A DNA stretch of 64,000 bases from the NCBI GenBank assembly GCA_035691205.1, contig DASSJM010000032.1, positions 15,698 to 79,697 of the forward strand. Direction: 5' to 3'. Source of the DNA: Actinomycetota bacterium. Its GTDB lineage: Bacteria > Actinomycetota > UBA4738 > HRBIN12. A program made the translations under genes and the position numbers. This document shows, piece after piece, positions 1 through 64,000 of this stretch; within the stretch, counting starts at the first letter, position 1; each line of letters starts with the position of its first letter. A model generated the notes under the pieces. The model ran no database searches. It saw nothing but the letters and a program-made list of their open reading frames with translations, and was not told the origin of the DNA.

Positions 1-337
1 CCCGGCAGAGCACCTTCGCCTTGTCCTTCAGCTGGCTGCGATGCTTCACCAGGAAGCAGTTCGAACATATGAACTCGGTCGGCTGGGGGGGGACGACCTT
101 GACCGCCAACGGCTCGAGGCGTTCCTCGCGGCTGAGGTTGAGGAGGGACTCGTCCTCCTCCTCCCCCGCTTCGGCCTGGCCCTCCTGCTTGACCAGGATG
201 TCCTGGATCGACTCGACGGGCTCCTCGGCGGCGGCGGGGGTCGCGGCCGGGGCGGGCGCGTCGCCGTCGAGCGCCTCGGGCTCCTCGCCCTCCTCGTCCA
301 GCTCCTCGTCCTCGAGCGTCTCGTCGACGTCTTCCAC
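1..337 (-). CDS. DUF4193-like small acidic protein with CxxC motif; 3' end truncated by the window edge
   Basis: Minus-strand frame starts at GTG (335-337) about 8 nt downstream of GGAGGAA. It reads VEDVDETLEDEELDEEGEEPEALDGD...IQDILVKQEG...TEFICSNCFLVKHRSQLKDKAKVLCR, an acidic N-terminus followed by a C-x2-C ... LCR segment typical of actinobacterial DUF4193 proteins. Not in the ORF track because it runs off the window. Confidence 0.5.
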   Translation of the reverse strand, partial: MEDVDETLEDEELDEEGEEPEALDGDAPAPAATPAAAEEPVESIQDILVKQEGQAEAGEEEDESLLNLSREERLEPLAVKVVPPQPTEFICSNCFLVKHRSQLKDKAKVLCR

Positions 338-596
338 GGTCGTTCCTCCCGTTAGCCGGGGGATTGTACTGCCGGGCATCCCCATGACAAGCGTTCCGGG
401 CGATGAACGTGAGAGGGCCGCCGTTCATTCCCGGCGGCAGGAGGAAAGACGAGGACCCAAGAGACCTTTGGGGCCGCGGCGCCGGGGCGCCGCGTTCTCT
501 ACTCAGCCTCTTGGGTCCTCCGTGCGCCTTCCGCCGAAGCGGCCGACGCACGGCGAAGCTACACCCGGCTCAGAAGCCCTGTCAAACCTGCTGTTC

Positions 597-2108
597 TCAG
601 GCCGCGAAGACATCACGCCCGAGGCTGACCGTCAGGATCGGGGCCAATCCCACCACGGATTCGACGTCGACCGGATCGACGTCGTAGGCGACCAGGTCCG
701 CGTGCTTCCCCGGCTCCAGGCTTCCCTTCTTGTCCTCCTGGTGGGCCAGCCGCGCGCTCCCCGTCGTGTACACGCGGATCGCCTCGATGCGTGAGAGCCG
801 CTGCCGAGGATCGTGGTGGGACTCGAACGCGGCGATGCCCACCATGGGGTCGATGGACGTGATCGGCGAGTCGGAGCCGGCACCCACCTCGAGCCCGCGC
901 ATCACCAGGTCCCGGAACGGGTTCATCCGGGCTGCCCGCTCGGGGCCGAGCCCCTGCTCGTACAGCCCTTCGGCCATCCCCCACTCGGCGTCGAAGGCTG
1001 GTTGCACGCTGATCGCCAGCCCGAGCATGGCCGCCCGCTCCACGATGTCCCGGTCCGCCATCTCGAAATGCTCCACCCGGTGTCGGCGCGCCCGGAAGTG
1101 CCGACGCTGGCGCGAATCGAGTGACTGGTAGACGCGCTCCCAGGTGCCGATCACCTGCGCGATCGCCGCGTCGCCGATCGCGTGGACCCCGACCTGCAGC
1201 CCGGCCAGGTGGCCGTCGTGGAAGAACTCAGCCAGCTCGTCGTCCTCGTAGTAACCCTCGGGGGCCTGAACGCCGCCGAGGTACCCCCCGGCGACCCAGG
1301 CCGTCCGCGCCCCGATGGACCCATCGACGGGCAGGTCTCCGCCGATCCTCGGCAGGCCGAGGTCCATCGCCTGCGAGACATCGGTGGTGGCCACGTACAC
1401 GACCACGTCCACCGGCAGCCGGCGGCGGTGCGCGAGCAGGATCTCCACGTCCCGCCTCCCGCGCTCGGCGGGCATCGACATCTCATGGATCGTGGTGACC
1501 CCGTGGGCCACCGCGAGGCCGGCCGCCTGGAGCTGCAGCTCCTCGACCTCGTGCTCGGAGAGGTTCAGCGCGAACCAGCGCTTGGCCACCTCCGCCGCGC
1601 GACGGGTCACGCGACCCGTGGACCGGCCGTCGGCGTCGAGCTCGACCCCCGGCTCCGACGCGGCCTCGGTCGCGTCGAGCCCGGCCGAATTCATCAGCAG
1701 GACGTGCCCGTCGACCCTCGCCAGCGCGAGCGGGCGGGCGCAGGCGACGTCGAGCTCGTCGAGCGAGGGGATCCGCCGATCGTTCCAGTGGGACTCGTCC
1801 CAGCCGTGCAGGTACACGGGACCCTCGCCGTCGGCGGCGATCCGCACGACCGCGGCTAGCAGATCGCCCGCGGACCGCGCGGCCGACAGCTCCGGAGCTC
1901 GGTGGTGCACACCGGTGCCCGTGAGGTGGACGTGCGTGTCGGTGAAGCCCGGGAGGATCGTTGCGCCCGGCAGCTCGACGACGCGTTCGGCGTCCGGCGG
2001 GTCGCCGACCCCGACCCGCTCGACGTGACGGCCGTCCACAAGCACCCACTCCCCCATCGCCGGGTAGGACAGCGTGTGCACACGCGAGGCTCGGTACAGG
2101 GTTCGCAT
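597..2108 (-). CDS. amidohydrolase-family (Amidohydro_3-like) metal-dependent hydrolase
   Basis: 503 aa. N-terminal GxxD...LPGFTDTHVHL metal-binding HxH motif, central HAIGD, C-terminal VGAGSDSP, the canonical amidohydrolase-superfamily ligands. Start is 12 nt downstream of the RT-like ORF stop. Confidence 0.8.
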   Translation of the reverse strand: MRTLYRASRVHTLSYPAMGEWVLVDGRHVERVGVGDPPDAERVVELPGATILPGFTDTHVHLTGTGVHHRAPELSAARSAGDLLAAVVRIAADGEGPVYLHGWDESHWNDRRIPSLDELDVACARPLALARVDGHVLLMNSAGLDATEAASEPGVELDADGRSTGRVTRRAAEVAKRWFALNLSEHEVEELQLQAAGLAVAHGVTTIHEMSMPAERGRRDVEILLAHRRRLPVDVVVYVATTDVSQAMDLGLPRIGGDLPVDGSIGARTAWVAGGYLGGVQAPEGYYEDDELAEFFHDGHLAGLQVGVHAIGDAAIAQVIGTWERVYQSLDSRQRRHFRARRHRVEHFEMADRDIVERAAMLGLAISVQPAFDAEWGMAEGLYEQGLGPERAARMNPFRDLVMRGLEVGAGSDSPITSIDPMVGIAAFESHHDPRQRLSRIEAIRVYTTGSARLAHQEDKKGSLEPGKHADLVAYDVDPVDVESVVGLAPILTVSLGRDVFAA

Positions 2109-2120
2109 CGAGCGCCGAGC

Positions 2121-2774
2121 TTAGCCCACCCGCCGAGCGGACCCCCGCAGGCTGGATGGCATCGCCCGGGCCAGCGCCGAGGGGTCCTCGACGATCCGGG
2201 TCTTGCCCTCGTTGGCGCAGAGACCGATGTCCGCGAGGGCGTCGCGGAGCACGTCCAGGCCGTGCGCCACCGACGCAGGGCCCTCGCCTCCGATCACGAA
2301 GTCGTCGACCCATCGCAGGTGCGCGACCCCTTCGGCCTCGAGCGCCCGGTCCGCATGCGCCAGCACGGCGTTCGCGAAGACGGCCGAGGGGTCGGGTCCG
2401 ACCGGCAACCCCCGGACCCCCTCCCGAGCCACGGAGGCGAGGAACCTCTCGACGGCCGGTCCCTGCGGCGCCTCGATCCGCTCGAGGGCGGCGCGGGCGA
2501 GGTGCGGTCCGATCGACGCGTAACAGGTCGCCACGTCGGCGATCGCCACGGCGTCGTGCGCGGACGCGAACGCGTCGAGCGCGCGGGCGAACAGCCGCCG
2601 CTCCAGCCGCCACGGGCGGAGCGTGAGCGCCGGCGGCTCCGGGCATGAGCGCCAGACCCTGTTCGCCATGACGCGGCCGCTCAGGGCCTCCTCGACCGCT
2701 GGGGCCGCGACCGCCGCGAGCCGAACGTACTCGAGCCGGACCGCCGGCGAGAGGACGGTGAGGGTGCGTCGCAC
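2121..2774 (-). CDS. compact reverse-transcriptase-like protein (RT motifs 1-7, no thumb/maturase domain)
   Basis: 217 aa. Ordered matches to RT motifs: LRPW..RLERRLFARAL (motif 1, RP...DRvvQ.al), SAHDAV + IADVATCYASI (motif 2, DIkkfFDsI), GLPVGPDPSAVFANAVLAHADRAL (motifs 3-4, GlPQG..SPllaNiyL..lD), LRWVDDFVIGGEG (motif 5, YxDDfv), LADIGLCANEGKTRIVE (motifs 6-7, lgL.ln.eKT.iv). Native high-GC codon usage. Very short for an RT. Confidence 0.5.
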   Translation of the reverse strand: MRRTLTVLSPAVRLEYVRLAAVAAPAVEEALSGRVMANRVWRSCPEPPALTLRPWRLERRLFARALDAFASAHDAVAIADVATCYASIGPHLARAALERIEAPQGPAVERFLASVAREGVRGLPVGPDPSAVFANAVLAHADRALEAEGVAHLRWVDDFVIGGEGPASVAHGLDVLRDALADIGLCANEGKTRIVEDPSALARAMPSSLRGSARRVG

Positions 2775-2834
2775 CCCATGGCGGCGAACGGAGACCAGGC
2801 GGACCGATGCGGACGCCGACGTCCCTACCGCGCA

Positions 2835-2860
2835 CCTCCTCCGGCCGGGCCCGGAGGAGG
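2835..2860. promoter_or_regulatory. perfect 10-bp inverted repeat (cctcctccgg-ccgggc-ccggaggagg) in the divergent RT-like/lrp intergenic region
   Basis: Read directly. The 6-nt loop ccgggc is itself GC-palindromic. Located 60 nt from the RT-like start and about 100 nt upstream of the lrp GTG. Candidate operator or 5'-UTR structure. Confidence 0.3.
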
Positions 2861-2961
2861 GTGAGCCGAGGCGTCCTTTGTACTCGAGCGGTGGCGAACG
2901 CGGAATCGGCCGTCAGGGTGGTTCGGACGCTCGGCCGGTCGGGCCGCCGTACGATACGCGG

Positions 2962-3405
2962 GTGGTGGACCAGCGCGATCTGGAGATCATCGCCGCCCTC
3001 CAGGAGGACGCCCGAGCGACCTATGCGGACATCGGCCGACGGGTCGGCCTCGCGGCGTCCTCGGTCCACGACCGGGTCCGAAAGCTCGAGCGCGCCGGGG
3101 TGATCCTCGGGTACCGGGCGATCGTCGACTCCGACGCCCTCGGGCTGCTCGTGACGGCGCTGGTCGCCGTGAGCCCGTTCGACCCCACCCAGCCCGACGA
3201 CCTGCCGGAACGGATCGTGGACCTCCCCGAGGTCGTGGACTGTCTGTCGGTGGCTGGGGAAGCCAACTACATCCTCAAGGTGAAGACCCGCACGACGGGC
3301 GACCTCGAATCCCTGATCCAGCGTCTGCGCGAGAAGGCGCAGGTCCATACACGCACGACGGTGGTGCTGTCGATCCCGTTCGAGGACCGCCCGCTCACCC
3401 CCTGA
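2962..3405 (+). CDS. Lrp/AsnC-family transcriptional regulator
   Basis: The C-terminal 147 aa of track ORF 2623..3405 read VVDQRDLEIIAALQEDARATYADIGRRVGLAASSVHDRVRKLERAGVILGYRAIVD..., an HTH_AsnC domain plus RAM/ACT-like domain. The upstream 113 codons of the track ORF are Arg/Pro-rich junk. GTG at 2962 (or 2965) gives a canonical-length Lrp. Confidence 0.8.
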   Translation: MVDQRDLEIIAALQEDARATYADIGRRVGLAASSVHDRVRKLERAGVILGYRAIVDSDALGLLVTALVAVSPFDPTQPDDLPERIVDLPEVVDCLSVAGEANYILKVKTRTTGDLESLIQRLREKAQVHTRTTVVLSIPFEDRPLTP

Positions 3406-4009
3406 CGCGCGCGAGCGCCTCGTACCGCTCGTACGCCGCCCGGTAGCGCTTCCACCGTCGCTGCAGCGCGCCGCTCGGGTCCAGGCGGGGAAGGGTGCGT
3501 GGCGCGACGCCGAACCGCCCCCCGCCGATCCGGTGCCGTTGCGGTGCGAAGCCGAACTCGTGGAGGACGGCGTCGAGCGGTCCGGCGGCGGAGGCGATCG
3601 CCACCCAGATGCGGTTGCCGGGGTCATCGAGGGCCCCGAGCCCCGCGGGCCGTCGCTCGCCCCGCCCCAGCAGCCGGGCGAGCCACGCGGGGGTGCTCAG
3701 CGACCATCCGGGCTCGGTCGGAGCGAGGAGGTCGGGTGCCGTCCGGGGCGAGAGCCACAGCTCCGGGTCACGCAGGCGGGCCGACACCGACCCGACCGAG
3801 GAGGCGATGGCTCGCTCGCACGTCTCGCGCAGGGCCCGCCTGGACGTCCCGTCCAGCGAGGCCAGGTGGGCCGCATGGGTCGAGGTCAGTCGCTCCATCC
3901 CCGCACGCAGGCTGGCGGCCAAGATCGGTTCGAGCTCGAGCCGGAAGGACTCGGCCTCGGCGAGCACCTCGTCCCGGGCCCGTTCCAGGTGGGCGAAGCG
4001 GTCGGTCAC
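3395..4009 (-). CDS. hypothetical protein (helical; no recognised domain)
   Basis: 204-aa ORF with balanced composition (MTDRFAHLERARDEVLAEAESFRLELEPILAASLRAG...). Convergent with lrp (10-nt overlap), divergent from the FtsH-like gene. No motif recognised. Confidence 0.4.
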   Translation of the reverse strand: MTDRFAHLERARDEVLAEAESFRLELEPILAASLRAGMERLTSTHAAHLASLDGTSRRALRETCERAIASSVGSVSARLRDPELWLSPRTAPDLLAPTEPGWSLSTPAWLARLLGRGERRPAGLGALDDPGNRIWVAIASAAGPLDAVLHEFGFAPQRHRIGGGRFGVAPRTLPRLDPSGALQRRWKRYRAAYERYEALARVRG

Positions 4010-4110
4010 GAGCCGAACACTAGCCTGCCGGACCGCCTCACCTTGCCCGCCGACGGGCGTACACTCGTGCGAACCGGAAGCGTCACCCGAGCCTGCAACG
4101 GGGGTCGACC

Positions 4111-5970
4111 ATGGATCAATACCGCCGCTACGGCCGCTGGCTGAAGCGCGTCGCCTGGATCCTCGCGATCTACGTCTTCGCCGCCTGGCTGTTCATGGGC
4201 CTGTCGCCGTCGCAGTCTCTATCGGATCCCGAGCTCGTGATGAGCCAGCTGCGGCCGTTCATGTTGCAGGCGATGATCCTGGTCTTCTTCATCATCCTCC
4301 AGTTCGGCGCGATGTTCTGGTTCCTCTCGCGCGGCAACGACTACGTGATCTACCCCAACGAGTACGACACCTCCTTCGACGACGTCCGCGGCCAGCCCGC
4401 CGCGGTCGAGGCGACGAAGGAGGTCCTGCGCGTGTTCGAGGGGTTCAAGGACTTCAAGCAGATGGGCGGCTACCCACCGCACGGGATCTTGTTCGAAGGC
4501 CCACCCGGGACCGGCAAGACCCTGATGGCCAAGGCGATCGCGGGCGCCTCCGGCGTGCCGTTCCTGTTCGCCACCGGCTCGGGGTTCGCGAACATGTTCA
4601 TCGGTATCGGCAACCTGAAGGTCCGGCGTCTGTTCAAGAAGGCCCGCGTGATGTCGGACAAGTACGGCGGCGCGGTGATCTTCATCGACGAGATCGACGC
4701 CGTCGGCTCGCGAGGCGCCGTGGCGGACCGCTCCGTGCCGGTCGAGCGGGCGACGGACAAGCTGATCATGGGCGCCGGGATGGGCGGCGGCGCGGGCATG
4801 GGTGTGATCAACGAGCTCCTCGTCCAGATGGACGGCTTCACGGTCCCGCGCGGCCTGTGGCGGCATGTACGGCGGCTCGCGTTCCGGGCCAAGCCGAGGG
4901 TGCCCTTCTATAACATCCTGGTGATCGGCGCGACGAACCGCGCCTCGACGCTGGATCCGGCGCTGCTGCGTCCGGGTCGGTTCGACCGGAAGATCCACGT
5001 AGGCCTGCCCGACGCCGAGGGCCGCGAGGACATCCTGCGCTATTACCTGGCCAAGGTTCGCCACGAGCCGATCGACTACGCGAAGCTCTCGCGGATGACG
5101 GTGGGCTACTCCCCCGCCGCGCTCAAGAACATCGTGAACGAGGCGTTGCTGTTCGCGCTGCAGGACGGGCGCGACGCGCTGCGGTGGGACGACCTGTGGT
5201 CCGCGAAACTCACCGAGGAGATCGGCCTCAAGCAGCCCGTCAAGTACTCGCAACGCGAGAAGGAGATGGTCGCGGTCCACGAGGCCGCCCACGCCGTCAC
5301 CTCGTACAACCTCGAGCGAGGCGAGCTGCAGATCCAGGTCATCACGATCCAGAAGCGCGAGTCGGCGCTCGGCCTCGTGTCGACCCAGGAGATCGAGGAG
5401 ATGTTCCTGCGTACGCAGAAGCAGCTCCTCGCCAGGATCCAGGTCTCGCTCGCAGGTCTGGTGGCCGAGGAGATCTGGTACGGCCAGACGACCTCCGGGC
5501 CCTCCTCGGACCTGGTCAATGCGACGCGCAACGCCGCCGCGTACGTCGGCGTCTACGGGATGGGCCGGAGCCTGATCTCCGCAGCCGCCTCCGGCGCGAA
5601 CGCGTTCGGCGACGCCGACCCCATCGCGCGGGTGCTGTCCGACGGTTCCCGCCGCGACGAGGTGGACGCGATCTTGAACGACTGTCGCGTTCGCGTTCGT
5701 GCGCTGCTCATGTCGAAGCGCCACGTGGTCGAGGGGGTTCGCGACGCGCTGCTCGAACGCGAGGAGCTCGTCGGCGACGAGATCGAGGTCCTCATGGCCG
5801 AGCTCGGCGAGCGTGAGCCGATCGAGCTGCCCACCGGCGCGGTCGGCAACGGCCAGGGCGCGTTCGGACCGGACGGCAACGGCCACGGGAGTGGCTCGGG
5901 CGCCGGCCCCCCGATCCCGCCCGCGCCGAGCGTCGAGACCGACCCGTCGGACGACCCGCCCGCCCGGTAA
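4111..5970 (+). CDS. FtsH-family AAA+ zinc metalloprotease paralog (short, atypical)
   Basis: 619 aa. Two N-terminal TM helices with almost no periplasmic loop, Walker A GPPGTGKTLMAKAIAG, Walker B VIFIDEIDAV, second region of homology, M41 zinc motif HEAAHAV (canonical HEAGHAi), and a Gly/Pro-rich C-tail. About 150 aa shorter than housekeeping FtsH. Confidence 0.8.
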   Translation: MDQYRRYGRWLKRVAWILAIYVFAAWLFMGLSPSQSLSDPELVMSQLRPFMLQAMILVFFIILQFGAMFWFLSRGNDYVIYPNEYDTSFDDVRGQPAAVEATKEVLRVFEGFKDFKQMGGYPPHGILFEGPPGTGKTLMAKAIAGASGVPFLFATGSGFANMFIGIGNLKVRRLFKKARVMSDKYGGAVIFIDEIDAVGSRGAVADRSVPVERATDKLIMGAGMGGGAGMGVINELLVQMDGFTVPRGLWRHVRRLAFRAKPRVPFYNILVIGATNRASTLDPALLRPGRFDRKIHVGLPDAEGREDILRYYLAKVRHEPIDYAKLSRMTVGYSPAALKNIVNEALLFALQDGRDALRWDDLWSAKLTEEIGLKQPVKYSQREKEMVAVHEAAHAVTSYNLERGELQIQVITIQKRESALGLVSTQEIEEMFLRTQKQLLARIQVSLAGLVAEEIWYGQTTSGPSSDLVNATRNAAAYVGVYGMGRSLISAAASGANAFGDADPIARVLSDGSRRDEVDAILNDCRVRVRALLMSKRHVVEGVRDALLEREELVGDEIEVLMAELGEREPIELPTGAVGNGQGAFGPDGNGHGSGSGAGPPIPPAPSVETDPSDDPPAR

Positions 5971-6009
5971 GGGCGGAGGGCCACCGGACCGCGGGTATCC
6001 TTAGCGACC

Positions 6010-7395
6010 GTGCGCCTGTTCGACTCCCTCTCGCGTGAGGTCCACGAGGTCGTGCCCATCGACGGGCAGACCGTGAAGATCTACTCGTGCGGGCCGACCG
6101 TCTATCGGTACATCCACATCGGGAACATGCGCTCGTTCATGCTCGGGGACCTGATCCGGCGCGCCCTGCGTTTCGAGGGTCAAGACGTCCTCTGGATCAT
6201 GAACATCACCGACGTCGGTCACATGACCGACGACGTCTCGGACACCGGCCGCGACAAGATGGAGCTCGCCGAGGCCGATGAAGGGCTCTCGGCTGCGGAG
6301 ATCGCGCGCAAGTACACGGACGCGTTCCTGCAGGACGCGGACCTGGTGGGCATCGAACGAGCGGACCTGTACCCGCTCGCCACCGAGCACATCTCGGAGA
6401 TGATCGCGATCGTCCGGGCGTTGCTGGAGAAGGGCCACGCCTACGAGGTGAACGGCACCGTCTACTACGACGTCACCACCTTCCCCGACTACGGCAAGCT
6501 GTCGGGCAACACGCTCGACCAACTCCGGGCCGGCCATCGGCAGGAGGTAGCGGTCGACCCCGACAAGCGGCACGCGGAGGATTTCGCCCTGTGGAAGAAG
6601 GCGGGATCCAACCGGGCCCTGAAGTGGCCGAGCCCGTGGGGCGACGGGTTCCCCGGCTGGCACATCGAGTGTTCGGCGATGTCCATGAAGCACCTCGGCG
6701 ACCGCTTCGACGTCCATACGGGGGGCAACGACAACAAGTTCCCGCATCACGAGGACGAGATCGCCCAGTCGGAGGCCGCCGTCGGGCACCCGGTCGTCAC
6801 AACGTGGGTCCACGGGGGGTTCCTGCAGATGGGCGGACAGAAGATGGCGAAGTCGGCCAAGAACATCAAGCGCGTGACGGACCTCGCGGACCAGGGCATC
6901 GACCCGCTCGCGTACCGGCTGCTCTGCTTCGGGACCCGCTACCGGAGCGAGATGGACTTCAGCTGGGACGCCCTCGAGGGACAGAACCGGCGCCTCGCGG
7001 ATCTCCGCAGGAGGATGGGCGAGTGGGGACCTGCCGCCGAGGTCCTGTCGGCCGCCGCTGAGGACGCCGACCGTCGGTTCCGCGAGGCCGTGGCCGATGA
7101 CCTCGATCTCCCTCGGGCCCTCGTCGTCCTGAACGAGGTCGTCGCGGGCGACCTTCCGTCCGGCGAGCGGTACGCGCTCCTCGCCTCTTGGGACCAGGTC
7201 CTCGCCCTCGACCTCGAGCGTGCCGCCCGCGAGGCGTGGGAGCCGTCCGAGAAGATGCTGGCCCTGGTCGGCGAGCGGGACGCGGCGCGAGCGGCCCGGG
7301 ACTACGCGAGGAGCGACGAGCTGCGGGAGCGCCTGCAGGCGATGGGTCTCGAGGTGATGGACACGCCCGAGGGGACGAAGATCAGGCCACGATGA
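6010..7395 (+). CDS. cysS: cysteine--tRNA ligase
   Basis: 461 aa. KIYSCGPTVYRYIHIGNMRSF (class-I HIGH region, here HIGN), KMAKSAKNI (KMSKS), and a C-terminal anticodon-binding tail ...LQAMGLEVMDTPEGTKIRPR typical of CysRS rather than the shorter MshC. Confidence 0.8.
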   Translation: MRLFDSLSREVHEVVPIDGQTVKIYSCGPTVYRYIHIGNMRSFMLGDLIRRALRFEGQDVLWIMNITDVGHMTDDVSDTGRDKMELAEADEGLSAAEIARKYTDAFLQDADLVGIERADLYPLATEHISEMIAIVRALLEKGHAYEVNGTVYYDVTTFPDYGKLSGNTLDQLRAGHRQEVAVDPDKRHAEDFALWKKAGSNRALKWPSPWGDGFPGWHIECSAMSMKHLGDRFDVHTGGNDNKFPHHEDEIAQSEAAVGHPVVTTWVHGGFLQMGGQKMAKSAKNIKRVTDLADQGIDPLAYRLLCFGTRYRSEMDFSWDALEGQNRRLADLRRRMGEWGPAAEVLSAAAEDADRRFREAVADDLDLPRALVVLNEVVAGDLPSGERYALLASWDQVLALDLERAAREAWEPSEKMLALVGERDAARAARDYARSDELRERLQAMGLEVMDTPEGTKIRPR

Positions 7396-8485
7396 CCGGC
7401 TCGCGGGTGGCCTCGTTCAGCCGCTCGGCCCCCTCGGCCGTCACGGCGACCTGGTCCTCGATCCGGACCCCGAACCGACCCGGCAGGTAGATCCCCGGCT
7501 CGTCCGAGAAGGTCATGCCCGCGCGCAGGACGGTCTCGTCGCCCTCCACGATGTACGGCGGCTCGTGAACCTCCAGGCCGATGCCGTGCCCCGTCCGGTG
7601 GACGAAGCGCTCGCCGAACCCCGCCTCGACGATCACGGCTCGTGCCGCCCGGTCGACGTCCTGTGCCATCACGCCCGGGCGGATCGCCTCGAACGCGGCC
7701 TGCTGCGCCGCCCGCACCACGTCGTAGACGCGGCGCTGCTCCTCGTCGGGCTCGCCCACGAAGACGGTCCGGGTGATGTCGGAGCAGTAGCCCTCGCGGA
7801 CACCGCCGAAGTCCATGACGACGGCGTCCCCGGTCTCGATCGTTCGGTCGCCCGCCTCATGGTGCGGGGAGGCGCCGTTGGGTCCGGAGCCCACGATCGC
7901 GAAGTCCACGCGTTCGTGCCCGTGCTCGAGCAGGAGACGATGCAGGTCGGCCGCGACGTCGACCTCGCGACGTCCCGCGAACGGGAGCATCACCACGTCG
8001 GCGTATGCTGCGTCGGCCGCCCCGCCCGCGGCCCGGAGCAGCTCGAGCTCCTCCGCATCCTTGACCGCCCGCAGGAGCGGCAGGGCGCGCCCGGCGGCGA
8101 CGAACAGGCAGTCGGCGGTCGCGTGTTCCAGCGCGAGCAGATGGGAGGACCAGGTCCGATCGGTGATCGCGAACCTGCCCGACCGGAGGATCCGTGCCAC
8201 GGCCTCGTAGGGATCCTCCCCGTCGCGCCAGTCCACCACCTCGACGGCGTCCATGCCGCTGGCGGACTCGGCCGCGGGGCGCTCGAGCGTCGGGACGACC
8301 AGGATCGGATCTTGGCCGGCGGCGAGGATCAGCACCGTCAGGCGCTCCAGCCCTCCCCCCGGAGGCGCGTGGCCCGTGAGGTAGACGAGGTCCGCACCCG
8401 GCGTGACGAGCAGGCCCGCCAACCCCGCTTCCTCGGCGGACGCGAGCGCTCGGCGTCTGCGCTCCGCATACCGGGCCTGGCTCAT
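7382..8485 (-). CDS. M24-family Xaa-Pro aminopeptidase/dipeptidase
   Basis: The C-terminal 367 aa of track ORF 7382..9103 start at ATG 8485 (MSQARYAERRRRALASAEEAG...). Creatinase_N-like N-domain, then pita-bread domain with metal ligands ...CSDITRT...HRTGHGIGLEVHE...EPGIY...IED. The upstream 206 codons are a spurious extension over the DAGK gene. ATGA overlap with the upstream gene stop. Confidence 0.8.
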   Translation of the reverse strand: MSQARYAERRRRALASAEEAGLAGLLVTPGADLVYLTGHAPPGGGLERLTVLILAAGQDPILVVPTLERPAAESASGMDAVEVVDWRDGEDPYEAVARILRSGRFAITDRTWSSHLLALEHATADCLFVAAGRALPLLRAVKDAEELELLRAAGGAADAAYADVVMLPFAGRREVDVAADLHRLLLEHGHERVDFAIVGSGPNGASPHHEAGDRTIETGDAVVMDFGGVREGYCSDITRTVFVGEPDEEQRRVYDVVRAAQQAAFEAIRPGVMAQDVDRAARAVIVEAGFGERFVHRTGHGIGLEVHEPPYIVEGDETVLRAGMTFSDEPGIYLPGRFGVRIEDQVAVTAEGAERLNEATREPVIVA

Positions 8486-9411
8486 AGCTTCATCCTGATC
8501 GGCTGGGCGAGGACCTCGAAGGTCGCCGGCGTGTGGCCGAGGATCTCGCCGTCCGCCTCTAGCGGGAGCGGCCGGTCGGACTCGATGACGAGCTCGCGCT
8601 TCACCCGGAACTCCTCGACGTGGTCGTGCGGTAGGTGCTCTCCACGGTAGATCTTCGGGAGCATCGTGAAGGAGTCGGACTTGGGGCCCTTGAAGACCAG
8701 GACGTCCAGGACCGCGTCTCCCGGGTAGGAGCGGGGAGAGATCTTCATCCCTCCCCCGTAGTACTGGGCGTTGCCGACCACCACGAGGTACGCGGGGCCC
8801 TCGTACGTCTTGCGGTCCGCCTGCACCCGCACGGTCGCGAGCTTGAAGCGCGGCATCTCCAACCAGAACCCGAAGAAGTACTTCGACTGGCCGAGGCGGG
8901 GCGACATCCGTTGCGCCCGCGCGGCCACCGCCGCCCCGAGCCCGGCCTCGGCGACGTTCACGAAGTACCGGGAGTCGCGGCCACCTCCGACCGTCGTATA
9001 CGTGATGCGACCCACGTCGAGCGGGTACGTGTTGTCGCCGGTCAGGTGCAGGCAGGCCCGGCTGGCGTCGCCCGGCAGGCCGAAGGTCCGTATGAAGTCG
9101 CATCCGCTCCCGGCCGCGACCACGCCCAGCACCGCCTCGGGGGCAAGCGGAGACCCCTGGCCGTCGAACATGCCGTTCACGACCTCGTGGACCGTCCCGT
9201 CTCCCCCCACCGCGACGAGGAAGCGCCCACCGGCATCGAGGGCCTCTCGGGCGAACCGCGTCGCGTCGCCCCTGCCCTGCGTCCGCAGCAGCCGATACGG
9301 CAGCCCACGCGCGCGAAGGGTGCGCTCCAGCTCGGGGATCTCCTCGCCGACGTGCCGTTTGCCCGCGTGGGGGTTCACGATGACGGTCAGGTCGCCGAAG
9401 GGCGTCGACAT
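8482..9411 (-). CDS. diacylglycerol-kinase-catalytic-domain lipid kinase (YegS/DgkA-like)
   Basis: The C-terminal 309 aa of track ORF 8482..10125 start at ATG 9411 (MSTPFGDLTVIVNPHAGKRHVGE...). DAGK_cat signature VAVGGDGTVHEVVNG. The upstream 238 codons are Arg/Gly junk. Confidence 0.8.
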   Translation of the reverse strand: MSTPFGDLTVIVNPHAGKRHVGEEIPELERTLRARGLPYRLLRTQGRGDATRFAREALDAGGRFLVAVGGDGTVHEVVNGMFDGQGSPLAPEAVLGVVAAGSGCDFIRTFGLPGDASRACLHLTGDNTYPLDVGRITYTTVGGGRDSRYFVNVAEAGLGAAVAARAQRMSPRLGQSKYFFGFWLEMPRFKLATVRVQADRKTYEGPAYLVVVGNAQYYGGGMKISPRSYPGDAVLDVLVFKGPKSDSFTMLPKIYRGEHLPHDHVEEFRVKRELVIESDRPLPLEADGEILGHTPATFEVLAQPIRMKL

Positions 9412-9449
9412 GGGGCGGATACTACCCTCGACGCCGGACGCGACTTCCT

Positions 9450-12104
9450 TCAAACGCCGGTGTAGGCGACGATCCCCCGGTTCACGGCCTCGCCCGCCCG
9501 ACGGACGGCGTCCACCGTGTCCTCGGGCGCCACCTCCTGGATCTGACGGAGCAGGTCGAGGAGCTGCTTGCAGTTGCGGACGAAGTCCCCTGGGGACATC
9601 CCCATCTCCCGCAGGACGTCGTCCAAGGCGTCGCCGCTCGCCCAGCGATGGATCGCCGAGGCGAACCCGTCCTCGAGCTCCCGACACAGCTCGACGTGAT
9701 GGCGGTCCTCCGCGGCCCGCACCCGCCGCCACGTGGCCTGGAGCCGGCGATACCGCTCCACCGTCGCCTGCGTGGGCATCTCGCCGGGCCGAGGGACCCG
9801 TTCGCGCGACTCGTAGACGACCGTGGAGACCAGCGCCGCCACCTCCGCCGGCTCGAGCCCCGTCAGTAGTCCCTCGGCAAGAGCCTCGGCGACCAGGACG
9901 TCTCCCTCGCCGTAGATGCGGGCGAGACGCCGCCCCTTGGGCAGGATGTGGAAGCCCTCGACGTACCCCAGCTCCACCAGCACCGACAGCACGCGCTCGA
10001 ACTGGCGGGCGAGGGTCTCGGTCCGGGTGCGGATCCGCCGCTCGATCCCGCGGACCTGCTGCTCGAGCTGCGAGGCCCGGGCCGCCCACCGCTCGTGGTC
10101 TTTGCGGTCGGGGCATGCGTGGCACGGATGGGTCTCGGCCTTGCGCTCGAGGCGCCCCGCCTCCCGCTCGGCCTCGGCGTCCGCCTCGCGCCGGGGTCGC
10201 CGGGGTGGTCGGACGTCCAGGGCCACCAGCTTGGCGGCGAGGTCACGACGGTACCGGGCGCTCCGCACGCTGCCGGAGCGCGGCAGAGGGATCTTCGTGA
10301 GGGCCGTCGGCCGCTCGTCGAAGTCGCGGGCGGACAGCCGGAAGAACTTCCGGTCCTGGGCAAGCACGCTCGGCCGACCCTCGCGGTTGGACAGCACGAC
10401 CGCGAGACCCCTGCGCTTGGCGCGCGGGACGAAGATCACGTCACCGGGCCGGAGCGACGCGAGGCCCTCCCGGACCGCGTCCGAGCGGGCGCGCTCGCGA
10501 CCCTTGTGAGCATCCTCGCGGACCCGGTCGGCTCGCTCTCGAAGCGCCCAGTAGTCGGCGAAGTCCCCGAGGTCGCAGCGCATCTGCTCGTGGTATCCGG
10601 CGAGGTAGGCCTTGTCGCGTTCGAGCTGCCGCTCGAGGGTGACGACGCCCCGGTCCGCGAGGAACTGCGCGAACGACGAGTTCAGGAGGTGATGGGCCTC
10701 CTCGCGCGAGTAGTTGCGGACGAGGTTGACCGCCATGTTGTACGAGGGACGGAAGGAGGAGACGAGCTCGTAGGTCCGCGTGGACGCGAGCGAGGCCACC
10801 CGCTCGAACGCGACCTGTCGCTGGTACACGACGACGGCGTGACCGAGCTCGTCGATCCCACGGCGACCCGCTCGACCCGTGAGCTGCGTGTACTCGCCGG
10901 GGGTCAGGAGCTCGTGACGCTCGCCCTGGAACTTCCACAGGTCCTCGATCACGACCGATCGGGCAGGCATGTTGATCCCGAGCGAGAGGGTCTCGGTCGC
11001 GAACACCACCTTCACGAGCCCCGCCTCGAAGAGCTCCTCGACCGTCTCCTTGAACACCGGGAGCATCCCGGCGTGGTGCGCCGCGATCCCGGCGGCGAGC
11101 GCGTCCTCGAAGTCGTAGAACCCGAGGGTCTTCAGGTCCTCGTCGGCGAGCCACGCGGCTCGCATCTCGGCGAACTCGCGGATCCGTCCGGCCTCCTCGG
11201 CCGTCGTCAGGCGGATCCCGGACCCCATCAGCCACTCCACGCTGCGGTCGCAGCCGGCCCGGCTGAAGACGAAGTAGATCGCCGGCAGCAGCCCCTGGTC
11301 GGCGAGCACCTCGACCACGTCCTCGCGTCGCGGCACGTAGACGCGCCGGTGTCCCTCCCGCGGCCTGGGGATCCGTTGGTGCTGCACGGCTCCCGAGCCC
11401 CGCCGGTAGTAGGTCTTGTACCGCACCTCCTCCCGGTCGAGCGACACGATGTACGGATTGGGCACCAGCGCCCCGTCCTGCTCGACGTGCATCGGGTGCA
11501 GGTCGCGGCCGACGAGGTAGTGGTGCTCCAGGGGGACCGGCCGCTTCTCCTCGATCACCACGCGGGTCGGGCCCCGCAACGTCCCGATCCACTCGCCGAA
11601 CTCCTCGGCGTTCGAGATGGTGGCCGATAGGCAGACCACGGACACGGACAGGGGCAGGTGGATCAGGATCTCCTCCCATACCGCCCCGCGGTACGGGTCC
11701 TGGAGGTAATGGACCTCGTCGAGCACGACCGTGACGAGGCCGTCGAGGGTCTGGCTGCGCTCGTAGAGCATGTTCCGCAGCACCTCGGTGGTCATCACGA
11801 CCACCGGAGCCTCGCCGTTGATGGTGTTGTCACCCGTGAGCAGCCCGACCCTCGCCGCGCCCAGGCGCGCCACGAAGTCGCCGAACTTCTGGTTCGACAG
11901 GGCCTTGAGCGGGGTGGTGTAGAAGCACTTGCCCCCGAGGTCGAGCGCGCGCTCGACGGCGAACTCCGCCACGACCGTCTTGCCCGATCCCGTCGGCGCC
12001 GCGACCAGCACGGACTCCCCTGCGGCCAGCGCCTCGTTCGCCCGCGTCTGGAACGGATCCAGGGCGAAGGGGTAGCGTCCGGCGAACCGCGCGGGGTCGG
12101 TCAC
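9450..12104 (-). CDS. helY: Ski2-like DEAD/DEAH-box RNA helicase HelY
   Basis: 884 aa. Motif I APTGSGKT, motif II DEVHY, helicase C, and a C-terminal DSHCT-like region. Located beside tatC/tatA/pafABC, as helY (Rv2092c) is in mycobacteria. Confidence 0.85.
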   Translation of the reverse strand: MTDPARFAGRYPFALDPFQTRANEALAAGESVLVAAPTGSGKTVVAEFAVERALDLGGKCFYTTPLKALSNQKFGDFVARLGAARVGLLTGDNTINGEAPVVVMTTEVLRNMLYERSQTLDGLVTVVLDEVHYLQDPYRGAVWEEILIHLPLSVSVVCLSATISNAEEFGEWIGTLRGPTRVVIEEKRPVPLEHHYLVGRDLHPMHVEQDGALVPNPYIVSLDREEVRYKTYYRRGSGAVQHQRIPRPREGHRRVYVPRREDVVEVLADQGLLPAIYFVFSRAGCDRSVEWLMGSGIRLTTAEEAGRIREFAEMRAAWLADEDLKTLGFYDFEDALAAGIAAHHAGMLPVFKETVEELFEAGLVKVVFATETLSLGINMPARSVVIEDLWKFQGERHELLTPGEYTQLTGRAGRRGIDELGHAVVVYQRQVAFERVASLASTRTYELVSSFRPSYNMAVNLVRNYSREEAHHLLNSSFAQFLADRGVVTLERQLERDKAYLAGYHEQMRCDLGDFADYWALRERADRVREDAHKGRERARSDAVREGLASLRPGDVIFVPRAKRRGLAVVLSNREGRPSVLAQDRKFFRLSARDFDERPTALTKIPLPRSGSVRSARYRRDLAAKLVALDVRPPRRPRREADAEAEREAGRLERKAETHPCHACPDRKDHERWAARASQLEQQVRGIERRIRTRTETLARQFERVLSVLVELGYVEGFHILPKGRRLARIYGEGDVLVAEALAEGLLTGLEPAEVAALVSTVVYESRERVPRPGEMPTQATVERYRRLQATWRRVRAAEDRHHVELCRELEDGFASAIHRWASGDALDDVLREMGMSPGDFVRNCKQLLDLLRQIQEVAPEDTVDAVRRAGEAVNRGIVAYTGV

Positions 12105-12144
12105 GGTTCGAGTCTACGGGCGGGTCCGGCGGGGGCCGGGACCC

Positions 12145-12879
12145 TCAGGCGATGCCGCAGGCGGGCAGGTGCTCCTCGAGGAGGGCGGTGAAGGCCTCCG
12201 GCGCTTCGAGGTTGCTCAGGTGGCCGACCGCCTCCAGCATCTCCAGCCGGGCCTCGGGGATCTGGCCCGCCATCTCGGCAGAGACCTCGGGCGCGATCAG
12301 GCGATCGCCGGTGGACGTGACGACGAGGGTCGGGACGTCGATCGTCGTGAGGTCCGGGGTTGAGTCGGGTCGCTCGGCCATCCCGAGGGCGGCCGCAGCG
12401 ATCGCGTCCGCGGGCTGGTCGGCGATCAGGGCCCGCACGCGGTCCTGGAGCTCGACGGGGGCGTCGGCCGCGAGCAGCGGTGGCGGCTCGCCTGCGAGCA
12501 CGTTCCCCTCCGAACGGAGACGGGCGGCCAGCGCCCGTCGCCCCGCGGCGGCCTCGTCGGTATCGGCCACGGCGCGTGTGTTCGCGAGGATCAGGCCGGC
12601 GATCCGATGGCGGGCCCGGCGCCAGAGCTCGAAGGCGACGTAGCCACCGATCGACAGGCCGCAGACGAGGGCCCGGTCGATGCCCGCGGCGTCCATCGCG
12701 GCCAGGGCCCGTTCGGCCGCCGACCCCATCGTCATGACCTCGCCCGCGGCCTCGGACCCTCCGAAACCCGGATGGTGGGGAGCGACCACGGCGAGGCCGA
12801 CGGGGAGCGCGTCCAGCTGCGGCTGCCACATCCGCGCGTCGAGCGGCCAGGCATGGAGCAGGAGAAGGCCGTCGGTCAT
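12145..12879 (-). CDS. alpha/beta-fold hydrolase
   Basis: 244 aa. Nucleophile elbow GLSIGG, HAWPLD oxyanion region, C-terminal VGHLSNLE (catalytic His). Confidence 0.75.
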   Translation of the reverse strand: MTDGLLLLHAWPLDARMWQPQLDALPVGLAVVAPHHPGFGGSEAAGEVMTMGSAAERALAAMDAAGIDRALVCGLSIGGYVAFELWRRARHRIAGLILANTRAVADTDEAAAGRRALAARLRSEGNVLAGEPPPLLAADAPVELQDRVRALIADQPADAIAAAALGMAERPDSTPDLTTIDVPTLVVTSTGDRLIAPEVSAEMAGQIPEARLEMLEAVGHLSNLEAPEAFTALLEEHLPACGIA

Positions 12880-13628
12880 GAGCCGGTGGGTCCGGTCGGC
12901 AGCGGCAGGGTCTGGAGGTTGCCTGTGGAGGCGAGGTCGAAGAGGCCGGCGAGGGTGCTGGCCTCGACGTAGTCGGCGAACCCGCTGTCGAACGCGGACC
13001 GTGCGACCTCCAGCACGCCTCGGGCCCGCTCGACGAGCAGGTCTCGCTCCTGCCCTTCGGGGGCGTCGGCGGCCATCGCCAGGAGCTCGGCGGCCTGCTC
13101 GTACCCCTTCAGCGATCCCACGAGCTTCTCGTGGGACCCGAGCACGTAGACGACGAACAGCTGGTCGAGGCCGCGTCCCCGTACCTCCGCGAGCGCGTCG
13201 ACCTGATCCAGGGCCTCCCAGGCCGTCCTCGCGTCGGAGGCGGCGGAGGTCGCCGTGGCCGCGACCTCGCCGGGCTGTCCCTCACCCGCCTCGAGCGTGT
13301 CCAGGGCATCCGAGAGCTCCGTGAACGAGCTCCAGGAGGCCGGCGGGACGGGCTCCCCGACCGTTCCGATGATCGGCTCCACCTGACGCCCGTAGGCCTC
13401 GAACGCAGCCGCCCGCGCCTCCTCGAGGGCCTGCTCGCGGTTCTGGCTCCGTTCCCGGGCGAACCCGTACCAGAGCCCGGCGATCACCAGGACGGCCAGG
13501 ACGACCGCCACCCCGATCCAGAAGCCGCGGCGGGCAAGGAGCGGCTGTTTGACGGGCACGTAGGCAGGCTTGGGCCCGCGGGTCACCGCCTTGGCGGTCC
13601 TGCTCTTGCTCTTCCCCTTGATCGCCAT
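12876..13628 (-). CDS. hypothetical membrane-anchored protein
   Basis: 250 aa. Basic N-terminus, one TM helix (FWIGVAVVLAVLVIAGLWYGF), then a soluble Ala/Glu-rich region. 4-nt overlap with the downstream hydrolase start. Confidence 0.5.
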   Translation of the reverse strand: MAIKGKSKSRTAKAVTRGPKPAYVPVKQPLLARRGFWIGVAVVLAVLVIAGLWYGFARERSQNREQALEEARAAAFEAYGRQVEPIIGTVGEPVPPASWSSFTELSDALDTLEAGEGQPGEVAATATSAASDARTAWEALDQVDALAEVRGRGLDQLFVVYVLGSHEKLVGSLKGYEQAAELLAMAADAPEGQERDLLVERARGVLEVARSAFDSGFADYVEASTLAGLFDLASTGNLQTLPLPTGPTGS

Positions 13629-13635
13629 CGGCTCC

Positions 13636-14415
13636 CTACTTCTTCATGGCACGGCCAACGATGATAGCGCCCTCGTAGAACACCACCATGGGGATCGTCA
13701 TGGCGAGCATCGTGTAGGGATCCGAGCTCGGGGTGACGACCGCCGCGAAGACCGCGATGGACAGGATCGCCCCTCGCCGCCAGTCCCGCAGCTGCCGGGA
13801 CGACACGACGCCAGCGAGCTGAAGGAAGACGAGGGCGATCGGGAACTCGAAGGCGAGCCCGAAGGACAGCGCCACGAGCATCACGAACGAGAGGTAGCGA
13901 TCCGCGGTCAGCAGCGGGGCGAACTGGTCGCCCGCGAAGCCCAGGAGGAAGGTGAGGGCCCGAGGCAGCGTCCAGTAGGCGAACGCGGCACCCAGGACGA
14001 ACAGGAACACGGAGGTCACGACGAAGGGGATCGCCATCCGCCGCTCGCGATCGCTCAGGCCAGGGACGACGAAACGCCAGAGCTGGTACAGGACCACCGG
14101 GAGCGCGAGGAAGAGCCCGAGGAAGCCGACGACCTTCAGCTTCGCGATGACCGACTCGAGCACCCCGAAGAAGAAGAGGTTGCAGTCCTGGGTCGGGCGA
14201 CTCGTGGCGGGGACGGTCTCCCAGTAGTCGCAGTAGGGGTCCTGCAGCAGTTCCAGCACCGGGTCGAACAGGAACCACCCGACGACCGCACCGCACGCGA
14301 TCGCGACGACCGACACGATCAGCCGGTAGCGGAGCTCGGAGAGGTGCTCCACGAGGGTCATCGATCCGTCGGGGGCGCGTCGCGTTCGACGCAGTCGGTC
14401 GGGGATGAGCTTCAT
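13636..14415 (-). CDS. tatC: twin-arginine translocase subunit TatC
   Basis: 259 aa, six predicted TM helices, HLSELRYRLI...FLFDPVLELL N-terminal signature of TatC. Confidence 0.85.
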   Translation of the reverse strand: MKLIPDRLRRTRRAPDGSMTLVEHLSELRYRLIVSVVAIACGAVVGWFLFDPVLELLQDPYCDYWETVPATSRPTQDCNLFFFGVLESVIAKLKVVGFLGLFLALPVVLYQLWRFVVPGLSDRERRMAIPFVVTSVFLFVLGAAFAYWTLPRALTFLLGFAGDQFAPLLTADRYLSFVMLVALSFGLAFEFPIALVFLQLAGVVSSRQLRDWRRGAILSIAVFAAVVTPSSDPYTMLAMTIPMVVFYEGAIIVGRAMKK

Positions 14416-14427
14416 ACGCGTCCTCGC

Positions 14428-14949
14428 TCAGCCGGTCGGTGCCTCGTCGGCCGGCGGTGGCGAGCCTGGCTTCCCTGCGGCCGGTGGCGCCTTCGGGCCG
14501 CCGGGCCGTGGCGTGGGTTCGCCTAGGTCCACGCGGAAGCTCTTGCGGATCTCCTCGCGCGCCCGCCGAAGCTCGTGCAGGCTCCTTCCGAGGGCGCGGG
14601 AGACCTCGGTCACCTCGCTCGGCGGCGGCGGCTCCGAGGCGAGCGGGACGGGGTCGGGCCCGGTCGGCACGGGCACGTCCCCGGCATCGACCGTGGCGTC
14701 GCCCGGATCGGTCGATGCGGGTTGGGTCGACGAGCGCTCCCGCGCGACCGTCGCGCCCCGCTGGGGGTCGCTCGCTGGCTCCTCGTCCAGGTTCACCTGG
14801 ATCGTCCGCTTGACCTCGTCCTGCGCCTTGCGGATCTCGCGCAGACCCCGGCCGATCGAGCGGCCGAGCGTGGGCAGCCGATGAGGACCCACGACGATCA
14901 GAGCGATCACGAGGATGAGGAGCAGTTCCTGGGGACCGATGTTGAGCAT
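14428..14949 (-). CDS. tatA: twin-arginine translocase TatA/TatB-family protein with extended C-terminus
   Basis: 173 aa. N-terminal MLNIGPQELLLILVIALIVVGPHRLP (TM helix with the hinge glycine, then amphipathic helix). Long Pro/Ala-rich tail. Confidence 0.8.
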   Translation of the reverse strand: MLNIGPQELLLILVIALIVVGPHRLPTLGRSIGRGLREIRKAQDEVKRTIQVNLDEEPASDPQRGATVARERSSTQPASTDPGDATVDAGDVPVPTGPDPVPLASEPPPPSEVTEVSRALGRSLHELRRAREEIRKSFRVDLGEPTPRPGGPKAPPAAGKPGSPPPADEAPTG

Positions 14950-14986
14950 CCGCCGCCTCCGCCGGAGGCCTATCCTATCGCCGGCC

Positions 14987-15205
14987 TCAGGACCGCCGAC
15001 GCCCGCCGGGGATGCGCTGAGTCCGCGAGGACGCGCGGTCGGCCTGCTCCGTGATCTCGCGCGCGAGGGGGCTCACCTCGTCGCCGTATCGCCGCACCGC
15101 GCGGCCGAGCACCAGCAGGTGCCGGATGAGCGCGATCAGCATGGCGATCGTCACCGCGAGGGTGAGGAGACCGATGACGAGCCAGACGATGGCCGGCGGG
15201 GACAT
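14987..15205 (-). CDS. putative small single-pass membrane protein
   Basis: 72-aa ORF. WLVIGLLTLAVTIAMLIALI TM helix then a basic tail. Sits between tatA and the Zn-ribbon gene. No homology recognised. Confidence 0.3.
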   Translation of the reverse strand: MSPPAIVWLVIGLLTLAVTIAMLIALIRHLLVLGRAVRRYGDEVSPLAREITEQADRASSRTQRIPGGRRRS

Positions 15206-15254
15206 GCCTGGATGCTAACGGACGGGGACGGGACAGGACGCCCGTCTCGGTGCG

Positions 15255-15626
15255 TCACTGCGCGGCGAGGAAGTCCCTGATGTACCGGTCGTCTTCCAGA
15301 CGGAAATGGAAGTCGATCACGTCGTCGATCGTGAAGTTCGGCCCGCGGGGAAGGGCCCCACGTGGGTCGTCGAGACCGGTGTCGGGCGGGAGGTCCTCCA
15401 GGAGCTCGGCCGTAGGAGGGATGCCGCGCCCGGCGACGTCCACGCCCGCGGAGACCAGCAGGGCCACGATCTTGCGGTCGGCACGCTTCTGGACCGGCTC
15501 CATGCACGTGGGGCACTCGAATCGGTAGGTGCCCTCCCGGCCCCCACGAACGACCTCGAGCAGGATCGACTCGGGTCCCATGTCGACCTCCCCGCAGCGC
15601 GGGCACGTGGTCCTGATCGTTGTCAT
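15255..15626 (-). CDS. zinc-ribbon small protein (CPRCG...CPTC)
   Basis: 123 aa. N-terminal C-x2-C (CPRCG) and a second C-x2-C (CPTCM) 24 residues later form a Zn ribbon. Acidic C-terminus. Located between tatA and pafC. Confidence 0.5.
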   Translation of the reverse strand: MTTIRTTCPRCGEVDMGPESILLEVVRGGREGTYRFECPTCMEPVQKRADRKIVALLVSAGVDVAGRGIPPTAELLEDLPPDTGLDDPRGALPRGPNFTIDDVIDFHFRLEDDRYIRDFLAAQ

Positions 15627-15688
15627 GACATCGCCTGTATCGGAACCCTCACCGGACCGCTTGAGCCTCGGGCGGCGGTGTCACCACT

Positions 15689-16660
15689 CTACCCGTACCG
15701 CTCGCGGGTCCGCGCGGCCAAGCCCTGCACCCGATCCCGCAATCCCTCGGGAGCGACCACCTCGGCGTCCGTGCCCAGCCGAAGGAGCAGGCGTTCCACC
15801 CACTCGAGCCGCCCGGCTGGGAGCTCGACCTCGAGCCGCTCGTCGGCGAGCTCGGCCTCGCGCACGGTCTCGTAGTACTCCCCTACCCATCGCGCCCCGG
15901 GGGAAAGGCGGAGGATCACCGACACGTCGGCCTCACCCGGCGAGTACAGCCGCCGGCCGGCCCCCTCCAGTCCCTTGGGCTCGAAGCGTACGCCGGTGGC
16001 GGCCACCCACCGGATCCGGTCGGCGCGGAAGAGCCGTTCGGCCTCCGAGCGATGGTCCCACGCGGCCACGTACCAGTTCCCGATCGCGGAGAAGACCTCT
16101 TCGGGGTCGATCTCCCGGTCCGTCGTCTCCGCGGACGAGGCGGAGTAGTACTCGATCCGCAGGCGCTCGTGCCGATGCGCCGCAGCGCGGAGTTGGTCGA
16201 GCGTTCCCACCGTCCGCTCCCCGCCGACCGCCTCCACCCGCCGAGGAAGCTCGCCGAGCGCGTCCGGGCCGAGCCCCTCGGCGAGCTTCTCCAGGGCGGA
16301 GGCGAGCGCGGGTGCCTCGGCGAGGCCCGGGACCCCCGCGAGCGCGGTCCCGCGCACGTACAGGGACAGCGCCTCGCTCCGCGTCAGTCGCAGCGGTCGG
16401 GCGAAGTAGTCGGCCATCGAGATCCAGATCCTCCCGTCTTGGATGTCGACGTCGATGAGATCGCCCGGTCCGTAGGGTGGCAGACCCGACACGAAGAGCA
16501 GGTCCAGGTCCTCGACCAGCTCCTGCTCCGACAGGTCGAACGCGCGTGCCGCCTCCTCGACGGCCGTACCGGGATGCTGCACGAGGTACGGGACGACGGC
16601 CAGCAGGCGCCGGAGCCGCTGGGAGGCCTTCGCCGGGGCGCGGCGGCCCTCAGGAGGCAC
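15689..16660 (-). CDS. pafC: proteasome accessory factor PafC (HTH-WYL-WCX transcription regulator)
   Basis: The C-terminal 323 aa of track ORF 15689..17278: ...SQRLRRLLAVVPYLVQHPGTAVEEAARAFDLSEQELVEDLDLL (HTH), then WYL region (...IEYYSASSAETTDREIDPEEV...NWYVAAWD). GTG at 16660 preceded by GGAGG and overlapping the pafB TGA (GTGCCTCCTGA). Confidence 0.8.
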   Translation of the reverse strand: MPPEGRRAPAKASQRLRRLLAVVPYLVQHPGTAVEEAARAFDLSEQELVEDLDLLFVSGLPPYGPGDLIDVDIQDGRIWISMADYFARPLRLTRSEALSLYVRGTALAGVPGLAEAPALASALEKLAEGLGPDALGELPRRVEAVGGERTVGTLDQLRAAAHRHERLRIEYYSASSAETTDREIDPEEVFSAIGNWYVAAWDHRSEAERLFRADRIRWVAATGVRFEPKGLEGAGRRLYSPGEADVSVILRLSPGARWVGEYYETVREAELADERLEVELPAGRLEWVERLLLRLGTDAEVVAPEGLRDRVQGLAARTRERYG

Positions 16661-17591
16661 CGAGCGCCTCCAGGCGGGCGACGACCTCCGCACGGAGGTC
16701 GGGCGGAGCCACCGCCTCGGCATCCGGTCCGAACGACAGGACCCATGCGGCCAGGCTCTCGCCCGGCTGCCAGGGGACGTGGATCTCCACCCATCCGTCG
16801 GGGCGGGTGCGTGCGACGTCGGCGCCGACGACCCCGTTCGCCGCCCACCAGGCGACGTCCGGCGCGAACGCCACGGTCGCCGTCGTGCGAGCCTCGCCCG
16901 GGCCCCAGGGTCCCGCTTGGACGTGGTCCGCGGCCCGGAAGCCCGGGGGCGGGGGGCTGCCCTCTCCCTCGACCTCGAGCTCGCCGACGATCCTGGACAG
17001 GCGGAAGGAGCGGATCTCGCCGCGGCCGTGATCGTGCCCCACCAGGTACCAGTGCCCGCCTCGGATCGCGAGCCCGAACGCGTCGACGGTCCGATCGGAG
17101 CTCTCGCCGCGCGAGGTCCGATAGCGGAACCGCACGCGGCGTTGTCCCGCGACCGCCTCGGCCGCCGGCGGGAGGCTCGCCTCCGTCTCTCCTCCCAGAC
17201 CCGAGCCCCCGAGCCCAGCCAGGATCCCCCCCTCCGCACCGGAGAGCAGCTTGCGCACCGCATCCTCCGCGGAGACATCGCCCCCCGAGCGGGCGGCCAC
17301 GAGGAGCGCGGAGATCTCCTCGGGGGTGAACGCGATCTCGGGGAGGTAGTAGCGCTCCTTGTCGATCGTGTAGCCCTGCTCGACCTCCCAGGCGTCGGTC
17401 GCGACGACCTCGATCGGGACGCCGACGTCGCGCAGGACGTCCTTGTCCCGCTCGAACATCCGCTTGGCCGACGCCTGGTCGCGATGCTCGTAGCCTTCGG
17501 CCAGCTTCTCGCGGATCTGCTCGAAGGTCAGGGGCGTCTTGGACTCGAGCAGCAGGGCGACGAGGTTCACCAGACGCTCGAGCGGGTGCAT
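16650..17591 (-). CDS. pafB: proteasome accessory factor PafB (HTH-WYL-WCX transcription regulator)
   Basis: The C-terminal 313 aa of track ORF 16650..17966 from ATG 17591: MHPLERLVNLVALLLESKTPLTFEQIREKL... (HTH), WYL region RFRYRTSRGESSDRTVDAFGLAIRGGHWYLVGHD. The upstream 125 codons are spurious. Confidence 0.8.
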   Translation of the reverse strand: MHPLERLVNLVALLLESKTPLTFEQIREKLAEGYEHRDQASAKRMFERDKDVLRDVGVPIEVVATDAWEVEQGYTIDKERYYLPEIAFTPEEISALLVAARSGGDVSAEDAVRKLLSGAEGGILAGLGGSGLGGETEASLPPAAEAVAGQRRVRFRYRTSRGESSDRTVDAFGLAIRGGHWYLVGHDHGRGEIRSFRLSRIVGELEVEGEGSPPPPGFRAADHVQAGPWGPGEARTTATVAFAPDVAWWAANGVVGADVARTRPDGWVEIHVPWQPGESLAAWVLSFGPDAEAVAPPDLRAEVVARLEALGAS

Positions 17592-17614
17592 GCGCGCGGC
17601 ATCATACTTCCGGC

Positions 17615-18724
17615 ATGTCGACGGACCGAGCAGGCGTTCGGCTGCGCCGCGGGCGCGTGCGCAGGGTGCTCGGAGAGCGTCCCGGCGTGCTCGAGCTCGA
17701 GGTCGACGTGGAGGGGGGCCGAGCATCCGCGCTCGCGTACACGGACCTGGTCGGCCCGGTCGTCGAGGGCGACGGGGTCCTGCTGAACACCACCGCGGTC
17801 TCGCTCGGCCTCGGCACGGGGGGGATCCACTTCGTCGTGGCGGTCGAGGGGGCGGCCGAGCGGGATGCCCCGCCCGGCGCGAGGACGATGAAGGCCCGAT
17901 ACACGCCGCTGCAGGTCGCCGTCGCCTCGGTGGAGGAGACCCACCGAGACGCGATCGAGGGCTCACCGGGCCTCCGCGGCACGCCCGTGGTCTGCGCGCC
18001 GCTCCATTCGATGATCGCTCCCATCGCGGCGGGTGCCCGCGCGGCCGGGGCGAGACGGATCGTCTACGTGATGACCGACGGCGCCGCCTTGCCCGGGCCG
18101 CTCTCGCGACTGGTTCCGGTCCTGCGCGAGGCGTCGCTCTTGGACGGATGGGTCACCAGCGGCCAGGCGTTCGGAGGCGAGCTCGAGGCCGTCACGGTGT
18201 GGACCGGGCTCCTCGCGGCGATCGAGGTCCTGGCGGCCGACGTCGTGGTGGTATCGGACGGCCCCGGCAACCTCGGGTCCGAGACGACCTGGGGCGTGAG
18301 CGCCCTCGGCAGCGGGCACGCGCTCGACGCCGCCGAGGCGCTCGGAGGCCGGCCGGTGGCCGCGCTGCGGATCTCCTTCGCCGACCCCCGCCCGCGCCAC
18401 CGGGGCGTGTCGCACCACTCGCTCACGATCTTGGAGCGGGTCGCCACGTGCCGGGCGAACGTGGTGGTGCCGGTGCTCGAGGGGGTCGAGCGCGAGACGG
18501 TGTGGGACGCCCTCCGCGCGCGCAAGATCGAGGAGCGGCACCAGCTCGTCGAGGGCGATGGCCGTCCGGGCCTCGATGAGCTCGTACGGTCGGGCGTGCG
18601 GGCCGAGTCGATGGGTCGGACCCCCGCGGACGATCCGGCCTTCTTCCTCGCGGCGGGCGCGGCAGGCGTCGTTGCGGGAAGGATGGCCGCGGGCTCGCGG
18701 GCCTGGAGGCGTGAGCGGGCCTGA
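17615..18724 (+). CDS. conserved hypothetical protein, DUF3866-like
   Basis: 369-aa plus-strand ORF between pafB and pafA (...ASALAYTDLVGPVVEGDGVLLNTTAVSLGLGTGGIHFVVAV...VVVVSDGPGNLGSETTWGVSALG...). Normal composition for a real protein. Resembles the Streptomyces-type DUF3866 family from memory. Confidence 0.5.
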   Translation: MSTDRAGVRLRRGRVRRVLGERPGVLELEVDVEGGRASALAYTDLVGPVVEGDGVLLNTTAVSLGLGTGGIHFVVAVEGAAERDAPPGARTMKARYTPLQVAVASVEETHRDAIEGSPGLRGTPVVCAPLHSMIAPIAAGARAAGARRIVYVMTDGAALPGPLSRLVPVLREASLLDGWVTSGQAFGGELEAVTVWTGLLAAIEVLAADVVVVSDGPGNLGSETTWGVSALGSGHALDAAEALGGRPVAALRISFADPRPRHRGVSHHSLTILERVATCRANVVVPVLEGVERETVWDALRARKIEERHQLVEGDGRPGLDELVRSGVRAESMGRTPADDPAFFLAAGAAGVVAGRMAAGSRAWRRERA

Positions 18725-18733
18725 GGTCGTCCG

Positions 18734-20092
18734 TCACATGTGGGCGATCAGCTGCTCCACACGTTCGTCGACGCTCCGGAAGGGATCCTTGCACAGGACC
18801 GTCCGCTGGGCCTGGTCGTTGAGCTTCAGGTGGACCCAGTCCACGGTGTAGTCGCGCCGCTTCTGCTTCGCCATCCGGATGAAGTCGCCGCGCAGCTTGG
18901 CGCGCGTGGTCTGTGGGGGCTCGCGCATCGCGACCTGGATCTCGCGCTCCGTCACGGCGCGCTCCATCATCCCGGCACGCTCGAGCACGTGGTACAGACC
19001 GCGGGTCCGGTTGACGTCGTGGTACGCGAGGTCGAGGAGCGCGACGCGCGGATGCGACAGCGGAAGCTGATGCTTCGCACGATACCGCTCGATCAGCGCC
19101 TGCTTGGCGACCCAGTCCACCTTCCGGACGAGCCGCTCGGGCTCCTGCAGGATGAGCGCATCGAGCGCGTCGCGCCACTCCTCGAGCAGCTCCTTGCTCT
19201 GCGGGTCCGCCCCGCGGCGCTCGAGGAACCGCTCGGTGCGCTCGTAGTACTCCTCCTGGATCTCGATCGCGGACAGCTCCCGACCGTTGGCGAGCCGGAC
19301 CTTCTTGCGGCACGTGACGTCGTGGCTGATCTCGCGGATCGCGCGGATCGGGTTCTCGAGAGAGAGGTCCCGCATCACGGTGTTGGCCTCCACCATGCGC
19401 AGGACCAGATCGGTCACCCCGACCTTCAGCCAGGTGGTGAACTCCGACATGTTCGAGTCGCCGACGATCACGTGCAGTCGCCGGAACCGCTCGGCGTCGG
19501 CGTGCGGCTCGTCGCGGGTGTTGATGATGGGGCGCGAGCGGGTCGTCGCGCTCGAGACGCCCTCCCAGATGTGCTCCGCTCGCTGGGCGATGCAGAAGAC
19601 GGCTCCCCGCGGGCCGTGCAGGACCTTCCCGGCCCCGCACCAGATCTGGCGCGTCACGAAGAAGGGGATCAACAGGTCCGCCATGCGGGCGAACTCGCCC
19701 TGCCGGGCGACCAGGTAGTTCTCGTGGCATCCGTAGGAGTTCCCCGCGGAGTCCGTGTTGTTCTTGAAGAGGTAGACCTGTCCGCTGATGCCCTCCTCGT
19801 GCAACCGGACCTCGGCCGCGGCGAGCAGCGCCTCCAGGATCCGCTCCCCCGCCTTGTCGTGTGCCACCAGGTCCGCGATCGCATCGCACTCGGGTGTGGC
19901 GTACTCGGGATGCGAGCCCACGTCGAGGTACAGGCGGGCCCCGTTCTCGAGGAAGACGTTCGAGGAACGGCCCCAGTGGACGACGCGGCGGAACAGGTAG
20001 CGGGCGACCTCATCCGGCGACAGACGGCGCTGCCCCCGGAACGTGCACGTCACCCCGTACTCGTTCTCCAGGCCGAAGATGCGTCGATCCAC
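18734..20092 (-). CDS. pafA: Pup--protein ligase PafA
   Basis: 452 aa. [16 protein letters not shown]... carboxylate-amine ligase fold; collinear with dop downstream. Classical position after prcA. Confidence 0.9.
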
Positions 20093-20150
20093 GCATCGAG
20101 TGTATGCGTGCGTGGTGCTGAGGGGGGGAGGCGGGTCGGCGGTCAGCCGG

Positions 20151-20837
20151 TCAGCCGGTCAGCATCCCGGCGACCTCGTCCTCGGGCAGTCGCCGGAACT
20201 TGCGCCGGGCGGTCCGGGTCCGGTCGAGCACACCCGCCTCCAGAGCCTCCGCATCGATCTCGCGACCCTCCGCGGTCGACAGGGCCTTGGCGGCCTCGCG
20301 GACGGCCGTCGACAGGTCCCAGCCCGGCCGATAGGCGGCCTTCACGGCCTCGGTGAGCTCCTCCGCGTGGCCGCCGATCGCGACGTGGTCGTGCTCGTCG
20401 GTCACCGTGCCGTCGAAGAGCACGTGGTAGATCTCGTCGCGGCCGCCGTCCTCGGCGACCTCGGCGACCAGGACCTCCACCTCGTAGGGCTTCATCTGCT
20501 GCGTGAAGATGGTCGAGAGGGCCTGCGAGTACGCGTTGGCCAGGTCGCGGGCCCGGACGTCTTCCCGTCCGTACGAGTACCCCCGGAGGTCGGCCAGGCG
20601 GACGCCGCTGATGCGCAGGTCCTCGAACTCGCTGTACTTGCCGACGCCGGCGAACACGATCCGGTCGTAGATCTCGCTGATCTTGTGCAGGGTGGCGCTG
20701 GGGTTCTCCGCGATGAACAAGATGCCGTCCGCGTACTCCAGTCCGATCACGGACTTGCCGCGAGCGATGCCCTTGTGGGCGAACTCCGAGCGGTCCTTCA
20801 TCAGCTGCTCGGGCGGCACGTAGGGCATGAAGCTCAT
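20151..20837 (-). CDS. prcA: 20S proteasome alpha subunit
   Basis: 228 aa, [45 protein letters not shown]... 4-nt overlap with prcB. Confidence 0.9.
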
Positions 20838-21622
20838 GCGGACCGCTCCTGCAGCACGGCCTCGACGGCCGCGGCGACGTCGGCCTCGGGCACCTCCTCG
20901 GCACCCTCCGCGGAGACGACGACGATGGTGGGGAAGATCTTTCGGATCGCGTCCGGTCCGCTCGTGGCCGTGTCGTCCTCGGACGCGTCGATGAGTGCCT
21001 CCACGGCCACCCGGATCGCCGTGGGACGATCCAACCCCGGCCGCCAGCGCTTCTTGAGCGAGTTCTTCGCCGGGAGCCCGCCCGACCCGGTCGTCTGGTA
21101 GTCGTCCTCCTCCCAGCGGCCGCCGGTAGCGTCGTAGTAGAAGATCCGGCCCTCGCCGCGTCGCTCGTCGAACCCGCCGAACAGCGGTACCACCACCAGC
21201 CCCTGCATCGCCGCGGGCAGGTTGCCTCGGATCATCTGCGCCAGGCGGTTCGCCTTGCCCTCCAACGAGAGCCGATCACCGGTGATCTTCTCGTAGTGCT
21301 CGAGCTCGAGCTGGAACAGCTTGACGATCTCACCGGCCTGGCCGGCCGCGCCCGCGATGGCGATCACGGAGCGGTCGTCGGCCGCGAACACCTTGCGGAT
21401 CTTGGCATCGGCCACCAGGTTGCCCGACGTCGCGCGCCGGTCCCCGGCCATCACGACGCCCTCGGTGAACTTCAACCCCAGGACGGTCGTTCCGTGCGGC
21501 AGGCGCAGCTCGCTCGCCGCGGTGACGAGGTCCGGCAGGGCCTCGGGCCGTGCCTGCCGGACGAGGTCGAAGAAGCTGGGGTTCGCGCCGATCACACCGC
21601 CTGGCGGCGAGGGCTCGGTCAC
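20834..21622 (-). CDS. prcB: 20S proteasome beta subunit (with propeptide)
   Basis: 262 aa. Propeptide then catalytic Thr at ...LRLPHG|TTVLGLKF, GDRRATSG motif. 4-nt overlap with pup stop. Confidence 0.9.
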   Translation of the reverse strand: MTEPSPPGGVIGANPSFFDLVRQARPEALPDLVTAASELRLPHGTTVLGLKFTEGVVMAGDRRATSGNLVADAKIRKVFAADDRSVIAIAGAAGQAGEIVKLFQLELEHYEKITGDRLSLEGKANRLAQMIRGNLPAAMQGLVVVPLFGGFDERRGEGRIFYYDATGGRWEEDDYQTTGSGGLPAKNSLKKRWRPGLDRPTAIRVAVEALIDASEDDTATSGPDAIRKIFPTIVVVSAEGAEEVPEADVAAAVEAVLQERSA

Positions 21623-21816
21623 TCGCCGCCCTTCTGGACGTAGGACTTCACGAACTCCTCGGCGTTCTCCTCGAGCACCGAGTCGATCTCGTCCAGGATG
21701 TCGTCCATCTCCTCCTTGAGCTTCTCGCCCTTGGAGGTGGCGGCGACCTGTCCGGCATCCTCGCCGGCGCCTCCGGACCGCTTCTGCGTCTTCTTCCGTT
21801 CCTGTTCCTGGGGCAC
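21619..21816 (-). CDS. pup: prokaryotic ubiquitin-like protein Pup (PupE, C-terminal ...GGE)
   Basis: 65 codons from GTG 21816 (AAGGAG 8 nt upstream). VPQEQERKKTQKRSGG...KLKEEMDDILDEIDSVLEENAEEFVKSYVQKGGE. The track ORF is extended upstream to 144 aa. Confidence 0.85.
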   Translation of the reverse strand: MPQEQERKKTQKRSGGAGEDAGQVAATSKGEKLKEEMDDILDEIDSVLEENAEEFVKSYVQKGGE

Positions 21817-21866
21817 GACGATCGCTCCTTGCAGCCTGGTGGAAGCGATTCTACCCGCCGGTCCTG

Positions 21867-23351
21867 CTAGGACCGGAGCAGGTCGACGAGCGCCGCCGCG
21901 TCCTCGGCTCGGGCCAGGAGGTCCTCCACCTGGGCCCGGGTTCCGCGCAGCGGTTCGCGCATCGGCACCCGCTGGAGCGCCTCCGCCCCGGTGTCGAAGA
22001 TGATCGAGTCCCACGATGCCGCCGCGATCGCCTCCGGGAAGCGATCGATGCACCGGCCGCGGAAGTAGGCCCGCGTGTCCTCGGGTGGCTCCATCATCGC
22101 GCGCTCGATCTCGTCGTCGGTCACGAGCCGTTCCACCTTGCCCGTCGCCGCCAGGCGCTGGTAGAGGCCACGGTCGCGACGGACGTCGTGGTACTGGAGG
22201 TCGATCGCACGAAGCTTGTGGTCGGCCCAGTCCAGCCCGTCGCGTTCGCGGTAGGCCTCGAGCAGGCGGTACTTCGCCACCCAGTCCAGCTCACGGTGGA
22301 GCTGCATCGGGTCGTCTTCTAGCGCCGTGAGCACGCCCTCCCATCGCTCCAAGACCTCGACGTTGGCTGCGGTCGTCTCCACGGCCTCGACGTACTTCCT
22401 GGCGCGCTCCAGGTACTCCCACTGGATCTGGACGGCCGTGAGCTTGCGACCGTCGGCCATCGGGAGCTGCGCCGTGCACGTGAGATCCCGCGAGACCTCG
22501 TGCAACGCGGGTACCGGCGACGCCAACGCGAGGTCCGGGACCTCGTCGTCCTCGATCAGCTTGAGCACGAGCGCGGTGGTCCCCAGCTTCAGGAAGGTCG
22601 CCATCTCGCAGAGGTTGGCGTCCCCGACGATCACATGGAGCCTGCGGTACCTCTCGGGGTCGGCGTGCGGCTCGTCACGCGTGTTCACGATGGGGCGCTT
22701 CAACGTCGTCTCGAGGCCGACCTCCGCCTCGAAGAAGTCGGCCCGCTGGGTGACCTGGTAGCGGTCCCTCGACCGCTCATCCCAGGTTGCCTCGGCACCG
22801 AGCTTGCCCGCCCCGGTGAACACCTGGCGGCTCACGAAGAACGGCATGATCCCGGTCACGAGGCTCGCGAAGGGGACCGCGCGGTCGACGAGGTAGTTCT
22901 CGTGCGTACCGTACGAGTTGCCCTTGCCGTCGCTGTTGTTCTTGTAGACGGCCAGGCGTTGGCCGCCGGGCATGGAGCGCTCGACCTCCAGGAGGGATCG
23001 CTCGAGGATCCGCTCCCCCGCCTTGTCATGGATCACCAACTCGCGGGGGCTGGCGCACTCGGGCGTCGAGTACTCGGGGTGGGCGTGGTCCACGTAGTAG
23101 CGGGCGCCGTTGGGCAGGATCACGTTGGCGAGCCCGAGGTCCTCCTCGGAGGGCTCCCGCAGCTGCACGGGCTCGAACCCGCGGGCGTCGCGGAGCGGCG
23201 ACTCCTGCTCGTAGTCCCAGCGGATCCGGCGGAGGGTCCCCGCGTACGTGCTGATGAGCATCGAGGAGGACAGGACCGGGTTGAACTCGGGTGAGCCGAT
23301 CGCCGAGATGCCGTACTCGGTCTCGGTACCGATGACCTTGGGGATGGCCAT
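21867..23351 (-). CDS. dop: Pup deamidase/depupylase Dop
   Basis: 494 aa, MAIPKVIGTETEYGISAIG... PafA paralog with the Dop-specific insertion. Confidence 0.9.
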   Translation of the reverse strand: MAIPKVIGTETEYGISAIGSPEFNPVLSSSMLISTYAGTLRRIRWDYEQESPLRDARGFEPVQLREPSEEDLGLANVILPNGARYYVDHAHPEYSTPECASPRELVIHDKAGERILERSLLEVERSMPGGQRLAVYKNNSDGKGNSYGTHENYLVDRAVPFASLVTGIMPFFVSRQVFTGAGKLGAEATWDERSRDRYQVTQRADFFEAEVGLETTLKRPIVNTRDEPHADPERYRRLHVIVGDANLCEMATFLKLGTTALVLKLIEDDEVPDLALASPVPALHEVSRDLTCTAQLPMADGRKLTAVQIQWEYLERARKYVEAVETTAANVEVLERWEGVLTALEDDPMQLHRELDWVAKYRLLEAYRERDGLDWADHKLRAIDLQYHDVRRDRGLYQRLAATGKVERLVTDDEIERAMMEPPEDTRAYFRGRCIDRFPEAIAAASWDSIIFDTGAEALQRVPMREPLRGTRAQVEDLLARAEDAAALVDLLRS

Positions 23352-23360
23352 CAGGGCACC

Positions 23361-25142
23361 CTACAGGTACTGCCCCGCGCTGACCCGCTCGACCTGTCGA
23401 CCCTCGCCGTCCCCGTCGCCGAGCAGGGTGCGGACGTAGACGATCCGCTCGCCCTTCTTGCCCGAGATGCGCGCCCAGTCGTCGGGGTTGGTGGTGTTGG
23501 GCAGGTCCTCGTTCTCCTTGAACTCGTCCTTGATCGCGTGCGCCAGGTCCTCGATCTTGATCCCCTTCTCCCCCGTGGACAGGAAGCGCTTGATCGCCTC
23601 CTTCTTCGCGCGACGCACGATGTTCTCGATCATCGCCCCGGAGTTGAAGTCCTTGAAGTAGAGGACCTCCTTGTCGCCGCTGGCGTAGGTCACCTCGAGG
23701 AACCGATTCTCGTCGGTCTCCGCGTACATCCGGTCGACCGTCTGCTGGATCATCCGCGTCGTCGTCGCCTTCACGTCACCGCCCGTCCGACCCAGGTCCT
23801 CGGGGTGGATCGGGACACGCGCGTTCAGGTACTTGCCCATGATGTCGGCGGCCTGGGCGGCATCGGGACGCTCGATCTTGATCTTCACGTCCAGCCGCCC
23901 GGGACGCAGGATCGCGGGGTCGATCAGGTCCTCCCGGTTGGAGGCGCCGATCACGATGACGTTCTTCAGCGTCTCGACGCCGTCGAGCTCGGAGAGCAGC
24001 TGCGGGACGATCGTCGACTCCACGTCGCTCGAGATCCCCGTCCCACGCGTGCGGAAGATCGAGTCCATCTCGTCGAAGAAGACGATGACCGGCAGTCCCT
24101 CCTCCGAGCGTTCCTTGGCGCGCTGGAAGATCTGCCGGATCTGGCGCTCGGTCTCGCCGACGTACTTGTTCAGGAGCTCGGGGCCCTTGATGTTCAGGAA
24201 GTACGAGTGCGCGTCCTGACGCCCGGTCCGCTCCCGGACCTTGTCGGCCAGCGACTTGGCGACGGCCTTGGCGATCAGCGTCTTGCCGCATCCAGGGGGT
24301 CCGTACAGGAGGACACCCTTGGGCGCCTCGAGCTGGTGCTCCTGGAACAGCTCCGCATACAGGAACGGGAGCTCGACGGCATCGCGGATCGCCTCGATCT
24401 GCCCCTCGAGCCCCCCGATGTCCTCGTACGAGACGTCCGGGATCTCCTCGAGGACGAGCTCCTCGACCTCCTCCTTCGGCAGCTTCTCGAGCGCGATGTT
24501 GGACCGCGGGTCGATCATCAGCGGGTCGCCGGCACGGATCTGCTCGGTCAGCAGCCCCGCCGAGAGCGTTGCCACGAGCTCCTCGTCGCCGCGGCCCACG
24601 ACCACCACGCGATCGTCGCCCAGGCGGTCCTTGACCTTCATGACCTCGCCGGCGCGGTCCGGATCGAGGACCTCGACCACGTTCAGGGCCTCGTTCAAGA
24701 TCACCTCGACGCCCTTGCGCAGGCGGTCGGGGTCCAGGTCCGGGGAGATGTTCACGCGCATCTTGCGTCCCGCGGTGAACACGTCCGCGGATCCGTCCTC
24801 GTTGGTCGCCAGGTAGACGCCGAAGGACGCAGGGGGCTGGCTGAGCTTCTCGACCTCGTCGCGGAGCCCCTCGATCCGCTCCTTCTCGGCCTGAAGCGTG
24901 CTCGCGAGCTTCTCGTTCTGGGTGACGGCACGGGCCAGGTCCGATCGCGCCTGAAGCAGCTTCTCCTCGAGGAGCTTCACCTGGCGCGGGGCGTTGGTGA
25001 GCCGACGCCGCAGCAGCGAGATCTCGTCCTCGAGGAAGCGCACCTGCGTCGAGAGCTCGTGGAGCTGCTTCTCGTAGCGCTCCTGCTGCTCGCGTGGATC
25101 GGGCTCGGGCAACTCCGTCACCTCCCGCGTGGCGGGAATCAT
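23361..25142 (-). CDS. arc: proteasome-associated AAA+ ATPase ARC/Mpa
   Basis: 593 aa. N-terminal coiled coil, OB domains, Walker [17 protein letters not shown]-terminal ...GQYL proteasome-docking motif. Confidence 0.9.
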
Positions 25143-25190
25143 ACCGCCGGTCCCTCCCCGGTCCGGGAGGGATGGGGAAGTCCGCCGGTC

Positions 25191-26009
25191 TTATGGATAC
25201 GGTACTCGGGGGTCCGGACGTTCTAGGTGATGCCCGATCTTCCGTGCAACGGTCAGGAACCCCGTGTGGGCGACCATGCGGTGATCGGGCCGGACGCTTC
25301 GGGCGGTCACGTGCCACGAGCGGTGGAGCACCTCGAAGGTCTCGAGGTGGTCGTAGCCCGTCTCCTCGAGCTCGAGGACGAACTGCTGCACCTGAACGGT
25401 CGTGGGCAGGTACCCGCAGACGATCCCCCCGTCCACCAGGATCCGGGAGACCGCCGGCAGCGCGGCCCAGGGTTCGGGGAGGTCCAGGATCGTCCGGTCG
25501 AAGGTCTCCCCGGTCTCCGCCGCCAGGGAGACGTCGCCCTCACGAAGCTCGAGCCAGTCCGGCAGCTTCCCGAAGAACGCCTCGATGTTGCGGGCGGCCT
25601 TCGACTGGAACTCCTGGCGCAGGTCGTAGGAAACGACCCGTCCGCCCGCCCCTGTGGCCCTGCAGAGAGCGAGGGTGAGGGACCCCGATCCGGTCCCTGC
25701 CTCCAGGACCCGGGCACCGGGGAAGACGTCCGCCTCCACCAGGATCGCCCCGATGTCCTTGGGGTACACGACCTGGGCGCCCCGGGGCATCTTCAAGATG
25801 TAGTCCGCCATCCGCGGGCGGAAGGCGCGGAACGCCATCCCCGTGGCCGAGTGGACCTGCGTCCCCTCGGGCGAGCCGATCACGAGGTCGTGCGGGAGCC
25901 CGCCCCCATGCGAGTGCCAGGTCTGCCCGGACTCCAGGGTCACGAAGTACCTGCGGCCGCGCTGATCGACGAGCAGGATCCGCTCCCCCGGCTCGAAGGG
26001 TCCGCTCAC
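25191..26009 (-). CDS. trmI: tRNA (adenine58-N1)-methyltransferase TrmI
   Basis: 272 aa. N-terminal beta-domain, then SAM-binding VLEAGTGSGSLTLAL and DLPEPW motifs. Orthologous position to Rv2118c next to arc. ATGA overlap with the upstream ttuBA stop. Confidence 0.85.
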   Translation of the reverse strand: MSGPFEPGERILLVDQRGRRYFVTLESGQTWHSHGGGLPHDLVIGSPEGTQVHSATGMAFRAFRPRMADYILKMPRGAQVVYPKDIGAILVEADVFPGARVLEAGTGSGSLTLALCRATGAGGRVVSYDLRQEFQSKAARNIEAFFGKLPDWLELREGDVSLAAETGETFDRTILDLPEPWAALPAVSRILVDGGIVCGYLPTTVQVQQFVLELEETGYDHLETFEVLHRSWHVTARSVRPDHRMVAHTGFLTVARKIGHHLERPDPRVPYP

Positions 26010-27223
26010 GACGGGCGCCCCGCCGTGTAGATCTCCGCCGGCAGGACCTCGTCCGAGGTCTCGGTGGCGATCTCACGCTCGTCGATCGCGTCCCGCTCGA
26101 TCCGCGGTTCCCCGAGGCGCTCGCCAAGGATCTGGGCCTGCGCCCGGCAGAAGGCGCAGAACCGGCCCGTCGTGGGCTGTTCGCACCGCTCGCACGGCAC
26201 GAGCGTCGCCTCGTCCTGCGAGGCGAACAGCGGTGCCGCCCGATCCAGGTACGAGAGGAAGAACTGGGCCTTGGTCCCGGGCGAGGTCGCCTCGAGCTGG
26301 TTCATCGCCTCCTTGTATCGGAGCTGGGTGTTCCCACCGACGAGCGGGCACTCCTCGACCACGTAGTCGATCCCGCGGAGGAACGCGTACGCGGCGGTCT
26401 CGAGCTCGGAGAGCCGATACAGCGGCTTCACCTTGCGGGCCAGTCCCTCCTCGGCGGGCAGGACCGGGAACTGTCGTGCGATGTAGTCCGTCTGCCAGCG
26501 GAGCGTGTTGCCGAGGAGCGTCGCCGCCTCGTCGTCCAGGTTATGGCCGGTGGCGACGACGTCGTACCCGTGGTCGCGTGCGGCCTTGTTGAAGATGTAG
26601 CGCTTGGACAGGCCGCACACGGCGCAGGTCGATCGGGATCCCTTCCGGCCGGCCGTCGGGACGTCGAACCCGTACTCGCGCTCGAGGTCGACCGCGATCA
26701 GGCGCGCCCCTCGCTCGCGCGCGAACGTCCGGGCGACCTCGCCGGAGCGGGTCGAGTACTCCCCGATCCCTAGGCCGAGGTACAGACCGTCGGCGCGGTA
26801 CCCGAGCTCGAGCAGCACGTCCCACAGGGCGAGCGAGTCCTTCCCCCCGGAGACGGCCACGAGGATCCGGTCCTCCGCGCCGAACATGTCGTAGTGCTCG
26901 ACGGCGCGCTTCACCTGCTCGCGTACGTGATGGACGAAGCAGTCGCGGCAGAAGGCCGCGTTGTGCCGCCGGACCTCGACCACGGCGGCCGCTCCGCACC
27001 GGCGGCACTTCATCCGATTGCCGCCGGTGCTCCCACCGCTGATCACGGGCCGGATCTCGATCAGGTCGTCGGCGCCCACACGGTCCTCCCGGGTGAGGAG
27101 CTCGCGCTCGCGGATCACGAGGACCGTGTCCGCGTTGATGCCGAGCTCGCGGAGGACGTCGTGCACCTTCCGGCCGCCAGGGACGTCCATCTCGCGATCG
27201 GGGTTGCGGAGCCGCACCTTCAT
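26006..27223 (-). CDS. ttuA: fusion of ThiS/TtuB-like sulfur-carrier domain (ends ...ISGG) with TtuA-type tRNA 2-thiouridine synthetase (PP-loop ATPase)
   Basis: 405 aa. Residues 1-64 MKVRLRNPDREMDVPGGRKVHDVLRELGINADTVLVIRERELLTREDRVGADDLIEIRPVISGG form a ThiS/MoaD beta-grasp ending Gly-Gly. Linker STGGNR. From the internal ATG at 27013: MKCRRCGAAAVVEVRRHNAAFCRDCF (Zn finger), VAVSGGKDS (PP-loop), CAVCGLSKRY, ATGHNLDDEA, C-terminal CERCEQPTTGRFCAFCR. Nearly collinear with Thermus TtuA. No stop between the two parts in this assembly. Confidence 0.75.
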   Translation of the reverse strand: MKVRLRNPDREMDVPGGRKVHDVLRELGINADTVLVIRERELLTREDRVGADDLIEIRPVISGGSTGGNRMKCRRCGAAAVVEVRRHNAAFCRDCFVHHVREQVKRAVEHYDMFGAEDRILVAVSGGKDSLALWDVLLELGYRADGLYLGLGIGEYSTRSGEVARTFARERGARLIAVDLEREYGFDVPTAGRKGSRSTCAVCGLSKRYIFNKAARDHGYDVVATGHNLDDEAATLLGNTLRWQTDYIARQFPVLPAEEGLARKVKPLYRLSELETAAYAFLRGIDYVVEECPLVGGNTQLRYKEAMNQLEATSPGTKAQFFLSYLDRAAPLFASQDEATLVPCERCEQPTTGRFCAFCRAQAQILGERLGEPRIERDAIDEREIATETSDEVLPAEIYTAGRPS

Positions 27224-27256
27224 GCAGGAGAGGCTACCCCCCGACCGGGCCGCGGG

Positions 27257-28339
27257 TCAGGTGGTCGCGACCGGGTTCACCCCGAGCTCGACCGTCAGCA
27301 CCTCCTGTGAGCCGTCGGGGTGCACCAACCCGACCTCGACCCGGTCCCCCGGCTCGTGATCCCGGATCAGCTCGCCGAGCTGCTCCGACCCCGTGACGGG
27401 CTCCCCGTCGAACACCACGATGACGTCTCCGACCTGCACGCCCGCCGTCTCCGCGGGGCCGTCGCTCACGAGGCCCACGATGAGCGCCCCCTCGCCCACC
27501 GGCGGATCGAACTGGAACTGCACCTGCGGGTCGGAGACATCGCCCGAGCTGATCCCCATGAACGCGACCGGGGCCGAGGGATCCGCAGCGGCGCCGAAGA
27601 TGATCTCCCGGGCCGAGTCGATCTGGATCGCGAACCCGATGTTCTCGGCGCTCCCGGCGCCCGCGGTGTTGATCCCGACGACCTCACCGGCCAGGTTCAC
27701 GAGCGGGCCGCCCGAGTTCCCCGGATTGATCGCGGCGTCCGTCTGGATCACCTCCGCGTACACGCGCCGCTGCTGATCGCACTCGAGGCAGTTCTCGTCG
27801 GGTACCACGATCCTGCGCGCGAGGGAGGAGACGATGCCGGTCGTGACCGACGGTCCCCCCTCCAGGCCGAGGGCGTACCCGATGGCCACCACCTGCTGCC
27901 CGAGCCGCAGGTCCTCCGAGCGCCCGAGCGGAACGGTCGGCAGGTCCGATGCCTCGACGTCGAGCACTGCGAGGTCGGCCTCGATGTCGCCCCCGATCAC
28001 CCGAGCGTCGTACCGCACCGGCTCCTCGTCGGAGGTGACGACGGTCACCTCACTCGCCCCCTCGACGACGTGGAAGTTCGTCACGATGATGCCGTCCGAG
28101 CGAACGATGAAGCCGGTTCCCTCGCCCTCCCCCTGATCGGAGAGGGCGACCACGTTGACCACGGCCGGAAGGACGCTCTCGACCACCTCGACCACCGCGT
28201 CGGGACCCGAGGCGAACGCGGCCTCGCTCGAGGGGAACTCCGCCCGGGGCTCGGCCGTATCGGTCTGGGTGGACCCGACCGTGCAGGCCGCGCCCGCGAG
28301 GCCGAGCACCACGATCAAGGGGATGAGGGTTCGTCGCAT
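27257..28339 (-). CDS. HtrA/DegP-family trypsin-like serine protease with PDZ domain (lipoprotein-type signal)
   Basis: The track ORF reaches 28393. The internal start at 28339 gives MRRTLIPLIVVLGLAGAAC (signal peptide with lipobox-like AAC). Catalytic triad context ...TNFHVV..., D, GNSGGPLVN. C-terminal PDZ (GALIVGLVSDGPAETAGVQVGDVIVVFDGE). Confidence 0.75.
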   Translation of the reverse strand: MRRTLIPLIVVLGLAGAACTVGSTQTDTAEPRAEFPSSEAAFASGPDAVVEVVESVLPAVVNVVALSDQGEGEGTGFIVRSDGIIVTNFHVVEGASEVTVVTSDEEPVRYDARVIGGDIEADLAVLDVEASDLPTVPLGRSEDLRLGQQVVAIGYALGLEGGPSVTTGIVSSLARRIVVPDENCLECDQQRRVYAEVIQTDAAINPGNSGGPLVNLAGEVVGINTAGAGSAENIGFAIQIDSAREIIFGAAADPSAPVAFMGISSGDVSDPQVQFQFDPPVGEGALIVGLVSDGPAETAGVQVGDVIVVFDGEPVTGSEQLGELIRDHEPGDRVEVGLVHPDGSQEVLTVELGVNPVATT

Positions 28340-28427
28340 GTCGGTATCTCCAGTCTGTCGGTCCAGCCGCCATTCGACACGGGCAGGTACCACGTTCGGG
28401 CCTGGGACTGAGAGTTGACTGAGAGTC

Positions 28428-29372
28428 TCAGTCGGAGGGCGGTGCGGGCGGGGCAGGGCGGGGCAGGAGGCCGCCCTCCTCCAGGACGGTGGGGATCGCC
28501 TCCTCGTTGTTGATCGTCATGAGGTGCACGCCTGCGACCCCGGGGATCTGCCGGACCAGGTCGAGGACCTCCAGCGCGACCTCGATGCCGGCTCGCCGCT
28601 GTTCCGGGGCCGATCCGGCCTCCATCCGCTCGAGGAGCGACTCCGGCACGTCGATGCCGGGGACGTGGTCGCGGAGGTACCGCGTGGCGAGGCCGGAGCG
28701 GGGGATGAACACGCCCGCGATCACCCACACGTGGTCGAGCAGGCCGAGCTCGCCGCAGCGAGCCATGAACAGACGCATCTTCTCGACGTTGAAGCAGATC
28801 TGGGTCTGGACGAACTCCGCCCCGGCCTCGATCTTCTTGCCCAGTCGCATCGGCCGGAACTCCAGCGGAGGCGCGAAGGGATTCTCGACGGCGCCGACGA
28901 GGAACGTGGGGGGTCGGGTGAGGGGGCGGCCCGACAGGTAGCAGCCCTCGTCGCGCATGATCCGAGCGATGCGCAGCAGGTGGAGCGAGTCGATGTCGAA
29001 GATCGGCTTGGCCTCCGGGTGATCGCCGGCGGTCACGTCGTCGCCGGTCATGCACAGGATGTTGGGGATGCCCAGGGCCCCCGCTCCGAGCAGATCCGCT
29101 TGCAAGGCAAGGCGGTTCCGGTCGCGGCAGGTTAGCTGCATCACCGGCTCCACGCCGGCATCGGCAAGGAGGTGCGCGGCGGCGAGGGCCGCGAGGTGTG
29201 GATGGGCCGCCGAGTTGTCCGTGCAGTTGACGGCGTCCACGCGTCCTCGCAGGTGCTGCGCCAACTCGGTCACCGAGGCCGGATCGGCCGAGTCGGTCGT
29301 CTCGAGCTCCGCGGTCACGACGAACTCGCCGGCGAGCAGGAGCCGGTGGAGCTCGCTTCGCGCCTCGGTCAT
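28428..29372 (-). CDS. metF: MetF-type 5,10-methylenetetrahydrofolate reductase catalytic subunit
   Basis: The C-terminal 314 aa of track ORF 28428..29678 start at ATG 29372 (MTEARSELHRLLLAGEFVVTAELETTDSADP...), a TIM-barrel MTHFR. ATGA overlap with metV stop. The upstream 102 codons of the track ORF are spurious. Confidence 0.75.
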   Translation of the reverse strand: MTEARSELHRLLLAGEFVVTAELETTDSADPASVTELAQHLRGRVDAVNCTDNSAAHPHLAALAAAHLLADAGVEPVMQLTCRDRNRLALQADLLGAGALGIPNILCMTGDDVTAGDHPEAKPIFDIDSLHLLRIARIMRDEGCYLSGRPLTRPPTFLVGAVENPFAPPLEFRPMRLGKKIEAGAEFVQTQICFNVEKMRLFMARCGELGLLDHVWVIAGVFIPRSGLATRYLRDHVPGIDVPESLLERMEAGSAPEQRRAGIEVALEVLDLVRQIPGVAGVHLMTINNEEAIPTVLEEGGLLPRPAPPAPPSD

Positions 29373-29797
29373 CCGTGCATCTTCCCCGATGCTGCCCAAC
29401 CCGAGGGCACGTGCCGGTCGCGACGGGTGAGCAGGTTCTCCCACGAGGACGTCTCCTGCAGGCGCCAGTCCGTCGGGCGCTGGACGTGTCCCATGTGGTC
29501 GCGCCAGGCGGGGAGCTTGCGGGATCCTTCCCACGCCTGGACCCACACGCACTTCATCTCCGGCTCGACCTCGCAGCTCCCGTCCTGCAGGACCCCCCCG
29601 CACGGGCCGTTGCGCAGGTTCTTTGGGCATCGCATCGGACAGGACAGCCCGGTGGAGTGCAGGATGCACTGACCGCACATCCGGCAGTCCCAGAAAGTCT
29701 CCTTCGTGGACCGCTCCACGAGCAGGAGCGCCCTTCGGAACCCTCCCGGGCTCGCGGCGGTGGGTTGGGGTCTGCGGTCGAGTCGGCTTCGCGGCAC
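29369..29797 (-). CDS. metV: MetV-like small zinc-finger subunit (MTHFR_C domain)
   Basis: 142 aa with Cys cluster FWDCRMCGQCILHSTGLSCPMRCPKNLRNGPCGG, characteristic of the MTHFR_C small partner encoded upstream of acetogen/actinobacterial MetF. Confidence 0.65.
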   Translation of the reverse strand: MPRSRLDRRPQPTAASPGGFRRALLLVERSTKETFWDCRMCGQCILHSTGLSCPMRCPKNLRNGPCGGVLQDGSCEVEPEMKCVWVQAWEGSRKLPAWRDHMGHVQRPTDWRLQETSSWENLLTRRDRHVPSGWAASGKMHG

Positions 29798-29820
29798 CGC
29801 GATGTCCCCCTAGCCTCCGG

Positions 29821-31002
29821 CTATCCCGCGCGCAGGTCGGCGGCGGGGATCTCCTTCCGCGGGTCGATGAACGGGATGGCAGCCGTGGCCACCTCGAGAG
29901 GTCCGTGCTCGGACTCGACCTGCAGGCGGTTGCCCGGCTCGGCGAGGTCGATCGGCACCCACGCGTAGCCGATGTTCCGTTCGAGCCTGGGCGACCATAT
30001 GGCGTCGGTCACGCGGCCCACCCGCTGCCCGTCCCGCATCACAGGCCAGAACCAGGACAGCTCCGCCGGCAGCTCGTCGCCCGACCACTCGATGCCGACG
30101 AGCTTGCGATCGACGCCACGCTCCTTCAGGGACAGCAGGGCCTTCTTGCCGATGTAGGCTTGCGGCTGGTCCTCGACGAGGTGCTCGAGCCCCATGACGT
30201 GCAGCGGGGTGTCCTCCAGGGTCATGTCCGAGCCCCAGTTCATGATGCCCGCCTCGATCCGCCTGGCCTCGACCGGCGCGACGGGGCGGATGCCGAACTC
30301 TTCGCCGGCCTCGAAGACCGCGTCCCACAGCTCCGTGCCGCGACCCGGATCCAGGAGGTTGATCTCGAAGCCCTGCACGGCGGTCCAGCCGGTCCGGCTG
30401 ATGAGCACGGGGATCCCGGCGATCTCGAACCAGTCACACCAGTAGTACTTGAGGTCGAGGATCCCGGGACCGGCCAGCTTCTCCACGGTCTTGGCCGCCT
30501 TCGCGCCCTGGATCTGCATCGGGTAGGCGTCGGGGTACGAGATCTCGACGTCCATGTTCGAGGCCGCGGCCACGCCGGTCGCGTACAGGCCCGCATCGGA
30601 GTCGGCCAGCTGCATCCACCAGCGGTTCTCGCCGACGTGGAGCAGGACGGGGTCGTTGACGATCCCACCGTCCGGCGCGGTGACGATCATGTACTTGCCC
30701 TGCTTCACCTGACACCTCGTGAGGTCGCGGCAGGTGAGCGAGTCGACGAACCGATCCGCGTCGTTCCCGCTGATCTGCACCGTGCGCTCCACGGCCACGT
30801 CCCAGACGGTGACGTCGTTCAGAAGCGCCCAGTATTCGGTCACCGGGTCGTCGAAGTAGGACGGCAGGAGCATATGGTTGTACACGTCGTAGGCGGTGCA
30901 ACCCGCCCGCCGCGACGCCTCGAAGTACGGCGACCGCCGGTACCAGGGGCCGAAGTAGATCGTGGCGCTCTGCTCGAGCATCCCCGGGCGCTCGTTCACC
31001 AT
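29821..31002 (-). CDS. GcvT-family aminomethyltransferase/THF-dependent demethylase paralog 1
   Basis: 393 aa. Folate-binding GcvT fold (…LLNDVTVWDVAVERTVQISGNDADRFVDSL…), C-terminal barrel (…GYAWVPIDLAEPGNRLQVE…). About 45% identical by eye to the neighbouring paralog. Confidence 0.8.
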   Translation of the reverse strand: MVNERPGMLEQSATIYFGPWYRRSPYFEASRRAGCTAYDVYNHMLLPSYFDDPVTEYWALLNDVTVWDVAVERTVQISGNDADRFVDSLTCRDLTRCQVKQGKYMIVTAPDGGIVNDPVLLHVGENRWWMQLADSDAGLYATGVAAASNMDVEISYPDAYPMQIQGAKAAKTVEKLAGPGILDLKYYWCDWFEIAGIPVLISRTGWTAVQGFEINLLDPGRGTELWDAVFEAGEEFGIRPVAPVEARRIEAGIMNWGSDMTLEDTPLHVMGLEHLVEDQPQAYIGKKALLSLKERGVDRKLVGIEWSGDELPAELSWFWPVMRDGQRVGRVTDAIWSPRLERNIGYAWVPIDLAEPGNRLQVESEHGPLEVATAAIPFIDPRKEIPAADLRAG

Positions 31003-31146
31003 GGTCGTCGCTCCTTCCGGGTCGCCTGTCGGGCGTTGGGCTGAATCATCGTTCAGTCAAGACCCTGAGCGCAACCGCCATCCGCCGCGACCGTCCCTGG
31101 CTCACCTTGAACCGTCGGACAGGAAGCACCCCGGCCCCACGTGGAC

Positions 31147-32286
31147 CTACGAGACGGGGATCTGCTTCCCCGGGTCCACGAAGGGCATCTCGACCACCGT
31201 GCCGCCCCGCGTGCCCCACTCGCTCTCGATCGTCACGCGCGTGCCGAGGGTGGACCGCTCCGCCGGGAGCCACGCGAAGCCGATGTTCGCGTTCAGTCGG
31301 GGCGAGTAGATCGCGGACGTCACCTTGCCGATGCGCTCACCGGCCTCGGTCACGGGCCACTTCACGTTGTTGAGCTCCGGGAAGGGATCCCCATCGATCT
31401 CGAGGCCGTTGATCCTCCGGTCCACGCCCCGGTCGCGGATCGCCCGCAGCGCCCGCAGGGAGATGCTGGCGTCGTCGGGGAGGTCCCACGCGACGAGGCG
31501 CTCCAGGCCCAGCTCCAGCGGGTTGTTCTCGTAGGTCATGTCGGCGCCCCAATTGAAGATCCCGCCCTCGATGCGGCGGATGTCGCTCGGGCCGGTCGGC
31601 CTGACGTTGAACTCCTGCCCGGCCTCCATCAACGCCTCGTAGACCTCGGTGCCCCGGCTCGTGTCGGTCAGGTAGACCTCGTAGCCCACCTCGGAGGTCC
31701 AGCCGGTGCGGGTGACGATCACCGGTGCACCCGCGATCTTCGCCTCGGTCCAGAAGTAGTACTTCAGATCCAGGATCTGGTCCCCGAGGAGCTTGGCCAT
31801 CAGCTGCTTTGACTTCGGCCCCTGCACCTGGAGCGGCGCGACGTCGGCCTCCTGGATCGTCACGTCCAGGTCCGGGTAGGCGTTCTTCAGCCCCCGCGCG
31901 AACAGGAGCGCGTCCGAGGACGCGAGCGCGAACCAGAACGTGTTCTCGTCCATCCGCGTGAGCACGGGGTCGTTGATGATCCCGCCATCGCTGTCGCAGA
32001 TGAGCACGTACTTGCCCTGCCCGACCGCGCAACGGGACAGGTCACGGGGGGTGAGGAGCTGCGCGAAGCGGAACCCGTCGGGACCCGAGATCTCCAGGCA
32101 GCGCTCCACCGAGACGTCCCAGATCGTGACGTCGTTCAGGAGGGACTCGAACTCCGCCTCGAAGGTGTCGAAGCGGATCGGGAAGTACATGTGGTTGTAG
32201 ACGGTGAAGCCCTTGGGCTCGTGCTTCTGGGTGGCCTCGTAGTAGGGCGTGCGGCGGTTGCGCGCCCCTCGCTGTACCTGGCTCAT
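31147..32286 (-). CDS. GcvT-family aminomethyltransferase/THF-dependent demethylase paralog 2
   Basis: The C-terminal 379 aa of track ORF 31147..32550 from ATG 32286 (MSQVQRGARNRRTPYYEATQKHEPKGFTVYNHMYFP...). Same architecture as paralog 1. The upstream 88 codons overlap the amidohydrolase gene and are spurious. Confidence 0.8.
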   Translation of the reverse strand: MSQVQRGARNRRTPYYEATQKHEPKGFTVYNHMYFPIRFDTFEAEFESLLNDVTIWDVSVERCLEISGPDGFRFAQLLTPRDLSRCAVGQGKYVLICDSDGGIINDPVLTRMDENTFWFALASSDALLFARGLKNAYPDLDVTIQEADVAPLQVQGPKSKQLMAKLLGDQILDLKYYFWTEAKIAGAPVIVTRTGWTSEVGYEVYLTDTSRGTEVYEALMEAGQEFNVRPTGPSDIRRIEGGIFNWGADMTYENNPLELGLERLVAWDLPDDASISLRALRAIRDRGVDRRINGLEIDGDPFPELNNVKWPVTEAGERIGKVTSAIYSPRLNANIGFAWLPAERSTLGTRVTIESEWGTRGGTVVEMPFVDPGKQIPVS

Positions 32287-32401
32287 GTCGAACGCCACGA
32301 TCCCCTCCTCGCTGATCCGAGCGATGGCCCGGCGGTCCCGCGGGCCGGGCGTATCGTCCGACCGCCCCGGGTGGGCGGCAAGGATGGACTCTGACCGCAG
32401 G

Positions 32402-34102
32402 TCAGACGCCGGCCTCGTACACCGGCTCTCCCTCGACGTAGGTCGCCTGCACGGTCGCCTCGTGGATGGCCTCGGGCGCCAGGGTGAAGAGGTTGCGGTC
32501 GAGCACCGCCAGGTCGGCCAGCTTGCCCACCTCGATCGAGCCGGTGACATCGTCGAGATGGTTCACGTACGCCGCGTTGATCGTGAATCCGGCGATCGCC
32601 GCGGGCAGGTCGATCCGCTCGTCCGGCAGGAACACCTCCTCGCTCTGGCCACCGTAGGCATACGTGGCCGGCGCCTGTCGGTTCACGGCCACGTGCATCT
32701 GCTCGATCGGGTCCGGGCTCGAAACGGACCAGTCGCTGCCCATCGCGAGGACGGCTCCCGTGCGCGCGAGGCTGCCGAACGGGTACTGCCAGGTGGAACG
32801 TTCGGGGCCGAGGAACGGGATCGTGAGGTGAAGCATCTGCCCCTCGTTGACCGCCCAGAGCGGCTGGGCGTTCGCGACGACGTCGAGGCCGCGGAAGCGA
32901 GGCACGTCCTCCGGATGGATCACCTGGATGTGTGCGATGTGGTGGCGGAGGTCGTTCGGGCCGTTGACCCCGCGAGCGGCCTCGACGGCGTCCAGCGCCT
33001 CTCGGACCGCGCGTTCGCCGATCGCGTGGAAGTGGACCTGGAACCCCTCGGCGTCCAGGCGGGTCACGACCGCCTTCAGCTCCTCCGGATCGACGAACGA
33101 TCTCCCTCGGTTGTCGGTCGGAGCGCCGTTCGCGTCGAGGTAGGGCTCGAGGACCCCCGCGGTCTGGTTCTCGATGACGCCGTCCTGCATGATCTTCACG
33201 CTCGTCGCCACGAAGCGACCCACCGGTGTGCGCGTCCGTGCTGCGATGAGGTCCTCGACCTGTTCGATCCCACGGTGTCGGTCCCACCACAGCGCCGCGA
33301 TCACGCGTGCGGTGAGCTCGCCCGCCCCGGCGAACGTGACGTACGCATCGAAGGTGCGGTATCCGGAGTCCAGGCCGACGATCGCGTCCTGCCACGCGGT
33401 GATGCCGAGGGAGTGCAGATACGCCTGCGCGATGCGGAGGGACGCGATCCAGTCCTCCATCGTCTCGTCGGGGACGTGCTCGTTAACCAGTGCAGAGGCA
33501 CCCTCGTGCAGCGTCCCGGTCGGCTCGCCGTCCGCATCGCGCACGATCCAGCCGTCGGAGGGATCCGGCGTGTCCCGCGTCACGCCGGCGACCTCCAGTG
33601 CCTTCGAGTTCACCCACGCGCTGTGTCCGTCCCGGCTGGGCAGGTACACGGGGCGGTCCGGGACGATCCGGTCGAGCACGTCCTTCGTGGGATTGCCGCC
33701 CGGGAAGAGGTCCATCGACCATCCACCGCCCACCACCCACTCGTCGTCGGGGTGGGACGTCACGAACCCGGCGATGATGCGCTCGTACTCCTCGACGGAG
33801 TAGGCGTCGGATAGGTTGCAGTGCAGCATGTCGAAGCCCCCGCCCGGGGGGTGGCAATGTGCGTCCTGGAAGCCGGGCACCAGCATGCGGCCCTGCAGGT
33901 CCACGACCTCGGTTCCCGTCGCGGCGAGCGAGCGGACCTGCTCATCGGTCCCCACCGCGGCGATGCGGCCGTCCTTCACCGCGACCGCCTGCGCCCATCG
34001 TCTCGCGGCGTCGACCGTGTACACGGCCCCGTTCACGAACACGAGGTCGGCCGAACCCTTGTCGCTCACGGGCACCCTCCGGTCATCGAGCGGCCGAAGC
34101 AT
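32402..34102 (-). CDS. amidohydrolase-3-family metal-dependent hydrolase
   Basis: 566 aa. LVFVNGAVYTVD...LQGRMLVPGFQDAHCHP (HxH metal site), ...AIGERAVREALDAVE, HHIAHIQ, C-terminal AMGSDWSVSSPDP. Paralogous to 597..2108. Confidence 0.8.
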   Translation of the reverse strand: MLRPLDDRRVPVSDKGSADLVFVNGAVYTVDAARRWAQAVAVKDGRIAAVGTDEQVRSLAATGTEVVDLQGRMLVPGFQDAHCHPPGGGFDMLHCNLSDAYSVEEYERIIAGFVTSHPDDEWVVGGGWSMDLFPGGNPTKDVLDRIVPDRPVYLPSRDGHSAWVNSKALEVAGVTRDTPDPSDGWIVRDADGEPTGTLHEGASALVNEHVPDETMEDWIASLRIAQAYLHSLGITAWQDAIVGLDSGYRTFDAYVTFAGAGELTARVIAALWWDRHRGIEQVEDLIAARTRTPVGRFVATSVKIMQDGVIENQTAGVLEPYLDANGAPTDNRGRSFVDPEELKAVVTRLDAEGFQVHFHAIGERAVREALDAVEAARGVNGPNDLRHHIAHIQVIHPEDVPRFRGLDVVANAQPLWAVNEGQMLHLTIPFLGPERSTWQYPFGSLARTGAVLAMGSDWSVSSPDPIEQMHVAVNRQAPATYAYGGQSEEVFLPDERIDLPAAIAGFTINAAYVNHLDDVTGSIEVGKLADLAVLDRNLFTLAPEAIHEATVQATYVEGEPVYEAGV

Positions 34103-34149
34103 ACCGGTGCGGGATATGCTCGCGCCCCAACGCGTTCCGGGAGGCTGGT

Positions 34150-35640
34150 GTGCGGAGGATCCGGTCCGTCGTAGCGGTGACGCTCGCCCTCGCGACCCTG
34201 CCGGGCGGCCTGGCGGCGGCCTCCGGGCAGACCGCCGACCCGGTCACGGTGCGGGTGATGACCTTCAACATCTGGTACGGGGCCACCCCGACCCATGGGC
34301 TCGACGAGGTCGTGGACGCGATCGAGCTCGCCGACGCCGACGTGATCGGGATGCAGGAGCCCTACGCCCGCCTGCGCCGGATCGCCTCGGCGCTCGGCTT
34401 CTACGTTTCCCCTCGGATGCACGTCATCTCCCGCTACCCGATCCTCGAGCCCGCCGGTACGGACGGCGGCTGGGCGTACCTGCTGCTCGGCCCGGGCCGG
34501 GTGGCGGCGATCGCGAACACGCACCTCCCCTGCTGCCCGTACACGCCCTATCGGATCGTGCACAAGGGGTTCACGCGCCGGGAGGCCCTCGAGCAGGAGG
34601 CGAACACGCGGGTCCGCAAGATCGAGCGGCAGCTCGCCCCCCTGGGGCCGCTGATCGACGCCTCGGTCCCCACGTTCTTCACCGGCGACTTCAACACGCC
34701 GTCGCATCGGGACTGGACGCCCGCGGCCGTGGAGGCCCGCGGGTTGCCCTATCCGATCCGGTGGCCGGTGTCCCTCGCGATGGAGGAGGCGGGGTTCGTC
34801 GACTCCTACCGCGCGGTGCATCCGGACCCGGTCGCCGATCCCGGGTTCACGTGGACGCCGGGGTATCCGGCTCCGTTCGTGTACGACTGGGACGTCCACG
34901 ATCGGATCGACTTCGTCTGGGCGGCCGGTCCCGCGATGCCGATGGACAGCCGTGTCGTCGGCGAGTCCCGGACGAACGCCGACCTCGTGATCGCTCCGTA
35001 CCCCACCGATCACCGCGGCGTGGTGTCGACGTTCGAGGTCACGCCCGCGTCGCCACCCGTCTTCGTCGCGGCCGATCGGGAGCGTTCGAGGCCCGGCCGG
35101 GCCCTGGACGTCTGGTTCCATTCGGCCGGGGGCGCCGACGAGCACGTGAGGCTCGTGGAGGCGGCGAGCGGCACCGTCGTCGCCGAGGTCCCGACCGGCC
35201 CGGAGCCGACGGTCGATGGAACGGTCGCCTTCGACACCACCGGCCTCGTGCAGGGCCCCTACGACCTGCTCCTGCTGGACGGGAGCGGCGCCGAGCTGGC
35301 GCGCGATCACGTCGTCCTGGTGGCCCACGATCAAGATCCGATCCTCACCCTGGCCGACGGAACGCTCGAGGGCGCACAACGCCTCGAGGTCGCCTGGACC
35401 TTCGCGCCGGGCAACCGCTACGACTGGCTCGGCGTCTTCCGCGCCGGTCGGACGGCCAAGACGGGCTCGATCAAGGCGTGGCGCTACCTCGAGGCTCAGG
35501 TCGACGGCTCGACGACGATCGGGCCCGGCGCCCGAGGTGCCGCAGGATGGCCGCTGCCCCCGGGCGACTACGAGCTGCATCTGTGCCTGGACGACTCCTA
35601 TCGATGTCGGGTGTCGGCGCCGTTCACCGTCCTGGGCTGA
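34150..35640 (+). CDS. secreted endonuclease/exonuclease/phosphatase (EEP)-family protein
   Basis: The track ORF starts at 33859, but GTG 34150 (GGGAGG 5 nt upstream) gives VRRIRSVVAVTLALATLPGGLAAASG (signal peptide). EEP motifs VMTFNIWYG...IGMQE...TGDFN...DHR. C-terminal half is a beta-rich domain. Confidence 0.7.
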   Translation: MRRIRSVVAVTLALATLPGGLAAASGQTADPVTVRVMTFNIWYGATPTHGLDEVVDAIELADADVIGMQEPYARLRRIASALGFYVSPRMHVISRYPILEPAGTDGGWAYLLLGPGRVAAIANTHLPCCPYTPYRIVHKGFTRREALEQEANTRVRKIERQLAPLGPLIDASVPTFFTGDFNTPSHRDWTPAAVEARGLPYPIRWPVSLAMEEAGFVDSYRAVHPDPVADPGFTWTPGYPAPFVYDWDVHDRIDFVWAAGPAMPMDSRVVGESRTNADLVIAPYPTDHRGVVSTFEVTPASPPVFVAADRERSRPGRALDVWFHSAGGADEHVRLVEAASGTVVAEVPTGPEPTVDGTVAFDTTGLVQGPYDLLLLDGSGAELARDHVVLVAHDQDPILTLADGTLEGAQRLEVAWTFAPGNRYDWLGVFRAGRTAKTGSIKAWRYLEAQVDGSTTIGPGARGAAGWPLPPGDYELHLCLDDSYRCRVSAPFTVLG

Positions 35641-35646
35641 GCGGGC

Positions 35647-37245
35647 TCACGCGAGCGCGACCAGCTCCAGCAGCTCGTCGTCCCACCACGTGAGCTCGCC
35701 CTCGGGCATCATCAGGACCCGCCGAGGTGCGAGGGCCTCCACGAACCCCACGTCGTGGCTCACGAGCACCATCGAGCCCGACCAGGTCGACAGGGCCTCG
35801 GCCACCGCGGTGCGCGAGGGCGGGTCGAGGTTGTTGGTGGGCTCGTCCAACAGGATCAGGTTGCGCCGACCCGCCACGAGCTGTGCGAGCGCGAGCTTGG
35901 TCTTCTCCCCGCCCGAGAGCGTCCCGGCCTCCTGGAACGCGACGTCGCCCGTGAGGCCGAACATCCCGAGCAGGCCCCGCAGCTCCTGGTCGGAGGCGTC
36001 GGTGGACTCGGCCCGCACGTGGGCCAGGACCGAGTCCTCGTCGCGGAGCAGCTCGTGCTCCTGCGCGTAGTACCCGAGGGAGACGCCGTGGCCCAGGCGG
36101 AGCGAGCCCGCGTCGGCATCCGTCACCCCGGCGAGGATGCGAAGCAGGCTCGTCTTGCCGGCCCCGTTCAGGCCCATGATGAGCAGCCGCTCGCCCCGCT
36201 CCACCGCGAAGCCGACATCCCGGAACACGGCAGGGCCCCCGTAGCCCTTCGCGAGCCCATCCGCCTGGAGCACGACCTTCCCGGCGTGCGGCGGTTCGGG
36301 GAACCGGTAGCGGACCCGGCGCTCGCGTGCGGGTCCGTGCACGGCCGTCGACTCGAGGCGGGCGGCCCGAGAGTCCAGGGTCTTGGCCTTGCGGGCCCTC
36401 TTGGCCGTCTGGCCCCGCATCGAGTCGGCGAGCGTCTTCAGGCGCCGGATCTCGGTCTGCTGGCGTTCGGCCATGGCCCGGAGGCGGGCCTCGTCCTGCC
36501 GTCTGGCCTCCCGGTACTCGGAGTAGGTGCCCCGGTACTGGACGACCCCCTCCCGGTCCAGATGCAGGATCCTGGTGATCGATGCGTCGAGCAGCGCGAG
36601 ATCGTGGCTGACGACGACGAGCGCGCCTCGGTACGACGCGAGGAAGCGCATCAGCCAGTGTTTGGCGTCGCTGTCCAGGTGGTTCGTGGGCTCGTCGAGC
36701 AACAGGACGTCGGAGCCGGCGAAGAGGATCCGCGTGAGCTCGAGCCGGCGCCGCTCCCCACCCGAGAGCGCGGGGACCGGCAGGTCCAGGCGGTCCTGTG
36801 CCAGGCCGAGGCCGACGGCGATCCGCTGCGCCTCGGCCTCGCCCGAGTAGCCGCCGGCGGCCCGGTACCGCTCCTCGAGGCGGGCGAACCGGCGGACGTT
36901 GGCGTCGGAGGCGCGCTCCTCGACGGCGAGGCGGGCCTTCTCCGTCCTCTCCGCCAGCTCGAGGAGGCCTCGTGCCTGCAGCACGTGCACGAGGCCGGTG
37001 TGCTCGTCCTGCGCGCGGTGCTGGCGGGGATCCTGCCGCAGGTAGCCGAGCCGGCCCTGCACCACGACCCGCCCCGCGACGGGCTGCTCCTCCCCCGCGA
37101 GGACCTTCAGCAGGCTCGTCTTGCCCGCGCCGTTGCGGCCCACGACACCGACTTTGTCGCCGGCGCGCAGGGAGAGCGTCAGGCCCTCCAACAGCGGCCG
37201 GCCGGCCGCCTCGACCGCGAGGTCGCGGATCTGGAGCGCGCTCAT
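35647..37245 (-). CDS. ABC-F family ATPase (tandem ABC domains, no TMD)
   Basis: 532 aa. Two Walker A (GRNGAGKTSLL, GLNGAGKTSLL), two LSGGE signatures, two Walker B (LLLDEPTNHLD, LILLDEPTNNLD), and an inter-domain linker. Confidence 0.85.
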   Translation of the reverse strand: MSALQIRDLAVEAAGRPLLEGLTLSLRAGDKVGVVGRNGAGKTSLLKVLAGEEQPVAGRVVVQGRLGYLRQDPRQHRAQDEHTGLVHVLQARGLLELAERTEKARLAVEERASDANVRRFARLEERYRAAGGYSGEAEAQRIAVGLGLAQDRLDLPVPALSGGERRRLELTRILFAGSDVLLLDEPTNHLDSDAKHWLMRFLASYRGALVVVSHDLALLDASITRILHLDREGVVQYRGTYSEYREARRQDEARLRAMAERQQTEIRRLKTLADSMRGQTAKRARKAKTLDSRAARLESTAVHGPARERRVRYRFPEPPHAGKVVLQADGLAKGYGGPAVFRDVGFAVERGERLLIMGLNGAGKTSLLRILAGVTDADAGSLRLGHGVSLGYYAQEHELLRDEDSVLAHVRAESTDASDQELRGLLGMFGLTGDVAFQEAGTLSGGEKTKLALAQLVAGRRNLILLDEPTNNLDPPSRTAVAEALSTWSGSMVLVSHDVGFVEALAPRRVLMMPEGELTWWDDELLELVALA

Positions 37246-37411
37246 GACGCCGGGTCCTTCGTGAACTGTCTACGGTGCATCGGGCGGTCTCCTGGGCGGT
37301 GGGCGTGAGCTGCTGGGCGCCGGGCGGCGCCGCACTGACCGGGGAGGTCGTCCTAGCTCACGGCCTGGAGTGTAGCGCCCCGCGAACGCTCGGGGAACGT
37401 CCGGCGACAGG

Positions 37412-38116
37412 ATGGCCCCGCCCATCCCCGCCCGTAGCATGGGAGCCGTGGAGCGGACGCAGGCCTTCGTGTTCGACCTGGACGGCACCCTGGTGGACAG
37501 CGTCTACCAGCACGTGCTCGCGTGGCAGCACGCCCTTGACGCCGCGGGGATCGAGCTCTCGGTCTGGAGGATCCACCGCAAGGTCGGCATGAGCGGCGGG
37601 CTCTTCGCGAACGCCCTCCTCCGCGAGACCGGTCGCGAGGTGACGTCGGAGCAGGCCGCGGAGCTCCGGCGCCTGCACGCCGAGGCCTACGCGGCCCTCG
37701 GGCCGAGGGTCCGACCGCTGCCCGGCGCCCGGGAGCTCCTCCGACACCTGAGCGCCTCGGGAACCCCGTGGGCGATCGCGACGAGCGGTTACCGCGAGTC
37801 CGCCGGTCCTACGATCGAGCTGCTCGGTGTCCCCCCCGACGTCCCCGTGGTCACGCGCGACCTCGTCGAGCGCGCGAAGCCCGACCCCGACCTGTTCCTC
37901 GCTGCGGCCGAGCGACTCGGGATCGACATCGAGGACTGCGTCGTAGTCGGCGACAGCGTGTGGGACCTGCTCGCCGCCCGCCGGGCTCGTGCGCTCGGCG
38001 TCGGCATGCTCTCGGGTGGGTACGGGCGCGAGGAACTCGAGCGGGCAGGTGCGTACCGCGTGTACGAGGACCCGGCGGACCTGCTGGACCACCTCGACGA
38101 GGTGGGCGTCCGCTAG
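37412..38116 (+). CDS. HAD-superfamily hydrolase (beta-phosphoglucomutase/phosphatase-like)
   Basis: 234 aa. Motif I FVFDLDGTLVDS, motif II ATSG, motif III/IV ...VVGDSVWD. An alternative start at 37439 (MGAVERTQAF...) is equally plausible. Confidence 0.75.
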   Translation: MAPPIPARSMGAVERTQAFVFDLDGTLVDSVYQHVLAWQHALDAAGIELSVWRIHRKVGMSGGLFANALLRETGREVTSEQAAELRRLHAEAYAALGPRVRPLPGARELLRHLSASGTPWAIATSGYRESAGPTIELLGVPPDVPVVTRDLVERAKPDPDLFLAAAERLGIDIEDCVVVGDSVWDLLAARRARALGVGMLSGGYGREELERAGAYRVYEDPADLLDHLDEVGVR

Positions 38117-38283
38117 GGATCCGGGACCGTCCCTGCGATCCGTCGCCCGACCGGACGGTGATTAGCCGCCGATGGGATGGGGTACACGGAAGGCGTTGGC
38201 CAACCCGACAGGGATCCCACGCACCGGCGATCGCTGGATAGCCCGCGAAGGCGACGGGAAGCACGTCGCCGGGAAGGAGGCGC

Positions 38284-38847
38284 ATGAAGCGACTCTCAGT
38301 TTCACTGATGCTGGTTGCGGCGTTCATGCTGTCGACCGCAACCGTCGTTCAGGGAGCTCCCAACCTGCAGACGTTCGGTACCGGAGAGGTGACGCTGACG
38401 GGGGACGACTCCGCGACGATCGTCCTCGACGTAGCCGGCGAATACGGAGGGGTCTACCTGAACTCGAAGAGCCAGTCCGGGAAGATGTTGGCCGAGGCCG
38501 ACTTCTCCTTCGTCTCGACCGGTGACGTGACCGGCGGCGCTCCGAGGTTCTCGATCCCGATCGACGACAAGGCCATCCCGGGACCGACGGACTTCTTCGA
38601 TGGCACGGACGTTGCCTACGCGTTCCTGGACGCCGCGAACTGCGGTGGCGTTTCTGACGTAGAGACCCTGGTTTCGACCGATGCCGCGAACTGCATGGTC
38701 TTCCTGAACGCGGGCGGCAGCTGGGCGAACTGGGATGCGTTCGCGGAGGCCAACCCGACCTTCCGCATCGCGCCCGGGTACATCCCGTTCGTGATCGCGG
38801 ACGGTGCCCTCGGCACGTATGAGGTGGAGGACATCGCCCTGAGGTAA
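38284..38847 (+). CDS. secreted hypothetical protein (signal peptide; locally lower GC)
   Basis: 187 aa. AGGAGG 6 nt upstream of ATG. MKRLSVSLMLVAAFMLSTATVVQGAP signal peptide. Codon usage visibly less GC-biased (e.g. tcagtttcactgatgctggttgcg) than flanking genes. Confidence 0.6.
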   Translation: MKRLSVSLMLVAAFMLSTATVVQGAPNLQTFGTGEVTLTGDDSATIVLDVAGEYGGVYLNSKSQSGKMLAEADFSFVSTGDVTGGAPRFSIPIDDKAIPGPTDFFDGTDVAYAFLDAANCGGVSDVETLVSTDAANCMVFLNAGGSWANWDAFAEANPTFRIAPGYIPFVIADGALGTYEVEDIALR

Positions 38848-38873
38848 TAGGTCGACGACGACGGGCGGCAGTA

Positions 38874-38906
38874 GGCGGCCGGCGTGCAAGGTTGGCGCCG
38901 GTCGCC
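38874..38906 (+). terminator. putative intrinsic-terminator-like hairpin after the secreted-protein gene
   Basis: ggcggccggcg-tgcaaggttgg-cgccggtcgcc gives a 10/11 complementary stem 27 nt after the stop codon. No U-tract, as is common in high-GC actinobacteria. Confidence 0.3.
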
Positions 38907-38971
38907 TGCCGTTCCAGGGGGCTCCGGAGGACTCAGGGCCGTCGGCGCTGCGGTGGTTCTTCGTCGCTCGG

Positions 38972-39057
38972 TGTCGGAGGGGGGATTTGAACCCCCACGG
39001 CCCATAGGGCCACTAGGCCCTCAACCTAGCGCGTCTACCAAGTTCCGCCACTCCGAC
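38972..39057 (-). tRNA. tRNA-Leu (anticodon GAG), class II with long variable arm
   Basis: Minus-strand sequence GTCGGAG-TG-GCGGAACTTGGTAGACGCG-CTAGG-TTGAGGG-CCTAG-TGGCCCTATGGGCCGT-GGGGGTTCAAATCCCCC-CTCCGAC-A. 7-bp acceptor stem fully paired, anticodon loop TTGAGGG (GAG), 16-nt variable arm, T-loop TTCAAAT. CCA not encoded. Confidence 0.85.
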
Positions 39058-39103
39058 GGGAGGCGCGAGGGATTCTACCAACGGCCGTGCGGGCTCCCGC
39101 CGT

Positions 39104-39325
39104 CTACCAGTTGGCGGAGAGCCAGAACGTGGACACGCCGAAGACCAGGGCCGTGACCACCGTGATGCGGTCGAGCCGGCGCTCGAGGGCCGTCCCGCCC
39201 GACAGGGTCGAGGTCCCGCCGAACATGTCCGACAGGCCGCTCCCCTTGCCCGAGTGCAGGAGGATGAAGACGATCAGGAACAGGCTCGAGATGATGCAGA
39301 GGATGAGCGCGATCAGGTTCAGCAT
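39104..39325 (-). CDS. secG: preprotein translocase subunit SecG
   Basis: 73 aa from ATG 39325: MLNLIALILCIISSLFLIVFILLHSGKGSGLSDMFGG..., a typical SecG. The track ORF is extended to 129 aa upstream. Confidence 0.85.
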   Translation of the reverse strand: MLNLIALILCIISSLFLIVFILLHSGKGSGLSDMFGGTSTLSGGTALERRLDRITVVTALVFGVSTFWLSANW

Positions 39326-39336
39326 GGCTCCGTATC

Positions 39337-40404
39337 CTACCGACTCTCGCCGGGGTCGGCCTGGATGATCGCTCGGTCCGCAAGGGGGAAGTGGCAGGCC
39401 GCGACCTGCCCCTCGTGCTGAGCCACGAGCACGGGCTCGTCGTCGCTGCACTTGGGGAACTGGGCGTTGGGGCACCGAGGGTGGAACCGACACCCCGAGG
39501 GCGGGTCGATCGGGCTCGGGACGTCGCCTTCGAGGATGATCCGCTTCTTGGCCGCCGCGAGGTCCGGGTCGGGGATCGGCACCGCCGACAGGAGCGCGCC
39601 GCTGTACGGGTGCTTCGGGTTGTTGTACAGGGTCTGACCCTCGGCCATCTCGACGATCTTCCCCAGGTACATGACCGCGACGCGGTCCGAGACGTGCTTC
39701 ACGACGGACAGGTCGTGAGCGATGAACAGGTAAGTGAGGTTGAACTCCTCCTGCAGGTCCTCGAGCAGGTTGAGGACCTGAGCCTGGATCGACACGTCGA
39801 GCGCGGAGACCGGTTCGTCGCAGACGATGAGCTTGGGCCGCAGCGCGAGCGAGCGGGCGACGCCGATCCGCTGCCGCTGGCCTCCCGAGAACTCGTGCGG
39901 GTATCGGTTGTAGTGCTCGGGGTTGAGGCCGACCAGCTCCATCAGCTGCTGAACCTCGCCCTTGATCTTGTTCCTGGGCACGGTTCCGTGCAGGCGGAAC
40001 GGCGTCCCGATGATCGACCCGACGGTCTTCCGGGGGTTCAGCGACGCGAACGGGTCCTGGAAGATCATCTGCATCTCCCGGCGGAGCCCGCGCAGCTGCT
40101 TGCCGTGGACGCGGGTGATGTCCTGGCCCTCGAACTCGATGGAGCCCTCGGTCGCCTCGTACAGGCGCATGACCACCCGGGCCAGGGTGGACTTGCCGCA
40201 GCCGGTCTCCCCCACGAGTCCGAGGGTCTCGCCCTTGAAGATCTCGAGGTCCACCCCATCCACGGCGTGGACGTTGCCGATGCGCTTCTGGAACAGGATG
40301 CCCCGGGTGATCGGGAACAGCTTGCGGAGGCCGCGGATCCGGATCAGCGGCGTCTCTGAGGTGGTCGGTGCTGGCTCCGAGCGCTCGTTGACCTGGATGC
40401 TCAC
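39337..40404 (-). CDS. peptide ABC transporter ATP-binding protein (DppF/OppF-like)
   Basis: Walker A GETGCGKSTL, LSGGQRQR, Walker B LIVCDEPVSALD, C-terminal oligopeptide_C Cys motif (CRFHPRCP). Start assigned to GTG 40404, which overlaps the upstream TGA (GTGA). The track ORF extends 51 codons further. Confidence 0.75.
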   Translation of the reverse strand: MSIQVNERSEPAPTTSETPLIRIRGLRKLFPITRGILFQKRIGNVHAVDGVDLEIFKGETLGLVGETGCGKSTLARVVMRLYEATEGSIEFEGQDITRVHGKQLRGLRREMQMIFQDPFASLNPRKTVGSIIGTPFRLHGTVPRNKIKGEVQQLMELVGLNPEHYNRYPHEFSGGQRQRIGVARSLALRPKLIVCDEPVSALDVSIQAQVLNLLEDLQEEFNLTYLFIAHDLSVVKHVSDRVAVMYLGKIVEMAEGQTLYNNPKHPYSGALLSAVPIPDPDLAAAKKRIILEGDVPSPIDPPSGCRFHPRCPNAQFPKCSDDEPVLVAQHEGQVAACHFPLADRAIIQADPGESR

Positions 40405-41417
40405 GACCGCACCATGACTTCCTCGTTGAAGATCCGCTCCTTGTCCGCGAGCGAGAGGTGGCACCGCGACGCGTGATGACCGTCGGAGGGAAGGAGCTCG
40501 GGCATCTCCGTGCGGCACCTGTCGAACGCGTGGGGGCATCGCGGATTGAACGAGCACCCGGGCGGGAGGAAGATCAGCGATGGGGGCAGCCCCTTGATCG
40601 GGTTCAGCCGCTCCTTCACGGTCGTCTCACCCAGCCGCGGGATCGAGGACAGGAGGCCCCAGGTGTATGGGTGATGCGACTTGTAGTAGATGTCCCGACG
40701 GTCGCCCGCCTCGACGATCCGCCCCGCGTACATGACCTGGATGTGGTCGCAATGCTCGGCCACCACGCCGAGGTCGTGGGTGATGATGACCACCGCGGCG
40801 TTGAACTCCTCCCTGAGGCGATCGATCAGGTCGAGGATCTGCGCCTGAACGGTCACGTCGAGCGCGGTGGTGGGCTCGTCGGCGATCAGGAGGTCCGGGT
40901 TCAGCGAGAGCGCCATCGCGATCATCGCGCGCTGACGCATGCCTCCAGAGAACTCGTGGGGGTACTGGTCGGCCCGTTCGTCGGGCCGGGGGATCCCCAC
41001 GCGACGAAGCATCTCGACCGCCTGCTCGCGAGCCTCCTGCTTGGACACCTTCTGGTGGACGCGGATCGCCTCGCTGATCTGCGCCCCAACCTTGTAGTAC
41101 GGGTGCAGGGAGGTCATGGGGTCCTGGAAGATCATCGAGATCTTGGCCCCCCGGACGTTGCGCATCTCCTCGCTCGGCAGCGTCAGCAGGTCCTGGCCCT
41201 GGAAGATGATCTCGCCCTCGATCACGGCCTGCGGGCGCGTGATGAGGCCCATCACCGTGAGGAACGACACGCTCTTGCCCGACCCGGACTCCCCTACCAC
41301 CCCGAGGCTCTCGCCCGGCTGGACGGAGAAGGAGATGCCGTCGACGGCCTTGACCAGCCCGTCCTCGGTCGGGAAGTGGACCGCGAGGTCGTTGACCTCC
41401 AGGAGCGGCTCGGCCAC
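40401..41417 (-). CDS. peptide ABC transporter ATP-binding protein (DppD/OppD-like)
   Basis: 338 aa from GTG 41417 (VAEPLLEVNDLAVHF...). Walker A GESGSGKSV, FSGGMRQR, Walker B LLIADEPTTALD, C-terminal CSFNPRCP. The GTG shares one nucleotide with the permease TAG (..TAGTG..). The upstream 249 codons of the track ORF are spurious. Confidence 0.8.
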   Translation of the reverse strand: MAEPLLEVNDLAVHFPTEDGLVKAVDGISFSVQPGESLGVVGESGSGKSVSFLTVMGLITRPQAVIEGEIIFQGQDLLTLPSEEMRNVRGAKISMIFQDPMTSLHPYYKVGAQISEAIRVHQKVSKQEAREQAVEMLRRVGIPRPDERADQYPHEFSGGMRQRAMIAMALSLNPDLLIADEPTTALDVTVQAQILDLIDRLREEFNAAVVIITHDLGVVAEHCDHIQVMYAGRIVEAGDRRDIYYKSHHPYTWGLLSSIPRLGETTVKERLNPIKGLPPSLIFLPPGCSFNPRCPHAFDRCRTEMPELLPSDGHHASRCHLSLADKERIFNEEVMVRS

Positions 41418-42388
41418 TACGTGTACCTGACCCGGGGGTCGAGGAACGCATACGCCACGTCGACCAGGAGGTTGGCCAGGGCGATGAAGAACGCGCCGAA
41501 GATGGTCACCCCCATGACCGAGGGGAAGTCGTTGTTGAAGATCGCGTTGACCGCGTACTGCCCCACGCCGGGGAGGTTGAACACGGTCTCGGTGATGAAC
41601 GCGCCGCCCAGCAGCCCCGCCAGGTCGAGCCCGAACATGGTGACGACCGGCGTGAGCGCGGCCCGCAGGCCGTGTCGGTAGATCACCCGCTTCTCCGAGA
41701 GCCCCTTGGCGCGAGCCGTCCGGATGTAGTCCTCGCCCATCGTCTCGATGAGGTTGCCGCGGACCATGCGCGCGTAGAACGCCGCGAAGGCGAGCGACAG
41801 CACCGCCCAGGGCAGGATGAACCGGCCGGTCAGGACCGCCTCCCACACGCTCATCCCGATCGGGATGCCCGAGGGCGGGGCCCATCCCAACTTGAACCAG
41901 AAGATATACAGGAACAGGTACGCGAGCCAGAACACCGGCGCGGACACCCCGATCAGGGCGAAGACCATCGCCCCTCGGTCCATGATGCTGCGCCGTCGGA
42001 CCGCCGAGATGATCCCGATGGGGATGCCGATGATGAGCCACGTGATGGCGGCCCCCACCGCCAGCGCGATCGTCACCGGGAGGCGGCCGAGGATCTCCTC
42101 CTTCACCGGGACGAAGTTGGCGTACGAGTAGTAGACGTCCTCGTCCAGGAACAGGCCCGGCCACGGGACGAGTCCGCGGGCGAACCGCCCGTACTGGATG
42201 TACAGGGGCTTGTCCAGGCCGAACGCCTTGCGCGCAGCCTCGACGTTCTCGGGCGAGGTGGCCCTGCCCACGGCCCGGCGCGCCGGGTCGGCCGCGGGGA
42301 GCTTCACGAAGATGATGAACGTGATCATGGACACGACGAACAGGACCAGGATCATGAAGAGGGTCCGCCGGATCAGGTACCTGCCCAT
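41417..42388 (-). CDS. peptide ABC transporter permease (DppB/OppB-like)
   Basis: 323 aa, six TM helices, BPD_transp_1 EAA-like region (…YIRTARAKGLSEKRVIYRHGLRAAL…). Confidence 0.85.
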   Translation of the reverse strand: MGRYLIRRTLFMILVLFVVSMITFIIFVKLPAADPARRAVGRATSPENVEAARKAFGLDKPLYIQYGRFARGLVPWPGLFLDEDVYYSYANFVPVKEEILGRLPVTIALAVGAAITWLIIGIPIGIISAVRRRSIMDRGAMVFALIGVSAPVFWLAYLFLYIFWFKLGWAPPSGIPIGMSVWEAVLTGRFILPWAVLSLAFAAFYARMVRGNLIETMGEDYIRTARAKGLSEKRVIYRHGLRAALTPVVTMFGLDLAGLLGGAFITETVFNLPGVGQYAVNAIFNNDFPSVMGVTIFGAFFIALANLLVDVAYAFLDPRVRYT

Positions 42389-42485
42389 GTCAGCCTCGGA
42401 TGATACTCCAGTCGCGGAAGGGGGCCGCTCCCCTGAGCGGCCCCCTTCCTTGCGGTTTCCTGCCTCGTCCTTCCGGTTCCCTGCC

Positions 42486-44390
42486 CTACTGGGCGTCCGG
42501 GTGGATGGCGAAGTGGTCGAAGGCCGCCAACCCGGCGAACTGGTCGAACGAGTAGTTCACGATGCGGGCCGACGTGACATCGACGTTGTTGTCGAAGAAG
42601 TACGGGGCCCATGGAACGACCTCTTCCATCAGCGTCACATCCAGATCGGCCCACCCCTGGAACCGGGCATCGCCGGTCTGGGCGTTGGCCGTCGCGATCT
42701 GCTCGTCGACGCTCGGAACCTCGGTGACCGAGTAGCCGTTCTCCTGCAGCAGTTCGGGGCTCGCGCCCAGCAGGGAGTAGTTGCAGCAGCTCGGGAAGAT
42801 CGCCGCGGAGCCGAACAGCGGGTCGGCGAACGTGTACCCGTCCGGGAAGTCCTTGCCCCAACCGGGCGCCAGGCAGATCGCCACCTGCGCGCTCGGGTCG
42901 TTGCACTTCGAGTACATCGTGGTGCGCTCGAAGGACTTGATGTCGAAGACCAGCCCGAGCGGCTCCATGTTCTGCGTGATCAGGGCCGCCTGGTCCGGGT
43001 ACGGGTCGGCCTCGTCGGTGACCGCGAGGATGCCCGAGCACACCGGGTCGTCGCAGACACCGTCGCCGTCCGTGTCGTACACGGACTGTGCCATCTCCGC
43101 CTGCGCCGCGGTGATGTCGCCCGCGGAGTTGGGCGTCGCGTACGGGTCGTAGTCGGCCAGGAGGTTGTCCTGCAGGGAGTTCACGAAGATGTGACCCCCG
43201 ATCTCGCCGGTGGACTCACCGCCGCGGAGCGTCCGCATGCCCGCCTTGTCCAAGGCCAGGTTGAAGGCCTTACGGACGTGGATGTCGTCGAACGGCGGCG
43301 CGGCCATGTTGAAGGAGATGTACCGGACCGCGTCCGACGGGTTGATGTGCAGCAGCGGCTGCAGCGTCGGGTCGGTGGAGTAGGTGCGCAGGACCGGCGG
43401 CGGGACGATGCCGTCCACCACGAGGTCGAGCTCACCGGCCTGGATCTTGTTGTACAGGTCGTTGTTGTCCCCACCGATCGAGACGTTGATCGCGTCGGCG
43501 TACGCGGGACGCAGACCGTCCGTGGCCGGGTCGTAGCCCGGGTTGCGGACCAGCTGGATGGACTGGCCTGGCTCGTAGCCCGCGACCGGCGTCTGCTCGT
43601 CCGCCGGGAGTGAGAAGTCGAGGTTCTCGCTGCCCAGGAACATGTACGGGCCGGTGGTCACGAGGTACCGACCGTAGTCCTTGGTGTGGCCCTCGGCCGC
43701 CCCCAGACGCTCGTCCGGCCCGTCGGGCGGGATCGGAGCGGTCGCGTGCATCGAGAACAGGTACGGCAGGTAGCCGGAGGGCGCCGTCAGCGTCACGATC
43801 AGGGTGCTGTCGTCCGGTGCCTCGACGCCGGTGATCGTGTCCGCCTTGCCCTCGCCGAATTCGGCGAAGCCCTCGATGATGTTGTAGTAGAAGTTGTACC
43901 CACCCACGGAGGCGTTCGGGTCCGCGACCCGCTCGAGCGCCCGGACGATGTCTCCGGAGGTCACCGACACGTCCTCGAAGGGCGGGGAGTAGTTGACCCC
44001 GCTCTTCAGCGTGAACGTGTAGGTGAGCCCATCTGAGGAGATCTCCGGCAGTGCGGACGCGATGTCCGGCTGCAGGTCGGCCCCGCCTTCGGCGGTGGTC
44101 TTGCCCGTGTAGCCCAGGAGCGTCCGGAGCAGGCAGCACCGGTAGTACTCCCACGTGACCGAGTAGTACTCCTTCGCCGGGTCGAACGCGGCGCTCACGT
44201 CGCCGAGCATGGCGAACTCGAGCGTGCCGCCCGGCTGGATGTCGGCGCCGGTCTCGCCGGTAGCACCGGTGGCGCCGGTCTCAGCGCCCGTCTCAGCGCC
44301 CGTCTCGCCGCCCCCCTCGTCGCCGCCGCACGCGGCCGCTACGAGACCGAGCACGGCGACGAGCGCCAGTACCTTGAGGTATCGCCTCAC
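42486..44390 (-). CDS. peptide/nickel ABC transporter substrate-binding lipoprotein (SBP family 5)
   Basis: GTG 44390 gives VRRYLKVLALVAVLGLVAAACGG (signal plus lipobox). Gly/Thr-rich linker, then family-5 SBP body (~600 aa). The track ORF begins 30 codons upstream at 44480. Confidence 0.8.
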   Translation of the reverse strand: MRRYLKVLALVAVLGLVAAACGGDEGGGETGAETGAETGATGATGETGADIQPGGTLEFAMLGDVSAAFDPAKEYYSVTWEYYRCCLLRTLLGYTGKTTAEGGADLQPDIASALPEISSDGLTYTFTLKSGVNYSPPFEDVSVTSGDIVRALERVADPNASVGGYNFYYNIIEGFAEFGEGKADTITGVEAPDDSTLIVTLTAPSGYLPYLFSMHATAPIPPDGPDERLGAAEGHTKDYGRYLVTTGPYMFLGSENLDFSLPADEQTPVAGYEPGQSIQLVRNPGYDPATDGLRPAYADAINVSIGGDNNDLYNKIQAGELDLVVDGIVPPPVLRTYSTDPTLQPLLHINPSDAVRYISFNMAAPPFDDIHVRKAFNLALDKAGMRTLRGGESTGEIGGHIFVNSLQDNLLADYDPYATPNSAGDITAAQAEMAQSVYDTDGDGVCDDPVCSGILAVTDEADPYPDQAALITQNMEPLGLVFDIKSFERTTMYSKCNDPSAQVAICLAPGWGKDFPDGYTFADPLFGSAAIFPSCCNYSLLGASPELLQENGYSVTEVPSVDEQIATANAQTGDARFQGWADLDVTLMEEVVPWAPYFFDNNVDVTSARIVNYSFDQFAGLAAFDHFAIHPDAQ

Positions 44391-44535
44391 GTAACCCCCC
44401 TCTCCCTCTTCTTGCTTCACTGACCCGAGCCGATCGCCCGGGTCCCAACCGCCCGGACAGGTCCGGGCACGATGGATCATCTGGGCCGCGTTCCGGTCTC
44501 CTCCTTTCGGAAAGCTGCCTCCGAACTAGATACGG

Positions 44536-45519
44536 TCAGCCACCGGTCTTGGGATCGAGCGCGTCCCGCAGGCCGTCGCCGACCAGGTTGAACGCCAAGG
44601 TGGTCAGGAACAGGAACAGCCCGGGGAACAGCATCATCCACCAGGCGACGGTGAAGATGTCGCCGGCCTCGGACAGCTGGCGGCCCCAGGAGGGGGTCTC
44701 CTGCGGCACGCCGATCCCCAGGAACGACAGGGCTGCCTCGAACAGGATGTTGTTCGGGATGATCAGCGTCGTGTACACGATGATCGAGGCAGCCACGTTG
44801 GGGAGCACCTCGCGGAACATGATCCGGCGGTTGGCCGAACCCATCGACCGGGCGGCCTCGATGAACTCCTTCTCCCGCAGGGACAGGACCTGGCCGCGGA
44901 CGATACGAGCGATGTAAGGCCACGAGAACAGGCCGATCACGTAGCTCACCAGCAGGAGACCCGGCTTGATCAGCCCGCCAAGGCAGCCGTCCTTGGACAA
45001 GCCGCAGGCGGACACGAGACCCAACGACAGCAGCAGCACCGGCAGCGAGAGGACGACGTCGATCGTCCGGGAGATCACCGTGTCGATCTTGCCCCGGTAG
45101 AAGCCGGCGAGCATCCCGAGCGTCACCCCGATCAGCGTCGCGAGCCCGGTGGCGAAGAAGGCGATGAACAGCGAGGTTCGCGCCCCATAGATCACGCGGA
45201 CCATCAGGTCCCGGCCGGCCGTGTCCACCCCGAACCAGAACTCGCTCTGCGGTCCGGTCGGGATGCCGAAGCTGTCGAGCCGGTCCAGGTGCACCTCGTT
45301 CGGCCCGTGGAACTGGGCGGCGATCAGCGGTGCGGTGAGCGCCAGGGTGAGCATGAGGAAGACGATGACGAGGCCGGCGAGCGCGAACCGGTCCTTGCGG
45401 AAGCGACGCCAGAAGAGCTCCCAGGGGGACCGACCGATGACCGCCTGCGAGACCTCGACGCTGATCTCCTCCGAGGGGATCGGGGCGCCGGCTTGCGGCT
45501 CGGAGGTCACCTGGGCCAT
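44536..45519 (-). CDS. peptide ABC transporter permease (DppC/OppC-like)
   Basis: 327 aa. N-terminal OppC_N-like segment (LFWRRFRKDRFALAGLVIVFLML), then a BPD_transp_1 permease. Confidence 0.85.
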   Translation of the reverse strand: MAQVTSEPQAGAPIPSEEISVEVSQAVIGRSPWELFWRRFRKDRFALAGLVIVFLMLTLALTAPLIAAQFHGPNEVHLDRLDSFGIPTGPQSEFWFGVDTAGRDLMVRVIYGARTSLFIAFFATGLATLIGVTLGMLAGFYRGKIDTVISRTIDVVLSLPVLLLSLGLVSACGLSKDGCLGGLIKPGLLLVSYVIGLFSWPYIARIVRGQVLSLREKEFIEAARSMGSANRRIMFREVLPNVAASIIVYTTLIIPNNILFEAALSFLGIGVPQETPSWGRQLSEAGDIFTVAWWMMLFPGLFLFLTTLAFNLVGDGLRDALDPKTGG

Positions 45520-45633
45520 CTCGCTCTGCTCTCCTGGTCAGTGGGGAACGGCGCATCTTAGCCACGAGCCGCCAAGGCAGGCAACGCGCCGAGGGGCAAC
45601 TATACGCCCGACGGTCCGGTCCGCGGGTCCCGG

Positions 45634-46896
45634 TCAGTCCCTCAGGAGCGCGGTGAGGCGGGGAAGGATGTCGACCCCCGCGAGCATGCCGAGCGACCCG
45701 TCCCCACAGGCGCGTTCGCCGAACGCCTGCGACCCGTCCGCGACCACCGGCCCCCCCGCCACGACCAACGGAACGGGTTCGGCCGTGTGCGCCTTGCGTA
45801 GGCACGAGGTGGAGTGATCGGCGGTCACGGCGATCACCGTGCTCGAGGTCTCGAGCGCCGGCAGCACCTCGCCGAAGAACGCCCGGTCGATCAGCTCGAT
45901 CACGTCCAGCTTGTCCTGTGCGCGCCCGTCGTGGGCGGGCAGGTCCGGACCCTTGATGTGCACGTACAGCGCGTCGTGACCCTCGAGGGCGTCCGCCGCG
46001 AGGTGCGCCCACGCCGCGTAGTCCTCCTCCACGAGGAGACGGGGGGCGTCCACAGGTGCCATCCCCAGGAGGACGGCGATCCCTCGCTCGACGGGCATCT
46101 CGACGAAGCAGCCCCAGTCGGGCCCGTACCGCTGCTTGATCGGTTGCAGATGCGGACGGTGGTCGCCCGCGTCCCGCGTGAGGATGAGGTTGCCCGGCAG
46201 CTTCCCGTCGCGGCGGCGCGCCGCGTTCACCTCGGAGGCGTCCAGGATCCTGGCGGAGCCCTCGACGAACGCGTTCGTGAGCTCGGCCGCGCGACGCGCC
46301 GCCTCCGAGTCCTCGAGCGCCTCGCATCGCATCACCCGCGGCTCGAAGGTCTCGAGTGCCACGCCCAGGTGTCCCTCTTTGCGGTATGCGGGGTCCGTGT
46401 TGGTGACCTCGGCCGACAGCGCCCCGTCGTCCGACCGGATCACGAGCGCGCCCCGGTGCTCGACGGTCGCGAGGAGCTCGAAGCTGGCGCCGGGCAGCGA
46501 CAGGCGCTCGGTCACCTCGGCGGCGAGGGCCTGCGACTCTGCTGAGGTGAGGTCCCGGCCCACGCGCCGGTCCACGATCTCCGGCCACTCGGCGGTGGCG
46601 AAGTTGACGCGGTACGCGAGGTCGCCGTCGCGGAAGTCCATCCCGATCCCGACGGCCTCGACCACTCCCCGGCCCGGATGCTCCTCGCGGGGGTCGTACC
46701 CCAAGATCGCGAAGACGGCGATGTCCGACTCGGGCGCGATGCCCTCGCCGACCGTCACCACCGACCCCGTGCTCCCCAACCGCGCAAGCGAATCGAGGAA
46801 CGGCGTGTCCGCGGCCTCGAGCGGCGTCCGATGATCGAGCTCGGGGATCGGGTCGTCCCCGAGTCCGTCGAGGCAGACGTACAGCAGCCGCCTCAT
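45634..46896 (-). CDS. apgM: archaeal-type cofactor-independent phosphoglycerate mutase (ApgM family)
   Basis: 420 aa, alkaline-phosphatase-like fold. MRRLLYVCLDGLGDDP...(metal-binding DG), ...VTADHST... Heads the gap-pgk-tpiA glycolytic array, 4-nt overlap with tpiA stop. Confidence 0.8.
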   Translation of the reverse strand: MRRLLYVCLDGLGDDPIPELDHRTPLEAADTPFLDSLARLGSTGSVVTVGEGIAPESDIAVFAILGYDPREEHPGRGVVEAVGIGMDFRDGDLAYRVNFATAEWPEIVDRRVGRDLTSAESQALAAEVTERLSLPGASFELLATVEHRGALVIRSDDGALSAEVTNTDPAYRKEGHLGVALETFEPRVMRCEALEDSEAARRAAELTNAFVEGSARILDASEVNAARRRDGKLPGNLILTRDAGDHRPHLQPIKQRYGPDWGCFVEMPVERGIAVLLGMAPVDAPRLLVEEDYAAWAHLAADALEGHDALYVHIKGPDLPAHDGRAQDKLDVIELIDRAFFGEVLPALETSSTVIAVTADHSTSCLRKAHTAEPVPLVVAGGPVVADGSQAFGERACGDGSLGMLAGVDILPRLTALLRD

Positions 46897-47666
46897 GCCC
46901 GGTACTTCACGATCAGCGCGAGCTCCTCAGGATCCAGACTGGCGCCGCCGACGAGGGCCCCGTCGATCTCGGGGTGCGCCATGAAGTCTCGGATGTTGCC
47001 CGCCTTGACGCTGCCCCCGTACTGGATCCGAACCGCGTCTGCGACGGTCGCTCCGAACAGCTCGCCCACGGTCCGGCGGATCAGTCCGATCACCTCGCCG
47101 GCATCCGATGGCTCCGCGTTCCGACCGGTTCCGATCGCCCAGATCGGCTCGTAGGCCAGGACCAGCCGGGAGGCGTCCACCTCTCCGACGTGCGTGAGCC
47201 CAGCGCGCACCTGCGTCGTGACCCGCTCCTGCGTGTTCCCCAGGTCGCGTTCCTCCAGGGTCTCGCCCACGCACAGGATCGGCGTCATCTCGTGTCCGAG
47301 CACCGCCCGCACCTTCTCGCTGACGAGGCGATCGTCCTCGCCGAACAGCTGCCGTCGCTCGGAGTGCCCCACGATGACGTACCGGACCTCGAGCGCTTTC
47401 AGCATGAGGGGCGAGACCTCGCCGGTGAAGGCGCCCTGCTCCTTCGGGTGCACGTCCTGGGCCCCGAGCCCATACGGGAGGCGGTCGCTCATGATCAGCG
47501 TCTCGACCGCCCGCAAGGCGGTGAACGGCGGGCAGATGACGACCTCGACGCGCTCCGCATCCTCCCGGTCCAGCAGGTACGAGAGCTTCTGGACCGCCTG
47601 GATCGCCTCGAGGTGCGTCTTGTGCATCTTCCAGTTCGCCGCGATGATCGGTCGCCTCGCGCTCAC
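46893..47666 (-). CDS. tpiA: triosephosphate isomerase
   Basis: 257 aa from GTG 47666 (GGAGGAGG 4 nt upstream). VSARRPIIAANWKMHKT..., active-site ...GHSERR..., ...AYEPIWAIGTG... GTGA overlap with pgk stop. The track ORF is over-extended to 337 aa. Confidence 0.85.
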   Translation of the reverse strand: MSARRPIIAANWKMHKTHLEAIQAVQKLSYLLDREDAERVEVVICPPFTALRAVETLIMSDRLPYGLGAQDVHPKEQGAFTGEVSPLMLKALEVRYVIVGHSERRQLFGEDDRLVSEKVRAVLGHEMTPILCVGETLEERDLGNTQERVTTQVRAGLTHVGEVDASRLVLAYEPIWAIGTGRNAEPSDAGEVIGLIRRTVGELFGATVADAVRIQYGGSVKAGNIRDFMAHPEIDGALVGGASLDPEELALIVKYRA

Positions 47667-48871
47667 CCGGCCTCCTCCAGTACCTCGATCCCCGGGAGCG
47701 AGCGCCCCTCGAGGAACTCCAGCGAGGCCCCACCGCCGGTCGACAGGTGATCGAAGCCGTCCGCCAACCCGTACCTCGCAATCGCGGCGAGGGAGTCCCC
47801 TCCGCCGGCCACCGTGAACGCCCGCGCGCCGGCGATCGCGGTCGCGACGCCGCGCGTACCGGCGCTGAACGGCTCGAGCTCGAAGACCCCCATCGGGCCG
47901 TTCCACAGGATCGTGCGGGCCTCCGCGATCGTCCGCGCGAACTCCTCGACGGCGCGGGGGCCGATGTCCAGACCCATCTCCCCCCGCGGCACGTCTCCGG
48001 CGGGGACCGTGTGGCGCGGGGACTCGGCGGCGACCTCGGGGGCGGCGACCACGTCCTCGGGGAGCTGGAGCACCACGCCGCGCTCGTCAGCCCGGCGTCG
48101 GGCCGCGCGGACGTCAGGGAACCGGTCCGGCTCCACGAGGCTCTTGCCGACCTGGGCCCCGTCGGCGGCCAGGAACGTGAAGGCCATCGCCCCACCGATC
48201 AGCAGGGCGTCGACCCGTTCCACCAGCGAGCCGATCGTGGCGAGCTTGTCCGAGACCTTCGCGCCCCCGAGCACCGCGACGAACGGGCGATCCGGCTCTC
48301 CCAGCAGCCGTGATAGCGCTCGCACCTCCCGCTCCAGGAGCCTGCCGGCCACCGCGGAGCGCCCCTGCTCGAGCATGATCCCCGGCAGGGCGGACACGGA
48401 GGCGTGCGCTCGGTGGACCGCCCCGAACGCGTCGTCCACGTAGACGTCCGCCAGGCCCGCGAGCCGGATCGCGAAGGTTCGGTCGTTGGCCTCCTCCCCC
48501 GGGTCGAAGCGGAGGTTCTCGAGCAAGACGACGCGACCGGGCTCGAGGGTCTGGCATGAGCGCTCGACCTCCGCGCTGAGCGCGCCGTCGGTCGGGACGT
48601 GGTCGACCGCCCCGCCGAGGAGATCGCCGAGGACGGCCGCGACCGGACCCAGGCGAGCATCCTCGTCCACCCGACCCTTGGGGCGGCCCAGGTGCGAGGC
48701 GACCACGATCGATGCCCCGCGCCCGAGCAGCTCGGTGAGGGTGGGCATCGCCGCCCGGATCCGCGCGTCGTCTGCCACGTGGCCGGCCGCGAGTGGGACG
48801 TTGAAGTCCACCCGGAGGAACACCCGAAGTCCGGCGAGGTCGCCCAGGTGGTCGAGCGTTCGCAGCCGCAC
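47663..48871 (-). CDS. pgk: phosphoglycerate kinase
   Basis: 402 aa. MRLRTLDHLGDLAGLRVFLRVDFNVPL..., hinge and C-domain ...GGGASLEFLEG. Confidence 0.9.
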   Translation of the reverse strand: MRLRTLDHLGDLAGLRVFLRVDFNVPLAAGHVADDARIRAAMPTLTELLGRGASIVVASHLGRPKGRVDEDARLGPVAAVLGDLLGGAVDHVPTDGALSAEVERSCQTLEPGRVVLLENLRFDPGEEANDRTFAIRLAGLADVYVDDAFGAVHRAHASVSALPGIMLEQGRSAVAGRLLEREVRALSRLLGEPDRPFVAVLGGAKVSDKLATIGSLVERVDALLIGGAMAFTFLAADGAQVGKSLVEPDRFPDVRAARRRADERGVVLQLPEDVVAAPEVAAESPRHTVPAGDVPRGEMGLDIGPRAVEEFARTIAEARTILWNGPMGVFELEPFSAGTRGVATAIAGARAFTVAGGGDSLAAIARYGLADGFDHLSTGGGASLEFLEGRSLPGIEVLEEAG

Positions 48872-48880
48872 GGAAGGCGC

Positions 48881-49918
<1,038 letters not shown>

Positions 49919-49957
49919 CTACCCAGCCGGTCGCCCTGCGACGTCCCCGCCTCCGGC

Positions 49958-50881
49958 TCAGCGATCGAGGTCGCGGTGCGAGACCGAGGCGCCCAGACCC
50001 TTGTCCCGGAAGAACCGGGCAAGATCCTCGACCACCACCACCGAGCGGTGACGACCACCGGTGCACCCCACGGCGACCGTCAAGTACGACTTCCCCTCCG
50101 CGACGAACCCGGGCACCATGAACCCGAGGAGCGACCTCAGCCGTCGCAGGAACTCCCGGTACGTCTGCTGGCCCTGCACGTAGGTCCGGACGCGCTCGTC
50201 CGTGCCGGGCAGGGGTCGGAGCTCGTCGATCCAGTGGGGGTTGGGCAGGAACCGGCAGTCGATCACGAGGTCGGCGTCCCTCGGGGTCCCGTACTTGTAC
50301 CCGAACGACACCAGGCTGACCTGGAGGCTCTCCTCGGGCGGCGCCTCCGCGAAGGCGTCGCGGATCTTGTCCCGGAGCTCATGGGGCGTGAGCCCCGAGG
50401 TGTCCAGGATCAGGTCGGCGTCGCCCCGAAGGCTCTCCATCATCAGCCGCTCCTTGCGGATCCCCTCCACGACCCGGTCACCGGGCGCGAGCGGATGGCG
50501 ACGGCGCGTCGACTCGTACCGGTTGACCAGGTCCTGATCGGATGCCTCCAGGTACAGGATCCGGTACGGGACGTTCAGCTCCTCGAGCTCCTCGAGCGCG
50601 CGCGACAGCTCGCCGAAGAACACCCCGCCGCGCACGTCCAGGACGGTGGCGATCCGCCCCGGTCCCCCGGGGCGCGAGGCGAGCTCCGCCATCTTCGGCA
50701 GCAGGGTCGGGGGCAGGTTGTCCACGACGAAGTAGCCGATGTCCTCGAGGCTCCGCGCCGCCTCGGAGCGGCCGGCGCCAGACAGGCCGGTGATGATCGT
50801 GAACCCTGGACCCTCGGGTCGCTTCCGCGTCCGGCTCGTGCGCCGGCGCTCGACGGAGGGCTTCTGCGTGTGGGCGGTCAT
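49958..50881 (-). CDS. rapZ: RNase adaptor/nucleotide-binding protein RapZ (YvcJ)
   Basis: 307 aa from ATG 50881. P-loop GLSGAGRS, C-terminal ...TVAVGCTGGRHRSV... ATGA overlap with uvrC stop. The track merges it into an 869-aa ORF. Confidence 0.85.
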   Translation of the reverse strand: MTAHTQKPSVERRRTSRTRKRPEGPGFTIITGLSGAGRSEAARSLEDIGYFVVDNLPPTLLPKMAELASRPGGPGRIATVLDVRGGVFFGELSRALEELEELNVPYRILYLEASDQDLVNRYESTRRRHPLAPGDRVVEGIRKERLMMESLRGDADLILDTSGLTPHELRDKIRDAFAEAPPEESLQVSLVSFGYKYGTPRDADLVIDCRFLPNPHWIDELRPLPGTDERVRTYVQGQQTYREFLRRLRSLLGFMVPGFVAEGKSYLTVAVGCTGGRHRSVVVVEDLARFFRDKGLGASVSHRDLDR

Positions 50882-52764
50882 GCGCTCTCCCGGCGCGCGG
50901 TCGGAGCGGCTCCGGTGAGGCGCTCGTGCACGGCGCGCGCGAGCTCCGGTCCGATCCCGGGCGTGGACGCGATCTCGTCCACCTCGGCGCGGGCCAGACG
51001 CGCCAGCGACCCGAAGCGCGTGAGGAGCGCCTTCTTCCGCGACGGTCCGACGCCCGGCACGTCGTCGAGCGGTGACGCGAGCGCCCGCCTGGCGCGCTTC
51101 TGGCGGTGGTAGGCGACGGCGAACCGGTGGGCCTCGTCGCGGAGATGCTGGAGGACGAACAGCGCCTCGGAGCCGCGTGGGATCAGCAACGGGTCGGGCC
51201 GGTCCGGGAAGTAGACCTCCTCCAGGCGCTTGGCCAGGCCGACCGCCGGGATGTGGACGCCCGCCGTCGCCAGGGCCTTCGTGGCGGCCGACAGCTGTCC
51301 GCGGCCGCCGTCCACCACGATCAGCGAGGGTGGGTAGGCGAAGCGGCGCCGTTCGCCCGGCTCGCGATCGCGTTCCGAACGGAGGCGGGCGAGCCGGCGG
51401 GCGAGCATCTCCTCCATGCTCGCGAAGTCGTCCTGTCCCGGCACCCCTTTGATCTCGAACCTGCGGTAGTCCGAGCGCTTGGGCAGCCCGTCCTCGAAGA
51501 CCACCATGGACCCGACCTTGTCGGTCGGTCCCAGGTTCGAGACGTCGTAGCACTCGATCCGCAGCGGAGGCTGCTCCAGCTCGAGCAGTGCGCCGAGGCC
51601 CGCGAGCGCCCGCGAGCGTGCACCGAAGTCCGAAGCGCGCCGCAGCTTGTGCCGCTGGAAGTGCTCTCGCGCGTTCTGCGTCACGGTCTCCATCAGCTTC
51701 CGCTTCGTCCCCCGCTCGGGCACGGCGAACCGCACGGGCCCGCCGCGGCGCTCCGCGAGCCAGGCGGCGAGCAGGTCGTCGTCCTCGGGCAGCGCCGGGA
51801 CCAGCACGCGCGGCGGTACGTCGGGACGCTCCATGTAGAGCTCGCGGACGAACGAACCGACGAGGCCGGGGACGTCGAGATCCTCGACCCGGTCGACCAC
51901 CCAGCCCTTGCGCCCGCTGACGCGGCCGCGCCGCACGAAGAACACCTGGAAGGCGGCCTCCAGGTCGTCCTCGGCCACGCCGACCACGTCGAGGTCCTCG
52001 GGCTGCGAGAGCACCATCTCCTGGCTCTCGAGCGCGCGCCGCGCCGCCGTGAGCTGGTCCCGGAGCTTGGCCGCGAGCTCGTACTCCTCGCGCTCCGCGG
52101 CGGCCCGCATCTCGCGCTCGAGCCGCTCCAGGATCGGTCGCTCGTTCACCGCGAGGAAGTCCGCGAGCGCATCGACGTGGCCGCGGTACGCCTCCTCGGT
52201 GATCCCGGTGAGCTCGGGGACGCAGGGCCCGGCGCACCGCCCGATGTCGTAGTACAAGCACGGCCGCCTCGCCCGGGCTCGCTGATCGAAGAACGCGTTC
52301 GAGCAGGTCCGGACCGGGAAGACCCGGGTCAGGGCGTCGAGCGTCTCGCGGATCGCGTACGCGTGCCCGAACGGGCCGAAGTACCGCACGTTCTTCCGCT
52401 TCGCGCCGCGGAGGACCTGCGCGCGAGGCCAGCGCTCCCCCACCGTCAGCGCGAGGTAGGGGTAGGACTTGTCGTCGCGGTACCGGACGTTGAAGCGCGG
52501 CCGGTGCTCCTGGATCAGGTTGTACTCGAGCATCAGGGCGTCCACCTCGGTCGAGGCCACGATCCATTCGACGGAGGTGGCGGCCGCGGTCATCGCCGCG
52601 GTCCGCGGGTGCAGGTCACGCACCCAGTAGTTGGCGAGCCGCCTGCGCAGGGCCCGGGCCTTCCCCACGTAGATCACGCGTCCGTCGGCGTCTCGGAACA
52701 GGTACGCGCCGGGCGCGTCGGGGATCGACGAAGGATCGGGACGCGGCACGCTCACGCGGGCCAT
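50878..52764 (-). CDS. uvrC: excinuclease ABC subunit C
   Basis: 628 aa from ATG 52764 (MARVSVPRPDPSSIPDAPGAYLFRD...). GIY-YIG (YVGKARALRRR...), UvrBC-interacting, RNaseH-like endonuclease and C-terminal (HhH)2 domains. The track ORF is extended 449 codons upstream across the neighbouring gene. Confidence 0.9.
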   Translation of the reverse strand: MARVSVPRPDPSSIPDAPGAYLFRDADGRVIYVGKARALRRRLANYWVRDLHPRTAAMTAAATSVEWIVASTEVDALMLEYNLIQEHRPRFNVRYRDDKSYPYLALTVGERWPRAQVLRGAKRKNVRYFGPFGHAYAIRETLDALTRVFPVRTCSNAFFDQRARARRPCLYYDIGRCAGPCVPELTGITEEAYRGHVDALADFLAVNERPILERLEREMRAAAEREEYELAAKLRDQLTAARRALESQEMVLSQPEDLDVVGVAEDDLEAAFQVFFVRRGRVSGRKGWVVDRVEDLDVPGLVGSFVRELYMERPDVPPRVLVPALPEDDDLLAAWLAERRGGPVRFAVPERGTKRKLMETVTQNAREHFQRHKLRRASDFGARSRALAGLGALLELEQPPLRIECYDVSNLGPTDKVGSMVVFEDGLPKRSDYRRFEIKGVPGQDDFASMEEMLARRLARLRSERDREPGERRRFAYPPSLIVVDGGRGQLSAATKALATAGVHIPAVGLAKRLEEVYFPDRPDPLLIPRGSEALFVLQHLRDEAHRFAVAYHRQKRARRALASPLDDVPGVGPSRKKALLTRFGSLARLARAEVDEIASTPGIGPELARAVHERLTGAAPTARRESA

Positions 52765-52820
52765 CGTAGCGCGGTGACCTGCGAAGACCCGGAGGAACGG
52801 CCCGTGAGTGCGGTCGTCCG

Positions 52821-54797
52821 TCAGGCGACCACGACGGTCCCGTTCATCGTCGGATGGACGATGCACAGGAAGTAGTACTCGCCCGCTTCCAGGGCGGGGA
52901 TCTCGTACACGATCTCGGCCGGGCCGGTGATCAGCTCCCCGTTGAACAGCTCGGCGGCGAGGGTGTCGTCCTCGTAGATCGCGATGTTGTGCTGCACCCC
53001 GGCGTCGTCGTTCACGAACGTGATCGAGGTCGCCTCGCCGGCGGGGAGATCGATCGTCGTCGTGTCGAAGGCCAGGTTGAACGCGGTGACGGTGAGACCC
53101 ACCGCGCCACCCCCACCATCGCCACCTCCACCATCGCCACCCCCACCTCCGCCGCCGCCCGCGGCCTCCACGACCTGGACGCTCCCGAGCATGTTGGGGT
53201 GGACGACGCAGATGAAGGCGAACTCGCCCGCCGCCTCGAACGCCGGGACCTCGTACTCGACCTGCGCGGCGCCTGTGATGATCTCGCCCTCCATCAGCAG
53301 GTCCCCAGTGGGCTCCGGGTTGTCGTAGATCTGCACGTTGTGCTGCGTCCCCGCGTCTCGGTTGTCGAAGACGATCGTGAAGGGCTCCCCCACCACCGCC
53401 TCGATGCACGAGCCGTCGGTGAAGGCGATCCCCTCGGCGACGACGGTGACGGTGCCGCCCTCGACCGGCGTGCACTCCTGCGTCGGCGGCGCGGGCTGCT
53501 CGATGGGCTCGGTCGACGTCGGACTGGGCTGGGCGACCGGGATCTCGCCCACGTCGCCGTACGCACCGACGAGTGCATCCTGCGGCTGGACGTCGTACCA
53601 GCCCACGTACACGTTCGCCGGGTCCGCGCCGACCGCCACGGACGGGTAGGCACCCCCGACGGTGGCGCTGCCCGTCGGCACCGGCGCGAGCGCGTCCGCC
53701 GGCCCCGTCGCGAGGACGATCCCCGCGGTCGCGTCCGCCCAGGCCATCGAGATCTCCCCCGCGTCCCCGACCGCGACCGAGGTCCTCGCCCCCTCGAGGT
53801 CGGTGCTCCCCTCGGCGACCTCGGCGACGGCGTTCGTGGAGAAGGAGCCCGGCGTCCCGGTGGCCAGGGTCGCCTGGGCCGCGCCGTAGAACGCCAGCGC
53901 GAACCCGTCGGCCGTCGGCGCCCCCGACAGGCCGGCCCCGCCGTCCGCGGCCACCTCGAAGCTGACCCAGCCGTTCTCCCCGTCGTTCTGCGCCACCTGC
54001 ACGCCGCCGGTCGGCACCGAGTAGGCCACGGCCACACCCTCGGCGCCCGCCATCACCGCGGTCCGGCAGGTCTCGCAGCCGCCCCCCTCGGCGATCGCGT
54101 CGACCTGCCACCGGTCACCGGCGGGCGTAGCCAGGTCCACCGTGCCCACCGACGACGTCGACGTGTAGAAGGCGATCCAGGGTGCTCCGCCCTCGTCGAC
54201 CGCCAGTGACAGCCCGAGGCCGGGAGCGCTCGAGACCTGCGAGACGGTCGCCTGCGTGGTGGTCGCGGGATCGAGCGAGCCCGTGGCGTGGTACACGCCG
54301 CCACCCGACGCCCAGGCCACGTGGTACGTGTCGGCCGTGGTCACCAGGGACAAGCCCGTCACGTTCTGGGGCGTGAGGTCGGCGACCGTCGGCTCGAAGG
54401 CGGGGTTGAACGGCACGGTGACGTTGGTGATCTGCTCGGCCATCGCGACCGCGCCTCGCGTCCAGAACCCCTCCTCGCTGACCGTGGCGAGCATCACGCT
54501 CGGCAGCGACGGTGTGCCGATCGGACGCGTCGGTGCGACCTCGCCCTCCTCGAGGTCCTCCTGGAAGCCGAAGTAGGCGACGATCGGGAGGCCGTTGTCG
54601 GCGACGGCGACCGCGGTGTACCGCCCGGCGTCGTTCAACGGGTCCGCGACGGCCGGGACGAAGCGGACGCCCGACCCCACGTCGATCTCGACCGCCGGGG
54701 CCTCCGCGCAGGCAGCGGCCGCCACGACGAGCACGAACAGGAGCGGGAGCAGCTTCCGACGCGTGTCCTTGGGCATGATGGGGCGCAATCCTAGCAA
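52821..54797 (-). CDS. lipoprotein with N-terminal beta-rich domain and two C-terminal type-1 copper (amicyanin/plastocyanin-like cupredoxin) domains
   Basis: 658 aa. Signal/lipobox LLPLLFVLVVAAAAC. Two tandem ~95-aa modules each with N-terminal His (TQHNVQIYDN, VQHNIAIYED) and a C-terminal Cys-x2-His-x2-Met loop (FICVVHPNMLGSVQVV, FLCIVHPTMNGTVVV; cf. amicyanin CTPHPFM). Separated by a GGGGGGGGDGGGGDGGGG linker. Confidence 0.65.
   Translation of the reverse strand: MLGLRPIMPKDTRRKLLPLLFVLVVAAAACAEAPAVEIDVGSGVRFVPAVADPLNDAGRYTAVAVADNGLPIVAYFGFQEDLEEGEVAPTRPIGTPSLPSVMLATVSEEGFWTRGAVAMAEQITNVTVPFNPAFEPTVADLTPQNVTGLSLVTTADTYHVAWASGGGVYHATGSLDPATTTQATVSQVSSAPGLGLSLAVDEGGAPWIAFYTSTSSVGTVDLATPAGDRWQVDAIAEGGGCETCRTAVMAGAEGVAVAYSVPTGGVQVAQNDGENGWVSFEVAADGGAGLSGAPTADGFALAFYGAAQATLATGTPGSFSTNAVAEVAEGSTDLEGARTSVAVGDAGEISMAWADATAGIVLATGPADALAPVPTGSATVGGAYPSVAVGADPANVYVGWYDVQPQDALVGAYGDVGEIPVAQPSPTSTEPIEQPAPPTQECTPVEGGTVTVVAEGIAFTDGSCIEAVVGEPFTIVFDNRDAGTQHNVQIYDNPEPTGDLLMEGEIITGAAQVEYEVPAFEAAGEFAFICVVHPNMLGSVQVVEAAGGGGGGGGDGGGGDGGGGAVGLTVTAFNLAFDTTTIDLPAGEATSITFVNDDAGVQHNIAIYEDDTLAAELFNGELITGPAEIVYEIPALEAGEYYFLCIVHPTMNGTVVVA
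53105..53166 (-). repeat. imperfect tandem GGT/GGC-rich repeat encoding the poly-Gly(Asp) inter-domain linker
   Basis: Minus strand GGC GGC GGC GGA GGT GGG GGT GGC GAT GGT GGA GGT GGC GAT GGT GGG GGT GGC: a roughly 15-nt unit GGCGATGGTGGRGGT repeated, a slippage-prone low-complexity tract. Confidence 0.5.
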
Positions 54798-54836
54798 GGC
54801 CCGGCGCCGGCGGAGAGCGCTCGCCGCGCGGACCGA

Positions 54837-57698
54837 TCAGGCGTCCCCGGACGCGTCGGCACCGAGGGGCAGCGTGCCCAGTACCTCAGCGAGGAACCGC
54901 CCCGTGTGAGAGGTGGCGTGGGCGGCGACGACCTCGGGCGGTCCGGCGACCACGACCTCCCCCCCGGCGTCTCCGCCTTCCGGGCCGAGGTCGACGATCC
55001 AGTCGGCCGTCTTCACGACGTCGAGGTTGTGCTCGATCACGAGCACGGTGTTGCCCTGCGCCACCAAGCGCTGCAGCACCGAGAGGAGCTTGCGGACGTC
55101 CTCGAAGTGCAGGCCCGTCGTCGGCTCGTCGAGCACGTAGAGCGTGCTCCCGGTCGCGCGCTTCTGGAGCTCGGAGGAGAGCTTGATCCGCTGAGCCTCG
55201 CCGCCCGAGAGCGTGGGCGCCGGTTGCCCGAGCTTCACGTAGCCGAGCCCGACGTCCGAGAGCGTCTGCAGGTGGCGCTTGATCACCGGGATGTTCTGGA
55301 AGAACTCGAGCCCCTCGTCCACGCTCATCTCGAGGACGTCCGCGATCGAGCGGCCCTTGTACCTCACCTCGAGGGTCTCGCGGTTGTAGCGGTGGCCCTT
55401 GCAGACCTCGCAGGTCACGTACACATCCGGCAGGAAGTGCATCTCGATCTTGATCTGGCCGTCCCCTGCGCAGTTCTCGCATCGTCCGCCCCGCACGTTG
55501 AACGAGAACCGACCGGGCTTGTATCCGCGAACACGAGCCTCGGGCACCTGGCTGAAGAGCTTGCGGACGTGGTCGAACACGCCCGTATACGTGGCCGGGT
55601 TCGAGCGCGGCGTCCGGCCGATGGGCGACTGGTCGATGTCGATCACCTTGTCGACCTGCTCCCACCCCACCAGCCGGCGATGCTTGCCGGGCAACGCGCG
55701 CGAACGGTAGACCTTCTGCATCAGCGCGCGGAGGAGGACCTCCTCGACGAGGGTCGACTTGCCCGACCCGCTCACCCCGGTGACGCAGACGAACAGCCCG
55801 AGCGGGATCTCCAGGTTCGCGTTCTTCAGGTTGTGGGCGCGCGCGCCGAGCACCTTCAGCCACCGCCCCGACGGCGTCCTGCGGACCTCGGGCGTGGGGA
55901 TCACGCGTCGCCCGGACAGGAACGCGCCCGTCAGCGACCCGTCGCACTCGAGCAGGCCCTTCAGGTCGCCCGAGTACACGATCTCGCCGCCCGCGATCCC
56001 CGCCCCCGGCCCGATGTCCACGATGTGGTCGGCGGCCGCGATCGTGGCCTCGTCGTGCTCGACGACGACGAGCGTGTTCCCCAGGTCGCGGAGCCGGATC
56101 AGGGTCTCGATCAGCCGGCGGTTGTCGCGCTGGTGCAGGCCGATCGATGGCTCGTCGAGGATGTACAGGACGCCCACGAGCCCGCTGCCGATCTGCGTGG
56201 CGAGGCGGATCCGCTGCGCCTCGCCCCCGGCGAGCGTCGCCGAGGCGCGGGAGAGGGTCAGGTAGTCGAGCCCAACGTCGACCAGGAACCGCAGGCGCTC
56301 GCGGATCTCCTTCATCAGCCGCTCGGCGATCATGTGTTCGCGCTCGGAGAGCTCGACCTCCTGGGTGAAGGCGAGGGTGTCGCGGATCGACCGGTCGGTG
56401 AGCTGGGAGATGTTGACCCCGCCGACCGTGACGGCGAGGGTCTCCGGACGAAGGCGCGCGCCGCCGCACGCGCGGCAGGGGATCTCGCGCATGAACTCCT
56501 CGAGCCGCTGGCGCTGGCTTTCCGAGTCCGTCTCGGCGTGCCGGCGCTCCACCGCCGGCACCACGCCCTCGAACGTCGTCCAGTACGAGCGGGTCCTGCC
56601 GTAGCGGTTCTTGTACCGGACGTGGATCTCCGCCTCCGAGCCGTACAGCACCACGTCGCGAGCCTTCTTCGAGAGGCGCTTCCACGGCGTGGCGGTGGAG
56701 AACCCGTTGGTCTCGGCCACCGACTCGAGCACGCGGTCCCAGTACTCGAGCCGCGAGCTGGACCAGGGCGCGATCGCGCCCTCGGCGATCGAGAGGTCGG
56801 GATCGGGCACCACGAGCTCCGGATCGACCTCCAGCCGCGTGCCGAGCCCGTCGCACGTCTGACAGGCGCCGTACGGCGAGTTGAACGAGAAGTTGCGCGG
56901 CTGGAGCTCGTCGAACGACAGGCCGTCGTACGTGCAGGCCAGCGCCTGGCTGTAGGTCTGGAGGTCCTCCCCATCGTGGGTCTGCACCGCGATCGAGACG
57001 AGCCCCTCCGTCAAGCCGAGCGCCGTCTCGACCGAGTCCGCCACCCGGCGGCGGATGTCCGACCTGGCGACGAGGCGGTCGACGACCACCTCGATCGTGT
57101 GCTTGTAGTGGCGCGGCAGACGGATCTGCTCGGAGAGCTCGCGGACCTCGCCGTCGACCCGGGCCCGGACGAACCCCTTCTTGGCGAGCTCCTGCAGGAG
57201 CTTCTCGTACTCGCCCTTGCGCCCGCGCACCGCCGGTGCGAGGACCTGGAACCGCGTCCCCTCCGGGAGCTGCATCACCTGGTCCACGATCTGCTCGGGC
57301 GTCTGCCGCCCGATCGGGCGGCCGCACCGGGGGCAGTGCGGGTGGCCGATCCGCGCGAACAGCACGCGGAGGTAGTCGTAGACCTCGGTGATCGTGCCCA
57401 CGGTGGAGCGCGGGTTCCGCGAGGTGGACTTCTGGTCGATCGAGATCGCGGGTGACAGCCCCTCGATGAAGTCGACGTCGGGCTTCTCCATCTGTCCGAG
57501 GAACTGCCGGGCGTAGGCGGACAGCGACTCCACGTACCGGCGCTGCCCCTCGGCGTAGATCGTGTCGAACGCGAGCGAGCTCTTGCCGGAACCGGACAGG
57601 CCCGTGAACACGATGAGCTTGTCGCGCGGGAGCTCCAGCGTGACGTTCTTCAGGTTGTGCTCACGGGCCCCATGGATGACGAGGGAGTCGGTGCCCAT
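54837..57698 (-). CDS. uvrA: excinuclease ABC subunit A
   Basis: 953 aa. Two ABC modules ([16 protein letters not shown]..., [11 protein letters not shown]...), two LSGGE, Zn-finger inserts ([28 protein letters not shown]). Confidence 0.9.
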
Positions 57699-57726
57699 CG
57701 GGGCCTATCCTACGGGCGGGTCCGAC

Positions 57727-59076
57727 ATGGCCCGCTCCCGGGGTAGGGTGCGCCTCGTGGAACGTGCCGAGCCCGGGATCGTCGAGGTCCCCTTCCGCGA
57801 GGCCCTGGCGTTCTGGGTCTGGCTGGGGTTCGTCAACTTCGGGGGCCCGACCGGCCAGATCTCCCTGATGCACACGGAGCTCGTCGAGCGCCGCCGGTGG
57901 ATCGGCGAGCGGCGGTTCCTGCACGCCCTGAACTTCGCGATGCTGCTCCCGGGTCCCGAGGCCCATCAGCTCGCGATCTACGTCGGCTGGCTCCTGAACG
58001 GATCGCCCGGAGCCCTCGTCGCGGGGCTCTTCTTCCTGCTCCCGGCGTTCGTGCTGATGATCGCGCTGTCATGGCTGTTCGCGGTCCACGGTGACGTCAC
58101 CTGGGTCGCCGGGGTGTTCGAGGGCCTCGCGTGGGGCGTCGTGGGAATCGTCGCCGCTGCCCTCCTGAACATCGGAGCCAGGGCCCTGCGCGGCCCGCTC
58201 CCGACGGCGATCGCGGTTGCCGCCTTCCTCGCCCTGTTCATGTTCGGTGTGCCGTTCCCCGTGGTCCTCCTGGGCGCCGGCGCGATCGGGCTCGTGGCGG
58301 CGGGTCGGCTCGCACGCGAGACCGACGCGTCCCGGAACGACGCGGCGTTCGAGCGGGTCCGGCCCTCGCTCCCCCGCACGGCGAGGGTGCTGGCCGTCGG
58401 TCTGGCGATCTGGCTCGTCCCGCTCGGGCTCGTCGTGGCCGCCGACCCCGAGGGGATCCTCGCGCAGGAGGCCCTGTTCTTCTCGACGATGGCGCTCGTG
58501 ACCTTCGGCGGCGCGTACGCGGTCCTGGCGTACGTCCAGCAGGCCGCCGTCGTGCGGTTCGGCTGGCTGTCCTCCTCGGAGATGGCGGTGGGCCTCAGCC
58601 TGGCCGAGACCACCCCGGGTCCGCTGATCCTGGTCGTGGTGTTCGTCGGCTTCCTCGGCGCCTACCGCGATCCGGGGTCCCTGCCGGCGGGGGCCGCGGG
58701 CGTCGCGGGCGCGCTCGTTACGGCCTGGGCCACCTTCGTGCCGAGCTTCCTGTTCATCTTCCTCGGGGCCCCGTCCGTCGAACGCCTCCGCGGACGGGTC
58801 CGTCTGGCCGGGGCGCTCGCGGCGATCACGGCGGCGGTCGTCGGCGTCATCGCCAACCTCGCGGTGGTGTTCGCGACGTCGGTGCTGTTCGACCAGGTCC
58901 GCACGACCACGCCCGCCGGCCACGAGATCGCGCTGCCGGTCTGGTCCTCGGTCGTACCGCTCGCGGTGGTCGTCGCGATCGCGGCGTTCGTCGCGATCCG
59001 CCGGTTCCGGATCAACGTGGCGTGGGTGGTCCTCGGAGCGGGGGTGGTCGGCCTGGGGGAGGTCCTCGTCGGGTAG
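57727..59076 (+). CDS. chrA: chromate transporter ChrA (CHR family, two-domain)
   Basis: 449 aa from ATG 57727. FGGPTGQISLMHTELVERRRWIGERRFLHALNFAMLLPGPEAHQLAIYVGWLL, a CHR signature. Duplicated 6-TM halves. The track ORF begins 55 codons upstream, overlapping uvrA. Confidence 0.8.
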   Translation: MARSRGRVRLVERAEPGIVEVPFREALAFWVWLGFVNFGGPTGQISLMHTELVERRRWIGERRFLHALNFAMLLPGPEAHQLAIYVGWLLNGSPGALVAGLFFLLPAFVLMIALSWLFAVHGDVTWVAGVFEGLAWGVVGIVAAALLNIGARALRGPLPTAIAVAAFLALFMFGVPFPVVLLGAGAIGLVAAGRLARETDASRNDAAFERVRPSLPRTARVLAVGLAIWLVPLGLVVAADPEGILAQEALFFSTMALVTFGGAYAVLAYVQQAAVVRFGWLSSSEMAVGLSLAETTPGPLILVVVFVGFLGAYRDPGSLPAGAAGVAGALVTAWATFVPSFLFIFLGAPSVERLRGRVRLAGALAAITAAVVGVIANLAVVFATSVLFDQVRTTTPAGHEIALPVWSSVVPLAVVVAIAAFVAIRRFRINVAWVVLGAGVVGLGEVLVG

Positions 59077-59085
59077 GCTTCGATC

Positions 59086-59388
59086 GTGAGCACCCGGGAC
59101 GAGCTCGAGGCCCTTCCGTCGCAGGAGCTCCACGACCGGGCGACCCGGCTCGCGTGGCGTCGGCTCGACGTCGGCTTCCTGTGGAACCTGCTGAGCACGA
59201 TCCCCGAGGCTCGCGCCGCCGTCGGCGATGAGGAGCGCGCCGAGACCGACATCGTGCGCCCGCTCGCCCTGCTGAACGACCTGGTCGACGCCGACCGGGG
59301 GGAGCTCGCCGACGCGCTCCGCCCCTTCTACATCGAGTACCTCCTCCTGCACGAGGAAGGCGACGCGGAGGACGAGGGCGACGACTGA
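59086..59388 (+). CDS. small acidic hypothetical protein
   Basis: 100-aa ORF from GTG 9 nt after chrA stop. ...LLHEEGDAEDEGDD acidic tail. No domain recognised. Confidence 0.4.
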   Translation: MSTRDELEALPSQELHDRATRLAWRRLDVGFLWNLLSTIPEARAAVGDEERAETDIVRPLALLNDLVDADRGELADALRPFYIEYLLLHEEGDAEDEGDD

Positions 59389-59422
59389 GGGCGACCTCGA
59401 GTCCTACCGGGACGAGTTCCCG

Positions 59423-60529
59423 GTGCTATCGCACAAGACCTATCTGATCAGCGCGTCGCTCGGCCCCATCTCGACGCGATCACGCGCGAACGTGGACGCG
59501 TACCTGGACGCGTGGGCGACCAAGGGCGCCCCGGACCACGTCTGGTTCGAGGACATCTTCCCCGCCATGGGACGTCTCAAGTCCACGTTCGCCATCCTCG
59601 CGGGGTGCGACGCCGACGAGGTCGCGATCACGACGAACATCTCGATCGCGATCTCGACGATCGCATCCGCGCTCGACCTCGGAGAGCGGAACAAGGTCGT
59701 GATGTCCGAGCTCGACTTCCCCACCGACGGCAACGTCTGGCTCGCACACGGCCGGCGAGGCGTCGAGATCGAGTGGCTCCGCTCCCCAGACGGCCTGACG
59801 ATCCCGCTCGAGGAGTACGACCGCGCGATCGACGAGCGCACGGCGGTCGTGATGGTGAACCGCGTGCTCTACCGCTCGAGCGCGATCGTGGACGCGAAGG
59901 AGGTCTGCGGCATCGCGCGCGAGCGCGGGGCCCTCTCGTTCCTGGACGACTACCACGGGATCGGGATCCTCCCGCTCGACCTGCACGATCTCGGGTGCGA
60001 CCTCTACGCCGCCGGCGTGCTGAAGTGGCTGTGCGGCGGTCCGGGGCTCGCCTTCCTGTACGTGCGGCGAGACCTGATCCCGACGCTCGAGCCGATGGTG
60101 ACCGGATGGTTCGGCACCGATGATCCCTTCTCCTTCGACACCGAGCACCTCGCGTTCCACCCGACGGCTCGCCGCTTCGAGCACGGGACCCCGCCCGCGC
60201 CCGTGGTCTTCATCGCGCAGGGCGGTCTCGACGTCGTTGCCGAGGTCACGCCCGAACGGATCCGCGCACGCCAGAGCGAGCTGACGGACCACGCGATCGC
60301 CCGCGCGGACGAGATGGGTCTGCCGGTCCGGACACCCCGGGATCGTCGAGCGCGTGGCGGCGTGGTGAACGTGGGCGTCGGGCCCCACGCCGACAGGATC
60401 TGTCATGCGCTGCTCGAACGCGACGTGTGCACGGACTTCCGAGGGGACGGGCTCCGCATCAGCCCGCACTTCTTCAACACCGAGCACGAGATCGACCGGT
60501 GCTTCGCGGAGCTCCGCGGGCTGCTCTGA
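59423..60529 (+). CDS. class-V aminotransferase-fold PLP-dependent enzyme (cysteine desulfurase/kynureninase-like)
   Basis: 368 aa. ...YLISASLGPIS... start typical of the family, mid-domain ...SFLDDYHGIGILPLD...GVLKWLCGGPGLAF (PLP-Lys region), C-terminal small domain. Confidence 0.7.
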   Translation: MLSHKTYLISASLGPISTRSRANVDAYLDAWATKGAPDHVWFEDIFPAMGRLKSTFAILAGCDADEVAITTNISIAISTIASALDLGERNKVVMSELDFPTDGNVWLAHGRRGVEIEWLRSPDGLTIPLEEYDRAIDERTAVVMVNRVLYRSSAIVDAKEVCGIARERGALSFLDDYHGIGILPLDLHDLGCDLYAAGVLKWLCGGPGLAFLYVRRDLIPTLEPMVTGWFGTDDPFSFDTEHLAFHPTARRFEHGTPPAPVVFIAQGGLDVVAEVTPERIRARQSELTDHAIARADEMGLPVRTPRDRRARGGVVNVGVGPHADRICHALLERDVCTDFRGDGLRISPHFFNTEHEIDRCFAELRGLL

Positions 60530-60537
60530 GCAGTCGC

Positions 60538-63500
60538 TCAGACCGCGTTCGGCCGCCAGTCGGGCTCGGACCCGGACCCGGACCCGATGAGGTAGGCATC
60601 GCTGCCGTCCGCCCGAACCAGGTACACGAGGCTCGGCGTGACACCTAACGCGTTCGACATCAACATCCATCGCCCATCGGGATGCAGGTCGAGGACGGGT
60701 CGATCGATGCCCTCGGGCAGTCGCCGCATGAACGGACGCTCGCCGGTGCCGTCCGGGAGCACCGATCGGATCCCGCCCTCGACGGCGAACAGGATCCGCT
60801 CGCCGTCGAGGGTCCATGACAACGCCGCCGCGGGCTCGTCCCGGATCCTCGCGAGGTTGCCGCCGTCCGCGTCGACGACGTAGATCCCCGGCACGTCCGA
60901 GAGGATCGTGAACGCGATCCGGTCGCCGTCGGGGGACCAGGCCGGGCTGAGGATCGACTCGTTCCGCCGTACCACGATCTCGGTCCGGCCCGTGCCGTCG
61001 GGGCTCATCACGACCAGGCGCGAGCTCCAGTCCGGCTGGGTCAGACCTTCGGCGACGAACGCGATCCTCGTCCCATCCGGCGACCAGGCCGGCGTGAGCT
61101 CATCGTCTCCAGTCGCCTCGCTGATCGGCGAGAGCTCGCTCCCGTCGGGGTTCATCGTGTAGAGGTCGTAGCCTCCGGGCGCCGCGCCGCTGAAGGCGAT
61201 CCGCGAACCGTCCGGGGACCAGTCCGGCCAGTCGTTGGGGCTCGTGAAGGGCGTGGACGTCGTCCCGACGATCCTCCCGCCCGCGTCCACGAGCTCGATC
61301 GACCCGCCCAGCTCGAGGGCGAACACGCCGGGCGGAGCCTTCGTCCACGGCTCGCCGCCGTCCATCTTCTGTGGACCCGCGCACCGCCCTCCGCTGGTCC
61401 GCTCGAAGGACACCCGATCGCCCTCCACCGACCACGCGTAGGTCGCCGGGCGGAGGTCGCCCCCTTCTCCGAGATCCTTCAGCCCGGCGCACCAGCCGGA
61501 CGTGGGAGAGAAGACGAGGAGGTTCGGCTTCCGGCGCAGGAGCGTCCCGGTCTCGTTCGAGTCGTTCGAGCCAGCTCCGATGATCGTGTCCCCATAGGAG
61601 GTCCCGTCGATGTGGAGGGCACACGTATGACCCGCGAACCCCGCGCATCCGTCCACCGGGACCACCAGGTAACTGCCGTCCGCCAACCGTGCACCGGCCC
61701 CGAGCCGTGGCGCGTCCTTGCTCGGGACCGCACCCTCGGTCGGGAGGACGGGTCCGGAGGATGTCACCCACCAGTCGTACAGGCTCAGGTCGCCGAGATC
61801 GTTGCGGACGGCGTGCGCATAGATCGATGCGTTGTCGTCGGTCCACTCGATGTGCGACTGATCGGGGGTTCCCCCGGAGCCGAAGAGGGCAGGCACCTCC
61901 AACCGATCGACCGTGTAGCAGAGGACCCGCCCCGCCGGATCACCTCCGAGCGTGTACGGCGTGACGGCCAGGGTGTCGGTCGCGCACTCGCCGTCGGGGG
62001 CCCGCATCACGTTCGCGTTGATCTGGAACGCCTCGTCCATCAGGTCGCGCGTGGGGAAGAGCTCGTAGAGGACCTCGACGTCATCGGTGCGACATGCGAG
62101 CGCGGCGATCTCGCCGCGGATCGGCTCGTCGCGATCGAGCGGCAGGCAGTCCGTCGCGACCTCCTCCGGGATGTAGGTCAGCAGCCGTTCCTCCTCGCCG
62201 GAGAGGGGCCGGTCGAGGGTGCGGAACGTCGGCTCCGGGGTGGGGCTGGGGATCGGTCCGGCCGACGGTGTCGCGGCGTCCCCGTCTGCGGGGGGCGTCT
62301 CCCCCCGGGTGACCGAGGAGACGACGATGCCGACGACGAGCGCGGCGACGACCGCGACCGCCGGGATCAGCCGGCGGAGCCGCGACCGCCCGCCCTCTGC
62401 GGACGGGGACGGACGTCCGAGGCCGAGCGCGCGAGCCGCCTCGTCCACCAAGGCACCGGCGGTCTGGTGTCGCGCCGACGGCTCCTTCGCCATGGCCTTC
62501 GTGACGACCGCGTCGATCTCCTTGGGCAGATCCGCGCGATTCGCGGTCACGGCGGGGGGCGGCTCCTGCAGGTGCGCGTACATCAGGCCGGCGTTGTTCT
62601 CGGCCCCGAACGGCGGGTGGCCGGTCAGGCACTCGTACAGCACGCACCCGAGCGAGTACACGTCCGTACGAGCGTCCGCCGAACCGCCCTTGAACTGCTC
62701 GGGGGCCGCGTAGTCGAGCGTGCCGACGAACTGCCCCGTCCCCGTGACGCCGGAATCGCTCGCCGCTCGCTTGGTGAGCCCGAAGTCCGACAGGTACACG
62801 TGCTCCTCCGCGTCCGAACCCCTCGGTCGCGAGATGAGCACGTTGCCCGGCTTCACGTCTCGGTGGACGAGGCCCTGCTCGTGCGCGGCATCGAGCGCCG
62901 CGGCCACCTGGCGGACGATCGCCAGCGCCCGTGCGGGCTCGAGCGCACCCTCCGCGCTCAGGAGCGCTCGGAGGTCCGTCCCCACGACGTAGCGCATCGC
63001 GATGTACAGGTCGTCCCCCGACGCCCCCGCCTCGAAGATCGGGATCACGTTCGGGTGATCCAGCGACGCCGCCAGACGAGACTCGCGGATGAATCGCTCG
63101 CGGAACCGCTCGTCCTCGGCGAGCTGCGGCGCCAGCAGCTTGAGCGCGACCTTCCGCTGGAGCCATGCGTGCTCGGCGAGGTAGACGACGCTCATCCCAC
63201 CGCGGCCGAGCGTGGACTCGATCCGGTACCCGGCGAACTCGGTCCCGGGCGGCAGGTCCATCCGGCTCGGGCGTACCGCGGGCTGGGGGCGCTCGGCCGA
63301 CCCGAGCGCGGGATCCTGGCGGAGGATCTGCTCGTGTAGGCCCTGCAGCTCGGGCGAGGGCTCCGTGCCGAGCTCGTCGGCGAGCACCTCGCGGGCACGC
63401 TGGTAGGTGGAGAGCGCCTCGGCCTGGCGGCCCGAGCGGAACAGGGCGAGCATCAGGCTCGCCCACATGCGCTCGCGGAGGGGGTACGCAGCCGTCAGCG

Positions 63501-64000
63501 CCTCGAGCTCGGAGACCACCGTGGAGTGGCCGCCCGTCGCGATCTCGGCCGCGATCCGGCGCTCGGTCGCGGACAGCCGGAGCTCCTCCAGTCGCGCGAT
63601 CTCACCGCGGAGCGAGGGCTCGTCGGCGAGGTCGCCGAGGGCGGGGCCGCGCCACAGCGCGAGCGCATCGGACAGCCGAGCCGCCGCCGTGCCCGGATCG
63701 GAGGTCGCGAGCGACTTCGCCTCCCGAACCATCGACTCGAAGCGCGCGGCGTCGACCTCGTCGGGTCCGGCGTTCAGCACGTAGCCACCGTCCCTGCTCT
63801 CGAGCCTGCCCTCCCCCAGGACCTTCCGGAGCCGATAGACGTAGGTCTGCAGTGTGTTGCGCGCGGTCTCCGGCGGCTCGTCGCCCCAGAGGCCGTCGAT
63901 GAGGCGGTCGGCCGCCACTACCCGCTCGGCCTGCAGGATCAGGTGCGCGAGCACCGCACGCTGCTTGGGGCCGCCCAGCGCCAGCACCCGGTCGTCGGCG
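60538..64000 (-). CDS. multidomain SARP(BTAD) + Ser/Thr protein kinase + TM + TolB/PD40-type beta-propeller protein; 5' end beyond window
   Basis: The ORF is open to the window edge. N-terminal trans_reg_C winged helix (LGGPKQRAVLAHLIL...LQTYVYRLRKVLG), BTAD helical domain. Hanks kinase (GRGGMSVVYLAEH...VALKLL, HRDVKPGNVLIS, DFGLTK, GTLDYAAPE). TM LIPAVAVVAALVVGIVVSSV. C-terminal repeated SPDG(S/T)RIAF / WSPDG PD40 blades. Confidence 0.75.
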   Translation of the reverse strand, partial: ADDRVLALGGPKQRAVLAHLILQAERVVAADRLIDGLWGDEPPETARNTLQTYVYRLRKVLGEGRLESRDGGYVLNAGPDEVDAARFESMVREAKSLATSDPGTAAARLSDALALWRGPALGDLADEPSLRGEIARLEELRLSATERRIAAEIATGGHSTVVSELEALTAAYPLRERMWASLMLALFRSGRQAEALSTYQRAREVLADELGTEPSPELQGLHEQILRQDPALGSAERPQPAVRPSRMDLPPGTEFAGYRIESTLGRGGMSVVYLAEHAWLQRKVALKLLAPQLAEDERFRERFIRESRLAASLDHPNVIPIFEAGASGDDLYIAMRYVVGTDLRALLSAEGALEPARALAIVRQVAAALDAAHEQGLVHRDVKPGNVLISRPRGSDAEEHVYLSDFGLTKRAASDSGVTGTGQFVGTLDYAAPEQFKGGSADARTDVYSLGCVLYECLTGHPPFGAENNAGLMYAHLQEPPPAVTANRADLPKEIDAVVTKAMAKEPSARHQTAGALVDEAARALGLGRPSPSAEGGRSRLRRLIPAVAVVAALVVGIVVSSVTRGETPPADGDAATPSAGPIPSPTPEPTFRTLDRPLSGEEERLLTYIPEEVATDCLPLDRDEPIRGEIAALACRTDDVEVLYELFPTRDLMDEAFQINANVMRAPDGECATDTLAVTPYTLGGDPAGRVLCYTVDRLEVPALFGSGGTPDQSHIEWTDDNASIYAHAVRNDLGDLSLYDWWVTSSGPVLPTEGAVPSKDAPRLGAGARLADGSYLVVPVDGCAGFAGHTCALHIDGTSYGDTIIGAGSNDSNETGTLLRRKPNLLVFSPTSGWCAGLKDLGEGGDLRPATYAWSVEGDRVSFERTSGGRCAGPQKMDGGEPWTKAPPGVFALELGGSIELVDAGGRIVGTTSTPFTSPNDWPDWSPDGSRIAFSGAAPGGYDLYTMNPDGSELSPISEATGDDELTPAWSPDGTRIAFVAEGLTQPDWSSRLVVMSPDGTGRTEIVVRRNESILSPAWSPDGDRIAFTILSDVPGIYVVDADGGNLARIRDEPAAALSWTLDGERILFAVEGGIRSVLPDGTGERPFMRRLPEGIDRPVLDLHPDGRWMLMSNALGVTPSLVYLVRADGSDAYLIGSGSGSEPDWRPNAV

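Follow-up and report, generated by a model that had tools for sequence, protein, structure and literature searches.

The 64,000-nucleotide stretch of DNA analysed here (the window) carries, on its minus strand, an open reading frame of 405 codons at 26006..27223 in which the sulfur carrier TtuB and its client enzyme TtuA are joined in one gene. The frame starts at ATG 27223, ends at a TGA (26006-26008) and, in both the ORF list and the sequence, has no internal stop, which bears out the single ORF given in the preliminary description. Its NCBI record (HET7235576.1) bears only the product name “ATP-binding protein”. The protein has three parts, namely a TtuB homolog (aa 1-64), a linker (aa 65-70) and TtuA (aa 71-362), and continues into a C-terminal tail (aa 363-405). 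The layout described earlier is exact to the codon: RPVISGG at 58-64, STGGNR at 65-70 and an internal ATG at 27013-27011 encoding Met71.

The TtuB domain (27032..27223, minus strand) is a beta-grasp sulfur carrier. Pfam ThiS (PF02597) matches aa 9-64 up to the last profile position (76/76), scoring 23.9 bits for aa 1-70 alone and 19.8 bits within the full protein against a cut-off of 22.5, and in a PDB sequence search aa 3-64 align with residues 12-74 of Thermus thermophilus TtuB and so reach the last residue of that chain (5ZTB_E, E 5e-12). With some 46-48% identity, terminal ISGG included, the match to the solved TtuB is unambiguous. AlphaFold (AF2) predicts aa 1-70 as a beta-grasp with a bb-a-bbb pattern (mean pLDDT 77.5), for which the top Foldseek PDB matches are the TtuB chains of 5ZTB and 5GHA (TM 0.75-0.84), followed by ThiS, MoaD, SAMP, SUMO and ubiquitin. 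The profile scans and structure prediction proposed as checks in the preliminary description thus return the expected ThiS and TtuA/PP-loop domains and a fold closest to TtuB.

Gly63-Gly64 (codons ggt ggg, 27032..27037), the predicted processing site and future C-terminus of the carrier, align with the last two residues of 5ZTB_E and with the end of the Pfam and NCBIfam ThiS profiles. The pair is invariant in the 16 fused, 40 mixed and 24 free sequences aligned, the deeper TtuB alignment having been built from database proteins; the earlier reservation that Gly-Gly might not be conserved in orthologs therefore fails for fused and free forms alike. The frame runs 341 codons beyond Gly64, so that the carrier as encoded has no free C-terminal carboxylate. 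Values of dN/dS for the TtuB domain (0.21 in fused genes, 0.28 in split relatives and 0.38 in fused Nitriliruptoria) show purifying selection on the fused domain.

The linker STGGNR (27014..27031) has pLDDT below 50 in both models. Met71 (ATG 27011..27013) aligns with Met1 of T. thermophilus TtuA and marks the ancestral ttuA start; its ATG-A holds a latent TGA, the stop that ends ttuB in split relatives. From here the TtuA core (26138..27013) matches residues 1-292 of the T. thermophilus enzyme (5GHA_A/5B4E_A, E 5e-94), and the NCBIfam TtuA model covers aa 71-361 (E 5e-79). Scores separate it from related PP-loop enzymes both in the PDB search (318 bits for T. thermophilus TtuA versus 77 for NcsA, 6SCY, and 44 for TilS) and among NCBIfam models (TtuA 265, NcsA 111, TtcA 77). 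The 265.4 bits for the Pyrococcus-type TtuA equivalog (NF049949) lie below its cut-off of 450; that model is of archaeal type, and the Thermus enzyme is closer.

The catalytic and metal-binding residues of TtuA are present. An N-terminal zinc finger (C73, C76, C92, C95; 26939..27007) lies within TtuA_LIM_N (PF22082, aa 72-97, E 1.5e-9), and three of its cysteines are invariant in alignment A1, the fourth nearly so. The PP-loop SGGKDS (aa 125-130, 26834..26851), within ATP_bind_3 (PF01171, aa 120-291, E 1.3e-8), aligns with the T. thermophilus TtuA PP-motif and is invariant among homologs in A1. By alignment, C200-x-x-C203 (26615..26626) and C292 (26348..26350) correspond to C130/C133 and C222, the three [4Fe-4S] ligands of T. 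thermophilus TtuA (cluster residues named in PMC7025502 and PMC3980101), and K207, just past C200/C203, corresponds to K137. A C-terminal zinc finger (C344, C347, C356, C359; 26147..26194) also aligns with T. thermophilus TtuA, its cysteines being nearly invariant in A1. The tail (26009..26137) contains a clade-specific motif, EVLPAEIY (aa 392-399, nt 26027-26050), that is conserved in A1, and tblastn matches reach residue 399-405 in the close clade only. Pfam, NCBIfam, PDB and Foldseek thus agree with the earlier reading of a TtuB-type ubiquitin-like protein (Ubl) with a Gly-Gly end, joined in frame to a complete TtuA.

Neighbouring trmI and Pup-proteasome genes

Immediately downstream on the same strand lies trmI (25191..26009), encoding a tRNA m1A58 methyltransferase (Pfam GCD14 and TrmI-like_N), whose GTG start overlaps the stop of the fusion gene (GTGA). 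The same gene directly follows ttuA in 70 of 81 loci, and U54 is efficiently thiolated only when tRNA carries m1A58 (PMC7912444). The product of the fusion gene is predicted to act in 2-thiolation of U54 in the tRNA T-loop (m5U54 to m5s2U54), a target supported by the translational coupling of trmI downstream, both here and in those 70 loci.

Pup-proteasome genes follow at 18734..25142, also on the minus strand: mpa (23361-25142), dop (21867-23351), pup (about 21619-21819, product ending GGE), prcB (20834-21622), prcA (20151-20837) and pafA (18734-20092). Their identities come from ORFs, synteny and Pfam annotation of a syntenic locus (L001), the syntenic locus of P0023 standing in for the window protein's own contig record. 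They are neighbours and not parts of the thiolation pathway: the fusion product resembles none of Pup, Dop/PafA, Mpa and PrcAB, and the order ttuB/ttuA, trmI, mpa, dop is kept across Actinomycetota whether ttuB and ttuA are fused or not. No terminator-like site was found on the minus strand here. As to the earlier view of two ubiquitin-like systems in one transcription unit, the position of the Pup genes reflects general actinobacterial synteny and is unconnected with the fusion. Nor can the fusion gene be said to head the array, as had been proposed, with htrA, an MTHFR gene and a DUF5981 gene on the same strand just upstream.

Fused and split genes among relatives

Most relatives (Acidimicrobiia and others, among them some that are 70-79% identical) have a separate ttuB directly upstream of ttuA, mostly one frame off, with its stop overlapping the ttuA start (ATGA/GTGA); their unfused TtuAs start at the position equivalent to Met71. 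A TtuB could be recognised at 74 loci, as part of a fusion at 13 of them and as a separate gene at the other 61. Only 8 of the 61 separate TtuBs stop at Gly-Gly, the other 53 bearing tails of 1-18 aa, and of the free TtuBs with 75-86% identity to aa 1-64, each of the 28 inspected has a tail. Junction DNA places L026 and L050 among the separate genes, with in-frame stops after TtuB tails of 18 and 12 aa.

The linkers of fused homologs are 2-8 aa long and variable in sequence, whereas RPVISGG is invariant; the fusion linker corresponds in position to the post-GG tails of free TtuBs. There are at least three junction types: the window's clade has GG-x(1-6)-(NR)-M-K/R-C, L008 has GG-AGSIT-K-C and Nitriliruptoria have GG-AGPxR-C, without Met. 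On the TtuA tree fused genes are intermingled with split ones, and the ttuB-ttuA fusion arose at least three times. The gene in the window was derived from an overlapping ttuB/ttuA pair of the kind most relatives have, a single inserted nucleotide sufficing to fuse such a pair and a single deletion to split it again. The fusion is one state of a labile ttuB/ttuA junction and not a singular oddity. Against a role in U54 thiolation, many of the relatives live in presumably mesophilic habitats, in which one would not expect m5s2U54.

Proposed release of the carrier and alternative readings

The best explanation, to which we give a probability of about 0.6, is that the gene encodes a TtuB-TtuA polyprotein for U54 thiolation that is cleaved after Gly64 by a GG-specific endopeptidase. 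The primary product would be inactive as a carrier, its Gly64 carboxylate being locked in a peptide bond, until an endopeptidase encoded elsewhere, most likely of the JAMM/MPN+ type, cuts after Gly64 to give equimolar TtuB-GG and TtuA with a six-residue N-terminal stub; in sister lineages this endopeptidase would also remove the tails from free pro-TtuBs. TtuB-GG would be adenylated and thiocarboxylated by an E1-like MoeZ/TtuC with a cysteine desulfurase and, as in Thermus, would hand its sulfur to TtuA at the Fe-S cluster, while co-translated TrmI would make the m1A58 that promotes U54 thiolation. We favour release by cleavage because the free TtuBs of this lineage are nearly always tailed and would need trimming anyway.

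Pfam scans detected no JAB/MPN or ThiF-type E1 domain in the roughly 48 ORFs scanned in the 64-kb window, and no genuine JAMM motif (H[ST]Hx7SxxD) occurs in the six-frame translation of the window or, within about 6 kb of ttuB/ttuA, in those of 81 related loci, all 14 matches lying in spurious off-frame ORFs. Two other candidates are encoded in the window. The HtrA-like protease (27257-28393) was rejected as the processing enzyme, as its N-terminus (MRRTLIPLIVVLGLAGAAC) looks like a signal for export or lipoprotein attachment and its gene accompanies the locus in the close clade only (14 of 81 loci), members with split genes included. The Aminotran_5 ORF at 59423-60529 is kynureninase-like and, given its KYNU_C domain, is not supported as the sulfur-donating desulfurase.

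TtuA might instead be made mainly from the internal start at Met71, with the full-length product serving only as a TtuB precursor or being a tolerated by-product. Free TtuA could arise by internal initiation, since Met71 is kept in nearly all of the window's clade (14 of 15 fused sequences in A1, aligned to TtuA Met1), and L004 has a GGGAG 7 nt upstream of its junction ATG. In the window, however, ATG 27013 has its nearest GGGAG 16 nt upstream, and the main start at 27223 also has no clear Shine-Dalgarno sequence, so that nothing can be read from such motifs in this case. The junction Met is missing from L008 and from each of the seven fused Nitriliruptoria loci, for which the fused chain is the sole source of TtuA, and initiation at Met71 would still leave the C-terminus of TtuB to be freed. 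We regard this reading as possible, though unlikely.

A carrier that stays attached, as a structural, regulatory or docking module, seems to us slightly more doubtful again. Such a module might fill the groove in which TtuB binds, imitate the Thermus conjugate TtuB~TtuA or recruit the E1, with the sulfur for TtuA coming from a bisulfide at the cluster or from another carrier encoded elsewhere. The free iron of the cluster has been proposed to bind either TtuB-COSH or bisulfide (PMC7025502), and as TtuA enzymes may use the latter, the carrier would not be strictly required. A permanent attachment also fits the window and the 81 loci in having no peptidase or E1 gene, and it recalls the conjugation of Thermus TtuB to lysines of TtuA, of which K137 is conserved as K207. 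Against it stand the invariance of RPVISGG and the equal constraint on fused and free carriers, together with the alternation of fused and split forms among close relatives, which implies equivalent function where the split forms give a free carrier. Linkers as short as two residues (P0097) leave little room for docking in cis, and MoaX, the closest precedent, is inactive without cleavage. The full-length AF2 model (16 fused sequences, pLDDT 56.5) is too poor for judging TtuB-TtuA docking.

An extension of the cleavage reading, which we consider improbable, holds that TtuB in this actinobacterial lineage is always an inactive pro-form, tailed or fused to TtuA, and that its release by a GG-specific endopeptidase is a regulated switch turning on T-loop thiolation, perhaps coordinated with the Mpa/Dop/Pup-proteasome genes, for example with uncleaved Ubl-TtuA as a proteasome or chaperone client. 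If true, regulated release of TtuB from its pro-form would parallel in bacteria the processing of ubiquitin precursors, with a tRNA-modification enzyme as its target.

Finally, although one single-nucleotide indel in a G+C-rich run would be enough to fuse or split the genes and some database representatives of the family have visible frameshifts, a sequencing or assembly artefact merging two separate genes is extremely improbable, given that about 117 of the 120 best-matching clusters (90% identity), from four independent sources (NCBI, JGI, ENA and Logan assemblies), have the fusion at full length and in frame, which excludes the missed stop or frameshift raised in the preliminary description, that fused genes sit among others on contigs of 0.45-3.45 Mb, that linker length at the junction varies in steps of a whole codon, and that a whole class-level clade, Nitriliruptoria, is fused (7/7) with the junction Met lost.

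Relation to other carrier and enzyme systems

Compared with TtuA, TtuB and TtuC of T. thermophilus (5GHA, 5ZTB, 5B4E), both halves of the fusion are clear homologs that share the PP-loop, Fe-S cysteines, zinc fingers and K137, and both the Thermus pathway and the locus in the window have a functional tie to TrmI and m1A58. Thermus TtuB, however, stands alone as a protein of about 65 aa with Gly-Gly as its very end, whereas in the window the carrier forms the N-terminal domain of TtuA; K226 and K229 of Thermus TtuA are not conserved, and unlike in the Thermus pathway neither a TtuC-like E1 gene nor a JAMM gene was seen within the window. In a Thermus JAMM mutant, aberrant TtuB conjugates accumulate and about 50% of the thiouridine is lost (PMC3980101).

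The nearest parallel is MoaX of Mycobacterium tuberculosis, a MoaD-MoaE fusion from the same phylum that becomes active only when a protease separates Gly82 from Ser83 (PMC4326299). Both proteins have an N-terminal beta-grasp carrier ending in Gly-Gly, followed by the enzyme that consumes its thiocarboxylate, and both have Ser at P1' (GG|S). The fusion described here differs in serving tRNA thiolation instead of Moco synthesis and in the fold of the partner, and cleavage, demonstrated for MoaX, is here inferred. The JAMM enzymes DR0402 of Deinococcus and HvJAMM1 of Haloferax cut linear MoaD-MoaE and SAMP1-MoaE fusions (PMC8832034), providing an enzymatic precedent for cutting a prokaryotic Ubl out of a linear fusion so that its C-terminal Gly is free.

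Archaeal genes for ThiS-type Ubls adjoin genes for PP-loop ATPases of the TtcA/Ncs6 family (Makarova and Koonin 2010, PMC2948915), and the available portion of that paper names MoaD-MoaE, Ubl-Cgi121, Ubl-E1 and Jab-E1 fusions and mentions no Ubl-PP-loop fusion; as presented there, the archaeal case is one of gene adjacency, whereas that of the window is a fusion. No TtuB-TtuA fusion was known to the preliminary description, and our full-text literature search, with most subscription papers outside its scope, likewise found none described, nor any pro-TtuB tails. The components and chemistry are already known, and the fusion extends them without being a new kind of system. It is also less surprising because most relatives hold overlapping ttuB/ttuA genes with post-GG tails, one nucleotide away from fusion.

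Precursor forms of ubiquitin-like proteins are familiar from other lineages. Eukaryotic ubiquitin and ubiquitin-ribosomal protein fusions are pro-forms whose Gly-Gly is exposed by an endopeptidase, Pseudomonas QbsE is a Ubl precursor trimmed by QbsD, and a Ubl fused to a partner of linked function is made with it in a 1:1 ratio. The present case differs from these precursors in lineage and in partner, and the tails of TtuB are very short and variable by-products of an overlapping stop and start.

Sulfur carriers and ubiquitin-like modifiers are considered to be linked by TtuB, Urm1 and SAMP2 as molecular fossils (PMC3980101), and the family described here adds a bacterial lineage in which such a carrier is routinely made as a precursor and has repeatedly been fused to its own client enzyme. 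The four-nucleotide overlap of stop and start makes gene fusion and fission a reversible, one-nucleotide event. The ttuB-ttuA-trmI T-loop module appears widespread in environmental Actinomycetota, though m5s2U54 has been described as a thermophile trait. Together, the post-GG tails and the fusions predict a dedicated GG-specific processing endopeptidase in Actinomycetota, an activity also sought for MoaX, and the fusion may offer a clean natural substrate for finding it, with a chain of about 44 kDa yielding products of about 7 and 37 kDa.

The TtuB-TtuA reading frame and its two halves

The fusion gene is a 405-codon ORF at window 26006..27223 (-), read without an internal stop from an ATG at 27223 in a window of 70% G+C. 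Codons 58-64 spell RPVISGG, with the Gly-Gly at 27037-27032 (-); the six-residue linker STGGNR (codons 65-70) follows, and Met71, an internal ATG at 27013-27011 (-), matches Met1 of Thermus thermophilus TtuA. Each of these positions agrees with the preliminary description, and the ORF joins a TtuB complete through its terminal Gly-Gly, by the linker, to a TtuA starting at its own Met1. The protein is 100% identical to NCBI HET7235576.1, from an 'Actinomycetota bacterium' MAG, annotated as 'ATP-binding protein' and nothing more. The TtuB-TtuA interpretation put forward earlier is upheld by profile scans, alignments to solved structures and an AlphaFold model.

The ThiS profile (Pfam) matches aa 9-64, reaching its last position, and scores 23.9 bits against a cut-off of 22.5 with only the first 70 aa as query, against 19.8 bits with the full protein. 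Residues 3-64 align with the end of the T. thermophilus TtuB chain, residues 12-74 (5ZTB_E; E 5e-12), and SAMP2 was matched more weakly in the same search of solved-structure sequences. Residues 1-70 were modelled as a beta-grasp (pLDDT 77.5) with a tail disordered from residue 63; the best PDB matches were the TtuB chains of 5ZTB and 5GHA (TM 0.75-0.84, 44-48% identity), ranked above ThiS, MoaD, SAMP, SUMO and ubiquitin. By sequence and structure this half is a TtuB in all but one defining feature: the primary product does not end at Gly-Gly, and could do so solely after processing. Median dN/dS of the TtuB domain is 0.21 in fused genes, 0.28 in split genes of the same clade and 0.38 in fused Nitriliruptoria, with 0.31-0.47 in the adjacent TtuA segment; the fused carrier domain is under purifying selection and as constrained as free TtuB.

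The second half is a TtuA, again by both sequence and structure. Pfam scans place TtuA_LIM_N at aa 72-97 (E 1.5e-9) and the PP-loop domain at aa 120-291, and the NCBIfam TtuA model covers aa 71-361 (E 5e-79) at 265 bits, far above NcsA (111) and TtcA (77) and short of the 450 set as equivalog cut-off for the Pyrococcus type. Residues 71-362 form an ungapped alignment with residues 1-292 of T. thermophilus TtuA (5GHA/5B4E; E 5e-94). This alignment places the PP-loop SGGKDS at aa 125-130, retains both zinc fingers, equates C200, C203 and C292 with the [4Fe-4S] cysteines C130, C133 and C222 of Thermus, and equates K207 with K137, a Thermus site of TtuB conjugation (residue roles from PMC7025502 and PMC3980101).

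Behind a variable charged spacer lies a conserved C-terminal motif, E-V-[LM]-P-[AV]-E-[IL]-Y (aa 392-399; window 26027-26050 (-)), which occurs throughout the close clade in fused and split proteins alike. The T. thermophilus TtuA match, spanning residues 71-362 only, stops short of it, and tblastn matches to Acidimicrobiia loci end at about residue 360, well before it. A docking peptide is one possibility for this motif.

Fused and split genes among relatives

A scan of one genome per GTDB species gave 80 loci, and each junction was read in three frames; at least 559 GTDB species carry the locus, cultured carriers including Ilumatobacter, Ferrithrix thermotolerans and Nitriliruptor. TtuB is fused in frame in 13 of the 74 loci where it is recognisable (the window's clade, L001-L004; L008; and seven Nitriliruptoria, L014-L017 and L020-L022). 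In the remaining 61, ttuB is a gene of its own lying directly before ttuA. Among these are Acidimicrobiia, Ilumatobacteraceae, Microthrixaceae, Ferrithrix, Rokubacteria and Nitrospirota, as well as L005-L007 and L009-L013, whose identity to the query is 70-79%. The junction script picked up no TtuB-like GG motif in 8 further loci, four of which (Chloroflexota L037, L068, L071 and L077) read ...SGG and then stop at once, just upstream of ttuA. In a 50%-identity representative library, the majority of the nearest relatives are unfused TtuAs that begin where the query has Met71.

The split ttuB usually lies one frame off, its TGA overlapping the ttuA start as ATGA or GTGA (in L011, ...TCG GGG GGC GCA CGA TGA / ATG AAG TGT). 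Because of this overlap, one nucleotide inserted between GG and ATG would fuse the genes, and since the ATG-A (Met-Lys/Arg) is retained, a one-nucleotide deletion would restore the TGA to a fused gene. Fused junctions are of three types, GG-x(1-6)-(NR)-M-K/R-C, GG-AGSIT-K-C and, without Met, GG-AGPxR-C. In a neighbour-joining tree built from the TtuA portion, fused Nitriliruptoria form one clade, and fused and split forms are interleaved in the window's clade: L008, which is fused, has unfused L006 as its sister, and L005, which is unfused, falls inside a group of fused members. Junction types and tree pattern are consistent with one-nucleotide fusion and splitting, and a one-nucleotide change at the overlapping stop and start explains the fusion. 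Four 50%-identity representatives (P0121, P0130, P0197 and P0202) are frameshifted chimeras running through ttuA into trmI. Such read-through chimeras are typical of indel errors in high-G+C assemblies, so any one record scored as fused or split, L005 for example, calls for caution.

Conservation of the Gly-Gly in orthologs, the lack of which the preliminary description had listed as a refutation, is complete across the 16 fused proteins aligned: none departs from RPVISGG, and the linker of 2-8 residues varies by whole codons. Free carriers are extended too. Only 8 of the 61 separate TtuB genes, from loci between L005 and L081 whose junction lies about 6 kb in, stop at Gly-Gly; 53 add 1-18 variable residues beyond RPVISGG, most commonly two (AR, AT, AA, AG and others). 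A protein search with aa 1-64 gave 120 closest free TtuBs (P0271-P0390; 75-86% identity, typically 66-67 aa), and all 28 inspected carry a tail after an invariant RPVISGG (for example AA, GR, GGR, AGRTS or ARAATLGRRS). This prevalence implies that C-terminal processing of the carrier would be obligatory across Acidimicrobiia and their relatives.

Proposed processing of the carrier

In the established chemistry, the TtuA [4Fe-4S] cluster desulfurizes TtuB-COSH (PMC3980101; PMC7138817; PMC7025502). Because of this chemistry a free Gly64 carboxylate is needed, which neither the primary fusion product nor the tailed free TtuBs of sister lineages can supply. Most economically, an endopeptidase of the lineage would cut after RPVISGG; the fusion would then be a pro-TtuB having TtuA as its tail, and cleavage would divide the ~44-kDa chain into equimolar carrier, of ~7 kDa, and enzyme, of ~37 kDa. 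The same architecture is found in the MoaX class of cleaved carrier-enzyme polyproteins. M. tuberculosis MoaX (MoaD-MoaE) is active only if cut between Gly82 and Ser83, by a protease still unidentified; correct processing takes place in M. smegmatis but fails in E. coli (PMC4326299). Two JAMM enzymes, DR0402 and HvJAMM1, cut linear fusions, MoaD-MoaE and SAMP1-MoaE respectively (PMC8832034), and a Thermus JAMM mutant shows aberrant TtuB conjugates and thiouridine reduced by ~50% (PMC3980101). The preliminary description had named JAMM/MPN+ and E1 genes as ones to look for; Pfam scans found no JAB/MPN or ThiF domain in ~48 ORFs of the window, nor was a genuine JAMM motif found in the window or the 81 loci. 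The data establish what the two halves are, that the fusion is conserved, how its junction arose, how common the tails are and that selection on the carrier domain is purifying; cleavage, the identity of the peptidase and of the E1, and U54 as the target we infer.

Initiation at Met71 could supply TtuA directly, and is possible in the window's clade, which keeps this Met. L008 and the Nitriliruptoria have no Met at that place and cannot use this route, which would in any case leave TtuB unfreed. The Ubl domain might instead stay uncleaved for regulation or docking, with TtuA taking bisulfide, as chemistry discussed in PMC7025502 allows; we disfavour this given the invariant GG, the interchange of fused and split forms, linkers of down to 2 residues and the MoaX precedent. 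A sequencing or assembly artefact merging two genes is excluded, as ~117 of the 120 top-ranking clusters at 90% identity (from NCBI, JGI, ENA and Logan) are fused (370-424 aa, 91-100% query coverage, 73-100% identity) and linkers vary by whole codons; contigs bearing fused genes include sizes of 0.45-3.45 Mb.

Genomic setting and significance

On the same strand, an HtrA-like protease gene with an export signal lies 33 nt upstream of the fusion gene, whose stop overlaps the GTG start of trmI (GTGA; GCD14 and TrmI-like_N). mpa follows trmI by 48 nt, then dop, pup, prcB, prcA and pafA, with no terminator-like site on the - strand. The adjacency of two ubiquitin-like systems noted earlier is real; its tie to the fusion is not, since the order holds whatever the fusion status: trmI follows ttuB/ttuA in 70 of 81 loci, and beyond it come mpa, in 58 loci, and dop, in 37. 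This proximity is lineage-wide synteny carried by trmI; the ttuB/ttuA-trmI-mpa order is missing from non-actinobacterial loci. The functional partner of the fusion gene is TrmI, with U54 as the presumed target: efficient thiolation of U54 depends on m1A58, which pairs with m5s2U54 (PMC7912444; PMC7025502).

Several other features of the window merit record. Pup (~21619-21819 (-), between dop and prcB) ends GGE, not GGQ, so deamidation by Dop before ligation would be unneeded. The longest MTHFR ORF (28428-29678 (-), 416 aa) overlaps the upstream DUF5981 ORF (29369-29797 (-)) by ~300 nt; its true start is probably internal, because the L001 ortholog has 313 aa. A 217-aa ORF at 2121-2774 (-), partly overlapping an AsnC-type regulator gene on the opposite strand (2623-3405), carries a partial RVT_1 domain (E 4.7e-10, profile positions 68-192 of 205), possibly what is left of a group II intron or retron reverse transcriptase. 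A 1149-aa protein (60538-63987 (-)) combines winged-helix Trans_reg_C, BTAD, Ser/Thr protein kinase and PD40 beta-propeller repeats.

The preliminary description knew of no TtuB-TtuA fusion, and our full-text literature search, with subscription papers mostly outside its scope, found no description of one or of tailed pro-TtuBs. For archaea, Makarova and Koonin (PMC2948915) report ThiS genes and PP-loop ATPases as adjacent only. Many such proteins are already tagged ThiS and TtuA by database pipelines, so the architecture is visible in public data yet apparently uninterpreted. With MoaD-MoaE and similar cases already known, TtuB-TtuA adds a third class of fusion between carrier and enzyme.

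The ttuB-ttuA-trmI module is also present in Ilumatobacter/Ilumatobacteraceae, Microthrixaceae and many soil MAGs (L018, L027, L028, L052, L058, L063, L065, L072, L079 and others), lineages known as mesophilic. It is thus widespread in environmental, probably mesophilic, lineages, and m5s2U54 has been described as a thermophile-specific modification (PMC7025502). Either the distribution of m5s2U54 has been underestimated, or the enzyme serves some other purpose in these lineages. The fusion is chiefly valuable as evidence of a predicted GG-specific Ubl-processing endopeptidase in Actinomycetota and as a means of getting at it.

Follow-up and report, generated by a model that had tools for sequence, protein, structure and literature searches.

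A conserved soil actinobacterial locus with two DmdA-like paralogs and a MetV–MetF pair, and its possible part in THF-dependent demethylation

Gene content and conservation of the locus

In this study, we analysed a 64-kb stretch of DNA (the window) from an uncultured, high-GC soil actinobacterium, in which five genes lie on the minus strand at positions 28428–34102. The first encodes a YtcJ-like metal hydrolase of the Amidohydro_3 family (32402–34102; 566 aa), which matches PF07969 over its full length with 336 bits. It is followed by two genes for DmdA-like proteins with the THF-binding aminomethyltransferase (GcvT) fold, here called paralog 1 (31147–32298) and paralog 2 (29821–31002; 393 aa), both of which contain PF01571 and PF08669. 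The last two genes encode the small Cys-rich MTHFR subunit MetV (29369–29797; about 142 aa, with an uncertain start codon; PF12225/DUF5981, 91 bits) and MetF, the catalytic subunit of a MetVF-type methylene-THF reductase (28428–29372; 314 aa; PF02219, 111 bits). These five reading frames were favoured over many overlapping spurious ORFs because of their third-position GC content of 86–93%. Paralog 1 could start at a GTG at 32298 (383 aa) or at an ATG at 32286 (379 aa); its homologs are 383 aa long and a GGAGG sequence is located 8–10 nt ahead of the GTG. The intergenic gaps are 103 nt between the amidohydrolase and paralog 1, 144 nt between the paralogs and 23 nt between paralog 2 and metV, while the metV stop and metF start codons overlap in an ATGA. 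The five co-oriented genes and this overlap had been described in an earlier, sequence-only reading of the DNA, and all of them were found again here. No transporter, folD or purU gene tied to these genes is present in the window.

The same earlier reading took the genes for a catabolic island. What we found instead is a block of the syntenic core, present in hundreds of MAG species of soil Actinomycetota. Among the 80 species-level genome loci examined, 62 have the downstream side covered, and in 57 of these the block lies between an ABC-F gene and the Pup-proteasome genes. Paralog 1 is 80–88% identical across the relatives, compared with 78–93% for the proteasomal ATPase, and in the more divergent relatives its identity of 80–84% exceeds that of all neighbouring proteins, the proteasomal ATPase included. 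This would be unusual for a peripheral catabolic enzyme and counts against such a role. The two MetVF genes lie beside the paralogs in two different gene orders, GcvT1–GcvT2–MetV–MetF and, in the locus L037, GcvT1–MetV–MetF–GcvT2-like; however, in 28 of 57 relatives the cluster lacks them, and therefore MetVF could be a housekeeping MTHFR that has been placed here in one sub-lineage only.

The amidohydrolase had also been assigned to the module, and its gene is indeed found upstream of paralog 1 in 57 of 61 relatives. However, it is its own transcription unit and is not independently tied to the other genes, since its closest cultured homologs, which are from Streptomyces and 54–57% identical, are encoded within TetR–amidohydrolase–Opp-type ABC operons that lack an aminomethyltransferase gene, and since paralog 1 occurs in other contexts without it. 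Its best PDB relatives are the uncharacterised metal hydrolases 3igh and 3icj. It is probably a separate syntenic neighbour, and its membership in the module is doubtful.

Family placement of the paralogs and of MetV–MetF

The two paralogs are 49% identical to each other. In the phylogeny both fall into a DmdA-like superclade that was separated from GcvT and Tdm in 100 of 100 bootstraps, with the Tdm branch at the base of the superclade that includes the DmdA-like proteins. DmdA is also the best-scoring curated NCBIfam model for both proteins (340 bits for paralog 1 and 309 bits for paralog 2, against a cutoff of 410), far above GcvT, Tdm, LigM and DesA, and Tdm is the second-best model. The GcvT model gave 155–180 bits for paralog 1, and both paralogs score below its cutoff. 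In addition, no GcvH or GcvP homologs were detected in the 64-kb window by tblastn with the E. coli proteins as queries. An identity as GcvT was therefore rejected on the basis of the bootstrap split, the sub-cutoff scores and the lack of gcvH and gcvP nearby, which bears out the earlier view that the genes do not serve glycine cleavage. As judged from these comparisons, the paralogs belong, among the THF-dependent enzymes, to the DmdA-like branch, where they form a sister clade of the verified DmdAs; a phylogeny of the pair had been suggested as a check on the demethylase reading, and this is where it places them.

That the paralogs are true DMSP demethylases of soil actinobacteria seems to us improbable, although DmdA is both their best curated model and their best PDB relative (P. 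ubique DmdA, 3tfh; full-length matches with E values of 2.5e-71 for paralog 1 and 5.9e-65 for paralog 2), and although two verified DmdAs are themselves only 44% identical to each other. Furthermore, Roseobacter plasmid homologs of the clade (50% identical) are accompanied by dmdB- and dmdD-like genes, in a dmd-like setting that includes genes for an enoyl-CoA hydratase and an acyl-CoA synthetase. However, the paralogs score below the equivalog cutoff, lie outside the verified DmdA clade in 99 of 100 bootstraps, and are 33–36% identical to verified DmdAs versus 49–54% to non-DmdA relatives. No dmdB, dmdC or dmdD gene was found in the window or in 84 actinobacterial loci, and the host lineage is terrestrial. 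Paralog 1, paralog 2 and P. ubique DmdA have the motifs YNHM(L/Y)(L/F)P, G-G-I-(I/V)-N-D-P and T-G-W-(T/S) in common. Since a verified roseobacter-type DmdA has a Y at the position of the W proposed as a DMSP contact, we regard these motifs as marks of the family and not of function. Even more remote is the idea that the paralogs are LigM/DesA-type aromatic O-demethylases acting on methoxylated lignin monomers; the sequence-only reading had named methoxy-aromatics among the possible substrates. The soil hosts, the common fold and the ligM–metF precedent (PMC11868366) would agree with it; however, the scores of 43–62 bits with the LigM and DesA models are below the respective cutoffs (580 and 800), the alignments cover the N-terminal half alone, the paralogs are about 80 residues shorter than LigM and DesA, and no aromatic ring-cleavage genes are located nearby.

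MetV contains eight Cys residues (positions 38, 41, 44, 53, 57, 66, 75 and 83), which by analogy with the acetogen MetV (PMC8760232) would fit two [4Fe-4S] clusters. Among the NCBIfam models, MetF scores best with that for the MTHFR half of YitJ (194 bits), and its similarity to canonical MTHFR structures is only distant (E about 1e-9). The closest cultured MetV–MetF pairs are located within corrinoid quaternary-amine demethylation clusters: MetF is 46–48% identical to the MetF proteins of such pairs in Paracoccus, Sinorhizobium and Azoarcus, and MetV is 59% identical to that of Azoarcus KH32C. These clusters encode an MttB-family methyltransferase, a corrinoid protein, MetV, MetF, a methyl-THF:cobalamin methyltransferase and a RamA-like protein, and lie beside genes for betaine transporters, purU or carnitine dehydrogenase.

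The sequence-only reading had also linked demethylase-type paralogs with an MTHFR, and this link is supported by independent contexts, as in each of three unrelated lineages a relative of the paralog clade adjoins an MTHFR gene. The DmdA-like protein SAR11_1265, which has been suggested to supply methyl-THF for oxidation, is encoded next to metF (SAR11_1264; Sun et al., 2011; PMC3160333), and the expression of the two genes changes together. On a Lichenihabitans plasmid, metF is divergent from an AMT–purU–folD gene set, and no similarity between this metF and the MetF of the window could be detected. The pairing of DmdA-like and MTHFR genes thus recurs with MTHFR genes of unrelated sequence type. 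In addition, demethylases that make methyl-THF have been described in clusters with a dedicated MTHFR, as in ligM–metF, cmu–metF and dmt–metF (PMC11868366).

Palindromes and promoter-like elements

The gap between the paralogs contains a 16-bp palindrome, CTGAACGATGATTCAG, at 31041–31056 (family consensus TTGAAC-GATG-ATTCAA), a predicted operator. It is the sole match to YTGAA-N6-TTCAR in the 64 kb, where 0.01 would be expected by chance, and the motif is found 44–103 nt upstream of paralog 2 in 71 of 71 relatives, which strengthens the earlier suggestion that it may be a regulator site. Its outer bases covary across the arms, being C...G here and T...A in most relatives. The palindrome overlaps a putative −10 element, GATGAT (31045–31050), which lies 18 nt after TTGCGC (31069–31074). 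All occurrences of the motif within 1.43 Mb of loci are located either ahead of paralog-2-type genes, behind paralog 1 or ahead of a Rieske oxygenase gene. This GbcA-like oxygenase gene is located directly upstream of paralog 1 in 14 of 61 relatives, where it carries the 16-bp type of palindrome.

Paralog 1 is preceded by a different palindrome, CTGACC-N3-GGTCAG (32391–32405), which overlaps the amidohydrolase stop codon and is present within 220 nt upstream, with up to two mismatches, in 77 of 80 relatives. It is kept even where the upstream gene encodes a Rieske oxygenase or a methyltransferase and not the amidohydrolase, and it may be an operator or a terminator hairpin. Between this palindrome and the gene we read a promoter-like element on the minus strand, TTGCCG–17 nt–GACGAT (32353–32381). 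A strict sigma-70 consensus scan returned no match for it; the consensus of 84 paralog-1 upstream regions retains TTGcC ... ACGATa, and we infer that it could be the promoter of paralog 1.

A possible THF-dependent demethylation pathway

Based on these comparisons, we propose that the locus may serve to transfer methyl groups from an onium compound of the betaine or sulfonium type to THF, with subsequent oxidation of the resulting methyl-THF by MetVF, a proposal to which we give an even chance of being correct; the THF-dependent demethylation reading put forward earlier is thus supported in part. According to this model, each paralog would be a methyltransferase that moves a single methyl from an activated onium donor to N5 of THF, giving 5-methyl-THF. 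Candidate donors are quaternary ammonium compounds, among them glycine betaine and related betaines, and sulfonium compounds, of which DMSP and S-methylmethionine would be examples. Hints as to the substrate come from the GbcA-like Rieske oxygenase gene that precedes paralog 1 in some relatives, from the Gemmatimonadota and Acidobacteriota operons discussed below and from the dmd-like surroundings of the Roseobacter plasmid homologs. MetF, together with its iron–sulfur partner MetV, would then oxidize 5-methyl-THF to 5,10-methylene-THF, with electrons passing through the MetV clusters to a further acceptor, and the C1 unit would be assimilated or oxidized; alternatively, methyl-THF might enter methionine synthesis directly. 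Paralog 2, metV and metF form one transcription unit, and because the 16-bp palindrome overlaps its promoter, a dimeric repressor probably holds this unit off until the substrate is present, while paralog 1 would have its own promoter and palindrome.

To our knowledge, the characterised enzymes of this fold other than DmdA (GcvT, DMGO, SoxA and Tdm) all form methylene-THF and not methyl-THF. DmdA, the single characterised member of the branch, transfers the methyl group in a redox-neutral reaction that yields 5-methyl-THF (PMC5395565). The paralogs might work like the THF-binding domains in Tdm, DMGO or DmmD and trap the formaldehyde or iminium released by oxygenase- or oxidase-dependent N-demethylation of a methylated amine as methylene-THF, which MetVF would reduce to 5-methyl-THF for methionine synthesis. 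We consider this rather unlikely, though it has several points in its favour: the Rieske oxygenase gene, which recurs upstream of paralog 1 in an unrelated ileS context; the Gemmatimonadota and Acidobacteriota, in which an operon encoding two FAD oxidoreductases and a Tdm-like T protein ends with a 54–57% identical homolog; the Tdm model score and basal Tdm branch; and the usually reductive direction of MetVF enzymes ('type 3', graded 'likely reductive' in PMC11868366). The Rieske and FAD-oxidoreductase associations would fit formaldehyde or iminium capture equally well. However, the Tdm-like protein of the Gemmatimonadota operon (IDDG and GYTG motifs) already makes the DmdA-like protein an extra component there, the 'amine oxidases' of these operons are CrtI/CrtO-like, and the window contains no oxygenase or oxidase partner. 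In the contexts examined, moreover, DmdA-like genes and the MetVF subtype occur with metF, purU and folD or with methyl-THF-forming corrinoid systems. Clusters for methylene-THF-making enzymes (sox, dmg, tdm) are generally not known to contain a metF.

Less probable still is a housekeeping function, in which MetVF would be the general MTHFR of the methionine pathway, the paralogs would fulfil a constitutive core task in folate metabolism and the genes would be only loosely clustered by their C1 chemistry. The position beside the Pup-proteasome genes, which most species-level genomes examined have in common, and the ATPase-like conservation of paralog 1 speak for it, as does the fact that the half of the relatives without MetVF in the cluster must encode an MTHFR elsewhere; in addition, no second MTHFR was seen within the 64-kb window. 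On the other hand, the dedicated and highly conserved predicted operator over the promoter points to inducible control, MetVF stays beside the paralogs in the rearranged order of L037, the paralogs are below the GcvT thresholds with no gcvH or gcvP in the window, and the cultured MetVF pairs nearest in sequence are catabolic.

The proposed methyl transfer and oxidation can be compared with several known systems. DmdA (P. ubique SAR11_0246, PDB 3TFH; R. pomeroyi SPO1913) has the same three-domain GcvT-like THF-binding fold, with full-length alignments at E values of 1e-65 to 1e-71 and the YNHM, NDP and, for the SAR11 enzyme, GW motifs; it differs in belonging to the sister clade, whereas here two tandem paralogs are found in a terrestrial actinobacterial host without dmdBCD. 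SAR11_1265/SAR11_1264 is likewise an uncharacterised DmdA-like enzyme next to an MTHFR gene, but in another phylum and habitat, as a single gene instead of a pair, and with an MTHFR that by annotation appears to be a single-subunit MetF and not a MetV–MetF pair. The logic is also that of LigM–MetF–LigH of Sphingobium SYK-6 and other 'type 4' MTHFR pairs, in which a THF-dependent demethylase makes 5-methyl-THF and the clustered MTHFR oxidizes it (Yu et al., 2025; PMC11868366), whereas the MTHFR of the window is a two-subunit iron–sulfur MetVF and its demethylase candidates are DmdA-like, not LigM-like. Methyl-H4F oxidation from quaternary amines has been proposed for the MtgBCD–MetF2 system, by which aerobic Proteobacteria demethylate glycine betaine, and for the MttB/corrinoid/MetV–MetF systems; in Ruegeria pomeroyi, MetF2 (SPO1862), paralogous and likened here by its described role, is encoded next to mtgD and is the most induced protein on glycine betaine, choline and carnitine (PMC12478193). 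There the methyl group passes through an MttB-family methyltransferase, a corrinoid protein and a methyl-THF:cobalamin methyltransferase, none of which is encoded in the module of the window, and if our proposal is correct, the DmdA-like pair would perform the methyl transfer without cobalamin. Finally, the acetogen MetVF (type II MTHFR; Clostridium ljungdahlii; PMC8760232) also consists of MetF and an adjacent eight-Cys MetV, for which two [4Fe-4S] clusters are predicted, and likewise lacks an NAD(P)H-binding module. Unlike the acetogen enzyme, the pair described here has no Wood–Ljungdahl context and comes from a high-GC soil actinobacterium, and its MetV is shorter, at about 14–16 kDa versus 23–26 kDa.

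Five genes on the minus strand and their two DmdA-like paralogs

The window has a G+C content of 70%, and the real frames were picked from among many overlapping ORFs by third-codon-position GC. Five genes lie on the minus strand in 34102-28428, namely an Amidohydro_3 hydrolase (566 aa), two paralogs with GCV_T and GCV_T_C domains (paralog 1 at 32298..31147, 383/379 aa, and paralog 2 at 31002..29821, 393 aa), MetV, a small DUF5981 protein of about 142 aa, and MetF, a PF02219 MTHFR of 314 aa. Gaps of 103 nt, 144 nt and 23 nt precede paralog 1, paralog 2 and metV, respectively, and the metV stop overlaps the metF start in an ATGA. No homologs of GcvH, GcvP, FolD, PurU or a canonical MetF were found within the 64-kb window, and tblastn at E <= 1e-3 gave no match to gcvH or gcvP in the window or in any locus fetched from related genomes. 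The sequence-only reading, which had described five genes in one orientation with an ATGA overlap and without gcvH or gcvP in the window, was therefore correct in all details of gene content. The remaining genes of the window have core functions (an FtsH-like protease, CysS, a helicase, TatAC, an Opp-type transporter, glycolysis genes and UvrA).

The paralogs are 49% identical to each other, and for both the best among the NCBI curated models is that of DmdA (NF009133, NCBIfam), with scores of 340.2 bits (paralog 1) and 308.9 bits (paralog 2) against an equivalog cutoff of 410. The respective scores were 185 and 159 bits with the Tdm model (cutoff 1100), 154.9 and 124.3 bits with the GcvT model TIGR00528 (cutoff 235.85) and 180.3 and 153.6 bits with the GcvT model NF001567 (cutoff 300), and the LigM and DesA models gave 42.7-62.3 bits against cutoffs of 580 and 800, with the alignment confined to the N-terminal ~200 residues. 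The nearest solved structure is that of P. ubique DmdA (3TFH), which both proteins match from end to end (E 2.5e-71 for paralog 1 and 5.9e-65 for paralog 2), a homology that settles their fold. A neighbour-joining tree was built from 50%-identity representatives, PDB references and annotated plasmid genes with 100 bootstraps. In 100/100 bootstraps the true GcvTs and the C-terminal domain of Tdm fell outside the DmdA-like superclade, and the clade of verified or dmdBCD-linked DmdAs, which comprises P. ubique DmdA, Phaeobacter DSM 17395 DmdA and the Marivivens dmdABCD protein, left out the window paralogs in 99/100. The paralogs are 33-36% identical to the P. ubique and Phaeobacter DmdAs, which are 44% identical to one another, 39-41% identical to the dmdBCD-linked Marivivens protein, 44-54% identical to relatives outside the DmdA clade (from Gemmatimonadota, roseobacter plasmids and a Lichenihabitans plasmid) and 24-25% identical to E. 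coli GcvT.

Taken together, the model scores, the tree and the identities, along with the GCV_T and GCV_T_C domains and the full-length 3tfh homology, indicate that both paralogs are members of the DmdA-like branch, apart from GcvT and Tdm. An identity as DmdA itself is made improbable by the scores, by the position outside the verified clade and by gene context, as no link to dmdB, dmdC or dmdD was seen in the window or related loci. GcvT is rejected by scores below both cutoffs and by the lack of gcvH and gcvP nearby, and the option of a LigM/DesA-type aromatic O-demethylase, which had also been raised, has to be dropped given its low, partial matches. The phylogeny that had been proposed as a check thus sets the paralogs outside both GcvT and verified DmdA. 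Both paralogs share the motifs YNHM(L/Y)(L/F)P, GGI(I/V)NDP and TGW(T/S) with SAR11 DmdA, and T proteins have FGGWxxP, IDDL and TGYTG at the corresponding positions; these are family marks and no proof of function. W171 has been cited as a DMSP contact in DmdA (PMC7487153), yet it is not diagnostic of such a contact, because a verified roseobacter-type DmdA has Y at that position. Distinctive of this locus is an uncharacterised, very conserved sister clade of DmdA, present as a tandem duplicate.

Conserved gene order and candidate operators

When one genome per species was scanned, 389 relatives emerged; almost all of the best 80 are MAGs from soil that carry the label Actinomycetota or Actinomycetes. 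Metagenomes, too, are rich in paralog-1 homologs of 80-92% identity (7,976 of 8,000 scored candidates had E <= 1e-20), which NCBI labels no more closely than as Actinomycetota MAG proteins. In the best 80 loci the conserved order is ABC-F, amidohydrolase, paralog 1, paralog 2, (MetV, MetF) and an HtrA-like protease, followed by a TtuA-like protein, TrmI, the proteasomal ATPase, Dop, Pup and the proteasome. The cluster is thus a syntenic core block next to the Pup-proteasome genes and among genes of core function, and not the catabolic island that had been suggested. Paralog 2 adjoins paralog 1 in 57 of the 62 loci covered downstream, and is followed by MetV-MetF in 29 of these 57 and directly by the protease gene in the other 28; in one rearranged locus (L037) the order is paralog 1, MetV, MetF and a paralog-2-like gene. 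Among all relatives paralog 1 is 80-88% and the proteasomal ATPase 78-93% identical. In the more divergent half, no protein of the neighbourhood is as conserved as paralog 1, which has 81-84% identity; the proteasomal ATPase reaches 78-80% and the protease 50-55%. The TtuA-like PP-loop ATPase of the window (26006-27223, minus strand; TtuA_LIM_N, ATP_bind_3), which lies beside the Pup-proteasome genes, has an N-terminal stretch of ~65 extra residues ending ...RPVISGG that is without a Pfam match and looks like a fused ubiquitin-fold sulfur carrier of the ThiS/TtuB type.

The amidohydrolase matches PF07969 with 336 bits over profile positions 1-472 of 472 and carries the N-terminal H-x-H metal motif as FQDAHCHP. 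Its position is conserved, upstream of paralog 1 in 57 of the 61 loci covered on that side. The gene ends before the proposed paralog-1 promoter and is absent where paralog 1 lies in other contexts, and its closest cultured homologs, from Streptomyces (54-57% identical), are found in TetR-amidohydrolase-Opp-type ABC operons. The amidohydrolase had been counted as part of the module; on this evidence we treat it as a probable neighbour and not as a component. A second Amidohydro_3 paralog in the window (597-2120, minus strand) is 27% identical to it, and directly upstream of that gene lies an RVT_1 reverse-transcriptase fragment of ~260 aa (2121-2912, minus strand), which may be a remnant of a group II intron or retron. 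Divergent from the amidohydrolase is a secreted-looking gene of the endonuclease/exonuclease/phosphatase family (33859-35640, plus strand). As annotated, its ORF reaches into the 5' end of the amidohydrolase, and the true start probably lies further downstream. Few relatives have this gene (L013, L024, L026, L032, L050 and L069), which makes it a variable insertion in an otherwise syntenic block.

In 14 of the 61 loci a Rieske oxygenase gene is inserted directly upstream of paralog 1; the best model for its product is GbcA (glycine betaine monooxygenase), at 187 bits far under the cutoff of 670. Paralog 1 also occurs in a second context, with ileS, lspA and divIVA as neighbours, where it is preceded by a Rieske oxygenase and/or SAM-methyltransferase gene and a paralog-2-like gene lies nearby. 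In three such loci (L015 6600-9829, L038 7785-9836 and L060 9055-9849) the gene before paralog 1 encodes a SAM-dependent methyltransferase (Methyltransf_11, ~260 aa), and L015 also has an unannotated 344-aa protein.

The intergenic region before paralog 2 contains CTGAACGATGATTCAG (31041-31056), the sole match in the window to YTGAA-N6-TTCAR (0.01 expected). This palindrome had been singled out as a possible regulator site. All of 71 relatives (71/71) have a copy, differing at no more than one position, at a distance of 44-103 nt before paralog 2. Its family consensus TTGAACGATGATTCAA is the one strongly conserved block in the aligned paralog-2 intergenic regions, and its outermost bases covary on both arms, with C...G in the window and T...A in most relatives. 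The palindrome is real and looks functional. A TTGCGG-like hexamer precedes the operator, which places GATGAT at -10 spacing. Many relatives have a second copy right after the paralog-1 stop codon and a third before the Rieske gene, and in the ileS context the motif is again found ahead of the paralog-2-like gene; beyond these sites, the fetched loci, 1.43 Mb in all, contain no further copy.

Before paralog 1, 77 of 80 relatives have a palindrome of another type, CTGACC-N3-GGTCAG (32391-32405 in the window), with TTGCC-N17-GACGAT after it, and keep it whichever gene lies upstream. The locus would thus comprise two separately controlled transcription units, one of paralog 1 alone and one of paralog 2, metV and metF. 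Consensus promoter and terminator scans gave no match in 28000-34600, and both promoters are proposed solely from conservation; an Rfam search of 26000-38500 at a permissive E-value gave no riboswitch or known RNA. An inverted repeat with 13-nt arms, 85% complementary and 12 nt apart (28401-28438), straddles the metF stop ahead of the HtrA-like gene and may be a terminator or attenuator between the two.

No regulator gene for the operator was found nearby, and the available leads, betI-like and LexA-like, are weak. The betI box published for R. pomeroyi, ATTGACG*CGTCAAT (PMC12442346), has the TTGA/TCAA arms in common with the operator, whose spacer is 4 bp longer. In relatives, the operator copy before the Rieske gene (TTGAACGGCCGTTCAA) agrees at 13 of 16 positions with a palindrome that lies between betI and betT in E. 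coli, and there is no BetI-like gene in the window or the fetched loci. The operator also resembles Gram-positive LexA boxes; GAAC-N4-GTTC does not occur in the window, including upstream of uvrA. The ARG-box, Zur, cre and Cra consensuses were considered, and none fits both arms and the spacing.

The MetV-MetF pair and a model for methyl transfer

MetF has remote similarity (E >= 7e-10) to canonical or single-subunit MTHFR structures, and among curated models it matches the MTHFR half of YitJ best. A PF02219 MetF adjoined by a small Cys-rich subunit with the MTHFR C-terminal domain (PF12225) is the arrangement that defines the MetVF type (type II of Oppinger et al.; type 3 of Yu et al.), to which the pair is assigned from sequence. 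Two [4Fe-4S] clusters are described for acetogen MetV, and MetVF enzymes are without an NAD(P)H site (PMC8760232); the eight cysteines of the window MetV would match two such clusters. The closest cultured pairs are those of Paracoccus methylovorus, P. aminovorans, Sinorhizobium meliloti and Azoarcus sp. KH32C, with 46-48% identity for MetF and 59% for MetV (Azoarcus). In the three clusters inspected (P. methylovorus, S. meliloti and Azoarcus), MetV and MetF occur with DUF1638, a methyl-THF:cobalamin methyltransferase (annotated in Azoarcus as dihydropteroate synthase) and a RamA-like activase; an MttB-family methyltransferase and a corrinoid protein are present in P. methylovorus and S. meliloti, and Azoarcus shows the corrinoid protein only. 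Next to these clusters are genes of betaine ABC transporters, purU or a carnitine dehydrogenase gene. In the related system of Ruegeria pomeroyi, MetF2 (SPO1862), which may be of the same subtype as the window MetF, is encoded next to mtgD. No other protein was as strongly induced as MetF2 on glycine betaine, choline and carnitine, and it has been proposed to oxidise methyl-H4F (PMC12478193).

MTHFR genes of apparently unrelated sequence are found beside a DmdA-like gene in three lineages. SAR11_1265 adjoins the metF SAR11_1264 (PMC3160333), and the two are co-regulated; on a Lichenihabitans plasmid metF, purU and folD surround the DmdA-like gene, and this MetF is dissimilar to that of the window; and in the lineage of the window MetVF is kept beside the paralogs through the rearrangement seen in L037. 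To our knowledge, DmdA is the sole characterised member of the DmdA-like branch, activation of a methyl group for transfer to THF is confined to onium compounds, and clusters of methylene-THF-forming enzymes are generally without metF. DmdA makes 5-methyl-THF by redox-neutral methyl transfer (PMC5395565), and it is well established that demethylases forming methyl-THF can be paired with an MTHFR of their own (ligM-metF, cmu-metF, dmt-metF; PMC11868366). We favour a model in which the paralogs would transfer a methyl group to THF and MetVF would then oxidise the methyl-THF. This chemistry points to onium compounds as the probable substrate class, as do the GbcA-like neighbour, the genes around the MetVF homologs and the clusters of dmd type on roseobacter plasmids. 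The THF-dependent demethylation proposed in the sequence-only reading survives to this extent, in that the paralogs are DmdA-like and MetV-MetF is adjacent, but without the island, the LigM/DesA relationship or the amidohydrolase.

The paralogs could instead trap formaldehyde or an iminium as methylene-THF, which would fit the Rieske oxygenase and FAD oxidoreductase neighbours of some relatives. The latter belong to an operon conserved in MAGs labelled Gemmatimonadota or Acidobacteriota (L085 1849-9167, L086 3498-9143 and L087 3488-9200), which encodes a Tdm-like T protein, two FAD oxidoreductases, (DUF5128) and, as the last gene, a DmdA-like protein 54-57% identical to paralog 1. However, the two Amino_oxidase genes are CrtO/CrtI-like by NCBIfam, so that a reading as amine oxidases was rejected and a sequential N-demethylation by this operon becomes weaker; moreover, the Tdm-like protein bears the T-protein motifs, and its presence suggests that the role of the DmdA-like protein differs from C1 capture. 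MetVF, which is missing from the cluster in 28 of 57 relatives, could itself be a housekeeping MTHFR; its retention beside the paralogs in the rearranged locus stands on the other side.

We infer the function of the whole module throughout. A THF-dependent demethylase with an MTHFR is an arrangement of a known kind, and what seems distinctive here is the DmdA sister clade, the MetVF type and the dedicated operator. Major osmolytes and methyl reservoirs include the betaines and sulfonium compounds, and where their methyl carbon goes is decided by the enzymes of the first demethylation. The known routes for this step are BHMT, the corrinoid MtgB systems and the Rieske GbcAB and, for DMSP, DmdA; the MetVF type is otherwise known from acetogens and corrinoid betaine demethylation. 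It is conceivable, if on balance doubtful, that the DmdA-like clade is a cobalamin- and O2-independent quaternary-amine:THF methyltransferase, with glycine betaine as an example of a substrate, wired in soil Actinomycetota to an oxidatively running iron-sulfur MetVF. It would then be a fourth, so far undescribed route for the first demethylation of betaines, next to BHMT, MtgB/corrinoid and GbcAB. If the proposed methyl transfer and oxidation hold, soils would gain a cobalamin-free demethylation route, and MetVF would be seen to work physiologically as a methyl-THF oxidase outside anaerobes. Among uncultured soil Actinomycetota the sister clade is extremely conserved and common, with matches in 389 species-level genomes and thousands of proteins from metagenomes; in half of the genomes examined it is linked to a MetVF-type MTHFR. 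It is a good lead to a possibly cobalamin-free betaine/sulfonium demethylation in abundant uncultured soil bacteria, and the conserved operator offers a handle for the regulator, the inducer and hence the substrate.

Related genes in other lineages

The DmdA-like clade found here extends to Gemmatimonadota and Acidobacteriota, and related DmdA-like genes are present on roseobacter and Lichenihabitans plasmids. A cluster on Phaeobacter and Loktanella plasmids (L089 8320-13060, L091 8325-13124 and L092 7321-12052) encodes an Lrp regulator, a DmdA-like protein, OsmC, an enoyl-CoA hydratase and an acyl-CoA synthetase; its DmdA-like protein is 50% identical to paralog 1 and is not a verified DmdA, and the cluster resembles a dmd pathway built on an enzyme from outside the DmdA clade. 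A Gemmatimonadota MAG, Candidatus Kutchimonas denitrificans (JAACAK010000010.1; L066 10001-11137), has a paralog-1 homolog 80% identical to the actinobacterial one, which lies among TPR proteins without paralog 2, MetVF or the operator and points to horizontal transfer or a binning error.
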